A DNA stretch of 51,321 bases from a virus (Duplodnaviria; Caudoviricetes): the IMG/VR virus record IMGVR_UViG_3300021517_000001, positions 1-51,321 of that record; one strand, written 5' to 3'. Shown piece by piece: positions 1 to 51,321 of the stretch. The notes beneath the pieces are model-generated. The model searched no databases, was not told where the DNA came from, and worked only from the letters and a program-made list of their open reading frames with translations. The position numbers were made by a program, and so were the translations under genes. Every line of letters begins with the position of its first letter. Position 1 is the first letter of the stretch.

Positions 1-127
1 AGGCTCGATAAGATAAAGAAAAACGCTTCATGGCAGGAACGCTTTCACAGCTTTGTCAAGCTCAGCATCTAAAGCAGCTTCCATGTCTGACACTGACTTC
101 TGAATAGAAACGCTCATCGGCTCCCAC
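1..127. repeat. Terminal direct repeat, copy 1 (identical to 51195-51321); indicates circular assembly
   Basis: Exact 127-bp identity between window start and end. The stop of ORF 28..465 overlaps the ATG of the capsid gene across the junction (ATGA overlap). Confidence 0.95.
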
Positions 128-465
128 ACGCCTCGATGCATGTACGCTTGACGCTCGCCGACAGGCAATGATTGATCGTCGTCTCCGATCACGTATGGTG
201 CGTAAGACAAGTACGCCCCAATGCGGGTCCGGATAAACGGGCTTTGCCTGTAAACGTTGCTTGTGATTTTGCGCCCGAGAGTCCCTGTCCGGATGTATTC
301 ACTTTTAGGACGCGCTGGCGGGTAGATGGCGACTTTGCTTTCGCCAATGACTCCGACAAGCTTAGCAATCCTTTCGATGACCGCTAAGAACTCCCGCTGG
401 GTCAATTTTCGGACAAGCCTGCGAAGCTTGCTCTCACTCGTCGGAGTTGTCAGAAATACCTTCAT
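28..465 (-). CDS. HK97 gp10-like virion morphogenesis protein
   Basis: Motifs YIRTGTLGRKI and YAPYV typical of the HK97-gp10-like family; lies between the head genes. Confidence 0.65.
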   Translation of the reverse strand: MKVFLTTPTSESKLRRLVRKLTQREFLAVIERIAKLVGVIGESKVAIYPPARPKSEYIRTGTLGRKITSNVYRQSPFIRTRIGAYLSYAPYVIGDDDQSLPVGERQAYMHRGVWEPMSVSIQKSVSDMEAALDAELDKAVKAFLP

Positions 466-712
466 TGACTGGTTCCTGTATATGTAGCCGCAAGCCCTCG
501 GCGATCATTGTATGCATCTGCTCGGGCGACAAAGTCTCAAGCTGGTGCTCGCACTCGGCGATCCAGTCCTGAACCTTCTCGGGGAAGTCTTCAATTCTAG
601 CACTGTCCACAAGCGCCGACCAATATGCCTGGATCTCGTGGTCGGGGGCTAAGACGTATTTAGGCGTCGCCGTGATAGCTGCGAGTCGGCGGCTATCTTG
701 GGGATTCAGCAT
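434..712 (-). CDS. Small acidic protein, candidate immunity protein for the upstream MuF-ART toxin
   Basis: 92 aa; overlaps the 3' end of the MuF-ART gene, the usual position of MuF-toxin immunity genes. Confidence 0.45.
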   Translation of the reverse strand: MLNPQDSRRLAAITATPKYVLAPDHEIQAYWSALVDSARIEDFPEKVQDWIAECEHQLETLSPEQMHTMIAEGLRLHIQEPVNEGISDNSDE

Positions 713-3700
713 TGTCGACCCCCCTCAGATAGTTTCCTGAATCGACCGCGACGGCTGTGCGATTCAAGATGATATACTCGTTGGTATAGTCGACTTTAAT
801 AGCGTCATAGCCCTCAGCCAGAGCTAAACGACCTAAATCTGAAATCACCTGAATTTCATTGGCCGCCCGCCGCTGCAATCCAGGATCGGCGCCCTGAGCG
901 CGGTATTGGATTTCAAGCACGCGCTGCCGATACAGGACCCGCAACTCGTTCAAGCTAATGACCCGTGCATTCGGATTAACGGCCATGCGGATAATAGCCC
1001 CTCCCGAGCCTGCGTAAGGAGTAACAGATCGAATCACATCATCTACGGTGCGCCCCCCTGAAACAGCTGCGACGTAAGTTCCGTTTCCGAAAGCCCCACG
1101 GCTGCCATAAACATCACCGGTCCGGTACTGCTCTGCGTGGTCTTCCGACGTGACGCCTCTGTAGACTTCCGTCCAACCCCGACCAGAAATCAAGGCGTCT
1201 AACTGTCCCCGGGTTACAACGGCTGGGGTTGAGCTGGCCTCAGGGTTCTCGTCGAACATTTGCCTCAGGATTGTATCTTCTCCCGTTACTGAAGGCAGGA
1301 CTACAGGTTGACGAGAAACCGAGTACTCCGACACTCCTCGGAGACTTGAGGGCCGATACGTTGCAGCAATCTGAGCGGCTAACTCTTCTACGTTGATTTC
1401 TTCAACCTCGGGCCGTTCAATCTCGATCGAGGTCTCGTCGTACCCTTGCTCTAGAGGTGTTTGGCCCTCTCCGGGTTTAACCTCTTCCCCGACCGAACTG
1501 ATGTCGGGGCGGCTAAAGCATCGGCATCGTGGGTGGGCTGGCTGATCCCGTCCATTCCATCCCTCGCCAATAATTCCCACAGAACCATCGCGAGGTTCGC
1601 AAACTGGGCATACCCGTTCATCGCGGACGGTAATCCAAATGGCGCGCTTCACGCCGACATCTAACCACCGCTGCTGGGCACCTTTGTTATACACTCTGGC
1701 GGATTCTGTCTGCGCGATTACCCGAGCGCGTTCAGGATTGTTGAAGATCGCGTTCAGGGATCTCTGCAGCTCTGTCAAGGGCTGGTCAGACTCAACCCAG
1801 GCCGAGACCGCCCGTTGAACTTGCTGCCGCGTGGTTGCATTTAATCCCCTGATCAGTTGGTAGGAATACTGCTGAGCAAAATCAAATGCTTCCTGCGACA
1901 TTTCGTCCCAGCCAGACTCCACTACCGTAGCTCGAATGATGCTTCGGTAGTCGGCGGGAATATTGTTAATCAACGCCTGATTTCCCGCAGCCATGCCTGC
2001 CAGCGTAAGCTGCAGTAGAGGCCCCGGAGCGTCCATGGTTCCGACCCACTCGGAGGCCAGCGCGTCTTCAGCCTGTTCTAAAATGTCTTCAATCTGGTCA
2101 GCGCTAAACCCGCCAGAAACTCGTCCTTCGGTCTTAGACCAGATGTACTGCATGTACCCGAACCAGTCGGTTCCTAGCTCGGCGCTGATTTGATCGTACC
2201 GGTCCCAGTACTGTGCGTACTCATCCGGCGTTGCGGCTTCTTCAGGGTTACTGAAATCGACGCCCCGAAGATACTTAAATGCGTTGTCGAACAATGCAGC
2301 CGAGGGAAGGTTGCTTCTCAGCCCCCAATCAAGAGCTCGTGCAACAGGAGTGTCCTGCAGAGTCACCGGAGAGAAAACGGCTTTGGGGCCCTTCCGGTCC
2401 ACCTTGGTTTTCCAATTACGTAGCTCTCGAACTTGAGCCCCCGATGCAGCTCGAGCAGTCCACGTATGAATCTCAACTCCGTCGTAGGCCAGAGTGTAAT
2501 CGTTCAGGGTGACCGGCCAGTCGAGTTCGATGAAGGGAGGCAGAGACAGCGTGTCTTCTAACGTAGTAAAGCCGAGAACCAGATACGCGTCTTCGTCTTG
2601 CTCAGAGATTCCGAAGTCTGCCATGCTCACGAAAATCGAGGCTCGCAAGACCCTGAAGAACTGGCTTGGGTGGAACCGGATAATCAGGGTCCCGTCAACT
2701 ATCTCGGCGTGCTTCATTCGCAGAGACACCCGGAAAGCCTCGTCTAGAGACAGCTCTCGAATTATTGAGCCGGCGTCAGCAGCAGAGATGCTGCCAGTGC
2801 TCGTAATGATTGGGACGTGCCAGTAAATGTCTTCAAGCCAATCGATGTCGACTATGTCTTGCTGCGCGAGCTCGGTGGCGATTGATCTTTTAGCATACTT
2901 AATGACCTGAGCACCCGGCAAGGGAGAGTAAATGGACAAAGCGCCGGAGGTGCGGGCTGATCTCAAAGGAGTGCCTGCTCCCAGTTGTGGGATCACGGGA
3001 AAGTGGGTTGTGCTGACATTGGCAGGGACTTCAGTCTCATCCTTGCCAGGATGCTCAGGCTTTGTAATAAGAGAGCGCGCAAGCTGGAAGGCCGGGAATC
3101 CTGGAGGTTGTGGGGACGGCATTGACCCGTGCTCGGCCAGCAGCGAAGCGAACTCGTTAATTTTGTCTACAGGCACTGGCGTGTTTGAAATGATAACGAC
3201 GTCTCCGTTTGCTCCGAAGAAAGGCTCCCATCCCTGAGCCTCACGTAATTCGTTGATTGTCATCGCTCCCCGGTCAAACATGGCCAGCAGAGGATCCGGA
3301 GGAGTCTGTAAATAAAAGCGCTCGCGAGGTTCTAAGCCAATCAGCTCGCGCGCTTCGTTGTAATCAGCCAGTCCCGGTGAAGCAAGCATCTGACTGGCGG
3401 ACGTGATTCTGTCAGCGGTCAGATTGCTCAGCGCCGGAACCTTCTTCAGGTCAGGGACAAGAGTATAAAGTTTTTTCTCAGTGAAGTCCCTCCACGCCCA
3501 CTGGGTGTTTAACTTGTCTAGGATGTAGTTAAGTCGCGGCAGCGTCACATCCTGAATGTGCGACCGCTTGATGCTTTCCCGGGTGCTATTCGCAGAGAGA
3601 GGATCGCTGACGTCTCCGGCGCCGATTAAAGCAGGGTTCACTTCAAACGTGACGCAAATATCTCGACGCACTTCGGCCTTTAGGTCGACCATCGCAAGGC

Positions 3701-4457
3701 CTTCAGGTACGTTTGTAATCGGCTGCCACACCCAGTCACCGGACGACACAAAAGTCTTGTGAGCGTTCGTCGCGCCCTTAAAGGCTTTCCAGTCTGCTCG
3801 AGCCTTGTCCAACGTAGCGTCATCAACCACGGTCTTGGCGATCAACATGCCGTCCGGGCGGGCACCGTTGAAAAAGAACGAAGACGCGAACCGGATAATG
3901 TTGGCCTCAGTCGCGACTGGAGAGATCGCAACTTCGAAAGGCGACTTGCCTGAGGCTTGTCGGTTAGGGTTCCATGCAGGAATGTGCACGAGCTGTTCAG
4001 GCTGGAGAATACTATACTGATATCGGTAGAATAAAATCTTCCCGGTATTGTAGTCATACTCGGGATCTACATCTTCGGGGTGCAGCCACTGCAGGCCGGT
4101 TAAGAACCCGTGATCGTTCGGAACCTTTTTAAAATACGCTGCGCCCCAAATGTTCATCGCAACTTCGGCGTGCCAGAGCAGCTCAGGAGAGTTTGAAATA
4201 AAGAAGTCCAGCGGATGCCAATCACCCGGCAAATCGCGATGCCGTGAGTTCTTCACAGAGATCGGAATCTGCGACAATGTGTTCGCCCGAAAGTTAATGC
4301 AAGCAAACGCAGTTGCCGACACGGAGTACAGCCGCGTAGCCTCATGATCGGAAATCTCCCCCGCGCCGTTAATTGCCTGGCGCCAAGAGGATTCAAGAGA
4401 CCGTTTATATTCTGAGGGGCTGTAGATCTCCTCACCGACGGTGTAAAAGATCGTCAT
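693..4457 (-). CDS. Portal protein (HK97-type) fused to degenerate 2H-phosphoesterase-like, MuF minor head and C-terminal ADP-ribosyltransferase-like domains
   Basis: Portal: FFFNGARPDGML, ICVTFEVNPALIG, TINELREAQGWEP. MuF: RARVIAQTES..WITVRDERVCPVC..AHPRCRC. ART-like: VYRGV..GNGTY..YA..GYDAI..NEYIILN. Likely start MTIFY at 4457. Confidence 0.85.
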   Translation of the reverse strand: MTIFYTVGEEIYSPSEYKRSLESSWRQAINGAGEISDHEATRLYSVSATAFACINFRANTLSQIPISVKNSRHRDLPGDWHPLDFFISNSPELLWHAEVAMNIWGAAYFKKVPNDHGFLTGLQWLHPEDVDPEYDYNTGKILFYRYQYSILQPEQLVHIPAWNPNRQASGKSPFEVAISPVATEANIIRFASSFFFNGARPDGMLIAKTVVDDATLDKARADWKAFKGATNAHKTFVSSGDWVWQPITNVPEGLAMVDLKAEVRRDICVTFEVNPALIGAGDVSDPLSANSTRESIKRSHIQDVTLPRLNYILDKLNTQWAWRDFTEKKLYTLVPDLKKVPALSNLTADRITSASQMLASPGLADYNEARELIGLEPRERFYLQTPPDPLLAMFDRGAMTINELREAQGWEPFFGANGDVVIISNTPVPVDKINEFASLLAEHGSMPSPQPPGFPAFQLARSLITKPEHPGKDETEVPANVSTTHFPVIPQLGAGTPLRSARTSGALSIYSPLPGAQVIKYAKRSIATELAQQDIVDIDWLEDIYWHVPIITSTGSISAADAGSIIRELSLDEAFRVSLRMKHAEIVDGTLIIRFHPSQFFRVLRASIFVSMADFGISEQDEDAYLVLGFTTLEDTLSLPPFIELDWPVTLNDYTLAYDGVEIHTWTARAASGAQVRELRNWKTKVDRKGPKAVFSPVTLQDTPVARALDWGLRSNLPSAALFDNAFKYLRGVDFSNPEEAATPDEYAQYWDRYDQISAELGTDWFGYMQYIWSKTEGRVSGGFSADQIEDILEQAEDALASEWVGTMDAPGPLLQLTLAGMAAGNQALINNIPADYRSIIRATVVESGWDEMSQEAFDFAQQYSYQLIRGLNATTRQQVQRAVSAWVESDQPLTELQRSLNAIFNNPERARVIAQTESARVYNKGAQQRWLDVGVKRAIWITVRDERVCPVCEPRDGSVGIIGEGWNGRDQPAHPRCRCFSRPDISSVGEEVKPGEGQTPLEQGYDETSIEIERPEVEEINVEELAAQIAATYRPSSLRGVSEYSVSRQPVVLPSVTGEDTILRQMFDENPEASSTPAVVTRGQLDALISGRGWTEVYRGVTSEDHAEQYRTGDVYGSRGAFGNGTYVAAVSGGRTVDDVIRSVTPYAGSGGAIIRMAVNPNARVISLNELRVLYRQRVLEIQYRAQGADPGLQRRAANEIQVISDLGRLALAEGYDAIKVDYTNEYIILNRTAVAVDSGNYLRGVDNAESPR

Positions 4458-6136
4458 CACCACACCTCCGTAGAGGGGGTTGCTCCGAGTACCAGCGTGT
4501 GACACAAAGCAAGCACAAAGCTGTACGCAAGATCGTCATGATCTCCCGAGGGAGCCGAGAGCGAGCTGCCTTCAATTGCTGCGATCTGAGACATCGTTGC
4601 CTGCGTGTGAATTTTACACATACGGTCCCTGAAGACATCGGCTGCGAGTGACCATGCGAGGGGTTTGGTGGCTGAATTCGTTAGCCACCCCGGTTTGCCG
4701 TCCCTGCCGGGCAAAAGACGTGCAAAGATAGATTGCTCCAAGACCAGGATTACCGCATGGCCATGATTGTTCCTTTCCACCATGACCTGAGCGTTATTGA
4801 AATAGTCGCTGAGGGTCGCGAGATATTGTGCAAAAGCTGAAGGTTGAAACTTCCCTCTGAGAGATGCCACTTCCTCGAGGGTATCTTTTCGAAGCACGGT
4901 CGCCGCGCTGTCATCGCTGGTAGGATTGCCTTCGGCGGGGTCGGCTCCGATGATGTACTTCACTCCCGGCTCGGGCAGGAAGTACACTCTTAGGCTTGGA
5001 ATAGTCGGCAGCATGTAATCAGCTCCCGGCTCTTGCACAATCTTGCCCAAGCGCTCGTAACAAGCATCGATCCACTCGGCCGGAATGCGCTTATCCGCTG
5101 ACTTAGCAGACAAGGCCTGCTCCGGGGTTTCTGGATACATCTCGTGCAGCTCGTCGAGCGCCCCTGTGCGCGCTTTAATCGATTCGGCCAACTCACGGTA
5201 CCAGGCTTCAGTCCTTAAGGGGTGTGCGTGCCAGGGAATGAACACGGTCGCAAATTTGTGCTTGCCTTCTTTGGCGGCCTCGGCCTCGGCCTTGTAAAGC
5301 ATCTTGAACCCGCTGTTCGGCTTGCGCTTGTCCGGTCGGCCGAGAATTACTAGTCGACCTCCCATTTCAATTGTGGGGCGGACCGACACCAATAGCTTAT
5401 CAAAGTCGGCAATAAAATCTGCCTCATCGATGATTGCGTATGTCGCTGTGTAAGTATCACCGCCCGTGGTCGGAAACGCCCGCACAGTCGATTCATTAGA
5501 CAACGTGAACTGATGCGTGTTGCTCTCGATGATTTTCTTGGCTTGCAGCCATCGGGGCAGACGCCAATACATTCCCTTCAACCGGTCATCCAGCAAGTGT
5601 ACTGCTTCGTCGTCACGTCGACTAAAGATAAGTACCTGAGCGATCGGGCGGAAAAGAATCTCGTGAATCGCGTCTGCGATTACTAGCCAGGAGAACCCGA
5701 CCTGCCTTGCTTTCAGTCCGAGGCACAGCTGATTGCGGTCGAGAACGTCAAGCACCTCGGCTTGTGTGGGCCAAAGACGGAAAGGAATCCAATCACGTCG
5801 AACGGAATCTTGAATCTTGCAGTAGGTCTGAACGAAGTAGTTTTTGCTAAGGCCGCAAACAAAGACCTCCTGAGAATAAGCATCCCAGGAGTCGAATTGT
5901 TCGAATAGAGTGTCCTGATCGAACCCGTACCGGTATGTCGCTTCTAGCAACACCTGGTCATGCGTCGGGATCGGGGAGAGCTCCGTCTTCGTTTGCGCGC
6001 TTACCACGTTCAACATCTCCCAGCTTGCGGAACAGTCCCGCAAATGCATCCACGGCGCTTTCGATCTGCCCCTGATCGCCTTCCTTAACCACCTCCACCG
6101 CGGAGCGGCCGTATTCCCTCGGGTGGCGTCTTTCAA
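4457..6136 (-). CDS. terL: Terminase large subunit
   Basis: Walker A LKARQVGFS, Walker B AIIDEADF, nuclease motifs IGADPAEG and HDDL. True start probably near 6013. Confidence 0.93.
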   Translation of the reverse strand: MKDATRGNTAAPRWRWLRKAIRGRSKAPWMHLRDCSASWEMLNVVSAQTKTELSPIPTHDQVLLEATYRYGFDQDTLFEQFDSWDAYSQEVFVCGLSKNYFVQTYCKIQDSVRRDWIPFRLWPTQAEVLDVLDRNQLCLGLKARQVGFSWLVIADAIHEILFRPIAQVLIFSRRDDEAVHLLDDRLKGMYWRLPRWLQAKKIIESNTHQFTLSNESTVRAFPTTGGDTYTATYAIIDEADFIADFDKLLVSVRPTIEMGGRLVILGRPDKRKPNSGFKMLYKAEAEAAKEGKHKFATVFIPWHAHPLRTEAWYRELAESIKARTGALDELHEMYPETPEQALSAKSADKRIPAEWIDACYERLGKIVQEPGADYMLPTIPSLRVYFLPEPGVKYIIGADPAEGNPTSDDSAATVLRKDTLEEVASLRGKFQPSAFAQYLATLSDYFNNAQVMVERNNHGHAVILVLEQSIFARLLPGRDGKPGWLTNSATKPLAWSLAADVFRDRMCKIHTQATMSQIAAIEGSSLSAPSGDHDDLAYSFVLALCHTLVLGATPSTEVW

Positions 6137-6431
6137 GCAGCCATGCGGCTGCTCGCCAGTCTTCAGGAGCAGACGCAGAGATCATATCAAGCCACTCAGA
6201 TGCAGCGTGCCACTCAGCCTCCCGATAGTTCAGGACGAACTGCGCGAGCTGCGAATCGGTTTCGCCGTTCTCAAGTTCTTCCTCCCCCCACGCCAGCCAA
6301 TTGAAAAGGGTCTGTCTTGAAACCCTCCCGGCGTAGGCTGCGATGTTTGGGGTAGCACCTCTGCGAACGGCTTCGAGGATGGCTTCAACGTTTGATGTGT
6401 TGAACGTCCCTAGCCTCGGAGTTCTAGCCAT
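5958..6431 (-). CDS. terS: Terminase small subunit
   Basis: HTH (AAYAGRVSRQTLFNW) and DWRAAAWLLERRHPREYG motif; upstream of terL; GGAGG SD before ATG at 6431. Confidence 0.8.
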   Translation of the reverse strand: MARTPRLGTFNTSNVEAILEAVRRGATPNIAAYAGRVSRQTLFNWLAWGEEELENGETDSQLAQFVLNYREAEWHAASEWLDMISASAPEDWRAAAWLLERRHPREYGRSAVEVVKEGDQGQIESAVDAFAGLFRKLGDVERGKRANEDGALPDPDA

Positions 6432-6535
6432 AACAGCCTCCATTACTTTCCTTACAAGTATACGCTTGAGTTCGAAATAAATCAACACGTCCCAGTTACT
6501 CCTCGAAATTTTCTCTAGAGGGGCTCTTAAAATTG

Positions 6536-6657
6536 TGTGTATTTGTGGGTATTTGTGAAAGCATATGTTTTGATATTTTTTATAAATAAAAGAAGGCAAG
6601 TATTTATAAAATTATACAAAACCCCGCGATCCACAATTCCCCACAATTCCCCAGTGT
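6536..6657. repeat. Palindromic AT-rich element A with inverted 10-bp iteron-like arms (putative origin)
   Basis: Left arm GTATTTGTGGGTATTTGTG, core TTTTTTATAAAT...ATTTATAAAA, right arm CCACAATTCCCCACAATTCCCC; collinear with 12599-12720. Confidence 0.6.
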
Positions 6658-6681
6658 TTCATGCGCTGAAACCCTGAGAGA

Positions 6682-6710
6682 TTGAATTCCAGGATTTCCT
6701 GGATTAAAAT
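6682..6710 (+). promoter_or_regulatory. Sigma70-like promoter with palindromic operator in the spacer
   Basis: TTGAAT-17bp-TAAAAT; the spacer contains TCCAGGA-TT-TCCTGGA. Confidence 0.55.
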
Positions 6711-6746
6711 AATTGTATGGATTGGCCAGATCGAAGGAGGTATTCT

Positions 6747-7202
6747 ATGAACTCTGGCGTGTATGTATGGGCCCTGAAAGATCCGAGGCTCCCGGCTGGA
6801 GCTAACATCGTTTACGTCGGTTCAGGGCAAAAACCTTGGGAATCGGTCAAGAGGCATCTAGAGCGGTCGTCTAACCCGCTGCTGCTCAAGTGGGTCGAAG
6901 ACCTGCACACCGACTTTCCCGAGGGGATCGAGATCCTCGGCCAGGTGGTGGCAGATCGCTGGCACGGCGATCCCGTGGAAATTCCTCCCGCGCGTGAAGG
7001 CATCACCCGCGTCGAGTGGGCGATTCTTGACTACGAGGACCCTGTCGAATCCAGTGATCCAAACGCCATCCCGGTGCCTCTCGGCTCTCGCAAGGCCTAC
7101 TGGATTAAACGATTTCGCGATGAGGGCCACCCGCTGCTGAACCGTGACGTTGGACGCCCTCGTGTTCAAGCTCGCCGCCCGGTCAGTATCTTCTCGCTGT
7201 GA
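6747..7202 (+). CDS. GIY-YIG-like (LEM-3-like) nuclease-fold protein, possibly catalytically divergent
   Basis: GVYVWALKDPR...IVYVG N-terminus and WIKRF...PLLN C-terminus; AGGAGG SD before ATG 6747. Confidence 0.6.
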   Translation: MNSGVYVWALKDPRLPAGANIVYVGSGQKPWESVKRHLERSSNPLLLKWVEDLHTDFPEGIEILGQVVADRWHGDPVEIPPAREGITRVEWAILDYEDPVESSDPNAIPVPLGSRKAYWIKRFRDEGHPLLNRDVGRPRVQARRPVSIFSL

Positions 7203-7211
7203 GAAGAACAC

Positions 7212-7241
7212 AAAAAGAGCCGAGGACATTCCCCGGCTCTT
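7212..7241. terminator. Hairpin terminator between convergent genes
   Basis: AAAAAGAGCCG...CGGCTCTT. Confidence 0.6.
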
Positions 7242-7254
7242 GCCCTTCCCTCGA

Positions 7255-7476
7255 TTAGCGCTGCGCGCGCCTCGGCGCCGCCCACACGTGCAGCTCGTAA
7301 TGCACAACCAACCCGACGATCAGCTCCCGGTCTTTGCCCAGCAACAGCTCGACCTCCTCGTGCGTGTAGTCATCTGCGCACAGTGCGAACAGCCTCGTCA
7401 CAAGCGACCCGTTATCCAGTTTGCGCACTTCGGCCAGCAGCGAGTCCATCCGGCGAATCCCTTCGATCTCAGACAT
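7255..7476 (-). CDS. Hypothetical protein
   Basis: ORF with AAGGAG SD and upstream TATAAT promoter motif. Confidence 0.6.
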   Translation of the reverse strand: MSEIEGIRRMDSLLAEVRKLDNGSLVTRLFALCADDYTHEEVELLLGKDRELIVGLVVHYELHVWAAPRRAQR

Positions 7477-7579
7477 GATGTTATGCTCCTTATGCAACCC
7501 TTACTCTATCTTTATTATATATCGAAGGGTTGCCATAAGAGGCGTAAGGTTTTTGTTTCTCACCAAAGGCTCACCAAAC

Positions 7580-7607
7580 AAAAAGACCCACCCGCGTGGG
7601 TCTTTTC
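7580..7607. terminator. Intrinsic terminator (bidirectional-type)
   Basis: AAAAGACCCAC-ccgc-GTGGGTCTTTT. Confidence 0.75.
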
Positions 7608-7619
7608 TCGGCTCTGGAA

Positions 7620-8378
7620 CTATCTTGTTAAATCGTCCCGGAGTAGCAGCAGCTCGTTGATCATGTCGTCAAGTCTGCTTCGCCAATTGTCCAGGAGGAT
7701 GTTTATCTCAACAGGCCAATCATGGAGCTTGACTCCCTTGTACCACACCTGGATGTGAAGGCCTTCCCCAGGAACCGGCTCTGGTTGCGGCTCAGGTACA
7801 GGATCCGGGCTTGGCATCGGTGATTCTGCAAGCGTCAGAAGCGGCGTCCCGAAATCGCTAGCCACTGGCACAATGTCAATCAGCAAGACATCAACCCTTC
7901 CCTCGATCTGAGCGTTCGCAGTTTCGAAGTAGAAGCCCAATTCGATTGTGACTGGCGTGTTCACTTGGATCACCGCGATGTGTTCTGTCCCTGGCGCGTT
8001 GCTTTCCGACCACTTCGGAAACGTCCCGCTTGCTGCGTTGTATCGAGATCCCCGATGCACGACCTCGAAGCTCCCGTAGAACTGGTTGCGCACTCCGACG
8101 TTTGGATTTGTTTGGCGGTTGAACGACGCCTTCAAAACATACCTCCCCGGAGAGGGGATCTTGACGTCAGTCTGCTTGTACCCGTATCTCCCTGCGCGCC
8201 AGCTTACTTCCACCCGACTGCCCGACGGATTTAAGTTGAACACCTCCGGCTGCGGGCCTGTAGTCATCGTCTCGACAAAATCCCAGTGAGGCGGTATGGC
8301 CTGAGGCCTGGGAGGGTCAAGATCGTACCCCTGGTGATAAGCAACGCCTGCGAGGATCGGGTTTGAAACGAAAGGCAT
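7620..8378 (-). CDS. Hypothetical protein: beta-rich (CBM-like) domain, Pro/Glu linker and short C-terminal domain
   Basis: 252 aa; GGAGG SD; PSPDPVPEPQPEPVP linker. Confidence 0.6.
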   Translation of the reverse strand: MPFVSNPILAGVAYHQGYDLDPPRPQAIPPHWDFVETMTTGPQPEVFNLNPSGSRVEVSWRAGRYGYKQTDVKIPSPGRYVLKASFNRQTNPNVGVRNQFYGSFEVVHRGSRYNAASGTFPKWSESNAPGTEHIAVIQVNTPVTIELGFYFETANAQIEGRVDVLLIDIVPVASDFGTPLLTLAESPMPSPDPVPEPQPEPVPGEGLHIQVWYKGVKLHDWPVEINILLDNWRSRLDDMINELLLLRDDLTR

Positions 8379-8390
8379 AGATTCCTCCCA

Positions 8391-8427
8391 AATAAAAAAA
8401 AAAAGGGGGGGTCATACCGACCCCCTT
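8391..8427 (-). terminator. Intrinsic terminator
   Basis: On - strand: AAGGGGGTC-ggtat-GACCCCC followed by a long U tract. Confidence 0.8.
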
Positions 8428-8446
8428 ATCAACCGCACGATGATTG

Positions 8447-9283
8447 TCAGCCAGCGACCAGATGATCGGACAGCAGCTTCCCGAGCGTCACTGGGGTGCT
8501 CTGAGCGTCCTGCAGAGCTTCGCGCGCTTCCGTCAGAGCAGTCCCGTACTCGCCCGCAACCGCCGATTCCTGCCCGCTCTCGACAGGCTGTTCAGCATCA
8601 GCCTCCCCGAGCTCGACCAGACGTCCCAGAGCTGCGTGCAAACGATCCAGGCGAGCGGTCAGCGTGTTGAGTGTCGGCGCGGTTTCGCTAGCCTGCCTGG
8701 TTGAGGCTAGGGCCTCCGCGGCGCTTTCGGCCGAGCGGCTGAAACGCAGCCCCTGGCGAGGCTTGCTGGGGTCAGCTTCGTTGAGCGATTTCTCCAGAGT
8801 GGTCAGGCGCTTGAAGACGTTACGGTAGATCTGAGCCGAGGCCAGGGCCTGACGAAGCTCTTCGACTTCTGGCGACAGCGGTTCCCCGTTGTACACCCGG
8901 CGCGTCAGCCAGTGCAGGCAGTCGCTCGGAGACTCGAAGGTGTACTGCCTCCCCGCGACGCTGAGCAGGCTCACATTGAACCCTTCCGGGCTGAGAATGC
9001 TCGAGGTCGTCGAGAACCCCACCATGCGCACAAGGCGTACCTTCGGCACGATCGAGTCAGCTGACTGCGCACCCTGCGCTTCGGCCGCATCGGCCGCATC
9101 GACCTGCTTGACCTGCTTGACCTTGCGGCCCTTCTTGGCCTTCGGCTTCGCTTCGGCCGTATCTTCTTCGATGACGACGGCGGCATGTTCCCCGCCCGTG
9201 TCGGCCTCGCGGATAGCCTGCTCAGCCATTTCCTCAGACAGATCCAGGTCTTCGTCTCTACTGAAATCCAGAATGTCAGACAT
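8447..9283 (-). CDS. Hypothetical protein (acidic N-terminus, Lys-rich patch, coiled coils)
   Basis: 278-aa ORF with GGAGG SD. Confidence 0.7.
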   Translation of the reverse strand: MSDILDFSRDEDLDLSEEMAEQAIREADTGGEHAAVVIEEDTAEAKPKAKKGRKVKQVKQVDAADAAEAQGAQSADSIVPKVRLVRMVGFSTTSSILSPEGFNVSLLSVAGRQYTFESPSDCLHWLTRRVYNGEPLSPEVEELRQALASAQIYRNVFKRLTTLEKSLNEADPSKPRQGLRFSRSAESAAEALASTRQASETAPTLNTLTARLDRLHAALGRLVELGEADAEQPVESGQESAVAGEYGTALTEAREALQDAQSTPVTLGKLLSDHLVAG

Positions 9284-9405
9284 GTGATTGAACCTCCCGG
9301 TTCGTGCGTGTATGCGATGCTTGAATTATCTCCCAGCTTTTGGTAGAAAGCCCTCCGGCAAATGCCAAGTTCACCAAATGCTCATATTTGCCAAAGGGCC
9401 CCGTG

Positions 9406-9678
9406 TTACTTCCGAACCGCCAGATACGTGTTCAGGTCCATCAAGAGTTCTTCCAGCTCACCGAACATGTTCGGAAAGCAGGTCTCCTCATCGTTGTCGC
9501 GGTTCTCCCAATACCAGCCTCCCGGATCCCCTTCCGAGATGTAAGGAAAGTTTACCAGGTTCCACGTCGTCCCAGTTGTCCAGTCGTAGTGGAGATAGTC
9601 CGTGCCCCCGCTCTCGGGGCCCTGCATAAGCGGCATGTCTTCTTGCACTGGGCGGTTGCGATTCAGAAAAGTGTCCAC
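9406..9678 (-). CDS. Hypothetical acidic protein
   Basis: 90-aa ORF, GTG start with AAGGA SD. Confidence 0.55.
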   Translation of the reverse strand: MDTFLNRNRPVQEDMPLMQGPESGGTDYLHYDWTTGTTWNLVNFPYISEGDPGGWYWENRDNDEETCFPNMFGELEELLMDLNTYLAVRK

Positions 9679-9724
9679 AGTCTTGTCCTTTGGTTAAAGG
9701 GGGAGGAAAGCCCCCCTGCGATCA

Positions 9725-9892
9725 CTACTTGCGAAAGTACTCGAGGAGCTTTTTGTCCTCGTCAGTCAGCCGCGGCGAATTGCCCTTGCTTGGTGCTTTC
9801 TTCGGCGCCGAGGAGTTTTGAGCCTCCTTCTTTTCGGCTCGACGCTTCGCTGCTGCTTTAGCCTTCTTGCTCGGCGCCTGCAGTGTCTTCAT
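9725..9892 (-). CDS. Small Lys/Ala-rich basic protein (55 aa; not in ORF track)
   Basis: Hand translation MKTLQAPSKKAKAAAKRRAEKKEAQNSSAPKKAPSKGNSPRLTDEDKKLLEYFRK; followed by a hairpin at ~9698-9716. Confidence 0.5.
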   Translation of the reverse strand: MKTLQAPSKKAKAAAKRRAEKKEAQNSSAPKKAPSKGNSPRLTDEDKKLLEYFRK

Positions 9893-9893
9893 C

Positions 9894-10001
9894 TCAGACA
9901 GCGGCTGGTTTGCCGGCGCGTAGACCCAGCCCCGGTGCGATAAGCCGCTTAGAGAGGTTGCCGCGAGCCGGGCGATTGGTGGGTATTGATTGATTAGACA
10001 T
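9894..10001 (-). CDS. Short ORF (35 aa), possibly the frameshifted 5' part of the 9725..9892 gene
   Basis: AGGAG SD and promoter motif upstream; MSNQSIPTNRPARGNLSKRLIAPGLGLRAGKPAAV. Confidence 0.35.
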   Translation of the reverse strand: MSNQSIPTNRPARGNLSKRLIAPGLGLRAGKPAAV

Positions 10002-10020
10002 TTCGATGCTCCTGATTGAA

Positions 10021-10041
10021 CCTTACTATGCTTTTATTATA
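10021..10041 (-). promoter_or_regulatory. Conserved early-promoter -10/initiation motif (TATAATAAAAGYATAGTAAGG)
   Basis: 19/20 identical to 10468-10487; related copies at 7499-7519 and 32220-32240. Confidence 0.65.
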
Positions 10042-10089
10042 GTTGAGGATGGGGAGTTTTGGTAACTCCCCAATTCCTGTGGGCCGTGC

Positions 10090-10446
10090 TTAGCGCACGT
10101 CCTTGTAAAGCCTGCCCTCGCACACGTTGCGCACGAACATGTAGCTGCTTCCGTACACTTTCGCGATCGCTGTGTACCCGTAGCCCTCCGCGCGCATGTA
10201 GCGCATCGAGCGAATGTCGTTGTCGCTGAACCGACGCGCGTTAGCCTTCTTGGCCGCCGCGATCGCGTTGAAGAAGTTCCGCACGAAGTCCGGCATCTCG
10301 AGCTCTTCGACCTTGCCGTAGATCGTGGTGATCATGACCTGGCGATCTAGGCTGCTGTGCGGCTGGTAGCCCAGCGTCCGCACGAACATGGCGCGCAGCT
10401 CGGTGGTGTTCATCTTCTTCAGTGTGTTGATCAGCTCGACGTTCAT
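10090..10446 (-). CDS. DNA-binding protein with C-terminal HTH (paralog of 25177..25674)
   Basis: RRFSDNDIRSMRYMRAEGYGYTAIAKVYGSSYMFVRNVCEGRLYKDVR. Confidence 0.75.
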   Translation of the reverse strand: MNVELINTLKKMNTTELRAMFVRTLGYQPHSSLDRQVMITTIYGKVEELEMPDFVRNFFNAIAAAKKANARRFSDNDIRSMRYMRAEGYGYTAIAKVYGSSYMFVRNVCEGRLYKDVR

Positions 10447-10669
10447 TGCCCTGCTCCTTATGCACTACCTTACTATACTTTTATTATCCCCCCAAACGCC
10501 CTTTCGGGCAAGCAAGCAAAAGCAAGATTGACGCCCTTCTCACCAATTGCTCACTTTTGGGCATTGCCGGGGATGAAGCAAAAAAAGACCCGCGCCGGTT
10601 AGGGCGAGGGCCAAAAGATAGGGTACTAATGTGAACCCGGGCCTGCCTTTCCATGAAGACAGGGAGGCG

Positions 10670-11230
10670 TCAGCCGTTGTAAATTCTCTTGAGAGCAGTT
10701 ACAGCCCAGCGCTTGTTCCGGATGTCCGGATGATCGATGTTAGCCCGGATCACCTCCATGTAGTACGGGGAGACCGGCCAGACGTATTCTGCGGCCTCAG
10801 CATCCTCGGTTGTGATGTCGGGCCAGCGCAGCCGGTAGTCGTACTGCTCCGGGAGGGGGGTACCGGCATGGAAGGCCAGCCAGGCCTTTTTGACCAGCAC
10901 CTCTTTCTGCGCGCGGTGAAAAAGCTCATCCCCCAACCAATTTGGCACGTCGGTCACAGTTGCGATGGACTCGAGCTTGATGTTGTTTTGAAAGCCCCGG
11001 GCAACCCACTCCCCGATGATGATCTTCAAATAGATCTGGAGGGACGCCTCGTACCCATACCACTGCCGGACTATGAGCTGCCCCTTATGCCTGGAGCCCA
11101 CCGGATCAGTGCGAGTACTGCGAAGCATCGTAAGAACTCCCAGAGCCTCCCTGCGCTGACTTCCCAGCCGCATGTCGTCGAGGCATCGAGCCGTTTGTAC
11201 GAAGCTAGGATAGGGCAGGAAGGTCATCAT
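10670..11230 (-). CDS. Pyrimidine-dimer DNA glycosylase (DenV/Pyr_excise; MSMEG_6728-like) protein
   Basis: N-terminal MxTFLPYPSF...LDDMRLGSQRREA, WYGYE, W.ARGF.N, PNWLGDELFH, YVWP. Confidence 0.8.
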   Translation of the reverse strand: MMTFLPYPSFVQTARCLDDMRLGSQRREALGVLTMLRSTRTDPVGSRHKGQLIVRQWYGYEASLQIYLKIIIGEWVARGFQNNIKLESIATVTDVPNWLGDELFHRAQKEVLVKKAWLAFHAGTPLPEQYDYRLRWPDITTEDAEAAEYVWPVSPYYMEVIRANIDHPDIRNKRWAVTALKRIYNG

Positions 11231-11233
11231 GGC

Positions 11234-11581
11234 TTATCCTCCCGTCTTCCGGGGTCTCCTCATGATGCGATCGTTGTCCGGGTTAAGCTCATGCGTCGCC
11301 CAGGTCTTGGCATCGTTCTTTCGGCAGACCGCTTCCATCATAGACTCCACGTCTTCGAGCATCGCTCCGTGGGCGAGCATTACTCCCAGCACTGTAACAA
11401 TGACATCCACCCCCTCCTCTATCACCACAAAGAGGTGTTTCTGAGTAGCAGCTTCCCGCAGTTCCTCGACCTCAGAATCAAAAGCGTTGATTGCTCCTGC
11501 GCTTGTCGGGCGGAAATCCGGTCCCCTGAATCTTCTGTGCAGGTCGACGGTCGATCTCCATAGCGCTGCGAACTTTGACAT
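11234..11581 (-). CDS. MazG-like NTP pyrophosphohydrolase
   Basis: ExxE (SEVEEL) and EExxD (EEGVD) metal motifs, later KN motif; 115 aa, all-helical. Confidence 0.65.
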   Translation of the reverse strand: MSKFAALWRSTVDLHRRFRGPDFRPTSAGAINAFDSEVEELREAATQKHLFVVIEEGVDVIVTVLGVMLAHGAMLEDVESMMEAVCRKNDAKTWATHELNPDNDRIMRRPRKTGG

Positions 11582-11590
11582 GCAAACCTC

Positions 11591-12361
11591 CTAGGGAATG
11601 ATCCCTTCTTCGACCCGTTTGACATCGATGTCCTCATCGCTGTAGCCCATGGTCAGCAGCTGCTCTCGTTGCAGGGCTACCTCGGCCTCTACTTCCTCTC
11701 GAGGCTCTGTAGCATACAGAAGCTGCTCATTATCTGCACGGATTGAGGTGATTACAAACCTCCCATCTGCTCGCATTGATACATAGATGGTAACTCGCCG
11801 TTCAACCCCTGGCGCTAGTTTGAACTTGTACTCGTCCGTACTGAGCCAGGCTACCAGCTCGGCCAGTGCTTGATCATAGTCCTCGATGCCTTGTGCGAGA
11901 GTAAGCCCGTGAAGCTCCCACACATACCAGGACTTGCTCTTCTTGCCTATATAGAACTCCCGGCCTAAAGGATCCGTGAACTTGTATTTGTTCGTCGAGA
12001 CCAGCGTGCGCCGCAGCTTGACAGGCGGTCCCGGAGTCTTCTCGAGTATCAGCTCTGGCGTCCTCGGGGCGGGTCCACCTTTTGGCTTGCGAACTTGTAC
12101 CCTTTCCTCAGCCTTCTGCTGATCTCTGATCCACCGGTCAAGCAGCACATAGAGCCGCTTCTTCGAGTTCCAATCGACGACAGGCGTGGGCACCATTTTC
12201 GTCTTGCCATTGGTGGATATGATCTCATCAGCCCACCACTTGTGGATGTTCGGATGGCCTTGGATGTGAAAGCGTCTCCCCGACGGCTTGTGAGTCACCT
12301 CGAACACCCGGTTTCTAATTTTAGTCTCCCTGTAGAGATCCATGTCCTTCTCGCGCGCCAT
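11591..12361 (-). CDS. Hypothetical protein
   Basis: 256-aa ORF with AGGAG SD. Confidence 0.7.
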   Translation of the reverse strand: MAREKDMDLYRETKIRNRVFEVTHKPSGRRFHIQGHPNIHKWWADEIISTNGKTKMVPTPVVDWNSKKRLYVLLDRWIRDQQKAEERVQVRKPKGGPAPRTPELILEKTPGPPVKLRRTLVSTNKYKFTDPLGREFYIGKKSKSWYVWELHGLTLAQGIEDYDQALAELVAWLSTDEYKFKLAPGVERRVTIYVSMRADGRFVITSIRADNEQLLYATEPREEVEAEVALQREQLLTMGYSDEDIDVKRVEEGIIP

Positions 12362-12598
12362 GATATACTCCTGTGATTTGCGTTAGCGAGCTTTTAGAAA
12401 ATGCTGGTAAAATTCGTAAAAATACTGGTTTTGCGATTTATATCGCTCTCACGTATAAACACCCATATCCAGTATTTTTTGAGCAAATAAGCGCGTTTTT
12501 GAAAGTCTCCGCACAGATAGCCCCTATCAAAATTATCCCACAGGCCGGCGCAAAACGCCCGTGAATATCTGATGAAAAGGACGTGACGCAGTTAATGC

Positions 12599-12720
12599 TG
12601 TGTAATTGTGCGTATTTGTCAAACCGCGGTGTTTGCTGTTTTTTATAAATCTTTGATAGCAAAAATTATATAAAAATTTAAACAGCTATAGGGACATAAA
12701 TACCCACAAATACCCAGTGT
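12599..12720. repeat. Palindromic AT-rich element B with inverted 10-bp iteron-like arms (putative origin)
   Basis: TGTGTAATTGTGCGTATTTGTC...TTTTTTATAAAT...TATATAAAAA...CATAAATACCCACAAATACCCAGTGT; ungapped alignment with element A. Confidence 0.6.
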
Positions 12721-12731
12721 TGTTTAGTCAC

Positions 12732-12761
12732 AAAAAAGGTCATAGCTTGGCCATGACCTTT
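12732..12761 (-). terminator. Intrinsic terminator
   Basis: AAAAAAGGTCAT...ATGACCTTT downstream of the 12772 gene. Confidence 0.75.
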
Positions 12762-12771
12762 CACTCTGTCG

Positions 12772-13980
12772 TTAAGCCTTGGAAGAGGCCTTTATCCGTT
12801 CGTTGCGGGCTCGTCTGTAGTGGTAGTCCCGTAAACGTCGAGTAGCCTCTTCGCTGCTTTGAAAGTCGGTTCCGAGCACGTACCCCGAGGCCGCGCTGCG
12901 AGCTGTCCAGGTGCCAGCTGTTTCATCATTCAGCCAGACCTCTTCATTCGGGTTGTCCGGCTCAACCCTTTTCGGAGTGACGACCTTCACATGCCCATTG
13001 CTCTGGGAAGCTGAGATCACTTCAGCTTTCACCACTTCGGTGAGCTCTGACGGCGGCACTACTTTGGCCATTTCACGGATCTCAGCCTGGCGGCGTTCCG
13101 CGGCCTGACGCTTCTTTTCGGCCTCAACCTCGACGCTTGTCAGCTCTGCCGGGTTGACAATGTAATCGGCCGCGTTCATCTCTTGCTTAATAAGGAAGCG
13201 CCACTCGTCCGGGGTCAACTCAGCCATAGCGTCTTTGTGCCGTGCATTGGCCTTGCGCAGCGCGTCTCTCAGAGCCAGCGAGAAGGCCTTCAGCCACTCA
13301 TCTCCAGTAGCCTCCGGGTTGTTGTACCGAACTAGCCGCTCTTCCTCAGCTTTCTGAAACGCTGTCCGAAACGCGTGCCTCTGCTCAATCGAGTACAGCA
13401 ACAGTTCCTTCAGAGCGTAGCCAATGCCCATGACAAGTAAGGGCGGACCAAACGTTTCTAAGTAAGCGAACAGGTGACCTCCGTGATCCCACGGCTTAGC
13501 CACGTGAGCATTGCCGACCAGCGCGATAGTCGTAGCCAGCCACACACCGGCCCAAAACACCCGATTGGTAAGTGACGGAACCTCCCGGCTCTCCCCAGTC
13601 TCAGCATTGACTCGAGTATACGTCTTGCCGAGCACGGCTAGCGCCAGGAAGAAAACGATCTGCCCAGTCTCAGCCATGATGATGGTTGCGGCCCCAACCA
13701 CTCCGCACCGAGGGTCGGTGCCGGTGGTTGCATTGACGGCCTCGCAGAACGTGTCTTGCCCAGCTTGATGCAGTCGATACGCTGACGGAAAGAAGCCCGC
13801 GATCAGAAGCACGAAGCACAGCCCCACGACCAGCGAGATGATCCAAACCGGGTACTTCGACGGAGATGCTGACTTCAGCATGTCAGCGTTGACCTCTTTG
13901 CCCGTCACCCGATCCCGAGCCTTTTCCCAGGCAGCGTCGCGTTCGGCGTCGTAGAGACTCCGGATCTTTGGTGAGATCAT
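12772..13980 (-). CDS. Multi-pass membrane protein with cytoplasmic coiled-coil C-terminus
   Basis: About four hydrophobic segments (VWIISLVVGLCFVLLIAGFF; IVFFLALAVLG; VFWAGVWLATTIALVG; PLLVMGIGYAL). Confidence 0.75.
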   Translation of the reverse strand: MISPKIRSLYDAERDAAWEKARDRVTGKEVNADMLKSASPSKYPVWIISLVVGLCFVLLIAGFFPSAYRLHQAGQDTFCEAVNATTGTDPRCGVVGAATIIMAETGQIVFFLALAVLGKTYTRVNAETGESREVPSLTNRVFWAGVWLATTIALVGNAHVAKPWDHGGHLFAYLETFGPPLLVMGIGYALKELLLYSIEQRHAFRTAFQKAEEERLVRYNNPEATGDEWLKAFSLALRDALRKANARHKDAMAELTPDEWRFLIKQEMNAADYIVNPAELTSVEVEAEKKRQAAERRQAEIREMAKVVPPSELTEVVKAEVISASQSNGHVKVVTPKRVEPDNPNEEVWLNDETAGTWTARSAASGYVLGTDFQSSEEATRRLRDYHYRRARNERIKASSKA

Positions 13981-14459
13981 TGCGCTGCCTCCCCTGAGCT
14001 GATCAGCCGCAAGTAGTGCGACAGATCATCCCGATGCGAGCTGTGCTCATGCAGCTTTCGCCGCTTCGACAGATTGCTCAGAATGAGCGCCTGCGTGCTT
14101 GCATCCAACTCACGCCACTCGCGCAGCGTCTCTTCGTCCGAGACTGCCTGCAGCTTTTTCCCCGCTGCCAGCAGCTTACCGTACTGCAGCTGCACACCTA
14201 TCCGAAACTCGATCACGAGCTCGTCCATCTTGCTGCCGATCAGCCGCTGACCGTTGAAGCCCATGCGCACCGCGTTCAGCAGATTAAGAACGCGCCACAC
14301 CCGATTCAAATCTTGCCCGTCGCCGATGTACTGCTTGAGCACTTCGATATTCTCGCGTGCGCCTTCTTCACTGCCCCACTTGCCGAGCAGCCCCACGCGT
14401 ACAGCCTGCCACGCAGAGCTATACATGACCTGAAGCTTGATGTCTTGTATCCTGTGCAT
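13977..14459 (-). CDS. Hypothetical protein
   Basis: 160-aa ORF with AGGAGGT SD. Confidence 0.7.
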   Translation of the reverse strand: MHRIQDIKLQVMYSSAWQAVRVGLLGKWGSEEGARENIEVLKQYIGDGQDLNRVWRVLNLLNAVRMGFNGQRLIGSKMDELVIEFRIGVQLQYGKLLAAGKKLQAVSDEETLREWRELDASTQALILSNLSKRRKLHEHSSHRDDLSHYLRLISSGEAAQ

Positions 14460-14491
14460 AACGCACCTCCTAGCTCTTTGACCCTAACCAA

Positions 14492-14538
14492 ATTATACCC
14501 ACAATACCTAGCCAAGGTCAACCGGGTATTGTGGGTAT
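14492..14538 (-). promoter_or_regulatory. Promoter TTGACC-18-TATAAT overlapped by a 14-bp perfect inverted repeat (operator-like)
   Basis: ATACCCACAATACC (14495-14508), 16-bp spacer, GGTATTGTGGGTAT (14525-14538). Confidence 0.7.
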
Positions 14539-14562
14539 TTGATGAGACGTTGGTGAGAGGGC

Positions 14563-16989
14563 TTACTGCTTTTGAGAGCTTCTGATCTGTGTTCTCTTTG
14601 ACATCTCATCGTAAGAGCAGGGGCCAGTAAGCTCGATGTGCGCGTGCTGGTCGTTTACATCCCAAGCAGGAACCCAGCTATCGCTTTCCGAGTGCCAGTA
14701 CCATTGGGTCTCTTGCACGGGGCTCACGTCGGCCCAATTGGGTCCGATCTCTATCTCGGCCTTGATCGGGACGTTGATGTCTAAGGGGAGCCGATTCTCC
14801 ATGCAGTTATAGACCAGGTCAACGACTTCCGGGAGCTCTTCGATCTTTACCACCAGGTCGATTTCATCATGCACTGTGATGACGATGCGTGTTAAAAGTT
14901 CCCGCGCGAGGAGTTCGCTGTGCAGGTGGATCAGAGCATTTAGCGTGATGTCCGAGGCCGTTGACTGAATCGGGAAGTTCAAAGCCTGTCGCTGTGCTTC
15001 ACCTCGGGTCGATTGGTGAATGAAGGGCCACCGGCGGATCCTGCCTAGGGGAGTAGACAGCTCTTGCTTTGACAGTACGTCACGCCTCTGACCTGCCATC
15101 CAGTCTCGAAGGCGGCTGAACTCGTTCAGGTAGTTGTCAATGAACTCCTGAGCCATCTGTTCAGTCCAATGGTACTGCCGAAGCTCTCGACCGTATGCGA
15201 TCGAAAACGCTCCGCGACCGTAAAGCACCCCGAAGTCCACGAACTTGGCCGCGTAGCGTTGCTTCTTAGAAACATCGTTGGGGTCAATTTGGAACATCGC
15301 CGCTGCCACTTCGCTGTGAATATCCCGCTCATCGATGAAGGCCTGGATCATGTTCGAGTCTTGACTCAGGTAAGCCGCCACGCGCAGCTCGAGCTGAGAG
15401 TAATCTGCCTTCATCCAAACATATCCCGGGGGCGGCACGAAGGCTCTTCGGATAGCCGGACCTGCCATTTGAGGGATGGTTTGAAGCGCGGGGTCATTGC
15501 AGCTCAGTCTGCCTGTAGATGTGCCGGCCAGGTTGAAAGACGCGTGCACGCTGTTCGTCAGGTCGGTCAGAGCGAGCAGTCCGTCGACGTAAGTACCGAG
15601 GATCTTTTTGCGGCCCCGGAAGTCCTCAACCAGGCCCGCGAGGTCAGCAGCCGGCGTGTTGGGCATCTCTGTCTGCACCCAGGCGAGCATGTCCTTGTCC
15701 GTGGTGCGGGACGGATACGGGATACCGAGCTTGTCATAGAACACCTCGGCCAGCTGCTTGGGGGAGCCTGGATTGAAAGAAGCTAGCTCAACCAGGTTTC
15801 GAATGTCCTCCAGAACGTCTTCGATCTCATCCCGGATCTGCATACCGTAGTCAGTGAGGTACCCTACGTCGATCAGCGTTCCGTTGCGTTCAATGTCGGC
15901 CAGAGCGATCGTCGCCGGGAAGAGCAGTGTGTCCAGCACCTGACGCAGCGAAGCCGGCTCTTCTTCAAGCTCTTGCCTCAGATCATAATACAGCCGCGCG
16001 GTGCACCACAGATCGACCCCAAGGTAAGTATAGAGCGGCCCCCAGTCCCTCTGATCAGCAGGCTTGCTCCAAAACGCTTCGAAGTCGAATTTGTAATCTG
16101 TGAGGTCATACCTCACCCGGGCGATCGTCTTCAGACCGTGAGGAGACAGCCTGTCCGCAATCGGCCTCTCATCGAGGACGTAGTTCATCAGCAGTGTGTC
16201 GGCCACGTTCCGCACAGGGGTCCGCATCTTCAACCACTCGGCCAGGAACTGCAGATCGAACTTGGCGTTGTGAAAGACTACCGGCCCGAAGTAATCGCGG
16301 AAGAAATCTTTCACGCAGTATCGCACGACCTCGTTCTTCACCAGGTGCCAGGGGATGATCACAACCTCTCCCCCGTCAAGCTCTGGATATAAAGCCCCGA
16401 ACCCGATCGCTTCAATCTCATGCTCTTTGACCCTAAGACCCGAGGTCTCCAAGTCGCATGAGATAAATGAGGCTTTGCTCAGCCGGCACAGAGCGCTGCG
16501 CAGTTCTTCGGGGTCATCGCAGATAGTGTACCAGACCGTTGGGGGTTCCATCGGAGCGTCAATCCGGGCCAGCTTAGAAATGTCAGCCACGAGGTCCCTA
16601 AAGCTGTCGGGCTCTTTCATCACTTGGTATGCCGAAAACGTGGGGATGGCTACTCCGAAGAGGTCGTCAGCTAGCTTTAGCTTGATTGCTCGGCCGCGCT
16701 CTTTGAAGATGTTCCCGAGTTTGTTTTGCTTGTACACCGCGGCCAGGGATGCAGGCCCCATTAACAGCACTTTTTGCGGCTTGTGCTGGGCCAGGATTCG
16801 AGCAACGTTTCGACCCGCTACTGCCATGTCCGCATCAGACGGCTTGCCGCTAGTTACTGTGTGAGGCACAGCATACTCGAAGATAACCTCGTCTAGGTTG
16901 AACCCGCACGCTTTCAAGCACCGCTGTACTAAAGTGCTCTGATCAGTCTGCCTCTTAATCGGCCATTCCTGGATCACTAGGGTAGTCAT
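14563..16989 (-). CDS. polA: Family A DNA polymerase with N-terminal UDG-like domain and 3'-5' exonuclease
   Basis: ExoI CDLETSGL, ExoII FHNAKFDL, ExoIII YLGVD; motif A ADYSQLELR, motif B RYAAKFVDFGVLYG, motif C VHDEI; N-terminal UDG-like KPQKVLLMG..IPTFS. Confidence 0.95.
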   Translation of the reverse strand: MTTLVIQEWPIKRQTDQSTLVQRCLKACGFNLDEVIFEYAVPHTVTSGKPSDADMAVAGRNVARILAQHKPQKVLLMGPASLAAVYKQNKLGNIFKERGRAIKLKLADDLFGVAIPTFSAYQVMKEPDSFRDLVADISKLARIDAPMEPPTVWYTICDDPEELRSALCRLSKASFISCDLETSGLRVKEHEIEAIGFGALYPELDGGEVVIIPWHLVKNEVVRYCVKDFFRDYFGPVVFHNAKFDLQFLAEWLKMRTPVRNVADTLLMNYVLDERPIADRLSPHGLKTIARVRYDLTDYKFDFEAFWSKPADQRDWGPLYTYLGVDLWCTARLYYDLRQELEEEPASLRQVLDTLLFPATIALADIERNGTLIDVGYLTDYGMQIRDEIEDVLEDIRNLVELASFNPGSPKQLAEVFYDKLGIPYPSRTTDKDMLAWVQTEMPNTPAADLAGLVEDFRGRKKILGTYVDGLLALTDLTNSVHASFNLAGTSTGRLSCNDPALQTIPQMAGPAIRRAFVPPPGYVWMKADYSQLELRVAAYLSQDSNMIQAFIDERDIHSEVAAAMFQIDPNDVSKKQRYAAKFVDFGVLYGRGAFSIAYGRELRQYHWTEQMAQEFIDNYLNEFSRLRDWMAGQRRDVLSKQELSTPLGRIRRWPFIHQSTRGEAQRQALNFPIQSTASDITLNALIHLHSELLARELLTRIVITVHDEIDLVVKIEELPEVVDLVYNCMENRLPLDINVPIKAEIEIGPNWADVSPVQETQWYWHSESDSWVPAWDVNDQHAHIELTGPCSYDEMSKRTQIRSSQKQ

Positions 16990-17801
16990 AGATCCATCCA
17001 GTTGGGCTGAATTCGGTGCATCACTGAACCGATATTGTACTGAGCGAGGTGCTTTTCATCCGCGGTCATTGTGCGGGTAAAGTAATCTTCAGGCCTTCCC
17101 GGGTTCTCGGGAGAAGCCCCGTAGCGCCTTGGAATCTTAACCCCGGCCATTGCATAGGTGAACGGCTTGACTGAGTCGACGGAGCGAATCCAAGGAAAGC
17201 GAAGAGCCGCCTGGCTGAGAGACACCCAATCAGAACTCATGCCCAGCAAGTGAACGTCCATGCGAGGCAGTAGCGCTTTCATCGGAGCTACGAACCTCTC
17301 AATGAGGTTGACCCGACCGCCTGGCCAGCTGTCGTAGACCTTTGATACCCCCACTGTGAAGGGGCGGTTTTCAAACATCTGATGATGCGCCTGCACGAGG
17401 ATGTTAAGAGCCTTGCCCCACCCGTAGATGGTCTCTGCTTGAGGTACAAGCATCAGGCGAATATCGTTGGCCCACGGAGAGCTCATTGCTCGAGACAGGG
17501 CTAGCTCTTCCATGCAGCTCAAGCTAAGGTCTATCGACTCGTCCATCTTCTGCATGACATCTGGGATGACCATTTCAGAGGCGTTGATGCTTACGGCCGC
17601 ATCGAGCAAAGCCCGGACATCGTTTGCTCCCTCGCCTAACTCGAAAGCCGAATTGTCCAGAGTGATGTAAGCAAATAACCCTGTGCGCGCGTAATGGTCT
17701 CGGTACTCATCGTTGCTCAGCAGGTGGTAAAGCGCCAAGTGGTACTCTCCACCGGCGTAGTCACGGAGATGCGGGACGGGGCAGATCAATCCTAATTTCA
17801 T
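16986..17801 (-). CDS. TGT/DpdA-like TIM-barrel protein (candidate 7-deazaguanine transglycosylase)
   Basis: ITLDNSAFELG, VIPDVM, VHLLG and IRSVDS motifs match the TGT-fold pattern; lies in the que cluster. Confidence 0.65.
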   Translation of the reverse strand: MKLGLICPVPHLRDYAGGEYHLALYHLLSNDEYRDHYARTGLFAYITLDNSAFELGEGANDVRALLDAAVSINASEMVIPDVMQKMDESIDLSLSCMEELALSRAMSSPWANDIRLMLVPQAETIYGWGKALNILVQAHHQMFENRPFTVGVSKVYDSWPGGRVNLIERFVAPMKALLPRMDVHLLGMSSDWVSLSQAALRFPWIRSVDSVKPFTYAMAGVKIPRRYGASPENPGRPEDYFTRTMTADEKHLAQYNIGSVMHRIQPNWMDL

Positions 17802-18159
17802 TGGGTTGCTCCCTCGTGAACCTCTTGTAAGCCATTAGCAGGGTGATGTACCCAAGAAGGTCCTGCCATGAGTCATCCAGCGACTCAAAGTTAGCAGACT
17901 CTCCCCGACGAAGAAGGTTCTGAATGCGTCCGAGTTTGATCCCGATGAGCACCATGATGACTGTGTCGATGCTCGCGCCCGCAACAGAAGCTGCCGTTTC
18001 GAAGTTATTCCAGGCATGCCCAAAAGCTGAGTAGTCCCCGCCCTTCAGCACCAGCAGCTGCTCCATGTGAGCAATAGTCTGCACAATGTGCTCCGGGTTG
18101 AGCATCAGGTTTGCGAGCTCGTCTAGAACCTTTAAGATGTAGTCTGATCCCTGAACCAT
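17761..18159 (-). CDS. DUF1599 / nucleotide-modification-associated-domain-like protein
   Basis: KGGDYS..NF..KLGRI.NL..ESLDDSWQDLLGY pattern. Confidence 0.7.
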   Translation of the reverse strand: MVQGSDYILKVLDELANLMLNPEHIVQTIAHMEQLLVLKGGDYSAFGHAWNNFETAASVAGASIDTVIMVLIGIKLGRIQNLLRRGESANFESLDDSWQDLLGYITLLMAYKRFTREQPNEIRIDLPRPASP

Positions 18160-18172
18160 GATCGTTCTCCTG

Positions 18173-18196
18173 AGGGGAGGTTTTTACTCCTCCCCT
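18173..18196. other. Intergenic hairpin after queC
   Basis: AGGGGAGG...CCTCCCCT. Confidence 0.5.
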
Positions 18197-18209
18197 GGTG
18201 TTTACGAGA

Positions 18210-18983
18210 CTAGCGGTAAGCGGCCCCGTTTCGAGGGCTTGATTTCAGAAACCCCGGATTCGCACCGGTCGGCCAGGGAATCTCCTCAGCGTAAGGGATA
18301 GGGTCGATGTACCCCGCCGTCCGGAATGCTTCGATCCGCTCAACGCACGTCGCGCATTTGCCGCACGCGGGCTGCTCACCCTTGTAGCAAGAGTGGGTTA
18401 AAGCCAGCGGCGCGTTTACGACCGCAGCGCGCATGACGATGTCTGCCTTGCTGATGTGCACGTACGGTGCTTCTAAGAACACTTTCCCCGAAGTCGCGAC
18501 ATGGATTGCTTCCGTCATCGCATCGATGAATTCCGGCCGGCAGTCCGGGTAGTGATAGTTGTGAGCGTCATCCCCGTGCACAGCGACGTAGACCTTGCCT
18601 GCGTCGACAGTCAGGGCGTAAGTCACGGCCATCGCGATGAAGTTCATGTTGCGGTTCGGAACGACCGTGGGCTGAGCACCGTGACGAGCTGCCAGCTCTT
18701 GATACGATCCCAGCCCGATGTCTTCGATCGGAGCATCTGCATCGACCAGTGTGCTGCCCGCACCTGCAAAGATTCGAGGCAAGTCAATTCGGGTGTACAA
18801 CACACCAAAGTGCTCAGCGACGTCTTCAGCCGCCTTCAGCTCGACAGCATGCTTCTGCCCGTAGTTGAACCCAACTGCAAACACATTGCTTCGGCCGAAC
18901 AGAGACACTGCTTCAGTCAGCAGCGTGCAACTATCCATGCCCCCGGAAAAAGAGACGACTGCTCGGCGAAATGAAGGTACCAT
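18210..18983 (-). CDS. queC: 7-cyano-7-deazaguanine synthase
   Basis: SGGMDS, YGQKH, VPNRN, YPDCRPEF, SCY...CGKCATC. Confidence 0.96.
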   Translation of the reverse strand: MVPSFRRAVVSFSGGMDSCTLLTEAVSLFGRSNVFAVGFNYGQKHAVELKAAEDVAEHFGVLYTRIDLPRIFAGAGSTLVDADAPIEDIGLGSYQELAARHGAQPTVVPNRNMNFIAMAVTYALTVDAGKVYVAVHGDDAHNYHYPDCRPEFIDAMTEAIHVATSGKVFLEAPYVHISKADIVMRAAVVNAPLALTHSCYKGEQPACGKCATCVERIEAFRTAGYIDPIPYAEEIPWPTGANPGFLKSSPRNGAAYR

Positions 18984-18984
18984 G

Positions 18985-19596
18985 TTACTTGCCAGACCTC
19001 ATGTGAGTAATGGCCTCCGCACGGAGGGCCGCATCGGTTAAAAAGATCCCCCGCGAAGCAGAGGTGGTGGTGGAGGACTCATGCGCGTGCACCCCCCGGC
19101 TAGTCATGCACGTATGCATGACATCGTACAGCGTCACGATGACTCCCTGAGGCTCAAGCACTGACATGAGGCAATCAGCTACCTGCCAGGTGATTTGCTC
19201 CTGCAGCTGCAGTCGACGGGCGAAGATATCCACCACTCGGGCCAGCTTGCTCAAGCCGATGACGTACGTGCCCGGCAGGTATGCAATCGCAGCTTTACCT
19301 ATGAACGGGCTCATGTGGTGTGCGCAGGTTGAGTACAGTGGGATGTCTTTCACGACGACTAGGTCTCGCTCGTGCCCGTTGTTCGGAAACACCGTGAGCA
19401 CGTCTTTGGGATTCATTTGATATCCCTTGAACCACTCTTCGAGCATAGCTTTGGCTACCCGTCCGGGTGTATCCGTGAAGTTTGGATCGCTCAGGTCGAT
19501 TTCGAGAGCCATCAGGACGTCTTTGATCGCCAGCTCGATGCGAAGCCCTTTGCGTATCTCGTTATCGACGACAAGGATGTTTCTGTCGAATTTCAC
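18985..19596 (-). CDS. folE: GTP cyclohydrolase I
   Basis: TPGRVAK, STCAHHMSPF, GLSKLAR, RLQLQE, HTCMTSRG; likely GTG start at 19596. Confidence 0.95.
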   Translation of the reverse strand: MKFDRNILVVDNEIRKGLRIELAIKDVLMALEIDLSDPNFTDTPGRVAKAMLEEWFKGYQMNPKDVLTVFPNNGHERDLVVVKDIPLYSTCAHHMSPFIGKAAIAYLPGTYVIGLSKLARVVDIFARRLQLQEQITWQVADCLMSVLEPQGVIVTLYDVMHTCMTSRGVHAHESSTTTSASRGIFLTDAALRAEAITHMRSGK

Positions 19597-19597
19597 G

Positions 19598-20362
19598 TCA
19601 CACCCCCAACGCATGGCCCCAAAGCAGCACATGCTGCTGAGCGCCTACATTGATTTCCCACAGGGTCTGCTGGCCGAAAAAGCTCAGCGCAGTTTCAGTC
19701 AGCCACTTGTATCGACGCAGCACGTCCGTGGAGGTGTCCGTAGCTAGTGTCCCAGTCGACAGGTAGATCGGAGTGTTGCCGACCCAATACGCCCCCTTGG
19801 TGAGGATGTGATTGACGTAGTTTAAGTCCTCCTGATCGAACACAACAAACTTGAAGAATGTCCGCCCGATCAATTGCTCCCTCTGGATATTGATCATGAA
19901 CATTTTGACGGCTTCTAGCGGGGTCGATCGTCCCGCTGAAGGGGGCTTTGGAGAGACCACGATCAGATCGGCTTTGCCCATCCAGGCATTCCAAAACGTT
20001 CCCTGAGTTTCGACCGCTACACGGTTCCCGGTAACGTGGAACAGTCGCACCAGCTCAGACAGGTCCCACAAAGCTGGATTGCCTCCGCTAAAGACGACCC
20101 ACGGGTACCGACCGGGCAGAGCAAGTACCTTCTCGTGAATCTCCTCAGCAGTCATGTTGGGCAGCTTTCGCACAAGAGCCGGGTCGACCGCATGCATCGA
20201 ATCGCACCACAAGCACCTGTAGTCGCAGCCGCCGAAGCGAACGAAGTAACAGGGGCTTCCAGTGTTCGGTCCTTCTCCTTGAATCGTGGGGCCGAATATC
20301 TCTGCGACTTTAAAAGTCCCCGACTTCATAATGACGTCTTGCTGGGAAATCATTTCAGCCAT
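19598..20362 (-). CDS. queE: 7-carboxy-7-deazaguanine synthase (radical SAM)
   Basis: EIFGPTIQGEG, CDYRCLWCDS, SGGNP, VETQG, VSPK, QQH. Confidence 0.95.
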   Translation of the reverse strand: MAEMISQQDVIMKSGTFKVAEIFGPTIQGEGPNTGSPCYFVRFGGCDYRCLWCDSMHAVDPALVRKLPNMTAEEIHEKVLALPGRYPWVVFSGGNPALWDLSELVRLFHVTGNRVAVETQGTFWNAWMGKADLIVVSPKPPSAGRSTPLEAVKMFMINIQREQLIGRTFFKFVVFDQEDLNYVNHILTKGAYWVGNTPIYLSTGTLATDTSTDVLRRYKWLTETALSFFGQQTLWEINVGAQQHVLLWGHALGV

Positions 20363-21003
20363 GTGACTGTCGCGACCCCCGTTTCGGTCTCCCACACGCG
20401 GACGCTTTGCACCCACACGTGCTCATATGCCGGTTGTGCGCCCGCAAGAGCGTTCAGCCCCGTCACCATCTCGTCGAAGATCCATTGGGCAAGGTACTCG
20501 GCAGTCGTGACCGGGATGTCTAGTAGTGCGACCTTGCCAAAGCCCTTGTTTCGAAAGAAGCTTTCAACCCTGTCCTTCTTTTGCCATCGACCATCGACGA
20601 CTGCACTTCCGTGATCTTGATCGCCGTAAAAGTCGAAGCCGAAGAATCGATAATCGAAAGGATCAAAAGCGCCGAACCATTTGAGTGGAACGGTCCCCAG
20701 CAGCAGCGCATGGTCAAGCTTATTGTGAATCGCCATGTTGTAGATCTGCTTGAGGTCGGCAAAGTCCATGACCATGCCAGCAGCCGGATCGATCAAGTTC
20801 GGATCATCCGCAGCACCGCCGATGACGTTTCCTCCGACTTCAACTTCGACCTTGTAATTATGCCCGTGAAGGTTAGCACAAGGCCCCTCATGATGCGGCA
20901 GTTGGTGAGCAGCTGAGATTGCGCCGCAAACCTTGCTGATGGTTGTCGTTGTGTACGGCTCGAGCAGCCTTTGCTTGCGAGCCTCAAAGGTGTCTTCAAT
21001 CAT
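20350..21003 (-). CDS. queD: 6-carboxy-5,6,7,8-tetrahydropterin synthase
   Basis: AAHQL..C.NLHGHNY, GMVMDFADLK, LDH, TTAEYLA, VWETE. Confidence 0.92.
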   Translation of the reverse strand: MIEDTFEARKQRLLEPYTTTTISKVCGAISAAHQLPHHEGPCANLHGHNYKVEVEVGGNVIGGAADDPNLIDPAAGMVMDFADLKQIYNMAIHNKLDHALLLGTVPLKWFGAFDPFDYRFFGFDFYGDQDHGSAVVDGRWQKKDRVESFFRNKGFGKVALLDIPVTTAEYLAQWIFDEMVTGLNALAGAQPAYEHVWVQSVRVWETETGVATVTWLK

Positions 21004-21059
21004 GATACGCCTTTCAGAGGCAGGCTTTGACCTGCCTCGAATGTTACATCAGTGGCAAG

Positions 21060-21581
21060 CTAGAGCAGTGTCCGGCGCGCTTCGCCGTCCTCGGTCAAGA
21101 CTTCTTCCGGCTCGCCCGACGCGGTTTCGGTGTCTGACCAGGGGGGCGCGAACGTGTTAGCTTCGCTGTACTGCCCACTGCCCACCTCTGCATGAGCTTC
21201 GACGATGCGCTGTACCCGCGCGCGATCCTGACCCTGGTATTTTTCCAAGGTGGTTTGAATGCGCACAGGCAGGCCGATGACGCTGGGTTCCACCAGAGTG
21301 TTCTCTTCGTCCACGTCGAGCTCGATCACAGCATCCGAGCTGAAGCCGAGGGCGACGAACGTGTCTCTCAAGCGGAACAATGCATTGGGAGCCAGGCTGG
21401 TCATCATCCAGACCTTGCGGCCTTCGTGCTCGCCTTCGACGATCTGGAACTCCCAGTTCAAATACGGGTGGGTGCCAGTCTGCGACTGCCGCATTGTGAC
21501 GCCGGTGATGACCGCTTCATGCTCCCCTTCGGGAACGGTGTCTGATGGAATCTCCCCAAAGTTAACGGTGATACGAGCCAT
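21060..21581 (-). CDS. DUF669-like single-stranded DNA-binding protein
   Basis: VPEGEHEAVI, EFQIVEGEHEGRKVW, acidic C-terminal tail; follows the Sak4-like gene. Confidence 0.75.
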   Translation of the reverse strand: MARITVNFGEIPSDTVPEGEHEAVITGVTMRQSQTGTHPYLNWEFQIVEGEHEGRKVWMMTSLAPNALFRLRDTFVALGFSSDAVIELDVDEENTLVEPSVIGLPVRIQTTLEKYQGQDRARVQRIVEAHAEVGSGQYSEANTFAPPWSDTETASGEPEEVLTEDGEARRTLL

Positions 21582-21594
21582 GGTCGTGTGATCC

Positions 21595-22407
21595 TTACAC
21601 TTGTAGAAGGTCGAACAATTTAGTGACGGTGGGGTCTTCAAGATAGTCGGGTAAGCGCACGCCCCATGGAGTTCGAACCCCCGCGCGAACTCCGGGTGTG
21701 TTTTGCAGGAGCAGTTTGCGAACTACTTTGGCCGCCGGGAGTGCTGAGCCGGCGCCTGCGTTTTGCTGTGCCTTGGGTGAAATCCTTTCCTGCACCAAAA
21801 ATGTAGACACGTCAAACATCCCGACCACTTCCTCAGCCATCTGGCCGAACAGAGCTGGCTTGCGCACGGCTCCCTCTCGGGGCTCGTTCTCTGTCTTCGG
21901 CAGGGCTGTGAAGAAGCAATGCATGTCGAGCTTTACAATCGCTCGAAGGAATCGGCGCATCTGAACCATGGACTTACCATAGTCTGCCTGATACACCGTG
22001 AAGGGATCTTCCCGCTTCTGGCCTGCGTTGAGCTCAGCGTCGACGATCCAGAGCAGCGAGTTAACATGAGTCTCAGACAAGGAGTCAATTGCGATCGACC
22101 TGTAGTTGTGTTTCTCGTTAGCGAGATAGTCGTACACTAGATTAAAGTCCTCCCAGGTTTTCACCCGGTAGACCGTGCACTGATCCGCAGGCAAGCCATA
22201 CAGAGAAGTGCTTCCGCCTTCGAAGTCTACGACAACGATCGGGCAGGTGCGCTCATCTAGCGCAGCGCTCCCAACCAGCGTCGTCTTCCCGCTACGAGAC
22301 GCCCCAGTGATTAACACTTTGCGCCACTGTGATTGCTGAGCGGCTTGCACTCTATCTAGGAACGCGTGCTTGCCGTTGCTCATGTAAGGTGATTTCGTTG
22401 CCGCCAT
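21595..22407 (-). CDS. Sak4-like (AAA_24) ATPase / recombinase
   Basis: GASRSGKTT, DFEGG, IAIDSLSE, DYG. Confidence 0.85.
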   Translation of the reverse strand: MAATKSPYMSNGKHAFLDRVQAAQQSQWRKVLITGASRSGKTTLVGSAALDERTCPIVVVDFEGGSTSLYGLPADQCTVYRVKTWEDFNLVYDYLANEKHNYRSIAIDSLSETHVNSLLWIVDAELNAGQKREDPFTVYQADYGKSMVQMRRFLRAIVKLDMHCFFTALPKTENEPREGAVRKPALFGQMAEEVVGMFDVSTFLVQERISPKAQQNAGAGSALPAAKVVRKLLLQNTPGVRAGVRTPWGVRLPDYLEDPTVTKLFDLLQV

Positions 22408-22468
22408 CTGATTGCTCCTTGCGTCGAATGATTCCATTATAAACGGGATATCACAGCGAATCAACGCA

Positions 22469-22933
22469 TTATGGTTTCAGCGCCGAAAGATTACTCAAGT
22501 AATGAATAATCGCAGCGGCATCCCTTTCATGTTGAGACGGTCGGGCCTTCCACCACATTTCATTGCACCGGGCCTTAAAGACGTTAATGCGTCCTGACAA
22601 CGAAGTCTTCCACTCTGAGGGGCGAACCTCGGTGACTTCAACCTGGACGACTTTGCCAAGGTCTTCGACCGCAAGTCTCCACCTGTCCCGGGCCCTGATA
22701 GTTTCTTTTCGAAACGTGGAGTACTGAGCATCTGCCGGGTACTCAACCACAAGACGCTCGACCTCGTGGGCTGAAACCCATTCAACGAAGGCCGCCACGT
22801 CAGGTCTGTATTCCGGCACCGCGAAGGTTCTCGCAGCGAGTATCACAGGCATTTGGCCTCGTTGCACTTTTGCAATCACGACACCGGTCGTAATCCCCAC
22901 ATCGATTCCGATCACACTGACTTCTTGGCTCAT
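22469..22933 (-). CDS. RuvC-like Holliday junction resolvase
   Basis: IGIDVG, VVE, PSEWK, HERDA. Confidence 0.75.
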   Translation of the reverse strand: MSQEVSVIGIDVGITTGVVIAKVQRGQMPVILAARTFAVPEYRPDVAAFVEWVSAHEVERLVVEYPADAQYSTFRKETIRARDRWRLAVEDLGKVVQVEVTEVRPSEWKTSLSGRINVFKARCNEMWWKARPSQHERDAAAIIHYLSNLSALKP

Positions 22934-24618
22934 TGAAGGCTCCTTAGAATGTGAGCTAAGTCTGCGTTACTGGTGTGCCCTATTGAGAAGCTTTTGTCCC
23001 TCAGGTTTTGTTCGACCAGCTCGTCTACAGTACCCTGCGCATGCAGTGTTAGCACTAGAGGCTTGGTCTTCTGTCCCGGCAAGTAAATCCGGGCCATTGA
23101 TTGGATGTAAGCATCAGCATCCCAAGACTTGTCGTAGTAAACGGCTGCCTGCGCATTGGCGAGTGTTAAGCCGTATTTGCCTACGCCTAAAGACAGGACG
23201 AGGATGTCCAGCTGGTTCTGTTTGAATTGGTCGATAGGGTCTCGTTTGTTTTTCACCTTCCCGTTTGAAATGCCGACCCTCAAAGAAGTCTCTCGGGCAA
23301 TGCATTTGTATACCTGGTCAGCGCCTTCAGTCCACTGAGTCCAGATTACTGCCGGTAATGGAATCTCATCATGCTCAAACAACGCCATCAGAACATCAAG
23401 CTTCCCCGAGGCAGACACTCCGCCGAAGTTTGCAGGGTTCGACACGCACTGCTGCAGCCGCACAAGCTGGGCTACTTTGTTAACTACCGGCATCTCTTCT
23501 CCGGATTCGAGCTCAAGTAGGAACTCATCCAGAATCTTTTGATATGCTTGCTGCTGCGTCGGGGCCAAAGCAACATGAACCGTTTGATAAACGATCTCTG
23601 GCAGCTCTGCCTCGATGTCGCTGTAATGCCGGGTAAAGATTAAGTCCCGAAACTCCCGTGCAATGTTGATGTCGAGACGCGTTCCCGTAACTTTAGTACC
23701 CCAAGGCGTCTCTTGCGTGTGGCAGTAGGTTCGAGCAAACCTCCAGTACGAGGTGAATGATTTGGGCGAGATGATTCTCAGCTGTGCGTACAAGCCGTCA
23801 GCATGCTTCGAAACAGGAGAGCCTGAAAGTAGCCAGATTCGAGTCGCCCGGTCTCTTAGGGCTTGAATTGCTTCTGTTCGCTCTGCATCTCGGTTCTGCA
23901 GCAAGATTGATTCATCGCACACAACAAGGTCCCACCTCCCGGCCAAGAACTCTGGCAGGCAGTCCCGCACCGTCTCATAATTGGTTACGATCCATCCTCT
24001 CGCAGACACGTCTCCAGACCGATATGCGACCGCAGCGTCTTGGCCTGTCCACTGCTTAATCTCATGCTTCCAATCAGGCACCAATGACAGAAGGGTCACG
24101 ACTAACACTCTCTGAGCTTTCACTGCCCGCGCAGCTGCGCACGTGGTGATAGTCTTTCCCAGGCGAGGAGCGAGCTGCAACATTGCTCCCGAATGCGGTG
24201 ATGAATACAGATATGTAACCGCCTCCTGCTGATACGAATACAGCTTGTCCCAAATATCTGGCAACTTCTTTTGAACGACTTCAGAGCTGTACAGGAAGAA
24301 TCCGTTCTTGGCGCTCCACATCCTATAAAGGTACGTGGTGAGACGAACCTTTCCCGGATGCAGTCGCAGAACGATTTCAATGCTGGCCATAATTGGGGGC
24401 AAAATCCACGCGCGCCGTTTAGCATCCCACCTTCCCCCAGCTTGCTGGATCTCTTTACCGGGAAGAATATCTGGCGTGTAAACAAAGCAATCCCGGTCTT
24501 TGATGACTTCAGATTTAAAGTTTGCGTTGTCGTCTGTAGGAATTGGCTTGTGCAACTCCGTCTTAGACCACGGCCTGTTAATCAGAACCATCGGATTGCC
24601 TCCGGATGTCGAAGTCAT
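22930..24618 (-). CDS. SNF2-family (SF2) helicase
   Basis: RLGKT, VCDES, LSGSP, GKYGLTL, QSMARI. Confidence 0.9.
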   Translation of the reverse strand: MTSTSGGNPMVLINRPWSKTELHKPIPTDDNANFKSEVIKDRDCFVYTPDILPGKEIQQAGGRWDAKRRAWILPPIMASIEIVLRLHPGKVRLTTYLYRMWSAKNGFFLYSSEVVQKKLPDIWDKLYSYQQEAVTYLYSSPHSGAMLQLAPRLGKTITTCAAARAVKAQRVLVVTLLSLVPDWKHEIKQWTGQDAAVAYRSGDVSARGWIVTNYETVRDCLPEFLAGRWDLVVCDESILLQNRDAERTEAIQALRDRATRIWLLSGSPVSKHADGLYAQLRIISPKSFTSYWRFARTYCHTQETPWGTKVTGTRLDINIAREFRDLIFTRHYSDIEAELPEIVYQTVHVALAPTQQQAYQKILDEFLLELESGEEMPVVNKVAQLVRLQQCVSNPANFGGVSASGKLDVLMALFEHDEIPLPAVIWTQWTEGADQVYKCIARETSLRVGISNGKVKNKRDPIDQFKQNQLDILVLSLGVGKYGLTLANAQAAVYYDKSWDADAYIQSMARIYLPGQKTKPLVLTLHAQGTVDELVEQNLRDKSFSIGHTSNADLAHILRSLQ

Positions 24619-25180
24619 TTTCAGTCGCCAGGATAGTCATGATCTTACTGAACATGTCCGGGCTAATCCTTGTGACATATTCTTCCAGCTCGAGCGGCGA
24701 GTCTTCAAAGACTTTTTGCCCGTCATCGCCGACCATCGTTGCTAACTTTTCAGCCTCTCTCAGATCGACGTCTAGCATGTTAGAGTGCTGCAGCCGCAGA
24801 ACATCCAAAAGCATTTTCATCTTCTCTTTGTCCTTGGGCAGTCCAAAGGTTTGCGGGTACTGTCTCGCCCACGAAACAAGAACTTCCGGATCATACTCTA
24901 TCGGCCGCTTGCGGACCTGCACTTTTAAAAGGCCTCCCATAATTGCACGACGGTCTTCTTGCCAGACAATGGCCTCAGCCGTGTCTTGGAGCTTTGCGTG
25001 CAGCTGCTCGAAGAACGCTTTTAGCTCAGCCTCCCGGGAGATCAAAGCCTCATGAGCTTTCAGGAATTGCTGCTCCCACGCTTTCCGGGCCTCTTCAAGT
25101 GCCTTGGTGATTGACTGGAGCTCTTCCCAGTCAGAGCTCCAAGCCTTCAACGATTCCCGCAGACCCTGATCTTCACTCAT
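24578..25180 (-). CDS. Coiled-coil protein (Gp157/Gam-like position and character)
   Basis: Helical charged N-terminus followed by IEYDPE..W; in the recombination module. Confidence 0.5.
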   Translation of the reverse strand: MSEDQGLRESLKAWSSDWEELQSITKALEEARKAWEQQFLKAHEALISREAELKAFFEQLHAKLQDTAEAIVWQEDRRAIMGGLLKVQVRKRPIEYDPEVLVSWARQYPQTFGLPKDKEKMKMLLDVLRLQHSNMLDVDLREAEKLATMVGDDGQKVFEDSPLELEEYVTRISPDMFSKIMTILATENDFDIRRQSDGSD

Positions 25181-25674
25181 CGGATGTCCTTGTACACCTT
25201 GTTTCGACACACGTTTCGAACAAACACCCCGCTGCATCCGAACCGCTCGCCTATCTTAGCAAACGATTCCCCGTCTTCCCGCATCTGCCTCATTGCCCGA
25301 ATATCGTCTTCATCGTAACGCCTGGGTCTTCGAGCCGCCTTGAATTGTTTCAAATAAGCCCGGAGGTCAGTCGCTGAAAATTTTGTCCCGGCTTTCAGGT
25401 CCTCTAACAGCATTTGAGCCTCTTCACTTGGCTCGGCGAGATGAGTCAGTACCTCCAACAATTCAATCTCTAAGAGGTCCCGTGTTGCAGCTCTCCGAGA
25501 AAGTTTCCCCCCGTCTGAGGTGTCAAGAAGCTGCTCGGTCTGTTGCGCAACCAAGATGGTTGAAATGATGTCGGCTTTGGAGGCCTTGTGGGCCTTCCCG
25601 AGAATGTCTAGGTACCGCTCTGCCAGCTCTTCAGCAGAGAGCTGCTCCAGAGCTTCTATGGTTACACGTTCCAT
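25177..25674 (-). CDS. DNA-binding protein with C-terminal HTH (paralog of 10090..10446)
   Basis: RRYDEDDIRAMRQMREDGESFAKIGERFGCSGVFVRNVCRNKVYKDIR. Confidence 0.75.
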   Translation of the reverse strand: MERVTIEALEQLSAEELAERYLDILGKAHKASKADIISTILVAQQTEQLLDTSDGGKLSRRAATRDLLEIELLEVLTHLAEPSEEAQMLLEDLKAGTKFSATDLRAYLKQFKAARRPRRYDEDDIRAMRQMREDGESFAKIGERFGCSGVFVRNVCRNKVYKDIR

Positions 25675-25677
25675 GAC

Positions 25678-26049
25678 CTAGTCCAACAGATGAGAATCAA
25701 TTTCGTCCGATGACAGCATGACTGGCTTGTCTAAGAAGAACAAGGTGTTCATGCCAATGTGATAGGCACAGATCATGCCGATCCCGATGATATCGTCTTT
25801 GTCAGTGTCCTGGTCTCTTATCACCACAGCACAGACCGCGCGGCGGAAATCCAGCTTCTTGACTACGTCGTCGTAGTGTCCCGGCTGCCACTCGGCCCGC
25901 TGTGAGTTAAGCACCACGACAATCGTATCGGCTGCAACAAGCGGAAACGCCATAGTTGAAAGTCCCGAAACGAAGTCCCGTGTGAGATCGTCACGATGCC
26001 CGAAGAACTCTTTGAAGAGGTTGTGTACAGCTTTGTTCCACATGATCAT
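25678..26049 (-). CDS. Hypothetical protein
   Basis: 123-aa ORF in operon orientation. Confidence 0.6.
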   Translation of the reverse strand: MIMWNKAVHNLFKEFFGHRDDLTRDFVSGLSTMAFPLVAADTIVVVLNSQRAEWQPGHYDDVVKKLDFRRAVCAVVIRDQDTDKDDIIGIGMICAYHIGMNTLFFLDKPVMLSSDEIDSHLLD

Positions 26050-26066
26050 CTGCCCTGGTACGTAGG

Positions 26067-26099
26067 AAAATAAAAAGATGGGGGGCTTGCTTGCCCCCC
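26067..26099 (-). terminator. Intrinsic terminator
   Basis: GGGGGC-hairpin-GCCCCC with U-rich tail on the - strand. Confidence 0.65.
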
Positions 26100-26103
26100 G
26101 AGC

Positions 26104-27108
26104 TTAGTTGGCCGAAAAGAGTGTCGACAGTTCCATCAGCGTTTGAACTGAGTGCAGCACTCCGTCCATTCCGTCCATCGCACGCCACACGCCGGCATCA
26201 TTCGCACGATTCAAGCGATGAGCGTTGACTGCGTTGGTGTAAGCGTTCAGAATATCGATTGAGTAAATCGTGTCCGGATTGCTGTCAGCCAGCATGCTTA
26301 GCTGTCCAGAGAAGCCTTCGAGCGTCCAGCCCTTCAGCACGTTCGCTGACATGCCCAGCTGCTTTTGCATTGTGCGAACCCACGGCGCCGAGGCTGCATC
26401 CGCAGCCGAAGAAGCGTCGATGTACGTAGTGAGTAGTTTGTGCACTGCGCGCAGAGAGTGACCTGAGCCGAGCACGCTGCCCTTGTAGTTGGATTTATTC
26501 AGCAGAGCCTGCGTCCACTGAAAGTCTTCGATTGTCTTATGAAGGTCCGCTTCTTCCCACGTGCGGTGGCTGAAGCTCGCCGATCCCATGTTCAGCACGC
26601 TGCTGATCAGCCCGTTAGTGCAGACCACGCGGTACACTCCGGCAGTGTAGCGAGCCGCTACTCGACCGATGACCAGATTTGTGTCCAGACGAACCGCTGG
26701 AAACATCCCACCGCGCTTGCGGCCGCGAGCTTCCCAAAACGCGAGGTCATGTTCGATGGTGTCATCGACAGCCGCTCCCGGGTTGTTGAAGATTGTGGTG
26801 ACCTGCAGGCCGCCTTTCCAAGCCCACTGATCGACGATCTTCCAGCCCTCTTCGAGCAGCTGTTCTTGAGCGTCCGCAGGATTGATAAAGGACATCTGCT
26901 TGCTGCCGGCTCCGAGAGCGTAGCCCTTTTCTATCTTGCGCTCCGGGCTCCACGGATTCGCACCCGAAGGCATGAACGAGAAGCGACGAACTTCGTCATC
27001 TCCGTAATGCTCCGCGACGACAGTGCCGAGCTTGATCTGCTCGCCCTTCTTATTGTAGATCGAGACTGCCCGGTTGTTTGACGTGACTGTTACTTTGCGG
27101 CTAGCCAT
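26104..27108 (-). CDS. DUF932-like protein
   Basis: GVYRVVCTNGL...F.H motif; C-terminal NAYT. Confidence 0.65.
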   Translation of the reverse strand: MASRKVTVTSNNRAVSIYNKKGEQIKLGTVVAEHYGDDEVRRFSFMPSGANPWSPERKIEKGYALGAGSKQMSFINPADAQEQLLEEGWKIVDQWAWKGGLQVTTIFNNPGAAVDDTIEHDLAFWEARGRKRGGMFPAVRLDTNLVIGRVAARYTAGVYRVVCTNGLISSVLNMGSASFSHRTWEEADLHKTIEDFQWTQALLNKSNYKGSVLGSGHSLRAVHKLLTTYIDASSAADAASAPWVRTMQKQLGMSANVLKGWTLEGFSGQLSMLADSNPDTIYSIDILNAYTNAVNAHRLNRANDAGVWRAMDGMDGVLHSVQTLMELSTLFSAN

Positions 27109-27224
27109 GATACACTTGCTCCTGTAGTAACGCTCTGTGCGCCTTCCTTATATTTAGTGTAACCCTTTGTTTGGTACAATGGCACGTGAATGTTTGATGA
27201 GAACTTGATGAGAAGGGCTCTCAT

Positions 27225-28184
27225 CTAGAACATGTTCGCAAGCGTGTGGGCAGCCTTCTCGAGTTCCTCTTTTCCGCGCAAATCATATCGCCGCGTCGTC
27301 TCAGACAAAGCATGGCCAGCCAGTTGCTGCACCAAGAAAATATCCACGCCGTTGAGCAGAAGGCTCGTAATGAACGTTTTGCGCAGGTCGTGGGGCTTTA
27401 CATAATGAATGCCGGCAGCCAGACATCTGCGCTTGAGAACGTCCATGATTGTTTGTCCGGAGATCGGCTCTAGCTGGGGAAGCCAGTCAACGCGGACAAA
27501 TAACGGACCGGGAGCGACGCCTCGAACAGCAATCCACTGATCAACAATCTCTCGAGCCCGGGAGTTGATAAACAGCCACCTGTCCTTGTTGCCTTTGCCT
27601 TTAGCCAGGATCAACTCGTAGCCGTCGTTGTGGGGGACTAGGTCTTCTAAAAAGACACTGACCGTCTCTTCCCGACGAGCCCCCGTTGCAACCATAAATG
27701 AGATAAGCGCCTTGTCTCGGACGCCTCCAGCGCCTCCAGCGGCCTCGCAGGCATCTAACAGCTTCGTCAGTTCTGCGGCTTCCAGCGACCGGCCTTTAGG
27801 AAGGGTGACCCCAACCACCCACTCGAAATCCAGCCGACGATTCATCTCTTCGACTGAAATGAGCTCGAGGCGCCAGCATGCCTTAATGACGCCGCGCAGA
27901 CCTGCTAGGTACAGGTTCGCGGTTGAGTGAGCGTAGTCCTGCATGAGGACCGATCGAATCTTCAGAATGACAGGCAGCTTGAGCATGTGCCAGGGGAACG
28001 AGTAGATCTCAGCCAGGCGGACATCCTTAGTCTGCATGATGATCTTGAGCACCGCCAGCAACGCAAAGCGCATGGTCGATTGCGCCGTGGGGCTGAGAGT
28101 ATTCAAGTACATTGTGACGGGGTCAAATCCGTCAGGGAATTGGACGGGAGCGATGTCCACGTCTTGCGGGATGATAGTAGTCAC
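27225..28184 (-). CDS. Tyrosine recombinase/integrase
   Basis: Catalytic R (GARREE), K (KGKGNK), HxxR (HDLRK), H (AGH), Y (RRYD). Confidence 0.93.
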   Translation of the reverse strand: MTTIIPQDVDIAPVQFPDGFDPVTMYLNTLSPTAQSTMRFALLAVLKIIMQTKDVRLAEIYSFPWHMLKLPVILKIRSVLMQDYAHSTANLYLAGLRGVIKACWRLELISVEEMNRRLDFEWVVGVTLPKGRSLEAAELTKLLDACEAAGGAGGVRDKALISFMVATGARREETVSVFLEDLVPHNDGYELILAKGKGNKDRWLFINSRAREIVDQWIAVRGVAPGPLFVRVDWLPQLEPISGQTIMDVLKRRCLAAGIHYVKPHDLRKTFITSLLLNGVDIFLVQQLAGHALSETTRRYDLRGKEELEKAAHTLANMF

Positions 28185-28197
28185 TGCTCAGAACTCC

Positions 28198-30468
28198 TTA
28201 GCTTGCACTGTGCCCATTAGAACGGTTAGCGCGGTGATTGATATTGATTTGCATGACCTGCTCAGGCTGGACAAGCTTTAAGCCGTCAGCGGCTAAGCCA
28301 ATGCTGATAAACGTGGCTTTGCGAGCACTCCGGTCTTCCGGGAACTCTCTCTTCAACCTCTCGCTGAATTTTCGTAGGGGAAGGATTTCGTAGGGCTTCA
28401 GGAGACGGTTCTTGCAATCCGTGGTATAAGCTCTGTACAAGGTGTCCAGCTCAACAGAATCGTTCTCGCCGAAAGTGCAATACGCATCGAAGAACGCTTT
28501 GAGGGGATCAGAATCGTCGCGGTAATTTCGGGTGCTGGCTTGCACCGCCGACGGGGTCTGTAACCCGTCACGATACCACGCAATTGCGCCGCGAACCATC
28601 CAAGCGAGAATGCCGGGAAATTCTGAGCGCAGTTTAAATCCCAGGTCGGGATCCTTCGGCTTTTGCTTTAGAGCCCCCTCGCTGGCTTCTTCGGGAGAGA
28701 CGAACCTCACGTTGAAATCGATGCGACGTACGCGGCGCCAGAAACCGTCCGAGTCATCCACCACTCGAGGGAGATGGTTGACACCAAGCCAGATCTTGCA
28801 GACCGGGTGAAACGTGAAGAACTCGCGATGAAGGAAGCGCGCTGAGACAGGCTCGCCTCCGGTCAGAGACTTAATGCGAGACTCACTCAGGGTCACGCCT
28901 TCGTTCGGCTCAGATGAGATGACAAGACGTCGGCCGTCAAGTGCCGCGATATCATTCGACTGGGAGTTGGCTACGGGCTGGCGTTCGAAGGTTGAGAACG
29001 GGGCAGGAAAGGCGTTGCTTCCGAAGATCGACTGCAAGACGTTCATGAGCGTCGACTTGCCATTTGAGCCTTTTCCGACAAGCATGAACAGGCACTGCTC
29101 TGTCGTGTGGCCTGTCAGGGTGTATCCGATAGCTCTCTGCAGGTAGTTAATCACATCTCGACCGCCCTCAAACACGTCGTCGAGGAACTTGAGCCATTGA
29201 GGGCACAAAGCATTTGGGTCGTAGTTGACGGGAAAGTGGTTGGAAAGGAGGTCTGACGGGCGACCTGCTCGCAGCTCTCCGGTGCGGAGATTAATGACCC
29301 CATTCGAGCATGCAGCCAGGTCGGCGTTGTTATTCCAGGCAGAGTGCTTAGTTGCAATGTTTGGCTGCGCTTTGCTGATTGAAGCGCCGGCATCTATGCG
29401 CGACTTGCCCTGCATGATCATTGAGTACCGAAAGGCGGCGGCGCGGTCATCATCGTCTGTAATCAAATCTACCGCCCGTCGAAACGCTGATATCGTGTCG
29501 ATGACCTTCAATGTGATCTCGTCGACTTCATCCATCTTCCAGAAGTGCTGATCCCAAATCAGCCACTTTCCGGCGGTGTGATTGTACTTGACCTGCTCTG
29601 CTAGATAGAATGCAATCATCTGGCCGAAACCGACGTCAGTCATTGGAAACTGAAGCAGCGCTTCGAGCACCGGGTGTCCGCCAGCAACGGTCCCGTTTGT
29701 ACGAGCCGGTGGATACTTAGCGATGTTCGAGGCAATCACCAGGAGCTCTTCTTCAGATAGCGGAGGGTTGCATCGCGTTGCATTCTGTGACCGCAGAACA
29801 GTCAGGATCTCTTCCTCACCAAGCCCAAGAGTTCTCACCAGGCCCGCTACTCGGGTGAGTGTTGCGTTCCGCTCGCCCTCCGGGATAGTTCCATCCATTT
29901 GCAAACGAACCGCTGCTGAGCCTCTTCCACGCTGAGAGTGCAGATATTCTGGGCACTCTCCCGGAGCGTTGTCGAACGGTGACTGCCCGGCGACCCATGC
30001 ATACTCTGAGCCGCTAGCATGCTGCGACGGTGGCAATACGACGTATCCGCCGTCACCCCGAACATCTATTCCGACAAAGCCGAATAGCGCTTGAGCATTC
30101 GGGACCTTTCGTCCTCCGTTTGGGTGCTTGAAGAACACATGGTATCCTCCACCGCCCGTGCGGGAGACTACTGCCTGATTGAATGATCCTTTTTCGGCTA
30201 TGATTTGTTGCAGCCGATCTTCAGCGCCTTCTTTTGCGGCGTCGACATCCAGCACCACAATGCCTGACTTAGCTCCAGTCGCGACCCCGATGTTGGCATC
30301 CGGGAACTGATTCCACCACCTGCGGATGGTAGCTTCGTCTTTAGTCGCGTCTTTGAATCCGTTGGTTGTCAGAGGCTTCTTGCTTTGGTTAACTGGAAAC
30401 ACATGCCATCCGAGGCGCGTATATTGAATGGCATGATCGACCATTGGGGTGAGAGCAATTCGAACCAT
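28198..30468 (-). CDS. Bifunctional primase-polymerase, PriCT and D5/P4-family SF3 helicase
   Basis: NIGVATG..VVLDVD, TGGGGYH, DVRGDGGYVV.PPS.H, GERNATL, GKGSNGKST, DGFWRR. Confidence 0.93.
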   Translation of the reverse strand: MVRIALTPMVDHAIQYTRLGWHVFPVNQSKKPLTTNGFKDATKDEATIRRWWNQFPDANIGVATGAKSGIVVLDVDAAKEGAEDRLQQIIAEKGSFNQAVVSRTGGGGYHVFFKHPNGGRKVPNAQALFGFVGIDVRGDGGYVVLPPSQHASGSEYAWVAGQSPFDNAPGECPEYLHSQRGRGSAAVRLQMDGTIPEGERNATLTRVAGLVRTLGLGEEEILTVLRSQNATRCNPPLSEEELLVIASNIAKYPPARTNGTVAGGHPVLEALLQFPMTDVGFGQMIAFYLAEQVKYNHTAGKWLIWDQHFWKMDEVDEITLKVIDTISAFRRAVDLITDDDDRAAAFRYSMIMQGKSRIDAGASISKAQPNIATKHSAWNNNADLAACSNGVINLRTGELRAGRPSDLLSNHFPVNYDPNALCPQWLKFLDDVFEGGRDVINYLQRAIGYTLTGHTTEQCLFMLVGKGSNGKSTLMNVLQSIFGSNAFPAPFSTFERQPVANSQSNDIAALDGRRLVISSEPNEGVTLSESRIKSLTGGEPVSARFLHREFFTFHPVCKIWLGVNHLPRVVDDSDGFWRRVRRIDFNVRFVSPEEASEGALKQKPKDPDLGFKLRSEFPGILAWMVRGAIAWYRDGLQTPSAVQASTRNYRDDSDPLKAFFDAYCTFGENDSVELDTLYRAYTTDCKNRLLKPYEILPLRKFSERLKREFPEDRSARKATFISIGLAADGLKLVQPEQVMQININHRANRSNGHSAS

Positions 30469-30526
30469 TGCGCAGTCCTTAGTCGGGCAAAAATGCGGTA
30501 GATATTTAAACAATCACTATTTTACT

Positions 30527-30555
30527 ATTATATGCCAGCCAAACAGGGAGATCAA
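30527..30555 (-). promoter_or_regulatory. Sigma70-like promoter for the replication operon
   Basis: TTGATC-17bp-TATAAT on the - strand. Confidence 0.65.
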
Positions 30556-30606
30556 CCTTTTGAGGTTCATATTTGATTTTTCTAATCTTTCATCGAACCG
30601 TCAACG

Positions 30607-30636
30607 TTGATTTTCACTCTCAAGGTGTATTACAAT
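30607..30636 (+). promoter_or_regulatory. Divergent sigma70-like promoter
   Basis: TTGATT-18bp-TACAAT. Confidence 0.5.
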
Positions 30637-30741
30637 ATAAAAGATCAGACTGTCGCACTATGCTCCTGGTGATCGCATCGGTCCGACGCATTCCTTACTG
30701 CAGAGGCCCTACGGGGCCTTTGTTATTTTATCGAGGTGCCT

Positions 30742-31134
30742 ATGACCCTTCCTCCGTCTGAACGACCTCCCGTACTTGGCCCGCTCAAGCTCCTGCTCAA
30801 ATCCACCAGGTTTCTTACAGCTGTGGTCGCTCTGCTCGTCGGCATGTTAGTGACGCAAATCCCATCGCTGGCCCCATACAGTGATGAACTCTTGGTGCTC
30901 ATTGGAGCTCTCGCGTTCGTTGTTATTGGGGGCTATAGCTACGATGACGCGTCTCGCATGGCCCACGAGCTCGGCGCGCAGCCTCTGAAACCGATTAATG
31001 AGCAGCTGCGCGATGTGTCAGATGCCGCCATAGATGCTGTGATTCCTCCTGGTGGATCTGCAGAAGTTCGAATCAACACGTCAACCGAGTCGCCCCGTCT
31101 ATACCCTCCCGGAAGCGATACAGCCAGCAGTTAA
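30742..31134 (+). CDS. Two-TM membrane protein, holin-like
   Basis: LLKSTRFLTAVVALLVGMLV...LLVLIGALAFVVIGGYSYDD; the KSRxF...G...D pattern is seen in phage holins. Confidence 0.6.
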   Translation: MTLPPSERPPVLGPLKLLLKSTRFLTAVVALLVGMLVTQIPSLAPYSDELLVLIGALAFVVIGGYSYDDASRMAHELGAQPLKPINEQLRDVSDAAIDAVIPPGGSAEVRINTSTESPRLYPPGSDTASS

Positions 31135-31147
31135 CAGCAGGCAAGAA

Positions 31148-31184
31148 GCAAATAAAAACCCGCAAGCTGTGGGTTTTTATTTGC
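31148..31184. terminator. Bidirectional intrinsic terminator
   Basis: GCAAATAAAAACCCGC-aagct-GTGGGTTTTTATTTGC between convergent genes. Confidence 0.85.
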
Positions 31185-31190
31185 CTGGAA

Positions 31191-31637
31191 TCAGCTCGCG
31201 CTGATGTATATTTTGCTGACCCTGTCAAGAGCTTTTCTTTCCAACGCCGGCTGCGTCGAAAGAATTACATCCGACAAAAACAACAAGGCTTCAGCTTTCA
31301 CGGCTTCCCGGCGGAATCGAATCGTCACCATGCAATCTTTCGTCGGGTCGATAGCCCTTACCTGATATCCTTGGCGGTGTAAGAACTTAGCCATCCGATG
31401 CAGCCGCTGATGCACTTCGGCCTGTTCTGTAGCGTTTAGGTCCGTCCACATTGTCGGCCGCGTCTGGATCGACGGAGCTTCTGTACCGGACCCACTCCCA
31501 GTCTCCCTCTCGAGACTGTTGCCAGTACCCTTCCATTTCTTCGGTAGCACAATCTTCATTGTAGTTGTCCTCATACCACTCGCCAAGAATCCACATACAA
31601 ACAACCTTTCATATCGATACTTAGAGGGCAAATGCAA
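31191..31637 (-). CDS. Hypothetical protein (start uncertain)
   Basis: ORF ending at the bidirectional terminator. Confidence 0.5.
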   Translation of the reverse strand: MHLPSKYRYERLFVCGFLASGMRTTTMKIVLPKKWKGTGNSLERETGSGSGTEAPSIQTRPTMWTDLNATEQAEVHQRLHRMAKFLHRQGYQVRAIDPTKDCMVTIRFRREAVKAEALLFLSDVILSTQPALERKALDRVSKIYISAS

Positions 31638-31638
31638 T

Positions 31639-31681
31639 TAAAAAGATCCCCTCAACGTGCTAAGTGCTCGAGAGGGGATCT
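31639..31681 (-). terminator. Intrinsic terminator
   Basis: AAAAAGATCCCCTC...GAGGGGATCT. Confidence 0.65.
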
Positions 31682-31685
31682 CTAA

Positions 31686-32201
31686 TTACCGCGCGGAACG
31701 GACTTGTGTCATCAAAGTAATCAGAGCAGCTTTCGCTTGATATACGGTGTCCCCGAGATACAAGGCCTCAGCCGACGCCGGATACACAGCTTCAGTCTGA
31801 GATGTGAAGGCAAGTTCTCGTTTGCCTCCCGGACCCCACGGATTGAACGCCGCAGTCGTTGCGTAGTACTTGCGCGTCCACGGATCGCACCGCACGGCAG
31901 AGAATCGGAAGTCGATGCCCTTTGCCTGAGCTTCGTGATAAATGCGCGCCAGCATCGTGGTCATTTTGCGCGCGCGCTCCCGGCTTACCTCATGAATCTG
32001 CTCGAGAACTTCGCACCCGAGATCAGTCACCGGGAAATGTTCCCGCTCGAGAGGATTCTCGATGGCCAGGCCTTTAGACTGCAGCCAGCGAAGGGTGCGA
32101 ACCGGCACTGCTGCTTGAGCTAGCCCGTAGTTGTACAAACGCATGAGAGCTACATACTGCTTGTCGTTTAGTTTGACATCGGTCGTGAATTCAGTTTGCA
32201 T
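31686..32201 (-). CDS. Hypothetical protein (possible winged-helix-like N-terminus)
   Basis: Start MQTEF with GGAGG SD and promoter motif at 32220-32240. Confidence 0.6.
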   Translation of the reverse strand: MQTEFTTDVKLNDKQYVALMRLYNYGLAQAAVPVRTLRWLQSKGLAIENPLEREHFPVTDLGCEVLEQIHEVSRERARKMTTMLARIYHEAQAKGIDFRFSAVRCDPWTRKYYATTAAFNPWGPGGKRELAFTSQTEAVYPASAEALYLGDTVYQAKAALITLMTQVRSAR

Positions 32202-32393
32202 TTTTGCCTCCGGGCATTGCCTTACTATAATAAAATTGTAGACTCCAAACCCAAGAAAAAGCACGAGGGGGAGGTCCGTCAGTTTCTTTCGAATCGCCCT
32301 TGATCTGCGAAATTTCTGTACGAGCACGATCGATAAGCAACCGAACAGAACGCGACTGCGCTTGCTAAATGTTTATTTAGAATACGCTGGCGG

Positions 32394-33008
32394 TTATTCG
32401 GGGAGCTTTTGAGTCTTGTCGGGATTGAACGAAGGGTCTCGGAAAGGCTTTGTTTGGGGCCGAGGCCCGGGGGTTAGAGCGTCTATACCTTCCACAGCCG
32501 TAACCTCTACAGCGGTAGCCGCGACCGTGGTTGTAACACGCCGAGTGTTCGGTTCGGGGACTGGATCGATCTCGGTTGAATCTTCTTCATCGTCGTAGCC
32601 AGCTCGAGCGAGCAGAGATTCTTGAACCCGTTGAATCTCTTCCGCTGGGCGGTTCCAGCCTTCAAACGCTTCTGGATTAGAGCGCATTGAAATGTACAGT
32701 TCGGTAACAATCGCTGTCAGCCGGTCTAAGGCTTTGAACCTCTTGTTCATTGTTGAAGAGGCTGTGATTAATCGGTTGACAGCCGAAACGAGCTGGCTGC
32801 GTTCATCTACTTCTGTGTCAGCCAGGTTCTGAATGACTGCAATGGCCTGTTCAATCTTCTGCAGGGTCTGTTGTGACTGCTCGGCCATTTTCTGTCGGTG
32901 CGGCCAATACTCTTTCGAGAACCACGGCCAGATTCGGCGATCTATAAACCAAGCCAGGGCGAACAGAATAGCTCCAGCAATCCCGGCATCAACCACTGAG
33001 TCTGGCAT
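32394..33008 (-). CDS. Membrane-anchored coiled-coil protein (lysis-cassette position)
   Basis: N-terminal TM GIAGAILFALAWFI followed by a coiled coil; at the end of the tail operon. Confidence 0.6.
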   Translation of the reverse strand: MPDSVVDAGIAGAILFALAWFIDRRIWPWFSKEYWPHRQKMAEQSQQTLQKIEQAIAVIQNLADTEVDERSQLVSAVNRLITASSTMNKRFKALDRLTAIVTELYISMRSNPEAFEGWNRPAEEIQRVQESLLARAGYDDEEDSTEIDPVPEPNTRRVTTTVAATAVEVTAVEGIDALTPGPRPQTKPFRDPSFNPDKTQKLPE

Positions 33009-33207
33009 CTTGTTCAAGCCTTTCGACCCTAGAGGTCAGCTTTCGAATGAGGTAGTGATTTGCTGTCGCGGCTGATTCCAAATCGACCAACTTGTATTTG
33101 AGGGCCCGCAAATCAGCTTCAGGCCCCTGACGCTCTCTTCTAGCCACTAGAGCCGCTACGTACCAGTAGGGGAGAAGGATCATTATGTGTCTCAGAATTG
33201 ATTTCAA
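32989..33207 (-). CDS. Small membrane-anchored coiled-coil protein
   Basis: IMILLPYWYVAALVA hydrophobic segment. Confidence 0.5.
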   Translation of the reverse strand: MKSILRHIMILLPYWYVAALVARRERQGPEADLRALKYKLVDLESAATANHYLIRKLTSRVERLEQDARLSG

Positions 33208-33208
33208 G

Positions 33209-33616
33209 TCAGTCTCCGGGTCTACGATATTCGATCACGGGCCGGGGGAACGGCGCGGGCTTGGCTTCAATCCGCGGGTCGATAATCCTAGAGACCGCTT
33301 GCAGCAATGTGATCGCGCTCGTCAAGATAGTTACGATGTAAGGCAGATCTTTATCGCCGGGAGAAGACATCTCGCGCAAGGCGCTTAGAACTGCTTCAAA
33401 ATCAAATTCTTGAAGCGCCTCGCGAGCAGCTCCAAGCTCTAAAAAGTATTGACGGTCTTCGGGGGAGAGGCCTTGCAGAAACGCAGAGAATCGTTCTTCC
33501 TCGGTTTCTAACACCCCCACGACTTCGACCGTACGCCCTAAATATGAAAGAATGGTCGTTGTTTGAGGGTTGCCGTTAGCATCTGTCCAGCCGGTGCCAT
33601 TGTAAAAGTAATTCAT
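33209..33616 (-). CDS. Hypothetical protein
   Basis: AGGAGG SD before MNYFY. Confidence 0.6.
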   Translation of the reverse strand: MNYFYNGTGWTDANGNPQTTTILSYLGRTVEVVGVLETEEERFSAFLQGLSPEDRQYFLELGAAREALQEFDFEAVLSALREMSSPGDKDLPYIVTILTSAITLLQAVSRIIDPRIEAKPAPFPRPVIEYRRPGD

Positions 33617-33624
33617 GTCGCCTC

Positions 33625-34194
33625 CTATAGCGCCCACATCTTCGAGAAGATAAAGTAATATCCGGACGAGGCCCCTTGCTTGCTGGTCGCTTCCATATCG
33701 ATCTGCTGCCAGCCGCTGGTAGCAATCACAACGCTGGCGATTGAAAGAATAGTGTTGTAGGTAAGCGCCGCACTGTAGCCGTCAACAGTACCAACGGACG
33801 AATTGTTGACCTTCACTGTAAAGATGCCCTGAGAGTTTGACGTAGCTCCTAACCAGCTTAATGTGTACGTACCCGCACGCAGCCACAGGCCGGTTCTAAA
33901 TGAATACCCTAAGGCAGGTGCAGATGATGCGTATCCGTATATCCCGTATCTTTGATTTGCCTGGGTGGTCGTCCCGGAATCAATTAAAAAAGTGGGTCCG
34001 GACGTGACCACGGTTTCGTCACACCAACGCTCATCAAATTTGGGGTACAGCTGTGTAAGCGGCGTCCTCTCCCCTAAAGCGTTTAAATCGAAGACTCCTG
34101 CAGAGGTCGCAATTAGCCGTCTCTTTTCGCTTGGGGGCGCTTCGACCGCAGCTCCTTCTTGCAATTCAAGAAGCGCCGGAGTTATAAGTGTCAT
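33625..34194 (-). CDS. Putative receptor-binding/tail protein with CBM-like beta-sandwich (paralog 3)
   Basis: LRAGTYTL..G..V.V...G...DGYS...SVVIATSGWQ. Confidence 0.6.
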   Translation of the reverse strand: MTLITPALLELQEGAAVEAPPSEKRRLIATSAGVFDLNALGERTPLTQLYPKFDERWCDETVVTSGPTFLIDSGTTTQANQRYGIYGYASSAPALGYSFRTGLWLRAGTYTLSWLGATSNSQGIFTVKVNNSSVGTVDGYSAALTYNTILSIASVVIATSGWQQIDMEATSKQGASSGYYFIFSKMWAL

Positions 34195-34766
34195 AGAGCC
34201 CCCACGAAAGATGCCTTAGAAAAAATGACAAAAGCTGACGATTGGCTTGTACTGTTGTCCGCAGGGCCTCCGACCTCAGATCGAATCACGTGTCGGCCAT
34301 CTGTGGGAATGACTACCCCGGAGGCCGTTCGAACGTCGTTTGCAATCACACTGTTGGCCGACCATCTTAGGGCCGCTTTTAAGACCCCGTCAACATACCA
34401 ATGTTGTGTCCCAGCGTAGGGGCCGCTTTCGCCAGAAACGATTATTTGATATATCCCTGCAGCCAGCAGAACGTCCCATTCGACAGCTGCTCCGACTTGA
34501 GCGTCTGTTTGATATGTGCGTACGGCAAAGCGAGCCGTGTCCGAGAGCTCTCTGATTAACGCGCCGCCAATAACCACGCGGGCGGAATGATGCCAGAGGG
34601 TTGCTACTTTCGGATACGTGCCCCCAAGAGCGACGGGAGAAAAAGTCCCGCGCGCTTTCCAACCGGTTGCAACAGGATAAATCCGAGCTATGCCTGCTGT
34701 GGGGGCCGCGACGTCTGACCCGTTCTCTTCCAGTATGATAGCGTCGTCGCGAATGTCATAGGTCAT
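34191..34766 (-). CDS. Putative receptor-binding/tail protein with CBM-like beta-sandwich (paralog 2)
   Basis: LAAGIYQI..G...YVDG...GVVIPTDGRH. Confidence 0.6.
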   Translation of the reverse strand: MTYDIRDDAIILEENGSDVAAPTAGIARIYPVATGWKARGTFSPVALGGTYPKVATLWHHSARVVIGGALIRELSDTARFAVRTYQTDAQVGAAVEWDVLLAAGIYQIIVSGESGPYAGTQHWYVDGVLKAALRWSANSVIANDVRTASGVVIPTDGRHVIRSEVGGPADNSTSQSSAFVIFSKASFVGAL

Positions 34767-35620
34767 GATATCTTCCTTATGGACACGCCCGAGATGAACA
34801 TTCCCTCGTCGCCTCCAGGGCCTGTAGTGGTGGCTTGAAATGTAAAAGTATATTCGCCGTCAGAGCTCACCACGAACGTCGGCAGCGCCGTAAGACCCGT
34901 GTAAGCCGACACCGCCGAATAAAAGGACATTGTGCCTATAGAAGTCATTCCAATCGACACCGTGGCGACCGATGCCCCGACCGCGAAGACCGCGTGATAG
35001 ACTTCCATTAGATAAGTGCCTTGAGGCAGCCAGGACTTGAAGACAAGCTGATCCGCCAGAGCTGCTGGCGAAATCCAGATAAACTGGTTCCATCGAGCTG
35101 CCGTCACAAACACAGTTGTAAGCGCGCCAGCCCCAAAGCCCTTTGAAATTCGTTCAATGAAGACGTCGTCAATGATCTCTCCGGGAGCGCTAAGAAGTTT
35201 AGACACGCCCCCATCATCGACATCATACCAGCCATCCGACCGAGCCTCGAGCCTCCGGGTGTTAGAGGCACTAACCGCCCCTGCAACAGTTCGAATAACC
35301 GTCTCGAAGTAAGCGGGGTTGATTTTCGTGCCCGGCAGAACAACCAGGGTTCCGGCAAGGTTAATGTCATCCGCACCAGCGATTGAGTCAGCGAAGACAG
35401 CGGACTCTCCTGCAGGGACGACAATGACGTCGGGCCGGGATTGACCGTGAATGTACGGATCAGTTTCTGTCACCTGATTGATCAGAACCCAGTCTCGATT
35501 ATTGTCAGACAGGTACAACTGATTTGTATCCCACGAATAGTATGCATCGTCTTTGTACGCTGCCTTGGAAGGGCGGTTGGATTCTTTATCCCAGTAGATG
35601 AACAGAATTCGACGCATCAT
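34763..35620 (-). CDS. Putative tail fibre/receptor-binding protein with CBM-like C-terminus (paralog 1)
   Basis: N-terminal RP...YY..DT..LY motif; C-terminal LPQGTY...FVVSSDGEY. Confidence 0.6.
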   Translation of the reverse strand: MMRRILFIYWDKESNRPSKAAYKDDAYYSWDTNQLYLSDNNRDWVLINQVTETDPYIHGQSRPDVIVVPAGESAVFADSIAGADDINLAGTLVVLPGTKINPAYFETVIRTVAGAVSASNTRRLEARSDGWYDVDDGGVSKLLSAPGEIIDDVFIERISKGFGAGALTTVFVTAARWNQFIWISPAALADQLVFKSWLPQGTYLMEVYHAVFAVGASVATVSIGMTSIGTMSFYSAVSAYTGLTALPTFVVSSDGEYTFTFQATTTGPGGDEGMFISGVSIRKIS

Positions 35621-36345
35621 CAGGTTCCCAGCTTGATTACGCTTAGAGTGATTGGTTGCGTCATCGAGGCTGTCCCCGTGCCGACAATTCGAGACAGGAC
35701 GATTTCGATATAGTCTGTCGCGCTTAAATAAAGGACATCCGAGAAGCTACACGTCTGTCGGGCGTCGATTGAAAAGTCTTTGCCCTCCCACGTAGTCAAG
35801 ATAGTCGACCCGTTTTTTCGAACCTCGATGCGCATTGCGTTATTGCTCGTCGCGTTGGCGATGTATAGGGCGTTAAGCTCTACCCGATAGTAGCCGCTCT
35901 GCCCGGACGGAATCGTTACGCGAGATGGGTTAGGCGATACTGCCCAAAACCCCCCAACGTCGAAATCTTCTGAGCCCCATGAAATGACCGCCGTGGTCGT
36001 AGTCCCGTCCCGAACCTGCGTAACCGTCGACCGGACTTTGCACCCAGTCAGCGCTGTTGATAGAGATGCCCAAGCCGGAGCACCTGAGACAATCTTTAAG
36101 ACATCACCCTCAGATCCCGGAGCAAGCTGAGAATATTTTGTCGCCGTCGAAACAAGCAGTCTGTTGGCTGTTGTTGATACTGGCACGGTAATATGCTTCC
36201 AGTCCGCGTTGGATGCCGTGCCGGTGGCCAAAAGCAATTCCAGAGTGTCCGAGCACCAGTAGGTCTGCCCGATAAATTCTGGAGTGCCGCGGTCTGCATA
36301 CAACCCTATCGTAGTATACGACGGGACCGAAAATATGTCAGCCAT
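35620..36345 (-). CDS. Tail fibre protein with C1q/TNF-like C-terminal domain
   Basis: SRVTIPSGQSGYYRV...KNG...YLSATDYIEI pattern; collar-like G.EG.VLK..SGAP.W. Confidence 0.65.
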   Translation of the reverse strand: MADIFSVPSYTTIGLYADRGTPEFIGQTYWCSDTLELLLATGTASNADWKHITVPVSTTANRLLVSTATKYSQLAPGSEGDVLKIVSGAPAWASLSTALTGCKVRSTVTQVRDGTTTTAVISWGSEDFDVGGFWAVSPNPSRVTIPSGQSGYYRVELNALYIANATSNNAMRIEVRKNGSTILTTWEGKDFSIDARQTCSFSDVLYLSATDYIEIVLSRIVGTGTASMTQPITLSVIKLGT

Positions 36346-37234
36346 ACGTCAAAGCCTCCCCGTCGTAGGTAATGATCTCGTTCTTGTAAGTCACAAACTG
36401 CTCTCCGAGACCCCCGCCGCGTCCGATAACTTCCTGGGCAGCGTACAGGTCGAAAACTGTGATGCTAGCAATGCCCTGATAGAGGCGGACGTATCCTAGC
36501 AGGACGGAATCTGAAGCCACGGTCTTTGGGTAGTACAGGTCGAATGCCTGCTCGTGGGTTGGGAATCCGATATCCGGGTCGAAATCAAACTCGGGCCCTG
36601 CAGTAATTGTCAGCAGAGCCGTCACGGGATCAACTTCGACCATCAGCCCTAAAGCCTTCCCAGAAGTGTCGGGGACATAACTGCCTAGCTCGTCCGTCAC
36701 CAAGTTGGGAACCCTATAAACTGTATTTTCCGCGACGGTCGTAAACCCAGATATGAACACGGTCATGTCTGGTGGCGTGGCGGGTTGAAGTAGACCGATA
36801 TCAAGCTGAGCCAGGTTGATACTTCGTTGGGGCCGAACAACAACCCGATGGGTATATTCAGCGGCCAAGTACCCGGCTAGGCCGTGAATGTGCAGCTCGT
36901 TGTTGACCGAGATGACATAGACGGGGGTTCCGTAAATTAGGTCTTCATCCCGAAGCTTGCCGATTCCTGAGTTCAAAGCCAAAGACACAGAGGCAACTTC
37001 TTCATCTGCCTGGCTGATTGTCGTCCCCTGAGACGTCAAAGCCGTAGTGGATTCTCCGATGCCGTACTCATGGACCCACACCATCGAAGGTGTGTCAGTA
37101 TCGGACCCTACCGCGGCCTTAACCGGGTTGTCAGTGTCCCGACGCAGCGGATGCCCTAAAGCCTTAATGACTGGCTCTTGCAGTGCGGGGCGAAGTCGAC
37201 GAGCAATCTCTTCTCGCAGGCCGTCGAAAGTCAT
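36338..37234 (-). CDS. Minor tail protein
   Basis: Position in tail operon; 298 aa. Confidence 0.55.
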   Translation of the reverse strand: MTFDGLREEIARRLRPALQEPVIKALGHPLRRDTDNPVKAAVGSDTDTPSMVWVHEYGIGESTTALTSQGTTISQADEEVASVSLALNSGIGKLRDEDLIYGTPVYVISVNNELHIHGLAGYLAAEYTHRVVVRPQRSINLAQLDIGLLQPATPPDMTVFISGFTTVAENTVYRVPNLVTDELGSYVPDTSGKALGLMVEVDPVTALLTITAGPEFDFDPDIGFPTHEQAFDLYYPKTVASDSVLLGYVRLYQGIASITVFDLYAAQEVIGRGGGLGEQFVTYKNEIITYDGEALTYG

Positions 37235-40200
37235 CCCAGTCCCTGCACTTTCCGGATAAATCCGACCGGGCCAATGCTCGAAGCCCAGTCCCCAATTCGC
37301 GGATACCGTTTGCGCGGGTTCGAGACGGCCAGATCGATGGCGTTGAATCCAAAGAAAACAGTTACAGGAGTGCTAGCCCGGACTCCGTCGTACGCGGATT
37401 TAGTGTCAAGAACAGTCCACGCATCCCCGACATTTAAGCTACGCAAGTTTTGCCTTTCGCCTTTGTTATTGATTGCAACCTGGATGATGGTATTGTCCCC
37501 GCTGCTATTCAAGTCGTTAGCAAACGCGTAAGCCGTCCGGGCCGCAAAAGACGCGCCGGGGCTTATTTCTGTCCACGCGGGGCTTCCACCAGACGGGCTA
37601 GAGATGCGGTACTCTTTGAACCCGTCGAACTTGTTTCGAGTTGTGTCGAGCTCGAAGAAGGCATCGTTCAAGTGGATTTCAACGAGGTTGATGTTAGAGA
37701 GGCTGGAGTCATTCCACTGGCCGGTTCCGAAATTGAGCTGGTCGTCTGATCGCAAATATACGACTACGCCAGCGACGTTTTCGATCTCAGAAGCAAAAGT
37801 TTTGTCGATGTCCAGAAACCACCGGTACCGGATTCTTGTGAACCCCATAGACGCGGGAAGGTATTCGGGCTGCAGAACAATTCCAGTGTCAGAATTTCCT
37901 ACAGGGGGGTTATCGATCAGCGTGAACGAAAGCGGCTCGGCGGTGTACAAGAAATCACCTTCGTCATCTATCAAAGCCCAATAGAAGGTCCAAGAGCCGG
38001 ACACATCCCCGGGATGGACGTTGTCCCAGTTGTTCGGGGGGTAGTAGTTAGGCGGCCCTGGAGGATCTCCTGCACACAGCACCCCATTACATTTATAGTA
38101 TAACCGTACCTCTGTTCTGAAAGCAAGTCTCTCAACGGTATGAACATACCCGTCCTCCTGCAGCGGCGTTTTGATAACACTGTGCAGGCCATAATACACA
38201 CTTTGATTGATCGCGGCCGGAGCACTGGAGAGACGTTGCCATGTGCTAGACCCCTCCCCAAAAGGATATTCTTCGAACGAGGTCTGTGTTGTGCTCGTGA
38301 CTTGGTCGTCTAGCAAATTGGCGGAAGCAAACAATGCAGCCGTGTCATGGTTCAGGACTGGGGCAGCCTCAGCAAACTTTGCGCTGGTCCCCGGGTGGTT
38401 ATTGAGGGCCGTAAACGATCCCGCATTTTGCGCTCGAAAGATTTGCCAGCCCCCTAAGAGCAATGCGCCGCAGCAATAGACATCGTCACCAATAATTGTC
38501 GCGGCTAAAGGCTTGTCGAGGCCTCCTCCGTCAGCAGATGCTCCCACAGTGCCGTTGTCATCTGACCCGGAATAAAGTCGCCAGAACTTGGTTCCGTTCA
38601 CGGTAGACCAGGCGGCAAAAATAATGTCAGAACTGTCATGGGGTGTTACGATACACGCTGACCCAAAAAAATCTTCTTGCGGCAAAGACGCGGAATATTC
38701 TTCGGCCCACACAACATCTTCAGCGAAAGCTCTGCCGTCGGCCGTTGAGTATATTCGAATCTCTTCAGCTTCGTCATCATACGCAACGGCAAACAGCTCA
38801 AGATCTCCTGCGGTGTAATTCGAGGTGATGTAATCAGAATCGGGCAAGATTACAAAATCCAAAACTCTCCCGATGAGATTCCCTCGGAAAGATTCCCAGT
38901 GCACAGTCTTCTCGAGCAGAGTGGAAGTTCTTCCGATCTCGCCTAAGCTATTGACCGCAAACATGACGCCGAACTGCGCCTCGCTAAGGTCAGGGAATTC
39001 GGGAATCTTCGGGTCTAAGGGAAGATTTAATTCCGGGAGCCAGCCGTCATAGATCCAATTCCAAGCAGCCGAGCGGGGAATGTTGATCACTTCTCCCGGC
39101 TGACCAAACGCCTCGAGATCAAAATCAACGACAATCCGTTTCTCCCACCCCCGACCCCGTTGAGTCCAAGTCCTTGTGATGTTGGTTGGAACTGCTCGGA
39201 CCGCCTCACCGCCGATGTAAAGAGCTTCGATGTCCAGAAGATACATTTCAGACACATTAGCGCACGTGAAGACGTCGAGGTTTCTATCGACCGTCAGTCG
39301 AACAGTGGGCCTCTCCCGGTTCTCTAAAGCAAACACATTTCCAACGACCTGGCTAGTTCTGCCCTGGTTCTCTGACACGGGCACAATGAATGTCGGAAAC
39401 GTGGGCTTAGACGAGCCTTGAGATGCGTTACGTCCCGGGGCTATCGCGCCGAAAGGGACGGCTTCCGCGCCGCCGTCAAAAGCAAAAGAATACCCAGTAA
39501 CGGACGACACCTTACCTTTCCAGTTAAATCCGGCTTCCAGAGACTCATCAACAGCGTGTCTCTGCTGAAGGGACATACGAGTAGTAAGGCTTGCCCGTTC
39601 TGTGTTACTGAGCCACTTAAACGGATGCTGCTCTAAAACCAGTGCGCCGTCGGACCTGCATCCGACGTTGCCGACAGAGAGGTCCTCGATCGCCTTTATC
39701 TGTCCCCCAAAATTGTCTGCAGGCAGGACGAATGATTGCTTACGAAGCTTTAAGTAGTCGTCAGGCACGATGTAATCATGATTACTTAAGAAGTTCGGAC
39801 AGTGCCAATGAAGGACGTACCAAAGCGCGCCGTAGGGGTTGCTCAACGTGACAGGGATCTCCGCCCAGTTTGTAGGAGTACTCGTCTCGGACATGCTCTG
39901 AGTTGCGATCCCCATATCGAGAATGTACTGCAAGGGGGATTTTATTTCGATCGTAGAATCCGTGATTCCGCGCTGGACTGAATGCGACTTAGCTTCCAGG
40001 TACCCGACGCACTTATCAACAATTACGCCCTCTGACACTTCCTCGCCGCCGAATCTTGGGGTCTCCGCATATAACCACCCTTGCGTGGGGAACGTGAGGT
40101 CTTGTTCGTTAATTGCAGGGGTATTGTCACTGAACCGAATTCGAAGGTCTCGGCCTTTGGGAGTTTCTCGGTCTGAAGCCATGTTGACAGCATACCGGTA

Positions 40201-40962
40201 TGAGAATGGGGCGTCAGCACCGGACCGGGTGCAGATCCAGCGATATGTTCTCGCAGTATGGCTTTTGCCCCCACTGTCAGTGATCGTACATGATATTATA
40301 TAAAAGCCAGGGTCGAATTCGACCTCTATTTCTTCGTCGCTGAGAGAAGACCCCCCTGCAAGTGTTCCTCCGTCGATGTCCCAAACCTGAGCGACTTTGA
40401 TCTTGTTGCCCCACACAAAACTAGACGCGCAAGAGAAGGTCGTTGTGGCGGTATTTGACGGGCCTACAAAAGCCCAGTCCCAGGGACCGACGTTGCAGAC
40501 AGGGTCCGGGTTGATAAGCTGATCTGAGTACGGCACATCAAACAGCTTATAAAAGACCTGGTTGTAGATCCGACTGTAAATGCTGAATAGCGGATAGTGC
40601 TTGATGATCGTAATGTGCTGCCCGGGTTGCAAAGGCAGGCAATAGTTTTCTCCTCTGCCGGGATCTCCTAAACTCTTTGCGTCTATGTACAACGTTGACG
40701 CCCCTGGAGCTTTTCGAACTACCGCGATTCCTACGTCATAAAGCCCCGCAGCCGTCCCAATAAATACCAGCATTCCGGTCTTGATGTTTGCCCAGCCGGA
40801 AGTACTAGCAACTGTCAAAGCTGCCACAGGATAAGTAAAAGTCGTTTGGTTAATTGTCGCTGTCGCGACAACTGTCTTCGGGACAGGTAGAAACACTCTC
40901 TCCGGGATGGTGTGAAGCTCGTCATTCAGTTTGAGTAGGTCGGGGGATCCGATAACAGTCAT
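37231..40962 (-). CDS. Large tail tip/hub protein
   Basis: 1243 aa, beta-rich, PKD-like segment (GFYIISCTITDSGG), two genes after the tape measure. Confidence 0.7.
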   Translation of the reverse strand: MTVIGSPDLLKLNDELHTIPERVFLPVPKTVVATATINQTTFTYPVAALTVASTSGWANIKTGMLVFIGTAAGLYDVGIAVVRKAPGASTLYIDAKSLGDPGRGENYCLPLQPGQHITIIKHYPLFSIYSRIYNQVFYKLFDVPYSDQLINPDPVCNVGPWDWAFVGPSNTATTTFSCASSFVWGNKIKVAQVWDIDGGTLAGGSSLSDEEIEVEFDPGFYIISCTITDSGGKSHTARTYRWICTRSGADAPFSYRYAVNMASDRETPKGRDLRIRFSDNTPAINEQDLTFPTQGWLYAETPRFGGEEVSEGVIVDKCVGYLEAKSHSVQRGITDSTIEIKSPLQYILDMGIATQSMSETSTPTNWAEIPVTLSNPYGALWYVLHWHCPNFLSNHDYIVPDDYLKLRKQSFVLPADNFGGQIKAIEDLSVGNVGCRSDGALVLEQHPFKWLSNTERASLTTRMSLQQRHAVDESLEAGFNWKGKVSSVTGYSFAFDGGAEAVPFGAIAPGRNASQGSSKPTFPTFIVPVSENQGRTSQVVGNVFALENRERPTVRLTVDRNLDVFTCANVSEMYLLDIEALYIGGEAVRAVPTNITRTWTQRGRGWEKRIVVDFDLEAFGQPGEVINIPRSAAWNWIYDGWLPELNLPLDPKIPEFPDLSEAQFGVMFAVNSLGEIGRTSTLLEKTVHWESFRGNLIGRVLDFVILPDSDYITSNYTAGDLELFAVAYDDEAEEIRIYSTADGRAFAEDVVWAEEYSASLPQEDFFGSACIVTPHDSSDIIFAAWSTVNGTKFWRLYSGSDDNGTVGASADGGGLDKPLAATIIGDDVYCCGALLLGGWQIFRAQNAGSFTALNNHPGTSAKFAEAAPVLNHDTAALFASANLLDDQVTSTTQTSFEEYPFGEGSSTWQRLSSAPAAINQSVYYGLHSVIKTPLQEDGYVHTVERLAFRTEVRLYYKCNGVLCAGDPPGPPNYYPPNNWDNVHPGDVSGSWTFYWALIDDEGDFLYTAEPLSFTLIDNPPVGNSDTGIVLQPEYLPASMGFTRIRYRWFLDIDKTFASEIENVAGVVVYLRSDDQLNFGTGQWNDSSLSNINLVEIHLNDAFFELDTTRNKFDGFKEYRISSPSGGSPAWTEISPGASFAARTAYAFANDLNSSGDNTIIQVAINNKGERQNLRSLNVGDAWTVLDTKSAYDGVRASTPVTVFFGFNAIDLAVSNPRKRYPRIGDWASSIGPVGFIRKVQGLG

Positions 40963-41432
40963 GGGGTCTCCGGGGCGGATACAGCGTTGAAGAAATCAAA
41001 AGGCAGAAACCACAGTTCACCAGCGCGGCGATACTTAGATACTTCAGGCCAGAACACGCGGGCTTGAACTACAATAAAGCCCCCGCCACTAGTAGAATCT
41101 TCGGTCCGAACAGTCACCTGAGCATGCATGGCATCATTGAAAATGTCGGCCTTAAACTGTGCGATCATTCCGGTGGTCCAAGGCCCGAGCACCCAGGTGA
41201 ATTCTCCCCCGCCGAACATGTGTCGTGCGTACCAGGAATCGACCACCGAGGTGTATGGCTGGTATTTGTCTCTGTCTTCTAGCGGCTCAACCCAATCAAG
41301 ATAGTCGCCCATATCCGTCGGGCGGCTGCCGTTGTTGATCGACGAAGCGGCCGTATTTATCTTTGTAATGTCATAGGTGTCGTCTAGCTCTGAAACCGCT
41401 AAAAGACCTGGGGCAATCCTAAACTCACTCAT
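40959..41432 (-). CDS. Distal-tail-like protein
   Basis: 157 aa, immediately after the tape measure. Confidence 0.55.
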   Translation of the reverse strand: MSEFRIAPGLLAVSELDDTYDITKINTAASSINNGSRPTDMGDYLDWVEPLEDRDKYQPYTSVVDSWYARHMFGGGEFTWVLGPWTTGMIAQFKADIFNDAMHAQVTVRTEDSTSGGGFIVVQARVFWPEVSKYRRAGELWFLPFDFFNAVSAPETP

Positions 41433-44400
41433 GACCTCTTTGCATCCTCCATGCCGGCTATCGCTTGCATCCAGCTTTCCCGGATGGCGTTAATAACGTC
41501 GTCTCGTGACATGCCGTTTCCGATAACAATGTCTCCAGTTGAAATATTGTACATTGGCCCTCCACTGCCTAGTGATGCAGGCAGCCCCTTGGAGGGTTCA
41601 AACTTGACAACTGCTTCGACTTCTCCAGGCCGCAACCTTTCCCCCAGCAAAGCTACAGTCGGGCCGTCAGCCATGGTGATCACACCCTCGTTAGCAAAAG
41701 CGACCCCTCGGAGGGTCTTCTTCGCAGGGCCGGATGTGTTGCCAAAAGCGATGCCCTTCTGTAGAGACTGAGAAGCCAGCCCGGAGATCAGAGATTGCAG
41801 TTGAGTCCGAAGCACCGAGATCGTCGACGTGAACCCTGCTTGCAGGTCGGCATTGATTCTTTGAAATGCCGCTGCCTCTGCCGAGACTCTCGCCTCAGCA
41901 ATTCTCTTCGCGGTGTCGGCTTCTTTCCTGGCGCGTTCGTCGATTTGCTTGGACAGCATTTCGTCTCGAGTGGCCATCTGCTTGGACAGCATTTCGTCCT
42001 GCTTCTTGAGTTGGTCTGTCCGGGCTTTTGCAATGTCTTCGATCTGCTTCTTTTCCGCAGAGTAGCCTGCCATGATTGCAGTCACTCGGTCGCGGAGCTG
42101 TGCCTTCTCAGCCTCAACACGAGTGCGGGCCTGTTCTTCAATCTGCTGCTTCTCAGTTTCAAAAGCTTCTTGTGCCTGTGCCTGTGCCTGCCTGAAAGCT
42201 TCTCCCTGACTGTCGCGAGCTTCTCGGGCTTGCTGTGCAATCTGGTCTAAACGATCGTCGTGCGCTTTTTGAGCCTCTTCGCGCTCAGCAAAGTATTGCT
42301 CCCGCCTCCGAACAACCTCTTCGCTCGCTTCCTGGTCTTCGCTCTTGAGCTTCTCTTCAGCCCGTCTCTTGGCCGCAATAAAGGCGACGACGTCGTTGCG
42401 CTCTTCCGCTTCAGTCAGCGCGAGGCCCAGTTCTTCCAGGATCTTTAGTCTTTCGGCGTTTTGATCGCGGAGCCGTTCCTTCTCCTCTTTATAATAATCG
42501 TCTACAGCCTTACGCTCGTCAGCAAAGAACTTTGCCGTGGCCTCTGCCCGAGCTTTACCTTCTTTATCGTTAATTTGCCTCAGTTTTGCGGCATTGTCAG
42601 ACAAAATCTTGGCCAGGTTGTCCTGGTGCTTTTGCTCTGCCTTCTGCAGTGATTCTAAGGCCTGGGACCGAATTTCAACGATCCGGGCACTAGCTTCCTT
42701 CTCGGCCTCTGTCACTTCTGTAAGAGCCTCTGCAAGCTCTCGGGCGTGCGCGGCATCTATTGCGTCTGACGACAGGAATTGAAACTCGTCATTCAATTCG
42801 GCCAGCCGTTGTTCATATTGTTGAACCTGAGCAGCCGCTTCAGCGCTAGTTTCAGCCAGGGTCCGTACCTCGGGGAGGATTCGATTGATCGCTTCCCGCT
42901 CAGACTCAATTGCATCAAGCCGAGACGTGATCTGTTCAGTCGACCCGCTCCTCATGATTTCGGCGAGTTGCACTTCCTGGCTGACCCGCCGTTCAATAGC
43001 TGTCAACTGTTCTTGAACGGCCTGCAGCTCTGATTGACGAGCTCTTGCAAGTTCGACAGCTGAATCTGTCAGGAGAGATTGCTCATAGGTCAGAGCTTCT
43101 ACCCGGCTTGTATACTCGTCAATGTAATTAGCGGCCGCCTCGCTTTCATCCGCGAGGGGTTCAAGCTCGGCAGTCAATGCCTGAAGAGAGGCGATTTCAG
43201 ATTCGATAGCCTGTCTCCGGACAATAATTTGCTGGTCGTTGCCCTGACGAATTAAATCCTCTACTTGGCGTTGAATCTGTGCTTGCCGAACAAGAGCGTC
43301 TGCCTGCGCGTCAAGAGCAGCTAACCGATCCGCCTCAGCTGTCGCATTAGTTTCGAGAGCCTCGGCGTATAAGGCCAGAAGTTGATTATTACTTTGAAGC
43401 TGGGTGTCAAGTTCCCGCCCAGCGGCAGTCAGAGTTGACAGGCTAATACCCTGATCGCCGTACAGAGCTCTCAGCTCCTCGTTAGCCTGTACCACTCTCA
43501 GCACTTGCTGCTGCCCGAGCTCATCAACCTGTTCGAGAATTAAGGCAATCTGTTGCTGAGCCTCTGCCTGAGTAATAGCGCCAGATTCTAAAGCAGCGTC
43601 AATCTCAGCCAGGTTTTGGGTGATGAGATTGGCCGCTGCAACAGCGAATTGTGTCCCAGCACTCTCAGTCTCCGCGATCAGATCGTACTGTTCTTGAATG
43701 GCTCTGCGACGTGCTTCAATGATAGCATTCTCGGCTTCCAAGGATGCAATGGCGTTTTGAACCTCTTCGGTCGTCCCAGTCGCCAACACTTGAAAGTACC
43801 GTTCCTGCACGTTGAGCGATCGCTCGGTATTTTCTCGAGCGCGGGCCGCTTCTTTAGCCTGGTTAGAATATGAGATTGTGAGTGCCCCGATGACGCCGAC
43901 AATAGGAAGCATTGCAGCGCCCAGTGCAACAAACCCAGCAGCTCCCGCAGACAGGCCGGGAAGGACTTTAGTTAAACCTCCGGCAAATGAATTGACGGCT
44001 GGAGACGCTTCTCGAATTTTTATGCCGACCTGACTGACGCCTTCAGCTAAACGAGGCAGCGCTTCGGCAACAGCGAACCCCTCGGCGCCGAGGTTAATCG
44101 TCCGTTCGAGTTGAGCGCCTCCAGCGCCTCCAGCAAACCCAATCGCCCCCGTGACAGTACGCAGCTGAGACTCAGTGTCTCCGTAAATTCCGACCTCTCG
44201 GGACAGCGAATCGAAGCGTTCCTCAAGGTTTCCCAAAGAGCGGGGCACTCTCTCGATTTGCCTTTCGAGGTCTACGAACTCTTTCGTAAGCTTCGCGACC
44301 TTGGCGGCTTGCTTTTCGTACTCCGGGTCGGTTTGCTCTAGATTGGCTAGCTCGATCCTAGCGTCTGCAATGTCCTTGGACAACAAACGCATTCTTGAGG

Positions 44401-44599
44401 CCATTGCCTCGACTGCTTTAGAAGCGGCATCTAGCTCCCGAGAATCGACCGCAAAGCCCCTGAACGACCCTGACTCACGGGCCTCAGCAAGAACTTTTTG
44501 AACGTCAATGACGTCCTTTTCGAAATTATCTAAAGCCGTAATGCCCGAGACATCTCCGGCTTTAAACCCTACTTCGAATTCAACTTTGCGGTCGACCAT
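41429..44599 (-). CDS. Tape measure protein
   Basis: 1056 aa, Ala/Glu/Gln-rich coiled coil, hydrophobic segment, C-terminal FANEGVI..GPT..LLGE motif. Confidence 0.9.
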   Translation of the reverse strand: MVDRKVEFEVGFKAGDVSGITALDNFEKDVIDVQKVLAEARESGSFRGFAVDSRELDAASKAVEAMASRMRLLSKDIADARIELANLEQTDPEYEKQAAKVAKLTKEFVDLERQIERVPRSLGNLEERFDSLSREVGIYGDTESQLRTVTGAIGFAGGAGGAQLERTINLGAEGFAVAEALPRLAEGVSQVGIKIREASPAVNSFAGGLTKVLPGLSAGAAGFVALGAAMLPIVGVIGALTISYSNQAKEAARARENTERSLNVQERYFQVLATGTTEEVQNAIASLEAENAIIEARRRAIQEQYDLIAETESAGTQFAVAAANLITQNLAEIDAALESGAITQAEAQQQIALILEQVDELGQQQVLRVVQANEELRALYGDQGISLSTLTAAGRELDTQLQSNNQLLALYAEALETNATAEADRLAALDAQADALVRQAQIQRQVEDLIRQGNDQQIIVRRQAIESEIASLQALTAELEPLADESEAAANYIDEYTSRVEALTYEQSLLTDSAVELARARQSELQAVQEQLTAIERRVSQEVQLAEIMRSGSTEQITSRLDAIESEREAINRILPEVRTLAETSAEAAAQVQQYEQRLAELNDEFQFLSSDAIDAAHARELAEALTEVTEAEKEASARIVEIRSQALESLQKAEQKHQDNLAKILSDNAAKLRQINDKEGKARAEATAKFFADERKAVDDYYKEEKERLRDQNAERLKILEELGLALTEAEERNDVVAFIAAKRRAEEKLKSEDQEASEEVVRRREQYFAEREEAQKAHDDRLDQIAQQAREARDSQGEAFRQAQAQAQEAFETEKQQIEEQARTRVEAEKAQLRDRVTAIMAGYSAEKKQIEDIAKARTDQLKKQDEMLSKQMATRDEMLSKQIDERARKEADTAKRIAEARVSAEAAAFQRINADLQAGFTSTISVLRTQLQSLISGLASQSLQKGIAFGNTSGPAKKTLRGVAFANEGVITMADGPTVALLGERLRPGEVEAVVKFEPSKGLPASLGSGGPMYNISTGDIVIGNGMSRDDVINAIRESWMQAIAGMEDAKRS

Positions 44600-45373
44600 C
44601 CTGCTTCCCTATTTTGATATGTGCTCGTTGTCGTTCAACTTCGTCGTCAAGCCGCAGAATGTCCTTCTGATATGTCAACGGGCCTGAATTAGCTACGTCG
44701 TCCAGCGGAGGCATTACCGTTCGGCCACTCGCGACCCACCGGCGCCATCCGACTTTGACGAGCTCTAAATCATGGAAGAACGTCAACTCTTCTTTTTCGT
44801 AGAGAACCAGCTCCTGCTCGTCCTGTTCTAAGAGACTTGCCTGTTTCGACGCCCAGGCCCGAACGTCTTTCCGGGCTTCGCGTCTGAGGCTAAAAAATCA
44901 GGATCTCCTGCCAGGTTGTCCGGAATCATCTCGGTTTTAGCATGCAGCGGGTCTGCCGGGTAACGGGTCTGAGACTCTACGTAAACTCGGCGCCAGTCAT
45001 TCTGGATGATGACACTGACGCCGTCCATGAACATGTCCCACACAGTACTGAGAATTGCCGGGTCCGGGTTGAGTTCCCCGGTCGTAGGGTTCAGGATAGC
45101 TGTAGACATATACCAACGCCAAAACCGGATAAAGTCTGAAGTGTCCGGATGATCTTCAGCCCGGTCATCGTTGACCGTTACGTCGTACGTTACGGACAAA
45201 ATAAAGGCCAACAATTCAACCACCTGCAGGTCGGTGGGCGTCAATGAGTGGTGTTGCTTAACCGCTTCAATAAGGCGCAACGCACGAGAGTTCGTCCCGT
45301 GCGTCGCAAACCGCATGTGAAAGGACAGCAACCCGTCAGCTACGAGGAACGGACGTGTTGTTGGTGCCAGCAT
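44580..45373 (-). CDS. Tail assembly chaperone G/GT (stop at 44828 in frame 0; -1 frameshift extends to 44580)
   Basis: Slippery T TTT TTA at 44891-44897 joins ORF 44828..45373 to the open frame ending at 44580. Confidence 0.8.
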
Positions 45374-45614
45374 CGGGCTCAGATCCCTTCCGTGCTTCTT
45401 TGGGCCGAAGAGGATCGAACAGTTCCCACTTAATCTTTGTCGGAGCATCGATGACGACGAACCGTCCGGGCAAGCCGGGAACAGGGATCCGATCTATGTT
45501 AGAGCGGGTGTACTTTAACCCGTTGAAAGTGACTTCCGGCCAGGCCTCGATCTTGCCCTTAGATGTCATCGTACCTAACCGCCGCTCAAGTTCCTTGCGT
45601 TCGTCAGAGTTCAT
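45336..45614 (-). CDS. Hypothetical tail-region protein
   Basis: 92 aa, GGAGG SD, between major tail and chaperone genes. Confidence 0.6.
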   Translation of the reverse strand: MNSDERKELERRLGTMTSKGKIEAWPEVTFNGLKYTRSNIDRIPVPGLPGRFVVIDAPTKIKWELFDPLRPKEARKGSEPDAGTNNTSVPRS

Positions 45615-45646
45615 ATAACCTCCAGGTTGCGCCGGATTATACCGAA

Positions 45647-46525
45647 CTACGCCGGGATCGGCTCGAAGTCGGTTTCGTAAAGAATGCCGACTTTAGCTGC
45701 TGCCGCTGGGGCTGCTGACAAAACCACGACGCCGGTCGATGTTGAGACTGATGTAGCCGCAGTAGGCGTCCCGGCGATAACCACCTCGTTGGGTGTATTA
45801 TTGACGGTGACCACATTCGAAGTGGGCAGGAATCCCAGCGTGATTTCGTCCGCGGTAGCGTCACCCAAAAACGTGGTCAGTGCGAGAGGCTTTGGCGTGA
45901 CCAGAGCGTACATCAGCGCACGGTTTTGTTTCAGAGACATCGCCCCATCTTCAAAAGCCAACCCATGAGGCTCGAACTCAGACATGGTTGGCGACACCGT
46001 ATAGGTGACATCCCCAGCAGCCTGGTAAGACATCTGAGGAAATGTCGGCGACACCTGGCAGCGCGGAATGATGTAATGAATGTACAGGTTTTCCCCATCA
46101 CTACCGTCCTCGCGCGACTGGAAGATTGTCGTCAGCATCAAACCCAGCTGAGGGGGAGCCCCCAGGTTTTCGTTGGCCGAAAAGCGACGCCAGCGCTGGT
46201 TCGTCGTTCCGTCGGCGGCTGAGTTCGTCGCAAGAGCGTGAAAGTCGCCGTCGAGATTAGACAGGATTAGGGGGAAGCTTCCGATTTCATTGATGCCGAA
46301 CATGACCTGACCCAGCCAGCGATTGCCCCCAGTCAGGGCCACCACTGTTCGAGTGATTGCTGGAAGAGCCGCCGACCTCGGAAAGGCCAAAAGCTTAGCG
46401 TGCATGGTAGAGCCGTTAGACGCCACTGCCCCGGTAACGCCGTATGAAAACGACCCTGGGCCGGCAAGCCAGACCTGCGCGTGTTCAAGACCTACGACAT
46501 TGCCGGATTTAGATGTTGTAGCCAC
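45647..46525 (-). CDS. Major tail tube protein
   Basis: 292 aa, Thr/Ala/Gly-rich, position; GAGGAGG SD. Confidence 0.75.
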   Translation of the reverse strand: MATTSKSGNVVGLEHAQVWLAGPGSFSYGVTGAVASNGSTMHAKLLAFPRSAALPAITRTVVALTGGNRWLGQVMFGINEIGSFPLILSNLDGDFHALATNSAADGTTNQRWRRFSANENLGAPPQLGLMLTTIFQSREDGSDGENLYIHYIIPRCQVSPTFPQMSYQAAGDVTYTVSPTMSEFEPHGLAFEDGAMSLKQNRALMYALVTPKPLALTTFLGDATADEITLGFLPTSNVVTVNNTPNEVVIAGTPTAATSVSTSTGVVVLSAAPAAAAKVGILYETDFEPIPA

Positions 46526-46534
46526 TTGTCCTCC

Positions 46535-47050
46535 TCAATACGGTTTGCCCGTACGTGGAATGTTGATTCGAAGAACGATTGACAAGACGAAGTCGACTGC
46601 GGCGAATGTTTTCCCTCCGGGAGCTGGCACCACAATTGACCCTGAATCTTCTGTGCGGGTAAGCCCGTCGCAGTACCTTAAAGGACCGTGAATTGTCGTC
46701 TCAAGCCGGGGCCTCGAGTGATAATACATGTGCACCCGATCGATGACGGGGTCGGTCTTACGAGCAATCTCTGCGCCGTCCTCCATGTCATTAGAACCTC
46801 CGGCAAAAGGCAGAACCAAAAACCGCTGGACGAAGTTTCGATGAATCGTCAAGACCCCTCGAGAAGCTGAAACGGGTTCAAGAGTCTCCCCCGTAAACCC
46901 ATAAGCGCAAACGCAGTCTTCCCGGACAACGGCTTTGGATGGTGGAGATGACCACGCTCTTTTAATCTCGAAGATATCGACAGCGCATTCAGCCAAGCGG
47001 TCCTTAACCATTTGAGTAATGAGATCCAGCTGTTGTAGTTCTGCACCCAT
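46535..47050 (-). CDS. Tail terminator-like protein
   Basis: Size and position before the major tail gene. Confidence 0.55.
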   Translation of the reverse strand: MGAELQQLDLITQMVKDRLAECAVDIFEIKRAWSSPPSKAVVREDCVCAYGFTGETLEPVSASRGVLTIHRNFVQRFLVLPFAGGSNDMEDGAEIARKTDPVIDRVHMYYHSRPRLETTIHGPLRYCDGLTRTEDSGSIVVPAPGGKTFAAVDFVLSIVLRINIPRTGKPY

Positions 47051-47892
47051 TAGACACTCCGAATCCTTGTGGGACGACGCAGCAGCTTAATCGTCGATTG
47101 AATGTCTTTGGGGACAACAGACAGGTCGACGGTTTGTTGTTCTTCCCCGACGCTGATTACTCCGTACACGGGGGATTCGTCGTGTTCTGCCGACCACTGG
47201 GCTAACCGGGTGACGGTTCTTTTGACTAGAGGGTCAATGTCAAAGACGTAGACTGTCGCTCCGGCTGAAATGTCAACAGCCGTCGTCCCGTTGTGCCCCC
47301 GAACAACAATAGCTGTATCGTCAACCTCGCTAACATCTTCGACGAACATGAACTCTTCGCCAATACGAATTTGACGTCCCCACTCGAGAGGGCCGAGGCC
47401 TGTCAGGGGAATTTCAGTCACGTTGTCATCGACAGACGCCGTGAGGTTGACCTTGGCTGAAGTCCAGCGGCCGCCGTAGCCCCAATAGCCTGTTATAGTG
47501 ATCGACCTTCGAGGATTGTCTGTGTTCGATATCCATCGGTCGAACCTGTTAGCCCATTGCAGAGACGTGTAATATGCTGCTGCAGAATCGTCAGGCATCA
47601 GCAAAACATCGGAGAGGTCAATAGCTGTAGCGTCCCCGTTGGTCAGGGTTGACAGAGCTTGGAGGTCAGCATCTAAGTATAAGATGCCTTCGTCTATGTC
47701 TCCTCCGACGTCCCGGTAACGCGCGTTCGCGTACCTGGTTGCATAGTAACGATCATATCGGCGATTCGTCGCGAGATCGAAATACCGGGTAGATGACAGG
47801 ATCAATTCCTGCATTCGAAGAACGAACTCGAGATCGGTATTGTCGGTCCCCATCGCTCTTCGAAGAACAGACAACCAGGTGTACGCGCGCAT
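47050..47892 (-). CDS. Head-tail adaptor (gp6/gp15-like) with inserted beta module
   Basis: N-terminal AY, D..T.R.Y, ITITGYWGY, C-terminal VP.DI...I..LRR. Confidence 0.75.
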   Translation of the reverse strand: MRAYTWLSVLRRAMGTDNTDLEFVLRMQELILSSTRYFDLATNRRYDRYYATRYANARYRDVGGDIDEGILYLDADLQALSTLTNGDATAIDLSDVLLMPDDSAAAYYTSLQWANRFDRWISNTDNPRRSITITGYWGYGGRWTSAKVNLTASVDDNVTEIPLTGLGPLEWGRQIRIGEEFMFVEDVSEVDDTAIVVRGHNGTTAVDISAGATVYVFDIDPLVKRTVTRLAQWSAEHDESPVYGVISVGEEQQTVDLSVVPKDIQSTIKLLRRPTRIRSV

Positions 47893-47895
47893 AGG

Positions 47896-48249
47896 TTATT
47901 CTTCTCTCTTGGGCGAGGGTTTGCTGATCACAGCGTCCTTGACCGGGAGCTTCTTAGCCGGAGGTTCTTGTGAGGAATCTTCGGCGACCGGGGCCTCTCC
48001 TTCGGGTTTCGCTGGGGGCACGTCGACTGGCTTCGTAATTTCATGTTCGAGCTCTGCCAGGGCATCTTCGGCATTTCTCGCGCCGACGATGATCGCGCGG
48101 CCGGATCGAACCAGGAAAGGTTCAAACCCCAACAGTCGAGGATCGCCGACCTCGTAGAGACCCTTTTCGATGAGGGTTTCGTTCGTAGGGCGGCCCTGGT
48201 AGGCCTTCGTGACCTCAATAAACTTCGTGGAGGACTTAGCCATGAGCAT
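47896..48249 (-). CDS. Hypothetical protein (head region)
   Basis: 117 aa with Pro/Glu/Lys-rich tail. Confidence 0.6.
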   Translation of the reverse strand: MLMAKSSTKFIEVTKAYQGRPTNETLIEKGLYEVGDPRLLGFEPFLVRSGRAIIVGARNAEDALAELEHEITKPVDVPPAKPEGEAPVAEDSSQEPPAKKLPVKDAVISKPSPKREE

Positions 48250-48256
48250 TTAATCC

Positions 48257-48802
48257 TTACGGGTTAGACAGCCCAACCGATCCAATGTTAAGCAGGATGA
48301 GATAACGAGTGACTGAAACCGCTACCAGCACCAAGGCCTCCCCCGGAGCGTTGAGCGTCGCAGTATCATTCGTCCCGTCGAAAGTGACCCCGTCCGGCAG
48401 AGTCACAGTGTGTGCGATAGTGCCCGAAGCGCTGGTGTTCGCAATGATCAACAGCTGTCCTGGGGCAGGCGCGGCTGTGATGGTTGCAGCAATGATTGTT
48501 GAGGCGTGGGACAGTAACAACAGCCCGGCTGCGATAGTCACGTTCCCGGTCGCAGTCAGTGTTTGAACTGCGAGGGTCACTTCTCCGACGATATCGCCGG
48601 TGACATTTCCGGTCAAGTTGCCGATGACATCTCCGGTGACATCTCCGGTAACATTGCCAGTCAGGTTGCCAGTGACGTTTCCTGTAACGTTACCGACAAA
48701 GCTTCCGCCTTCAACAGGGTCGCCGTTAATGCTCAGGGTCGTAGTATCGACGTGTTCGAACTTAACCCTGGCGTTCTTGCGGGCAATTACTAAATCGCTC
48801 AT
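48257..48802 (-). CDS. Head decoration/fibre-like protein with G(N/D)(V/L)T repeats
   Basis: GNVTGNVTGNLTGNVTGDVTGDVIGNLTGNVTGD; directly after the capsid gene. Confidence 0.65.
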   Translation of the reverse strand: MSDLVIARKNARVKFEHVDTTTLSINGDPVEGGSFVGNVTGNVTGNLTGNVTGDVTGDVIGNLTGNVTGDIVGEVTLAVQTLTATGNVTIAAGLLLLSHASTIIAATITAAPAPGQLLIIANTSASGTIAHTVTLPDGVTFDGTNDTATLNAPGEALVLVAVSVTRYLILLNIGSVGLSNP

Positions 48803-48843
48803 GTGCGCGTCCTCGCTTGGGTATTAAACGAATTCGCTGGGCA

Positions 48844-51225
48844 CTACACAGCGACGTTATAAGACAGAGCGGCTGCCTCATTGTCACGGTATGCGATGCC
48901 CCAGCGCATGTGCGCGACGACCTGAGTCACATCCTGATATGCGAAGTACGTGACATCGGTCTGCAGACGGCGCTTCCAGCGAGACACCCACTGATCGGGC
49001 CGGACCAGCAGAATGCGGCCCTTGGTGTTGTTTGAGCCTGTCCCGGAAATCATGCCGTTCGTGTTGGCTTTGCCGAGCTGAGCAGAGCGCAGGACTTCGA
49101 TACCCCAAATGCGGGTGAGGACGCCATTCTCGATCGTAGCGTTCGTGAACACGTCGTGCGTCTTCAGGGCCGCAATGCGCAGCGATGCAAAGTAGGTCGA
49201 GTTATCGACCACGAACATAACCCGGTCAAGATCTGTGGCGTACTTGCCTTCCGGCCCGAGCAGAGGCAGCAACAGCAGGTAGTCGTCCTCATCCAGGGTC
49301 GCACCTGCGTCTCGAGCATTGGCCGTATTCACGACCAGAGGCAGATGAGCCCACCCGTCGAGAAGGGTATACGCAGGACGCGTCGGCGCTGACGCCGGAG
49401 TACCATCGATCAGGTTGATGTTGGAGTTTGCCGTCAGCGTGACATCCCCGCGCAGCAAGATCATTTCGATCTGCTCGGCCGAGGTCACCTGAATCTTGCG
49501 CTGAGCTTCCTGAACGATCGGAACGATGCTGTCCTCAACCAGCTCTTGCTGGAAGACCATCGCAACCGAGAGCTTCGCGACGTTGACCGCCTTCTCACCG
49601 GTGCCGATCTTGCTGGTTGCAAACGTCGGAGTTGCCATGCCGGAAGACGTGTCGATGTCGGTGGTTCCGGGTGCAACATACCAGCTCGGATCTGCGCCTT
49701 CAAGCGGAATGGTCTCAGCGTTATACCCCTGAGGGATTTCCGCGTTATCCATGCCCAACGCGATCGCGCGATCCCATACCGGAGTGTTCTGCCGGATAGT
49801 TTCCCACATCGTGGTGCCCTGCAGGTCTTTTACCCACTCAAGCCCCACCCCGGCGTCGTCGGTCTGCATGACCTCGTTGGCACGAATGGCGCGACCATCC
49901 TTGCGGACGAAGTTTTTGCGAATCTCCGGGTCGTTGAGTTCTGAGTCGCCGCGCTCGATTCCCACAGCCGTCTTGTAGGTCATCTCCTTCAGGTATTCCT
50001 GACTGACCGGCGACATGCGACCGCGCAGAGCCCTGGGCTGGTTAGCTTCGAGAAGGATGTACCCGAGAGCCATCTGTTCCGGGGTCATCCCATCAAAGCG
50101 GCTCATCACCTCGATCCGAGATCCGGTGCCTCGAGGCGCGATCGGATACAGGTCGTTCGGAGCCGCGTGCTGCTGCGACCGAGATTGCGACTGTTCGCGA
50201 CGTGCTTGGCGCTCGAGGGCACGAACGCGCCGATCCAGCTCGTCGTCGTCATCATCGTCGTCATCCGGAACATGCCGCCTCTTCGAGGGCTTCTTGCTGC
50301 GGCCGGCCAGCGCCAAAAGCTTCTTGAAAGCTTCGACAAGATCCGGGGGCAAAGCTTCGCCTGAGCCTTGCAGTTCTGAAGCGTCTGCTTCAGCTGCAGG
50401 GTCTTCGACGTCCCGGGCTTCGTCTGCTTCGGGGGCGGACATTTCTTCGACCGGACCAGACATCTGCGCGATCAGGTCCATGATGGCTTCTACGCCGTAC
50501 TCCTCTACGAGAGCGGCGAGAATTTCTTCAGGAGACGCGTTGACGTTCTCCTCCTTAAGCAGCTCCTGCAACGTCGCCCGGATGGGCGAATTGCTTGCCT
50601 TGCGGCGGGACTGCTTCTGACGTGCGGCAGTCTTCTTCATGGGTGGGTCCTCTGAGATTGAATTAGATTTCTGTCTTGGCTGCCCCGGAGAAACCTTTCC
50701 CGGCTTTGGCCCGCCTTTTACTGACCGTACTAACACCACGGCTGGCATTCTGTCTTCTGCCGGAGTCTTGGTGAGAGATACCTCTGCTAGTAACCAACTG
50801 ACAAAGCGGCCGTCGTCGTCAAAGTCTGCAAGGTGTGGGGACGACCCGCTGGAGGTTTTCAAAACGCCTGAAACCACTTCTGACAGGATCCTTTTAAAGT
50901 GCCGGGATCCTCGATCTAAGATAGCGCGAAATCCGATGCCCGCGGAGTCGAAGAAGACTTTGTAAATTCGCCCGACAATGTCTTTGCGAATAACACTGTC
51001 ATCCGCGTGCTCATACATCAAAGGGATCGGAAGGAAGTCCAGTCCCATTTCGGGAGGACGTTCTTTGTCAAACCAAGTATCGTAGCTGTCTCGCTGATCG
51101 GGAGAACCCCATATAGCGATATAGCCTAGAATTTCCCCCCGAGCGTGATCTAGCACCTCTAGGGAAGGTTGTGGAAGAACTATCGCCGTCGAGGAGGCTC
51201 GATAAGATAAAGAAAAACGCTTCAT
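48844..51225 (-). CDS. Prohead protease-scaffold-major capsid protein fusion (HK97 fold)
   Basis: Protease GYIAIWG..D.Y, LMYEH, SSG, EVSLT.TPA; acidic/coiled linker; capsid KL......ELVEDS, LRGD, G..VLRS. Confidence 0.9.
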   Translation of the reverse strand: MKRFSLSYRASSTAIVLPQPSLEVLDHARGEILGYIAIWGSPDQRDSYDTWFDKERPPEMGLDFLPIPLMYEHADDSVIRKDIVGRIYKVFFDSAGIGFRAILDRGSRHFKRILSEVVSGVLKTSSGSSPHLADFDDDGRFVSWLLAEVSLTKTPAEDRMPAVVLVRSVKGGPKPGKVSPGQPRQKSNSISEDPPMKKTAARQKQSRRKASNSPIRATLQELLKEENVNASPEEILAALVEEYGVEAIMDLIAQMSGPVEEMSAPEADEARDVEDPAAEADASELQGSGEALPPDLVEAFKKLLALAGRSKKPSKRRHVPDDDDDDDDELDRRVRALERQARREQSQSRSQQHAAPNDLYPIAPRGTGSRIEVMSRFDGMTPEQMALGYILLEANQPRALRGRMSPVSQEYLKEMTYKTAVGIERGDSELNDPEIRKNFVRKDGRAIRANEVMQTDDAGVGLEWVKDLQGTTMWETIRQNTPVWDRAIALGMDNAEIPQGYNAETIPLEGADPSWYVAPGTTDIDTSSGMATPTFATSKIGTGEKAVNVAKLSVAMVFQQELVEDSIVPIVQEAQRKIQVTSAEQIEMILLRGDVTLTANSNINLIDGTPASAPTRPAYTLLDGWAHLPLVVNTANARDAGATLDEDDYLLLLPLLGPEGKYATDLDRVMFVVDNSTYFASLRIAALKTHDVFTNATIENGVLTRIWGIEVLRSAQLGKANTNGMISGTGSNNTKGRILLVRPDQWVSRWKRRLQTDVTYFAYQDVTQVVAHMRWGIAYRDNEAAALSYNVAV

Positions 51226-51321
51226 GGCAGGAACGCTTTCACAGCTTTGTCAAGCTCAGCATCTAAAGCAGCTTCCATGTCTGACACTGACTTCTGAATA
51301 GAAACGCTCATCGGCTCCCAC
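51195..51321. repeat. Terminal direct repeat, copy 2
   Basis: Identical to 1-127. Confidence 0.95.

What the first reader, a model, noticed from the sequence alone, without database searches (positions are those of the whole stretch)
14563..21003. 7-deazaguanine cluster coupled to DUF1599, a Zn-less TGT-like enzyme and a variant PolA: possible non-canonical (pre-replicative?) G-substitution system
Seen: contiguous queD-queE-folE-queC, then DUF1599-like, TGT-fold and polA genes whose ends overlap one another. No QueF, QueF-like or Gat-QueC is recognisable. Established: FolE/QueD/QueE/QueC make preQ0, and canonical phage DpdA exchanges it into DNA after replication to block restriction. Inference: coupling to a nucleotide-modification-associated helical protein, a polymerase with altered motifs and a distant MazG-like pyrophosphatase resembles pre-replicative substitution logic (make a modified dNTP, deplete the canonical one, incorporate with a dedicated polymerase), as in dZ phages. 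The simpler alternative is ordinary post-replicative dPreQ0 insertion.
Basis: partly seen in the sequence, partly recalled or inferred. Interest (0 to 1): 0.85.

Follow-up and report, generated by a model that had tools for sequence, protein, structure and literature searches.

The report
DpdA3-type 7-deazaguanine DNA modification module
This phage carries the genes to make the guanine analogue preQ0 and a compact DpdA3-type base-swapping enzyme beside its DNA polymerase, a known kind of anti-restriction DNA modification system whose exact mode of action is still open.

Summary
On the minus strand lie queD, queE, folE and queC, then a 132-aa helical protein, a 271-aa TGT-fold protein and polA.

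The TGT-fold protein is not an orphan. A profile of its family matches the DpdA3 proteins of all three reference phages, Cellulophaga phiST/phi19:2, Campylobacter CP220 and Flavobacterium immuto_2-6A. It matches nothing in the DpdA1, DpdA2 or DpdA4 reference phages. DpdA3 was described in 2023 and goes with complete G replacement (PMC10516641).

The arguments for a pre-replicative route mostly fail here:
- The complete 51-kb genome has no recognisable MazG, HD or nucleotide-kinase gene.
- PolA keeps every Klenow catalytic residue checked.
- Phage 9g DpdA1, reported to insert preQ0 into DNA, also lacks the zinc motif and also sits just upstream of polymerase genes.

Best reading: a new, minimal member of the DpdA3 system, predicted to give dPreQ0 DNA. 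How DpdA3 reaches full replacement is unresolved, and the three reference DpdA3 phages do carry kinase-like and pyrophosphatase or HD genes beside it. A nucleotide-level route therefore keeps about 0.18 probability.

The parts
20350..21003 (-). QueD (6-carboxy-tetrahydropterin synthase), 217 aa, with an insertion relative to the Pfam model
   Evidence: Pfam PTPS 1.8e-27; phrog_2389 QueD-like 2.2e-24. The CANLHGH motif (CxxxHGH) is present, so this is QueD and not the DpdL-type LxxxHRH (motif definition from PMC10516641).
19598..20416 (-). QueE (7-carboxy-7-deazaguanine synthase, radical SAM), up to 272 aa. The true start is probably an internal ATG.
   Evidence: Pfam Radical_SAM 2.8e-07; phrog_2076 QueE-like 9.2e-40; a CX3CX2C cluster is seen in the translation.
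18985..19632 (-). FolE (GTP cyclohydrolase I), 215 aa
   Evidence: Pfam GTP_cyclohydroI 1.6e-59; phrog_2197 1.5e-64.
18210..18983 (-). QueC (7-cyano-7-deazaguanine synthase), 257 aa, with no glutamine-amidotransferase domain
   Evidence: Pfam QueC 2.7e-53 over residues 7-223. The phrog_1550 match covers only the QueC part of that profile (145-364 of 418). SGGMDS and a C-terminal Cys cluster are seen in the translation.
17761..18159 (-). Small helical protein (P0002, 132 aa), a distant DUF1599/Nmad1-like protein of unknown function. It may be an accessory of DpdA3.
   Evidence: Pfam DUF1599 E=0.015, 16.1 bits, below the 25-bit cut-off; phrog_1485, unknown function, 1.5e-11. An HMM of a 13-member family of small ORFs lying 1-4 genes upstream of DpdA3-like genes (12 of the 13 at position 1 or 2) in viral contigs hits it at E=2.4e-5. 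Of 14 sequences scanned (that family plus P0002), 6 give sub-threshold DUF1599 matches. The Atlas feature score is 0.95 to clusters with DUF1599 in 15-33% of members, and structure TM is 0.51/0.81. K75, R78, D100 and Y104 are invariant in alignment A6.
16986..17801 (-). DpdA3-subfamily 7-deazaguanine transglycosylase (P0001, 271 aa): a compact TIM-barrel TGT fold without the Zn subdomain
   Evidence: No Pfam or PHROG hit. The 50%-identity representative library holds 1361 proteins at E<=1e-3. AF2 pLDDT 95.4. Foldseek PDB: all 50 listed hits are TGTs, best E 1e-6. BFVD hit 2 is a 259-aa Cellulophaga phiST protein, TM 0.71-0.74. The family profile A1 hits phi19:2/phiST DpdA3 at 4.7e-36, CP220 at 2.9e-17 and immuto_2-6A at 4.8e-28. 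D49, D81, H184, G187, R206, D209 and N256 are invariant in 85 of 85 sequences. No CxCxxC motif.
14563..16989 (-). Family-A DNA polymerase (P0003, 808 aa) with 3'-5' exonuclease, an N-terminal extension of about 150 aa and a C-terminal tail of about 55 aa
   Evidence: Pfam DNA_pol_A 2.3e-95 and exo1 1.5e-12. Klenow alignment E 5e-61 with motifs A, B and C and the exonuclease motifs conserved. The start overlaps the DpdA3 stop by 4 nt.
21060..22464 (-). Upstream replication/recombination genes of the same module: DUF669 SSB-like (21060-21641) and AAA_24/Sak4-like (21595-22464)
   Evidence: Pfam DUF669 1.3e-08 and AAA_24 8.7e-21; phrog_124 Sak4-like 2.4e-30.

Best explanation
This is a minimal DpdA3-type 7-deazaguanine DNA-modification module inside the replication operon of a complete 51-kb phage genome.

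Shown:
- FolE, QueD, QueE and QueC are the four enzymes that make preQ0 from GTP.
- The 271-aa protein is a member of the DpdA3 subfamily of TGT-fold transglycosylases.
- It keeps three invariant aspartates, D49, D81 and D209.

Inferred:
- These aspartates correspond to the general acid/base, the base-recognition residue and the nucleophile of TGT and bDpdA.
- DpdA3 swaps guanine in phage DNA for preQ0 by the double-displacement mechanism of the superfamily.
- Because the gene is translationally coupled to the replicative PolA, it acts on newly made DNA at or soon after replication.
- The virion DNA carries dPreQ0 (or dADG, if QueC or another enzyme stops at or reverts to the amide), probably at a high or complete level as in other DpdA3 phages. 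This blocks restriction.
- The small DUF1599-like protein is an accessory of unknown role.
For: DpdA3 membership:
- Profile A1 matches 3 of 3 reference DpdA3 phages: phi19:2/phiST 4.7e-36, CP220 2.9e-17 and immuto_2-6A, annotated 'DNA guanine transglycosylase, DpdA', 4.8e-28.
- It matches 0 of 3 DpdA1, DpdA2 and DpdA4 reference phages.
- The matched phi19:2 protein is 100% identical to the phiST protein. It occupies the position described for CGPG_00065 = DpdA3.
- BLASTP of P0001 gives 23.5% over 255 aa to the phiST-type protein (E 1.4e-9, against four subject sequences only) and 28.6% to Brevundimonas phage StAshley.

Fold.

Active site: D49, D81 and D209 are invariant in 85 of 85 sequences and conserved in all four reference proteins. 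In the model they sit at or just after strands 45-49, 76-78 and 207-210. D49-x3-F53 mirrors bDpdA D95-x3-F99 (PMC10164549, passages read).

Context: among 54 clusters of DpdA3-like loci, 41 have a que or folE gene within 8 genes upstream.

Literature:
- The minimal set FolE, QueD, QueE, QueC plus DpdA gives dPreQ0 (PMC6884629, passage read).
- DpdA3 phages are completely modified, and the authors propose post-replicative insertion (PMC10516641, Discussion read).

Other: the genome encodes no tRNA and no other TGT-like gene.
Against: - No DpdA3 has been shown to act on DNA. The published attempts to test DpdA3 in E. coli were reported as unsuccessful.
- DpdA3 lacks most of the Ins8 insertion and the Zn site. 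In bDpdA these make up 30% of the protein, and Phe265 within Ins8 is modelled near the DNA minor groove. Only 62 residues follow D209.
- Complete replacement of about a quarter of all bases by post-replicative base exchange would be unusual.
- The equivalence of D49, D81 and D209 to the TGT catalytic aspartates rests on order, spacing and predicted strand position, not on a superposition. An hhalign of A1 against a shallow DpdA1 alignment gave only 3.3% probability.
- The modification itself is unmeasured.
- Whether QueC completes the step to preQ0 cannot be read from sequence.
Confidence: 0.6

Rival explanations
1. Pre-replicative route. DpdA3 exchanges the base on a free deoxynucleotide (dGMP or dGTP), not on DNA. 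The product is phosphorylated to dPreQ0TP, and PolA incorporates it in place of dGTP.
For: - All three tested DpdA3 phages show 100% replacement (PMC10516641).
- A modified-dGTP route was proposed in print for Campylobacter phages (PMC6884629, Discussion passage).
- The ADG nucleoside was reported in the cytoplasm of infected cells (cited in PMC10516641).
- The published attempts to test DpdA3 in E. coli were reported as unsuccessful.
- The enzyme lacks the Ins8/Zn subdomain.
- In the reference phages DpdA3 is flanked by nucleotide-metabolism genes: MazG-like NTP pyrophosphohydrolase plus a PF13238 ATPase in phi19:2; an HD/P-loop fusion and a P-loop protein in CP220; an NTP pyrophosphohydrolase, a 'thymidylate kinase' and a 'phosphoribosyltransferase' in immuto_2-6A.
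- Among 124 unlabelled neighbours of metagenomic DpdA3-like genes there are 4 MazG, 3 dGTP_diPhyd_N and 1 dUTPase.
Against: - In this complete genome no MazG, MazG-like, HD or AAA_18-type kinase is recognisable. dGTP depletion and phosphorylation of the modified nucleotide would have to come from the host or from unrecognised genes.
- PolA has canonical catalytic motifs. Its motif-B variant is not shared by all DpdA3-linked PolAs.
- No TGT-fold enzyme is known to use a mononucleotide (my own knowledge).
- The zinc-less state and the adjacency to polymerase genes also occur with phage 9g DpdA1, which PMC10516641 says inserts preQ0 into DNA.
- 7-deaza-dGTP analogues are accepted by ordinary family-A polymerases (my own knowledge), so a dedicated polymerase is not diagnostic.
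Confidence: 0.18
2. DNA-level insertion, but partial and motif-specific as with DpdA1 or DpdA2. Only a fraction of guanines in a recognition sequence is replaced.
For: - Phage DpdA1 systems with the same gene order modify up to about 30% of G (PMC10516641; 9g layout).
- P0001 is only 23-29% identical to the DpdA3 proteins of phages with measured DNA, so efficiency may differ in this clade.
Against: All three DpdA3 phages measured so far are completely modified. P0001 groups with DpdA3 and not with DpdA1, DpdA2 or DpdA4 by profile.
Confidence: 0.12
3. The TGT-like enzyme targets tRNA (queuosine-type modification of host tRNA) or is inactive, and the que genes act as an auxiliary metabolic module.
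For: The fold is that of tRNA-guanine transglycosylases.
Against: - The phage has no tRNA genes.
- The protein lacks the Pfam TGT signature and the Zn subdomain.
- It belongs to a viral family whose reference members sit in phages with fully modified DNA.
- It is embedded in the replication operon.
- The catalytic aspartates are invariant.
Confidence: 0.03

Closest known systems
[quoted passage not shown] 2023, PMC10516641)
   Same: - The same transglycosylase subfamily by profile and by fold.
- All are about 260-270 aa and none has CxCxxC.
- All are co-encoded with FolE, QueD and QueE and lie near a DNA polymerase gene.
   Different: - This phage has the full preQ0 set (with QueC) but no QueF, DpdL or DpdN, so the predicted base is dPreQ0 rather than dDG, dADG or fdPreQ1.
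- It lacks the MazG or HD and P-loop kinase-like genes that flank DpdA3 in those phages (against 60, 61, 83, 84).
- It has a DUF1599-like small protein instead.
- Identity to those DpdA3 proteins is only about 23-24% where BLAST aligns them.
Enterobacteria phage 9g / Queuovirinae DpdA1 module
   Same: - The same module layout: AAA ATPase, DUF669, helicase, que genes, dpdA, then polymerase genes directly downstream. This holds in 15 of 15 related loci in which a DpdA1 ORF was called, out of 17 fetched.
- 9g DpdA1 also has no CxCxxC motif.
   Different: - The transglycosylase is of a different subfamily: profile A1 finds nothing in 9g.
- 9g has Gat-QueC and makes dG+, with about a quarter of G modified (PMC8265664, passage read).
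- The 9g polymerase subunits share no BLAST similarity with this PolA at E<=1e-3.
Bacterial DpdA/DpdB/DpdC (Salmonella Montevideo; PMC10164549)
   Same: TIM-barrel TGT fold, three active-site aspartates and a double-displacement base exchange of G for preQ0 in DNA.
   Different: - bDpdA carries the large Ins8 insertion pinned by a CXCX2CX22H Zn site and needs the DpdB ATPase.
- P0001 has neither the insertion nor the Zn site.
- No DpdB-like partner was identified here; this was not specifically searched.
   Same: Only the general idea of whole-base substitution linked to replication genes.
   Different: The defining parts were searched for and not found: no dNTP pyrophosphatase or HD triphosphohydrolase. 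There is also no nucleotide-level synthase of known type.

Membership tests
DpdA3 subfamily of DNA 7-deazaguanine transglycosylases | Sequence-profile relationship to the reference DpdA3 proteins (phiST CGPG_00065, CP220, immuto_2-6A) and not to DpdA1, DpdA2 or DpdA4 | tested here: met
   The A1 profile gives 4.7e-36 (phi19:2, protein identical to phiST), 2.9e-17 (CP220) and 4.8e-28 (immuto_2-6A). It has no hit in 9g, Rosebush or HVTV-1. A 47%-identical relative (P0006) finds phiST and immuto by tblastn.
DpdA3 subfamily of DNA 7-deazaguanine transglycosylases | TGT-type TIM-barrel fold | tested here: met
   AF2 pLDDT 95.4 and pTM 0.92. All 50 listed PDB hits are TGTs. The phiST 259-aa protein has TM 0.71-0.74.
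DpdA3 subfamily of DNA 7-deazaguanine transglycosylases | Three conserved active-site aspartates of the TGT/DpdA superfamily | tested here: met
   D49, D81 and D209 are invariant in 85 of 85 sequences and present in four reference proteins. They lie at the ends of predicted strands. Their one-to-one equivalence with bDpdA D95, D130 and D256 is inferred, not superposed.
DpdA3 subfamily of DNA 7-deazaguanine transglycosylases | Co-encoded 7-deazaguanine precursor pathway | tested here: met
   FolE, QueD, QueE and QueC are adjacent.
DpdA3 subfamily of DNA 7-deazaguanine transglycosylases | 7-deazaguanine present in virion DNA (complete replacement in the measured members) | not testable with these tools
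   Needs LC-MS/MS or native-DNA sequencing signal.
Canonical TGT / bacterial DpdA (Pfam PF01702) | Match to the Pfam TGT model | tested here: not met
   No Pfam hit for P0001 at E<=0.01. 0 of 85 family members match TGT at E<=1. The genome search with PF01702 is empty. Caveat: that genome search also missed the annotated DpdA of 9g, so its first-look filter is insensitive.
Canonical TGT / bacterial DpdA (Pfam PF01702) | Structural Zn site CXCX2C...H pinning the C-terminal insertion | tested here: not met
   P0001 has Cys only at positions 7 and 96. 0 of 85 family members and 0 of 4 reference DpdA3 proteins have CxCxxC.
Pre-replicative base-substitution systems (dZ-, hmC- or hmU-like logic) | Phage enzyme that removes the canonical dNTP (MazG, HD or dNTPase) | tested here: not met
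   PF03819, PF12643 and PF01966 give no match at E<=1 in the complete genome; the control genomes were positive.
Pre-replicative base-substitution systems (dZ-, hmC- or hmU-like logic) | Phage nucleotide kinase for the modified dNMP | tested here: not met
   PF13238 matches only the P-loop of the AAA_24 protein, below the cut-off. Walker-A-like strings occur only in AAA_24, the primase-helicase and an unknown 402-aa ORF. Several ORFs remain without any family.
Pre-replicative base-substitution systems (dZ-, hmC- or hmU-like logic) | Polymerase adapted to the modified dNTP | tested here: inconclusive
   The catalytic residues are canonical against Klenow. The motif-B residue before F762 varies among DpdA3-linked PolAs: N 12, D 11 and others 8 of 31. 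Substrate preference cannot be read from sequence.
DUF1599 / Nmad1 (PF07659), for the 132-aa protein | Pfam match above the gathering score | tested here: not met
   16.1 bits against a 25-bit cut-off, E=0.015.
DUF1599 / Nmad1 (PF07659), for the 132-aa protein | Distant relationship by other measures | tested here: inconclusive
   23 of the 30 nearest Atlas hits fall in the DUF1599-carrying set, with a top score of 0.95 and structure TM 0.51/0.81. Among the related small-ORF family plus P0002, 6 of 14 give sub-threshold DUF1599 hits.

The most novel reading that the evidence does not exclude
DpdA3 enzymes, including this one, may be the first TGT-fold transglycosylases that work on free deoxyguanine nucleotides rather than on DNA. 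The 7-deazaguanine would then enter the genome through the dNTP pool and the co-translated polymerase. This would explain the 100% replacement seen only with DpdA3, the loss of the Ins8/Zn subdomain, the unsuccessful E. coli tests of DpdA3, and the kinase-like and pyrophosphatase or HD genes that flank DpdA3 in phiST-type, CP220 and immuto phages. This phage would be the minimal version and would rely on host kinases.
Probability: 0.18. Interest if true: 0.85.

Novelty: new member of a known kind. Interest (0 to 1): 0.45.

Why it matters
7-Deazaguanine DNA protects phages from restriction. DpdA3 is the only subfamily linked to complete G replacement, and its substrate and mechanism have never been shown.

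This genome offers a compact seven-gene cassette: four preQ0 genes, one small helical protein, DpdA3 and PolA. It has no recognisable nucleotide-pool enzymes. That makes it a clean test bed for whether DpdA3 acts on DNA or on nucleotides, and for whether the small protein or the polymerase is needed.

The family is large, with 1361 representatives at 50% identity, and most are metagenomic. In the sampled clade the gene is usually fused in an operon to polA: 34 of 54 clusters have polA immediately downstream. The answer would therefore apply to many uncultured phages.

Tried and rejected
- Single-sequence AF2 of P0001 gave a useless model, pLDDT 42. It was replaced by the alignment-based model.
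- phmmer of P0001 and hmmsearch of profile A1 against PDB sequences found no TGT. Only fold comparison showed the relationship.
- Pfam scan of the 85 family members: 2 of 85 weakly match DUF6610, the DpdA4 family, with best E 0.0036. I took this as a sign of distant kinship only. Profile A1 finds nothing in HVTV-1, and PF20314 finds nothing in the window.
- The search for homologous proteins found only P0002 itself.
- A search for longer, fused forms of P0001 found none. The tool itself calls this weak evidence. The N-terminal extensions of P0090 and P0101 look like miscalled starts.
- Complex prediction on P0001 plus P0002 returned 'no answer'. It is not used as evidence either way.
- hhalign of A1 against a shallow alignment of 12 DpdA1 sequences gave 3.3% probability, aligning only the HLLG...DS region. 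It is too weak to map residues.
- The Atlas search of the 402-aa ORF downstream of PolA gave nothing usable.
- Fletchervirus NCTC12673, a phage with dI in place of dG, has no DpdA3-like gene by the A1 profile. The idea that DpdA3 also serves dI phages is dropped.
- I first read the conserved DpdA3-to-PolA adjacency as a sign of functional coupling. I downgraded this after seeing the same layout with DpdA1 in 9g and its relatives. Both samples are lineage-biased: the 80 DpdA3 loci were found with patterns from the closest relatives, and the 17 DpdA1 loci are all 9g relatives.
- Rows dropped: 6 of the 80 viral loci (L012, L013, L036, L037, L057, L075) had no DpdA3-like ORF under my simple ORF caller and were left out of the counts. 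2 of the 17 DpdA1 loci were dropped for the same reason.
- The promoter and terminator scan showed no more sites than shuffled sequence.
- Literature: three searches found no paper showing or testing a nucleotide-level 7-deazaguanine route, and 'DpdA3' occurs in one relevant paper only.
- Crippen et al. 2019 is not held. It is cited only through what PMC10516641 and PMC6884629 say of it.
- Supplementary files were not opened. The DpdA3 member list in Supplementary Data S1 of PMC10516641 may already include relatives such as StAshley.

Full report
**What is there.** The window is a complete virus record of 51,321 bp with direct terminal repeats and an estimated completeness of 100%. Between 21003 and 14563 the minus strand carries seven tightly packed ORFs.
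- Four are clear preQ0-pathway enzymes by Pfam and PHROGs: QueD (PTPS 1.8e-27), QueE (phrog_2076 9.2e-40), FolE (1.6e-59) and QueC (2.7e-53).
- QueD has the CxxxHGH motif of true QueD rather than the DpdL variant. QueC has SGGMDS and its C-terminal Cys cluster and no amidotransferase domain.
- No QueF exists. The only PF14489 match is the T-fold of FolE itself, below the cut-off.
- Upstream lie DUF669 and AAA_24/Sak4 genes, a resolvase, a helicase, an integrase and a primase-helicase. Portal and terminase genes lie at the other end.
- The promoter and terminator scan gives no more sites than shuffled sequence. The one strong promoter-like site (11 of 12) lies just after the polA stop.

**The TGT-like protein.**
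- P0001 (271 aa) has no Pfam or PHROG hit, no PDB sequence hit and one weak tblastn hit among 50,697 phage records. That hit is Brevundimonas phage StAshley, where the homologue also sits between QueC/QueD/QueE and a PolA.
- It is nevertheless a member of a large family: 1361 proteins at E<=1e-3 in the 50%-identity library, 43 of them at E<=1e-30.
- With an 85-sequence alignment (A1) AlphaFold gives pLDDT 95.4.
- Foldseek returns tRNA-guanine transglycosylases for all 50 listed PDB hits, best E 1e-6. In the viral library it returns a 259-aa Cellulophaga phiST protein at TM 0.71-0.74.
- Profile A1 then hits phi19:2 at 4.7e-36. That protein is 100% identical to the phiST protein. It lies where Hutinet et al. 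2023 place CGPG_00065 = DpdA3, between the MazG, DpdL and ATPase genes and the polymerase.
- A1 also hits CP220 (2.9e-17) and immuto_2-6A's annotated DpdA (4.8e-28). It finds nothing in 9g (DpdA1), Rosebush (DpdA2), HVTV-1 (DpdA4) or a Fletchervirus.
- P0001 is therefore a DpdA3-subfamily member, at 23-29% identity to the isolated-phage representatives.

**Active site and zinc.**
- D49, D81, H184, G187, R206, D209 and N256 are invariant in 85 of 85 sequences. They are conserved in the four reference proteins.
- The three aspartates sit at or just after predicted strands 45-49, 76-78 and 207-210.
- In bacterial DpdA, D95 is the acid/base, D130 reads the base and D256 is the nucleophile. F99 stacks on the base. 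A CXCX2CX22H zinc site pins a 128-residue insertion (Ins8) that follows D256 (PMC10164549, passages read).
- P0001 has D49-x3-F53, only 62 residues after D209, and cysteines only at 7 and 96. 0 of 85 family members and 0 of 4 reference DpdA3 proteins have CxCxxC.
- The zinc-less, compact state is real, but it is a trait of the whole subfamily. Phage 9g DpdA1 (317 aa) also lacks CxCxxC, and PMC10516641 says that DpdA1 inserts preQ0 into DNA. The trait is therefore not evidence for a non-DNA substrate.

**The small protein.**
- P0002 reaches only 16.1 bits on DUF1599 against a 25-bit cut-off.
- A family of small ORFs lying 1-4 genes upstream of DpdA3-like genes (12 of its 13 members at position 1 or 2) forms 13 of the neighbour clusters. 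Its HMM hits P0002 at 2.4e-5.
- Of 14 sequences scanned (that family plus P0002), 6 give sub-threshold DUF1599 matches.
- The Atlas places P0002 next to DUF1599-bearing clusters, with score 0.95 and TM 0.51/0.81.
- Its invariant residues are K75, R78, D100 and Y104. This is not the acidic metal-binding pattern that I recall for MazG enzymes, so I do not call it a pyrophosphatase.

**PolA.**
- Against Klenow (E 5e-61) the following are all conserved: motif A (DYSQLELR), the O-helix residues equivalent to R754, K758, F762 and Y766, motif C (VHDE), the R668 and Q849 equivalents, and the three exonuclease motifs. The Klenow numbering is recalled.
- The N-to-D change before F762 is one of several states among 31 DpdA3-linked PolAs: N 12, D 11, A 4, V 2, R 1, E 1. 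PALQTIP occurs only in the window, against PNLQN[IV]P in the other 22 of 23.
- The first 152 residues give only a sub-threshold UDG match, E 0.075.

**Context across phages.**
- Of 237 viral-contig relatives, the best 80 loci were fetched and 74 had a called DpdA3-like ORF.
- With the window and two isolate loci these make 54 clusters at 80% identity. PolA is immediately downstream on the same strand in 34, within four genes in 6 more and absent in 14. 41 clusters have a que or folE gene within 8 genes upstream.
- In the 34 adjacent pairs the ORFs overlap in 29 (ten by exactly 4 nt), abut in 1 and are 26-82 nt apart in 4.
- Among 124 unlabelled neighbours, Pfam finds QueF 4, MazG 4, DUF3310 4, dGTP_diPhyd_N 3, AAA_28 2, Vut_1 2 and dUTPase 1.
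- Control: phage 9g has the same order, with AAA ATPase, DUF669, helicase, que genes and DpdA1 followed directly by polymerase genes. So do 15 of 15 of its relatives with a called DpdA1 ORF. The adjacency is a feature of this replication module, not of DpdA3.

**Pre- or post-replicative.**
- For this genome the specific predictions of the dZ-like logic fail. There is no MazG, MazG-like or HD protein and no AAA_18-type kinase. There is no special polymerase signature.
- That paper also reports that attempts to test DpdA3 in E. coli were unsuccessful.
- An earlier paper allowed for a modified-dGTP route in Campylobacter phages (PMC6884629, passage read).
- All three reference DpdA3 phages place a kinase-like P-loop gene and an NTP pyrophosphohydrolase or HD gene beside DpdA3.
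- I therefore keep the nucleotide-level route at about 0.18.

**Verdict.** The object is a new, minimal, divergent member of the known DpdA3 7-deazaguanine system, and the predicted product is dPreQ0 DNA.

Noticed in passing
L092 (CP220 record 53542-56035); L005 (phi19:2 record 31172-33334); L095 (immuto_2-6A record 31931-36093): In all three reference DpdA3 phages the DpdA3 gene is flanked by nucleotide-metabolism genes. CP220 has an HD/P-loop fusion and a P-loop protein. phi19:2 has a MazG-like NTP pyrophosphohydrolase and a PF13238 ATPase. immuto_2-6A has a 'phosphoribosyltransferase', an NTP pyrophosphohydrolase and a 'thymidylate kinase'. These are the records' own annotations and I did not re-test them.
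   Followed up: partly
L097 3007-3960 (phage 9g DpdA1): The 317-aa DpdA1 of phage 9g has no CxCxxC motif either, so the canonical TGT/bDpdA zinc site seems to be missing from at least two phage DpdA subfamilies.
   Followed up: partly
window 16534-16989 and 14563-14730 (PolA residues 1-152 and about 754-808): PolA has an N-terminal extension of about 150 aa with only a sub-threshold UDG-superfamily match (E 0.075). It also has a C-terminal tail of about 55 aa beyond the Klenow alignment. DpdA3-linked PolAs in relatives are similarly long, about 760-930 aa.
   Followed up: partly
L010:1672-2433, L016:9196-9999, L021:9151-9906, L024:8813-9613, L034:9129-10016, L038:9150-9869, L040:8549-9283, L077:9300-9992: A family of ORFs of about 230-295 aa lies 1-3 genes upstream of DpdA3-like genes (6 of its 8 members directly upstream) in 8 clusters of related viral contigs. 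It is absent from the window. In the mixed 18-sequence set that included them (A4), 3 sequences weakly matched the CxxCxxCC (YkgJ-type) Pfam family, which I recall as the fold of the published DpdM. The tool does not show which members matched.
   Followed up: partly
neighbour ORFs of DpdA3-like genes in the viral-contig loci (alignment A5): Two neighbours match Vut_1 (PF02592, 3.5e-48), which I recall as the YhhQ-type queuosine-precursor transporter family. Two others match FolE2 (GCHY-1). Some relatives may therefore import precursors or use the alternative cyclohydrolase.
   Followed up: no
window 693-4505 (-): One 1270-aa ORF combines a portal region (residues about 48-395) with a MuF or minor-head-protein-like region (residues about 830-1045) by PHROGs.
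   Followed up: no
window 27225-28184 (-): A tyrosine-integrase-like gene (phrog_1, 5.8e-36) sits inside the replication region next to the primase-helicase. This suggests a temperate or integrative lifestyle.
   Followed up: no
window 14492-14521 (-): The best promoter-like site of the region (11 of 12 consensus positions) lies just downstream of the polA stop. It sits ahead of the unknown 160-aa and 402-aa ORFs, which overlap each other by 4 nt and have no family assignment.
   Followed up: no
The genome search with PF01702 on phage records: The genome-search tool found no PF01702 candidate even in phage 9g, whose DpdA is annotated as a queuosine tRNA-ribosyltransferase. Negative results of that first-look filter on divergent phage proteins should be read with care.
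   Followed up: no

Follow-up and report, generated by a model that had tools for sequence, protein, structure and literature searches.

Phage DNA in which guanine is replaced by 7-deazaguanine derivatives is protected against many restriction enzymes. Among the TGT-like enzymes with which the locus described here can be compared, the bacterial DpdA of Salmonella Montevideo (PDB 7ui4, PMC10164549) is a protein of 413 residues that carries the insertions Ins1, Ins2, Ins3 and Ins8, the last of them 128 residues long, together with a CXCX2CX22H Zn site. It requires DpdB and ATP, and Hutinet et al. 2023 (PMC10516641) credit it with replacing less than 0.1% of G. DpdA1 of phage 9g (gp3, 317 aa) also achieves partial replacement, up to 27% dG+ (PMC6884629). 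In PMC10516641, DpdA1 replacement is 0.1-30%, the span for bacterial DpdA, DpdA1, DpdA2 and the one tested DpdA4 virus runs from <0.1% to 30%, and complete replacement of G is associated with DpdA3 alone among the DpdA groups. DpdA3 was named in that work, with the Cellulophaga phage phiST protein CGPG_00065 as its founder; the authors report that tests of DpdA3 in E. coli failed, and the group is biochemically uncharacterised.

The gene and its product

The window, meaning the whole 51,321-nucleotide stretch that was analysed (IMG/VR record IMGVR_UViG_3300021517_000001), has a 127-bp terminal repeat and is the complete genome of a virus. This phage is known solely from assemblies of sediment metagenomes; the stretch is present in four sediment-metagenome runs from two studies, and no RNA run is found among the listed sequencing runs that contain it. 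An ATG-initiated open reading frame at 16986..17801 on the minus strand encodes the 271-residue protein P0001; the plus-strand translation of the same interval contains many stops. A Shine-Dalgarno-like stretch, GAGGGAG, lies 5' of the ATG, and the TGA stop overlaps the ATG of the following polymerase gene as ATGA.

A phmmer search with P0001 against 1.84 billion representatives found 1361 proteins at E<=1e-3 (each representing a cluster at 50% identity), 377 at E<=1e-10, and 43 at E<=1e-30, and the reading frame is therefore not a chance one. Among the 150 matches listed, most are about 250-300 aa long and cover nearly the full query. The N-terminus is kept in the family from residue 1, with the consensus MKxxLIPPIPxL, which supports the assigned start. 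A profile search of genome contigs, using a six-sequence alignment, found two MAG contigs only, and a search of these contigs with P0001 alone gave no match.

The motifs noted in the first-pass annotation are read directly from the 271-residue translation: LDNSAFELG at residues 48-56, IPDV at 79-82, HLLG at 184-187, and RSVDS at 206-210. Because P0001 has just two cysteines, C7 and C96, it can contain no zinc site of the form CxCxxC...H, and a CxCxxC pattern occurs in none of 110 family sequences.

Membership in DpdA3

General family libraries are silent on this protein. P0001 has no match in Pfam (at E<=1), PHROGs, or NCBIfam, and none among the PADLOC models. At E<=0.1, neither the TGT model PF01702 nor the DpdA model PF23859 matches any of 105 relatives. 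Searches with the same two Pfam models through the window's genome and five phage records also returned no match, but these are uninformative because they miss the accepted DpdA1 of 9g as well. No TGT came up in sequence searches of the PDB with P0001 or with the family profile, where an unrelated thiaminase scored best at E 0.13; the 9g DpdA1 likewise finds no chain. Alignment of the family to the 9g DpdA1 by hhalign, whether as a single sequence or as a 24-sequence alignment, gave probabilities of 1-3%, with global mode meaningless, and alignment to an E. coli Tgt set whose members are all >83% identical gave no signal.

P0001 aligns full-length to phiST CGPG_00065 with 24% identity over 255 aa (E 3e-10). 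A profile built from relatives of P0001 finds the phiST protein at E 1.5e-36 and, as its single match in phage CP220, CPT_0056 at E 3.2e-17, a protein counted here as the CP220 homolog by that profile match, which may differ from the one that the authors of the group list for this phage. The same profile finds nothing in the DpdA1 phage 9g or the DpdA4 virus HVTV-1. CGPG_00065 is closer to P0001 (E 3e-10) than to the CP220 match (E 6e-7). P0001, its relatives, and the phiST and CP220 proteins have in common a signature of D-N, D, Q, HxLG and D, and the invariant positions of the two named proteins, a final N included, are those of P0001. All three lack the Zn motif and are of similar length (259 aa in phiST and 258 aa in CP220, against 271 aa), although identity to P0001 is only 22-24%.

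By these sequence criteria P0001 belongs to DpdA3, a group already named, and is not a new enzyme class. The first-pass annotation had seen in it an undescribed divergent subfamily, a view given up in light of the phiST match and the shared invariant residues. The related question of nesting within a DpdA clade is answered in part: homology to DpdA3 is clear, but a FastTree phylogeny of 110 sequences leaves nesting unsettled, with the known DpdA3 proteins on long unresolved branches apart from the clade of P0001. That clade is large, with its 1361 representatives, and almost wholly uncultured, and in the tree phiST and CP220 stay apart from it. The assignment places a complete uncultured sediment phage in DpdA3 and shows the group to be far larger than its few cultured examples; the analysis also yields a compact signature for the family.

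Fold and active-site residues

The alignment-based AlphaFold model of P0001 (pLDDT 95.2) is an eight-stranded barrel; a model from the single sequence reached pLDDT 42.1 and was unusable. In a structure search of 48,161 chains, the best four all belong to the TGT superfamily, as do all Foldseek rows among the matches listed, and the closest solved structures are DpdA, archaeosine TGT, bacterial TGT, and QTRT2. In the structural alignment with bacterial DpdA 7ui4, identity is only 14%. The model thus bears out the TGT/DpdA-like TIM barrel proposed at first pass, in the form of a minimal (beta/alpha)8 barrel of the TGT type. Loops are short, and about 35 residues separate strand 8 from helix 8. 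None of Ins1, Ins2, Ins3, Ins8 or the Zn site of 7ui4 is present, so the reported absence of a Zn subdomain is likewise upheld; the large post-strand-8 insertion, with which bacterial DpdA and the TGTs grip nucleic acid, is missing too. The TGTs (bacterial TGT, archaeosine TGT, QTRT1/2) share the modeled barrel fold of P0001 and likely its active-site geometry. They differ from it in having PF01702 matches, the Zn subdomain, RNA-binding insertions and C-terminal domains, and P0001 differs from them in its phage DNA-replication context.

Conserved positions in P0001 are D49-N50, D81, Q121, H184-x-L186-G187, R206, D209, and N256. Each of D49, D81 and D209 is kept in 104 of 105 relatives and in all five named phage proteins, and in the model the three terminate strands 3, 4, and 8, respectively. 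Going by strand order and by local alignments that are not significant, they may correspond to D95, D130 and D256 of DpdA. The reported substitution of DNS for DSG holds: P0001 has D-N-S where the 9g DpdA1 has D-S-G. The two proteins have collinear motifs, LDSGAF, HGFG and CDSS in 9g against LDNSAF, HLLG and VDS in P0001, although profile similarity is, as noted above, not significant.

Gene neighborhood

All genes of the window discussed here lie on the minus strand. Directly upstream of the P0001 gene are folE, queD, queE and queC. Their products are QueC (7-cyano-7-deazaguanine synthase; 18210..18983, PF06508 2.7e-53), FolE (GTP cyclohydrolase I; 18985..19632, PF01227 1.6e-59), a QueE-like radical SAM enzyme (19598..20416, phrog_2076 9.2e-40), and a QueD-like member of the 6-pyruvoyl-tetrahydropterin synthase family (20350..21003, PF01242 1.8e-27). 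Downstream, a gene at 14563..16989 encodes an 808-residue family A DNA polymerase with a 3'-5' exonuclease (PF00476 2.3e-95, PF01612 1.5e-12), whose N-terminal region of about 150 aa is a degenerate UDG-superfamily domain. Its closest GenBank phage match is below 29% identity, and there is therefore no close relative in culture. Of 80 related viral loci, 73 keep the order folE-queDEC, P0001-type gene, DNA polymerase I. A predicted complex of polymerase residues 1-360 with P0001 scored 0.00 and carries no weight either way.

Between queC and the P0001 gene lies p132 (17761..18159), which overlaps the start of P0001 by 41 nt and encodes a 132-residue DUF1599-like protein ('nucleotide modification associated domain 1'; phrog_1485 1.5e-11, DUF1599 E 0.015). 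It matches, at E 8.8e-7, the HMM of a cluster that occupies the same slot in 14 loci. Kinship of p132 to MazG is unsupported (hhalign probability 2-4%), and a literature search on DUF1599 found nothing useful. A separate MazG/PRA-PH-like nucleotide pyrophosphohydrolase of 115 aa is encoded at 11234..11581 (phrog_671 3.6e-7, PF01503 E 0.002) and is possibly an accessory to the 7-deazaguanine pathway.

Two known modules are organized comparably. In 9g, gp3 occupies the slot of P0001 between que/folE and polymerase genes, and its module also includes a DUF669 protein, an ATPase, and a helicase. In phiST, too, the DpdA3 gene has 7-deazaguanine synthesis genes on one side and a polymerase gene on the other, in that case PolIII-alpha at a distance of one gene, where P0001 shares an operon with a family A polymerase. 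The P0001 locus has the full preQ0 set, QueC included, whereas according to PMC10516641 phiST lacks the full pathway and Campylobacter phages stop at CDG.

Proposed reaction and its substrate

We put the probability at about 0.7 that P0001 exchanges guanine for preQ0 on phage DNA, in a manner linked to replication, with high replacement and an anti-restriction role. The analysis shows the fold, the family membership, the conserved residues and the gene context; the catalytic roles, the inserted base, DNA as the substrate and how much of the G is replaced are what we infer. FolE, QueD, QueE and QueC would make preQ0 (7-cyano-7-deazaguanine) from GTP as the free base, and the barrel would swap it for guanine at C1' of deoxyribose. 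By analogy with TGT and bacterial DpdA, the reaction would proceed by double displacement: D209, at the end of strand 8, may act as nucleophile and D49, at the end of strand 3, as general acid/base, with the base probably held by D81, Q121, and the aromatic residue four positions after D49. In keeping with the published proposal, DNA would be the glycosyl substrate, and its modification would take place at replication or immediately afterwards; the P0001 gene is translationally coupled to the polymerase gene. The product would be phage DNA with dPreQ0 in place of G and protected from restriction, the replacement probably being extensive, as it is in other DpdA3 phages.

The alternative that survives best concerns the substrate. 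DpdA3 enzymes, P0001 included, might exchange the base on free dGMP, dGDP or dGTP instead of on DNA, so that replacement would be pre-replicative: exchange would give 7-deaza-dGMP, which kinases would convert to the triphosphate while pyrophosphatases cleared dGTP, and the polymerase with its UDG domain, co-transcribed with P0001, would incorporate the product. Neighboring P-loop kinases and MazG/HD phosphohydrolases would complete the pathway. In a weaker variant, the bare barrel does work on DNA but has to be docked to the replisome to do so. If true, the nucleotide route would be the first step that a pre-replicative pathway has so far lacked, and it would account both for the loss of all nucleic-acid-binding modules and for 100% replacement being seen in DpdA3 phages alone. 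Pathways that act on the nucleotide pool typically replace a base completely, and the contrast described above between DpdA3 phages and the other DpdA groups fits this pattern. The architecture of P0001 also speaks for this route: its roughly 35 residues after strand 8 stand against the Zn-pinned Ins8 DNA surface of DpdA, in a family devoid of CxCxxC.

Gene context also speaks to this question. In each of four distant named phage lineages, DpdA3 has small P-loop kinase-like genes as immediate neighbors: CGPG_00066 in phiST (AAA_18 1e-6), a neighbor in Chryseobacterium phage MA9V-3 (AAA_18 1.5e-7), CPT_0055 (HD plus AAA_33 8.1e-13) and CPT_0057 (AAA_28 1.7e-12) in CP220, and BSP7_056, with a Walker A motif at its N-terminus. 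MazG-type or related small genes adjoin DpdA3 in phiST and in the window (p132), and the same is true of at least 25 of 76 related loci. However, the P-loop neighbors could be ATPase helpers, as in the dependence of bacterial DpdA on DpdB and ATP. The P0001 gene, unlike those of phiST and CP220, has no adjoining kinase-like gene: the window has no small P-loop kinase near it, and its lineage has no kinase-like gene within 6 kb among clusters present in at least five loci. Two kinds of neighbor recur, in this lineage a family A polymerase with a UDG domain and in other lineages P-loop kinase-like genes, and both bear on the choice between exchange in DNA and exchange in the nucleotide pool. Hutinet 2019 left possible a modified-dGTP route and 'undetected 2'-deoxyribosyltransferases' (PMC6884629); no paper that our literature search turned up gives DpdA3 a nucleotide substrate, and the authors who named the group argue in PMC10516641 for post-replicative insertion. 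The characterised relatives considered here have tRNA or DNA as their substrate. Neither isoelectric point nor net charge discriminates, since the P0001 family and DpdA1 are both acidic. We consider a free-nucleotide substrate, which the first-pass annotation had also raised, possible but rather unlikely, and retain exchange on DNA as the preferred reading.

It is very improbable that P0001 is a TIM barrel of other function, such as a sugar-phosphate or nucleotide-metabolism enzyme that lies near que genes by descent of the module. The structure search returned the TGT superfamily throughout its top matches, the Asp triad sits at the strand ends used by DpdA, and linkage to que genes persists across phages of Bacteroidota, Campylobacter, Bacillus, and Brevundimonas, with proteins that are only 22-29% identical. 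Among PADLOC models, DpdA is the one matched by most relatives, yet this amounts to only two of 105 (best E 6e-4). The silent PF01702 and PF23859 genome searches, having missed the 9g DpdA1 too, weigh little in favor of another function.

Hardly any credence can be given to placement in DpdA4 (DUF6610, the archaeal-virus type), DpdA1, DpdA2 or bacterial DpdA instead of DpdA3: weak DUF6610 matches do occur in three of 105 relatives (best E 0.0036) and in BSP7_057 (E 0.0039), but P0001 itself has no match to PF20314 (DUF6610), and the family profile is, as described, silent in HVTV-1 and 9g. In the cultured and tractable relatives Brevundimonas phage vB_BpoS-StAshley and Bacillus phage BSP7, the homolog is annotated merely as a hypothetical protein.

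Identification of the gene and its genome

The record is a complete viral genome of 51,321 bp. It carries an exact 127-bp direct terminal repeat (window 1-127 and 51195-51321), which fits a complete genome that assembled as a circle, and its source is a sediment phage; sediment-metagenome runs from two studies contain the stretch 14000-21500. The window holds 86 ORFs that encode 100 aa or more; the long ones with family matches lie on the minus strand. The DpdA3-like gene (16986-17801, minus strand) starts with ATG and encodes a protein of 271 aa, designated P0001; read on the plus strand, the same interval has stop codons throughout and is not open. A GAGGGAG stretch lies 5' of the start codon, and the gene ends in an ATGA in which its stop and the next gene's start codon overlap. 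Among 1.84 billion cluster representatives, P0001 has 1361 relatives at E<=1e-3, 377 at E<=1e-10, and 43 at E<=1e-30; most of the 150 matches listed are about 250-300 aa long and align over nearly the whole of P0001. Judged from these relatives, the ORF is a real gene. The motifs reported in the first-pass annotation are all present, namely LDNSAFELG (48-56), IPDV (79-82), HLLG (184-187), and RSVDS (206-210). The same annotation found no CxCxxC...H zinc site, and such a site is impossible, since the only cysteines in P0001 are C7 and C96.

Predicted fold

Pfam, PHROGs, and NCBIfam contain no match to P0001, and no solved tRNA-guanine transglycosylase (TGT) was found by sequence search, either with P0001 or with a profile from the alignment of 105 relatives (A1). 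An AlphaFold model from the single sequence was poor (pLDDT 42.1). Supplied with A1, AlphaFold returned a model with pLDDT 95.2 and pTM 0.92, in which eight beta strands alternate with helices. In a Foldseek search of this model against the PDB, the first 50 rows consist entirely of tRNA-guanine transglycosylases, archaeosine TGTs, and the DNA preQ0 insertase DpdA (best E 1.4e-6; TM by query 0.48-0.65). The ESM Atlas model of the same sequence reaches TM 0.72 to a Tgt cluster, and in the Atlas cluster nearest by features 17% of members carry Pfam PF23859, "DpdA". The PADLOC DpdA model is the family matched by most relatives, yet it weakly matches only 2 of 105 (best E 6e-4); DUF6610 weakly matches three (best E 0.0036). 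The protein had been annotated as TGT/DpdA-like, with structure prediction suggested as a check. The predicted structure is a barrel with its best matches in the TGT superfamily, the superfamily on which the A1-based model and fold searches agree and with which the weak PADLOC and DUF6610 matches concur.

Membership in DpdA3

In Hutinet et al. 2023 (PMC10516641), two further DpdA subfamilies are named: DpdA3, founded on Cellulophaga phage phiST CGPG_00065 and with homologues in Campylobacter phages, and DpdA4, founded on Halovirus HVTV-1 gp69 (DUF6610). The 259-aa phiST protein compared here is CGPG_00065, as confirmed by RefSeq locus tags. Residues 1-245 of P0001 align to it at 24% identity (E 3e-10), motifs against motifs. 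Run over whole phage records, the A1 profile finds CGPG_00065 at E 1.5e-36 (positions 1-261 of 266), a Brevundimonas phage StAshley protein at E 1.7e-20, and one Campylobacter phage CP220 protein, CPT_0056, at E 3.2e-17; it finds no match in the records of 9g (DpdA1) and HVTV-1 (DpdA4). The phiST and CP220 homologues are 22% identical (E 6e-7), farther apart than P0001 is from phiST, and therefore any family that holds both must also hold P0001.

A signature was derived from 110 sequences of 241-300 aa, comprising A1 and five named phage proteins. All five named proteins have D49, N50, D81, H184, L186, G187, D209, and N256, each of which is identical in at least 101 of the 105 relatives, while position Q121 is Gln in four of the five and His in the other. 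Because this signature is shared, and none of the 110 sequences contains a CxCxxC motif, the replacement of DSG by DNS and the missing zinc site are hallmarks of DpdA3 rather than quirks of P0001. In a FastTree phylogeny of the 110 sequences, the known DpdA3 proteins form long branches that fall outside the clade holding the window's close relatives, and nothing further is resolved.

The suggestion that P0001 represents an undescribed subfamily is not supported: the phiST alignment, the profile matches, the phiST-CP220 distance, and the common signature place it in DpdA3. By these comparisons, in which the CP220 protein is CPT_0056 by profile match, P0001 belongs to a large, mostly uncultured sub-clade, and is a new member from a very large uncultured branch. 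DpdA3, whose activity is predicted, is broadened by this branch, and gains from it a family signature and a set of recurrent neighbours.

Conserved gene neighbourhood

In order of transcription, the window encodes an SNF2 helicase, a resolvase-like protein, a Sak4-like ATPase, a DUF669 protein, QueD, QueE, FolE, QueC, a 132-aa protein (p132), the DpdA3-like protein, and a family A DNA polymerase. Since QueF, DpdL, DpdM, DpdN, and an amidotransferase-fused QueC were recognised nowhere in the window genome, the predicted base would be preQ0 or its precursor ADG. StAshley has the order QueC-QueD-QueE-small ORF-homologue-polymerase, Bacillus phage BSP7 has QueC, QueD, QueE, FolE, and then a P-loop protein, the homologue, and the polymerase, with genes overlapping, and in phage 9g DpdA1 occupies the equivalent slot, adjoining polymerase genes.

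We surveyed IMG/VR loci by tblastn with window proteins, using the best 80 of 131 confirmed candidates encoding a relative. PolA is found in 74 of the 80, and in 73 it is the first window-homologous gene on the downstream side of the relative; QueC occurs in 61, FolE in 57, QueE in 51, QueD in 26, Sak4 in 51, and DUF669 in 50. Neither que nor folE genes are seen in thirteen loci. Five of these end within 1.6 kb upstream; seven of the other eight have a gene for Vut_1, of the YhhQ family, which we take to be preQ0/preQ1 transporters. This suggests import of a 7-deazapurine base in place of synthesis, and phages that make or import the free base fit a base-exchange enzyme. Vut_1/YhhQ membrane proteins (PF02592, E 1.6e-29 for a representative) occur in ten related loci altogether (L031, L036, L038, L041, L050, L055, L067, L068, L071, and L075), seven of them with no que gene within 6 kb. 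Part of the synteny surely reflects common descent of the replication module. Even so, it spans proteins no more than 27-39% identical to P0001 and hosts as distant as Brevundimonas, Bacillus, and Cellulophaga.

The downstream polymerase (14563-16989, minus strand) has PF00476 and PF01612 domains. Polymerases of relatives begin with a clear UDG-superfamily domain, PF03167 (E 4.7e-32 in locus L043, 1.1e-27 in L073, 1.3e-16 in BSP7, and 3.1e-17 in StAshley), located at 6816-7310 in L043, 6743-7240 in L073, 6680-7200 in L095, and 7802-8300 in L001, and carrying CxxC, GEAPG, and HPxxVLR-type motifs. The N-terminal 150 or so residues of the window polymerase form a degenerate UDG-type domain (E 0.088) missing CxxC and GEAPG, as in about five relatives. 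One may speculate that a base-flipping UDG-type fold cooperates with the bare barrel described below. In some related loci (L047, L052, L058, and L065) the DpdA3-like gene is followed by a tandem pair of family A polymerase ORFs, both full-length.

Proposed mechanism and substrate

For bacterial DpdA, the published account (PMC10164549) proposes Asp95 as general acid/base and Asp256 as nucleophile, with the base read by Asp130 and His181 and stacked on by Phe99 and Leu236; its authors call the three Asp residues invariant across TGT and DpdA families. In the AlphaFold model and alignment, conserved P0001 residues sit at the ends of barrel strands: D49 closes strand 3, D81 immediately follows strand 4, Q121 comes after strand 5, H184-L-L-G187 closes strand 7, and D209 lies in strand 8. 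F53 follows D49 by four residues, the spacing of Phe99 from Asp95. Local, statistically non-significant hhalign alignments to 9g DpdA1 set D49, H184, and D209 against the Asp of LDSGAF, the His of HGFG, and the Asp of CDSS, respectively. Given this correspondence in position and conservation, P0001 would exchange guanine for preQ0 by double displacement, as in DpdA.

The main insertion of bacterial DpdA, Ins8, has 128 residues pinned by a CXCX2CX22H zinc site (PMC10164549), whereas in the P0001 model strand 8 and the last helix are separated by about 35 residues and the other loops are short. P0001 would thus be a bare barrel, with a puzzling grip on DNA if DNA is the substrate. This keeps alive the first-pass suggestion of an enzyme that works on free nucleotides, as does the tying of complete G replacement, in PMC10516641, to DpdA3 alone (phiST, CP220, and Flavobacterium phage immuto_2-6A), other DpdA groups replacing from <0.1% to 30% of G. 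A modified-dGTP route and undetected deoxyribosyltransferases were left open by Hutinet 2019 (PMC6884629).

Neighbouring genes also bear on this suggestion. Four named lineages, distant from one another, have a small P-loop kinase-like gene immediately next to DpdA3: AAA_18 in phiST (CGPG_00066) and in Chryseobacterium phage MA9V-3; in CP220, an HD+AAA_33 fusion (with an HD phosphohydrolase domain) and, across the DpdA3 gene from it, an AAA_28 protein; and BSP7_056, with a Walker A motif. Such neighbours lie at 53542-56035 of CP220 (locus L090), 32048-32545 of L002, 5528-5998 of L096, and 5339-5902 of L095, and phiST has a MazG-like gene two genes farther upstream. These P-loop proteins, however, are possibly ATPases that assist the enzyme, in the manner of DpdB with DpdA (PMC10164549), and in the window's own lineage no kinase was found within 6 kb of the DpdA3-like gene among gene clusters that occur in at least five loci.

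In that lineage the slot directly upstream is occupied by several kinds of small protein, which likewise bear on the suggestion. The window has p132 (17761-18159, minus strand), DUF1599-like ("nucleotide modification associated domain 1"), which shares 41 nt with the beginning of the DpdA3-like gene. It has a match (E 8.8e-7) to a cluster from 14 related loci, where a 116-aa protein immediately precedes the homologue. A link of p132 to MazG was unsupported on comparison. MazG itself fills the slot in seven loci and DUF6378 in six. In 28 of 80 loci, for example L023:2747-3499, the occupant is a 251-aa protein whose match to CxxCxxCC (YkgJ-type) is faint (E 0.037). According to Hutinet 2023 (PMC10516641), DpdM, a preQ1 methylase, is related to YkgJ of E. 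coli, and a link of the 251-aa protein to DpdM/YkgJ is possible.

Against nucleotide-level action, the characterised relatives described in PMC10164549 act on tRNA or DNA, and the DpdA3 authors favour post-replicative insertion in PMC10516641. A literature search on DpdA3 and phage deazaguanine found no paper giving DpdA3 a nucleotide substrate. We favour action on DNA, at roughly twice the odds of action on nucleotides. Among the phages with a homologue, StAshley and BSP7 are cultured relatives.

Other features of the genome

A 1270-aa ORF (693-4505, minus strand) joins a portal region (48-393) to a minor-head/head-morphogenesis region (about 830-1044) in an apparent fusion. Across about 17 kb of consecutive ORFs (31191-47892, minus strand), among them two that encode 1243 and 1056 aa, the sole PHROG match at E<=1e-3 is one at 47050-47892 (E 0.00055); presumably these are tail genes from a lineage not yet sampled. 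A tyrosine integrase gene (27225-28184, minus strand) is placed within the replication module, with the primase on one side of it and the helicase block on the other, in this genome with terminal direct repeats. A pyrimidine-dimer DNA glycosylase (10670-11230, minus strand; PF03013, E 8.5e-14) is adjoined by a MazG/PRA-PH-like pyrophosphohydrolase (11234-11581, minus strand).
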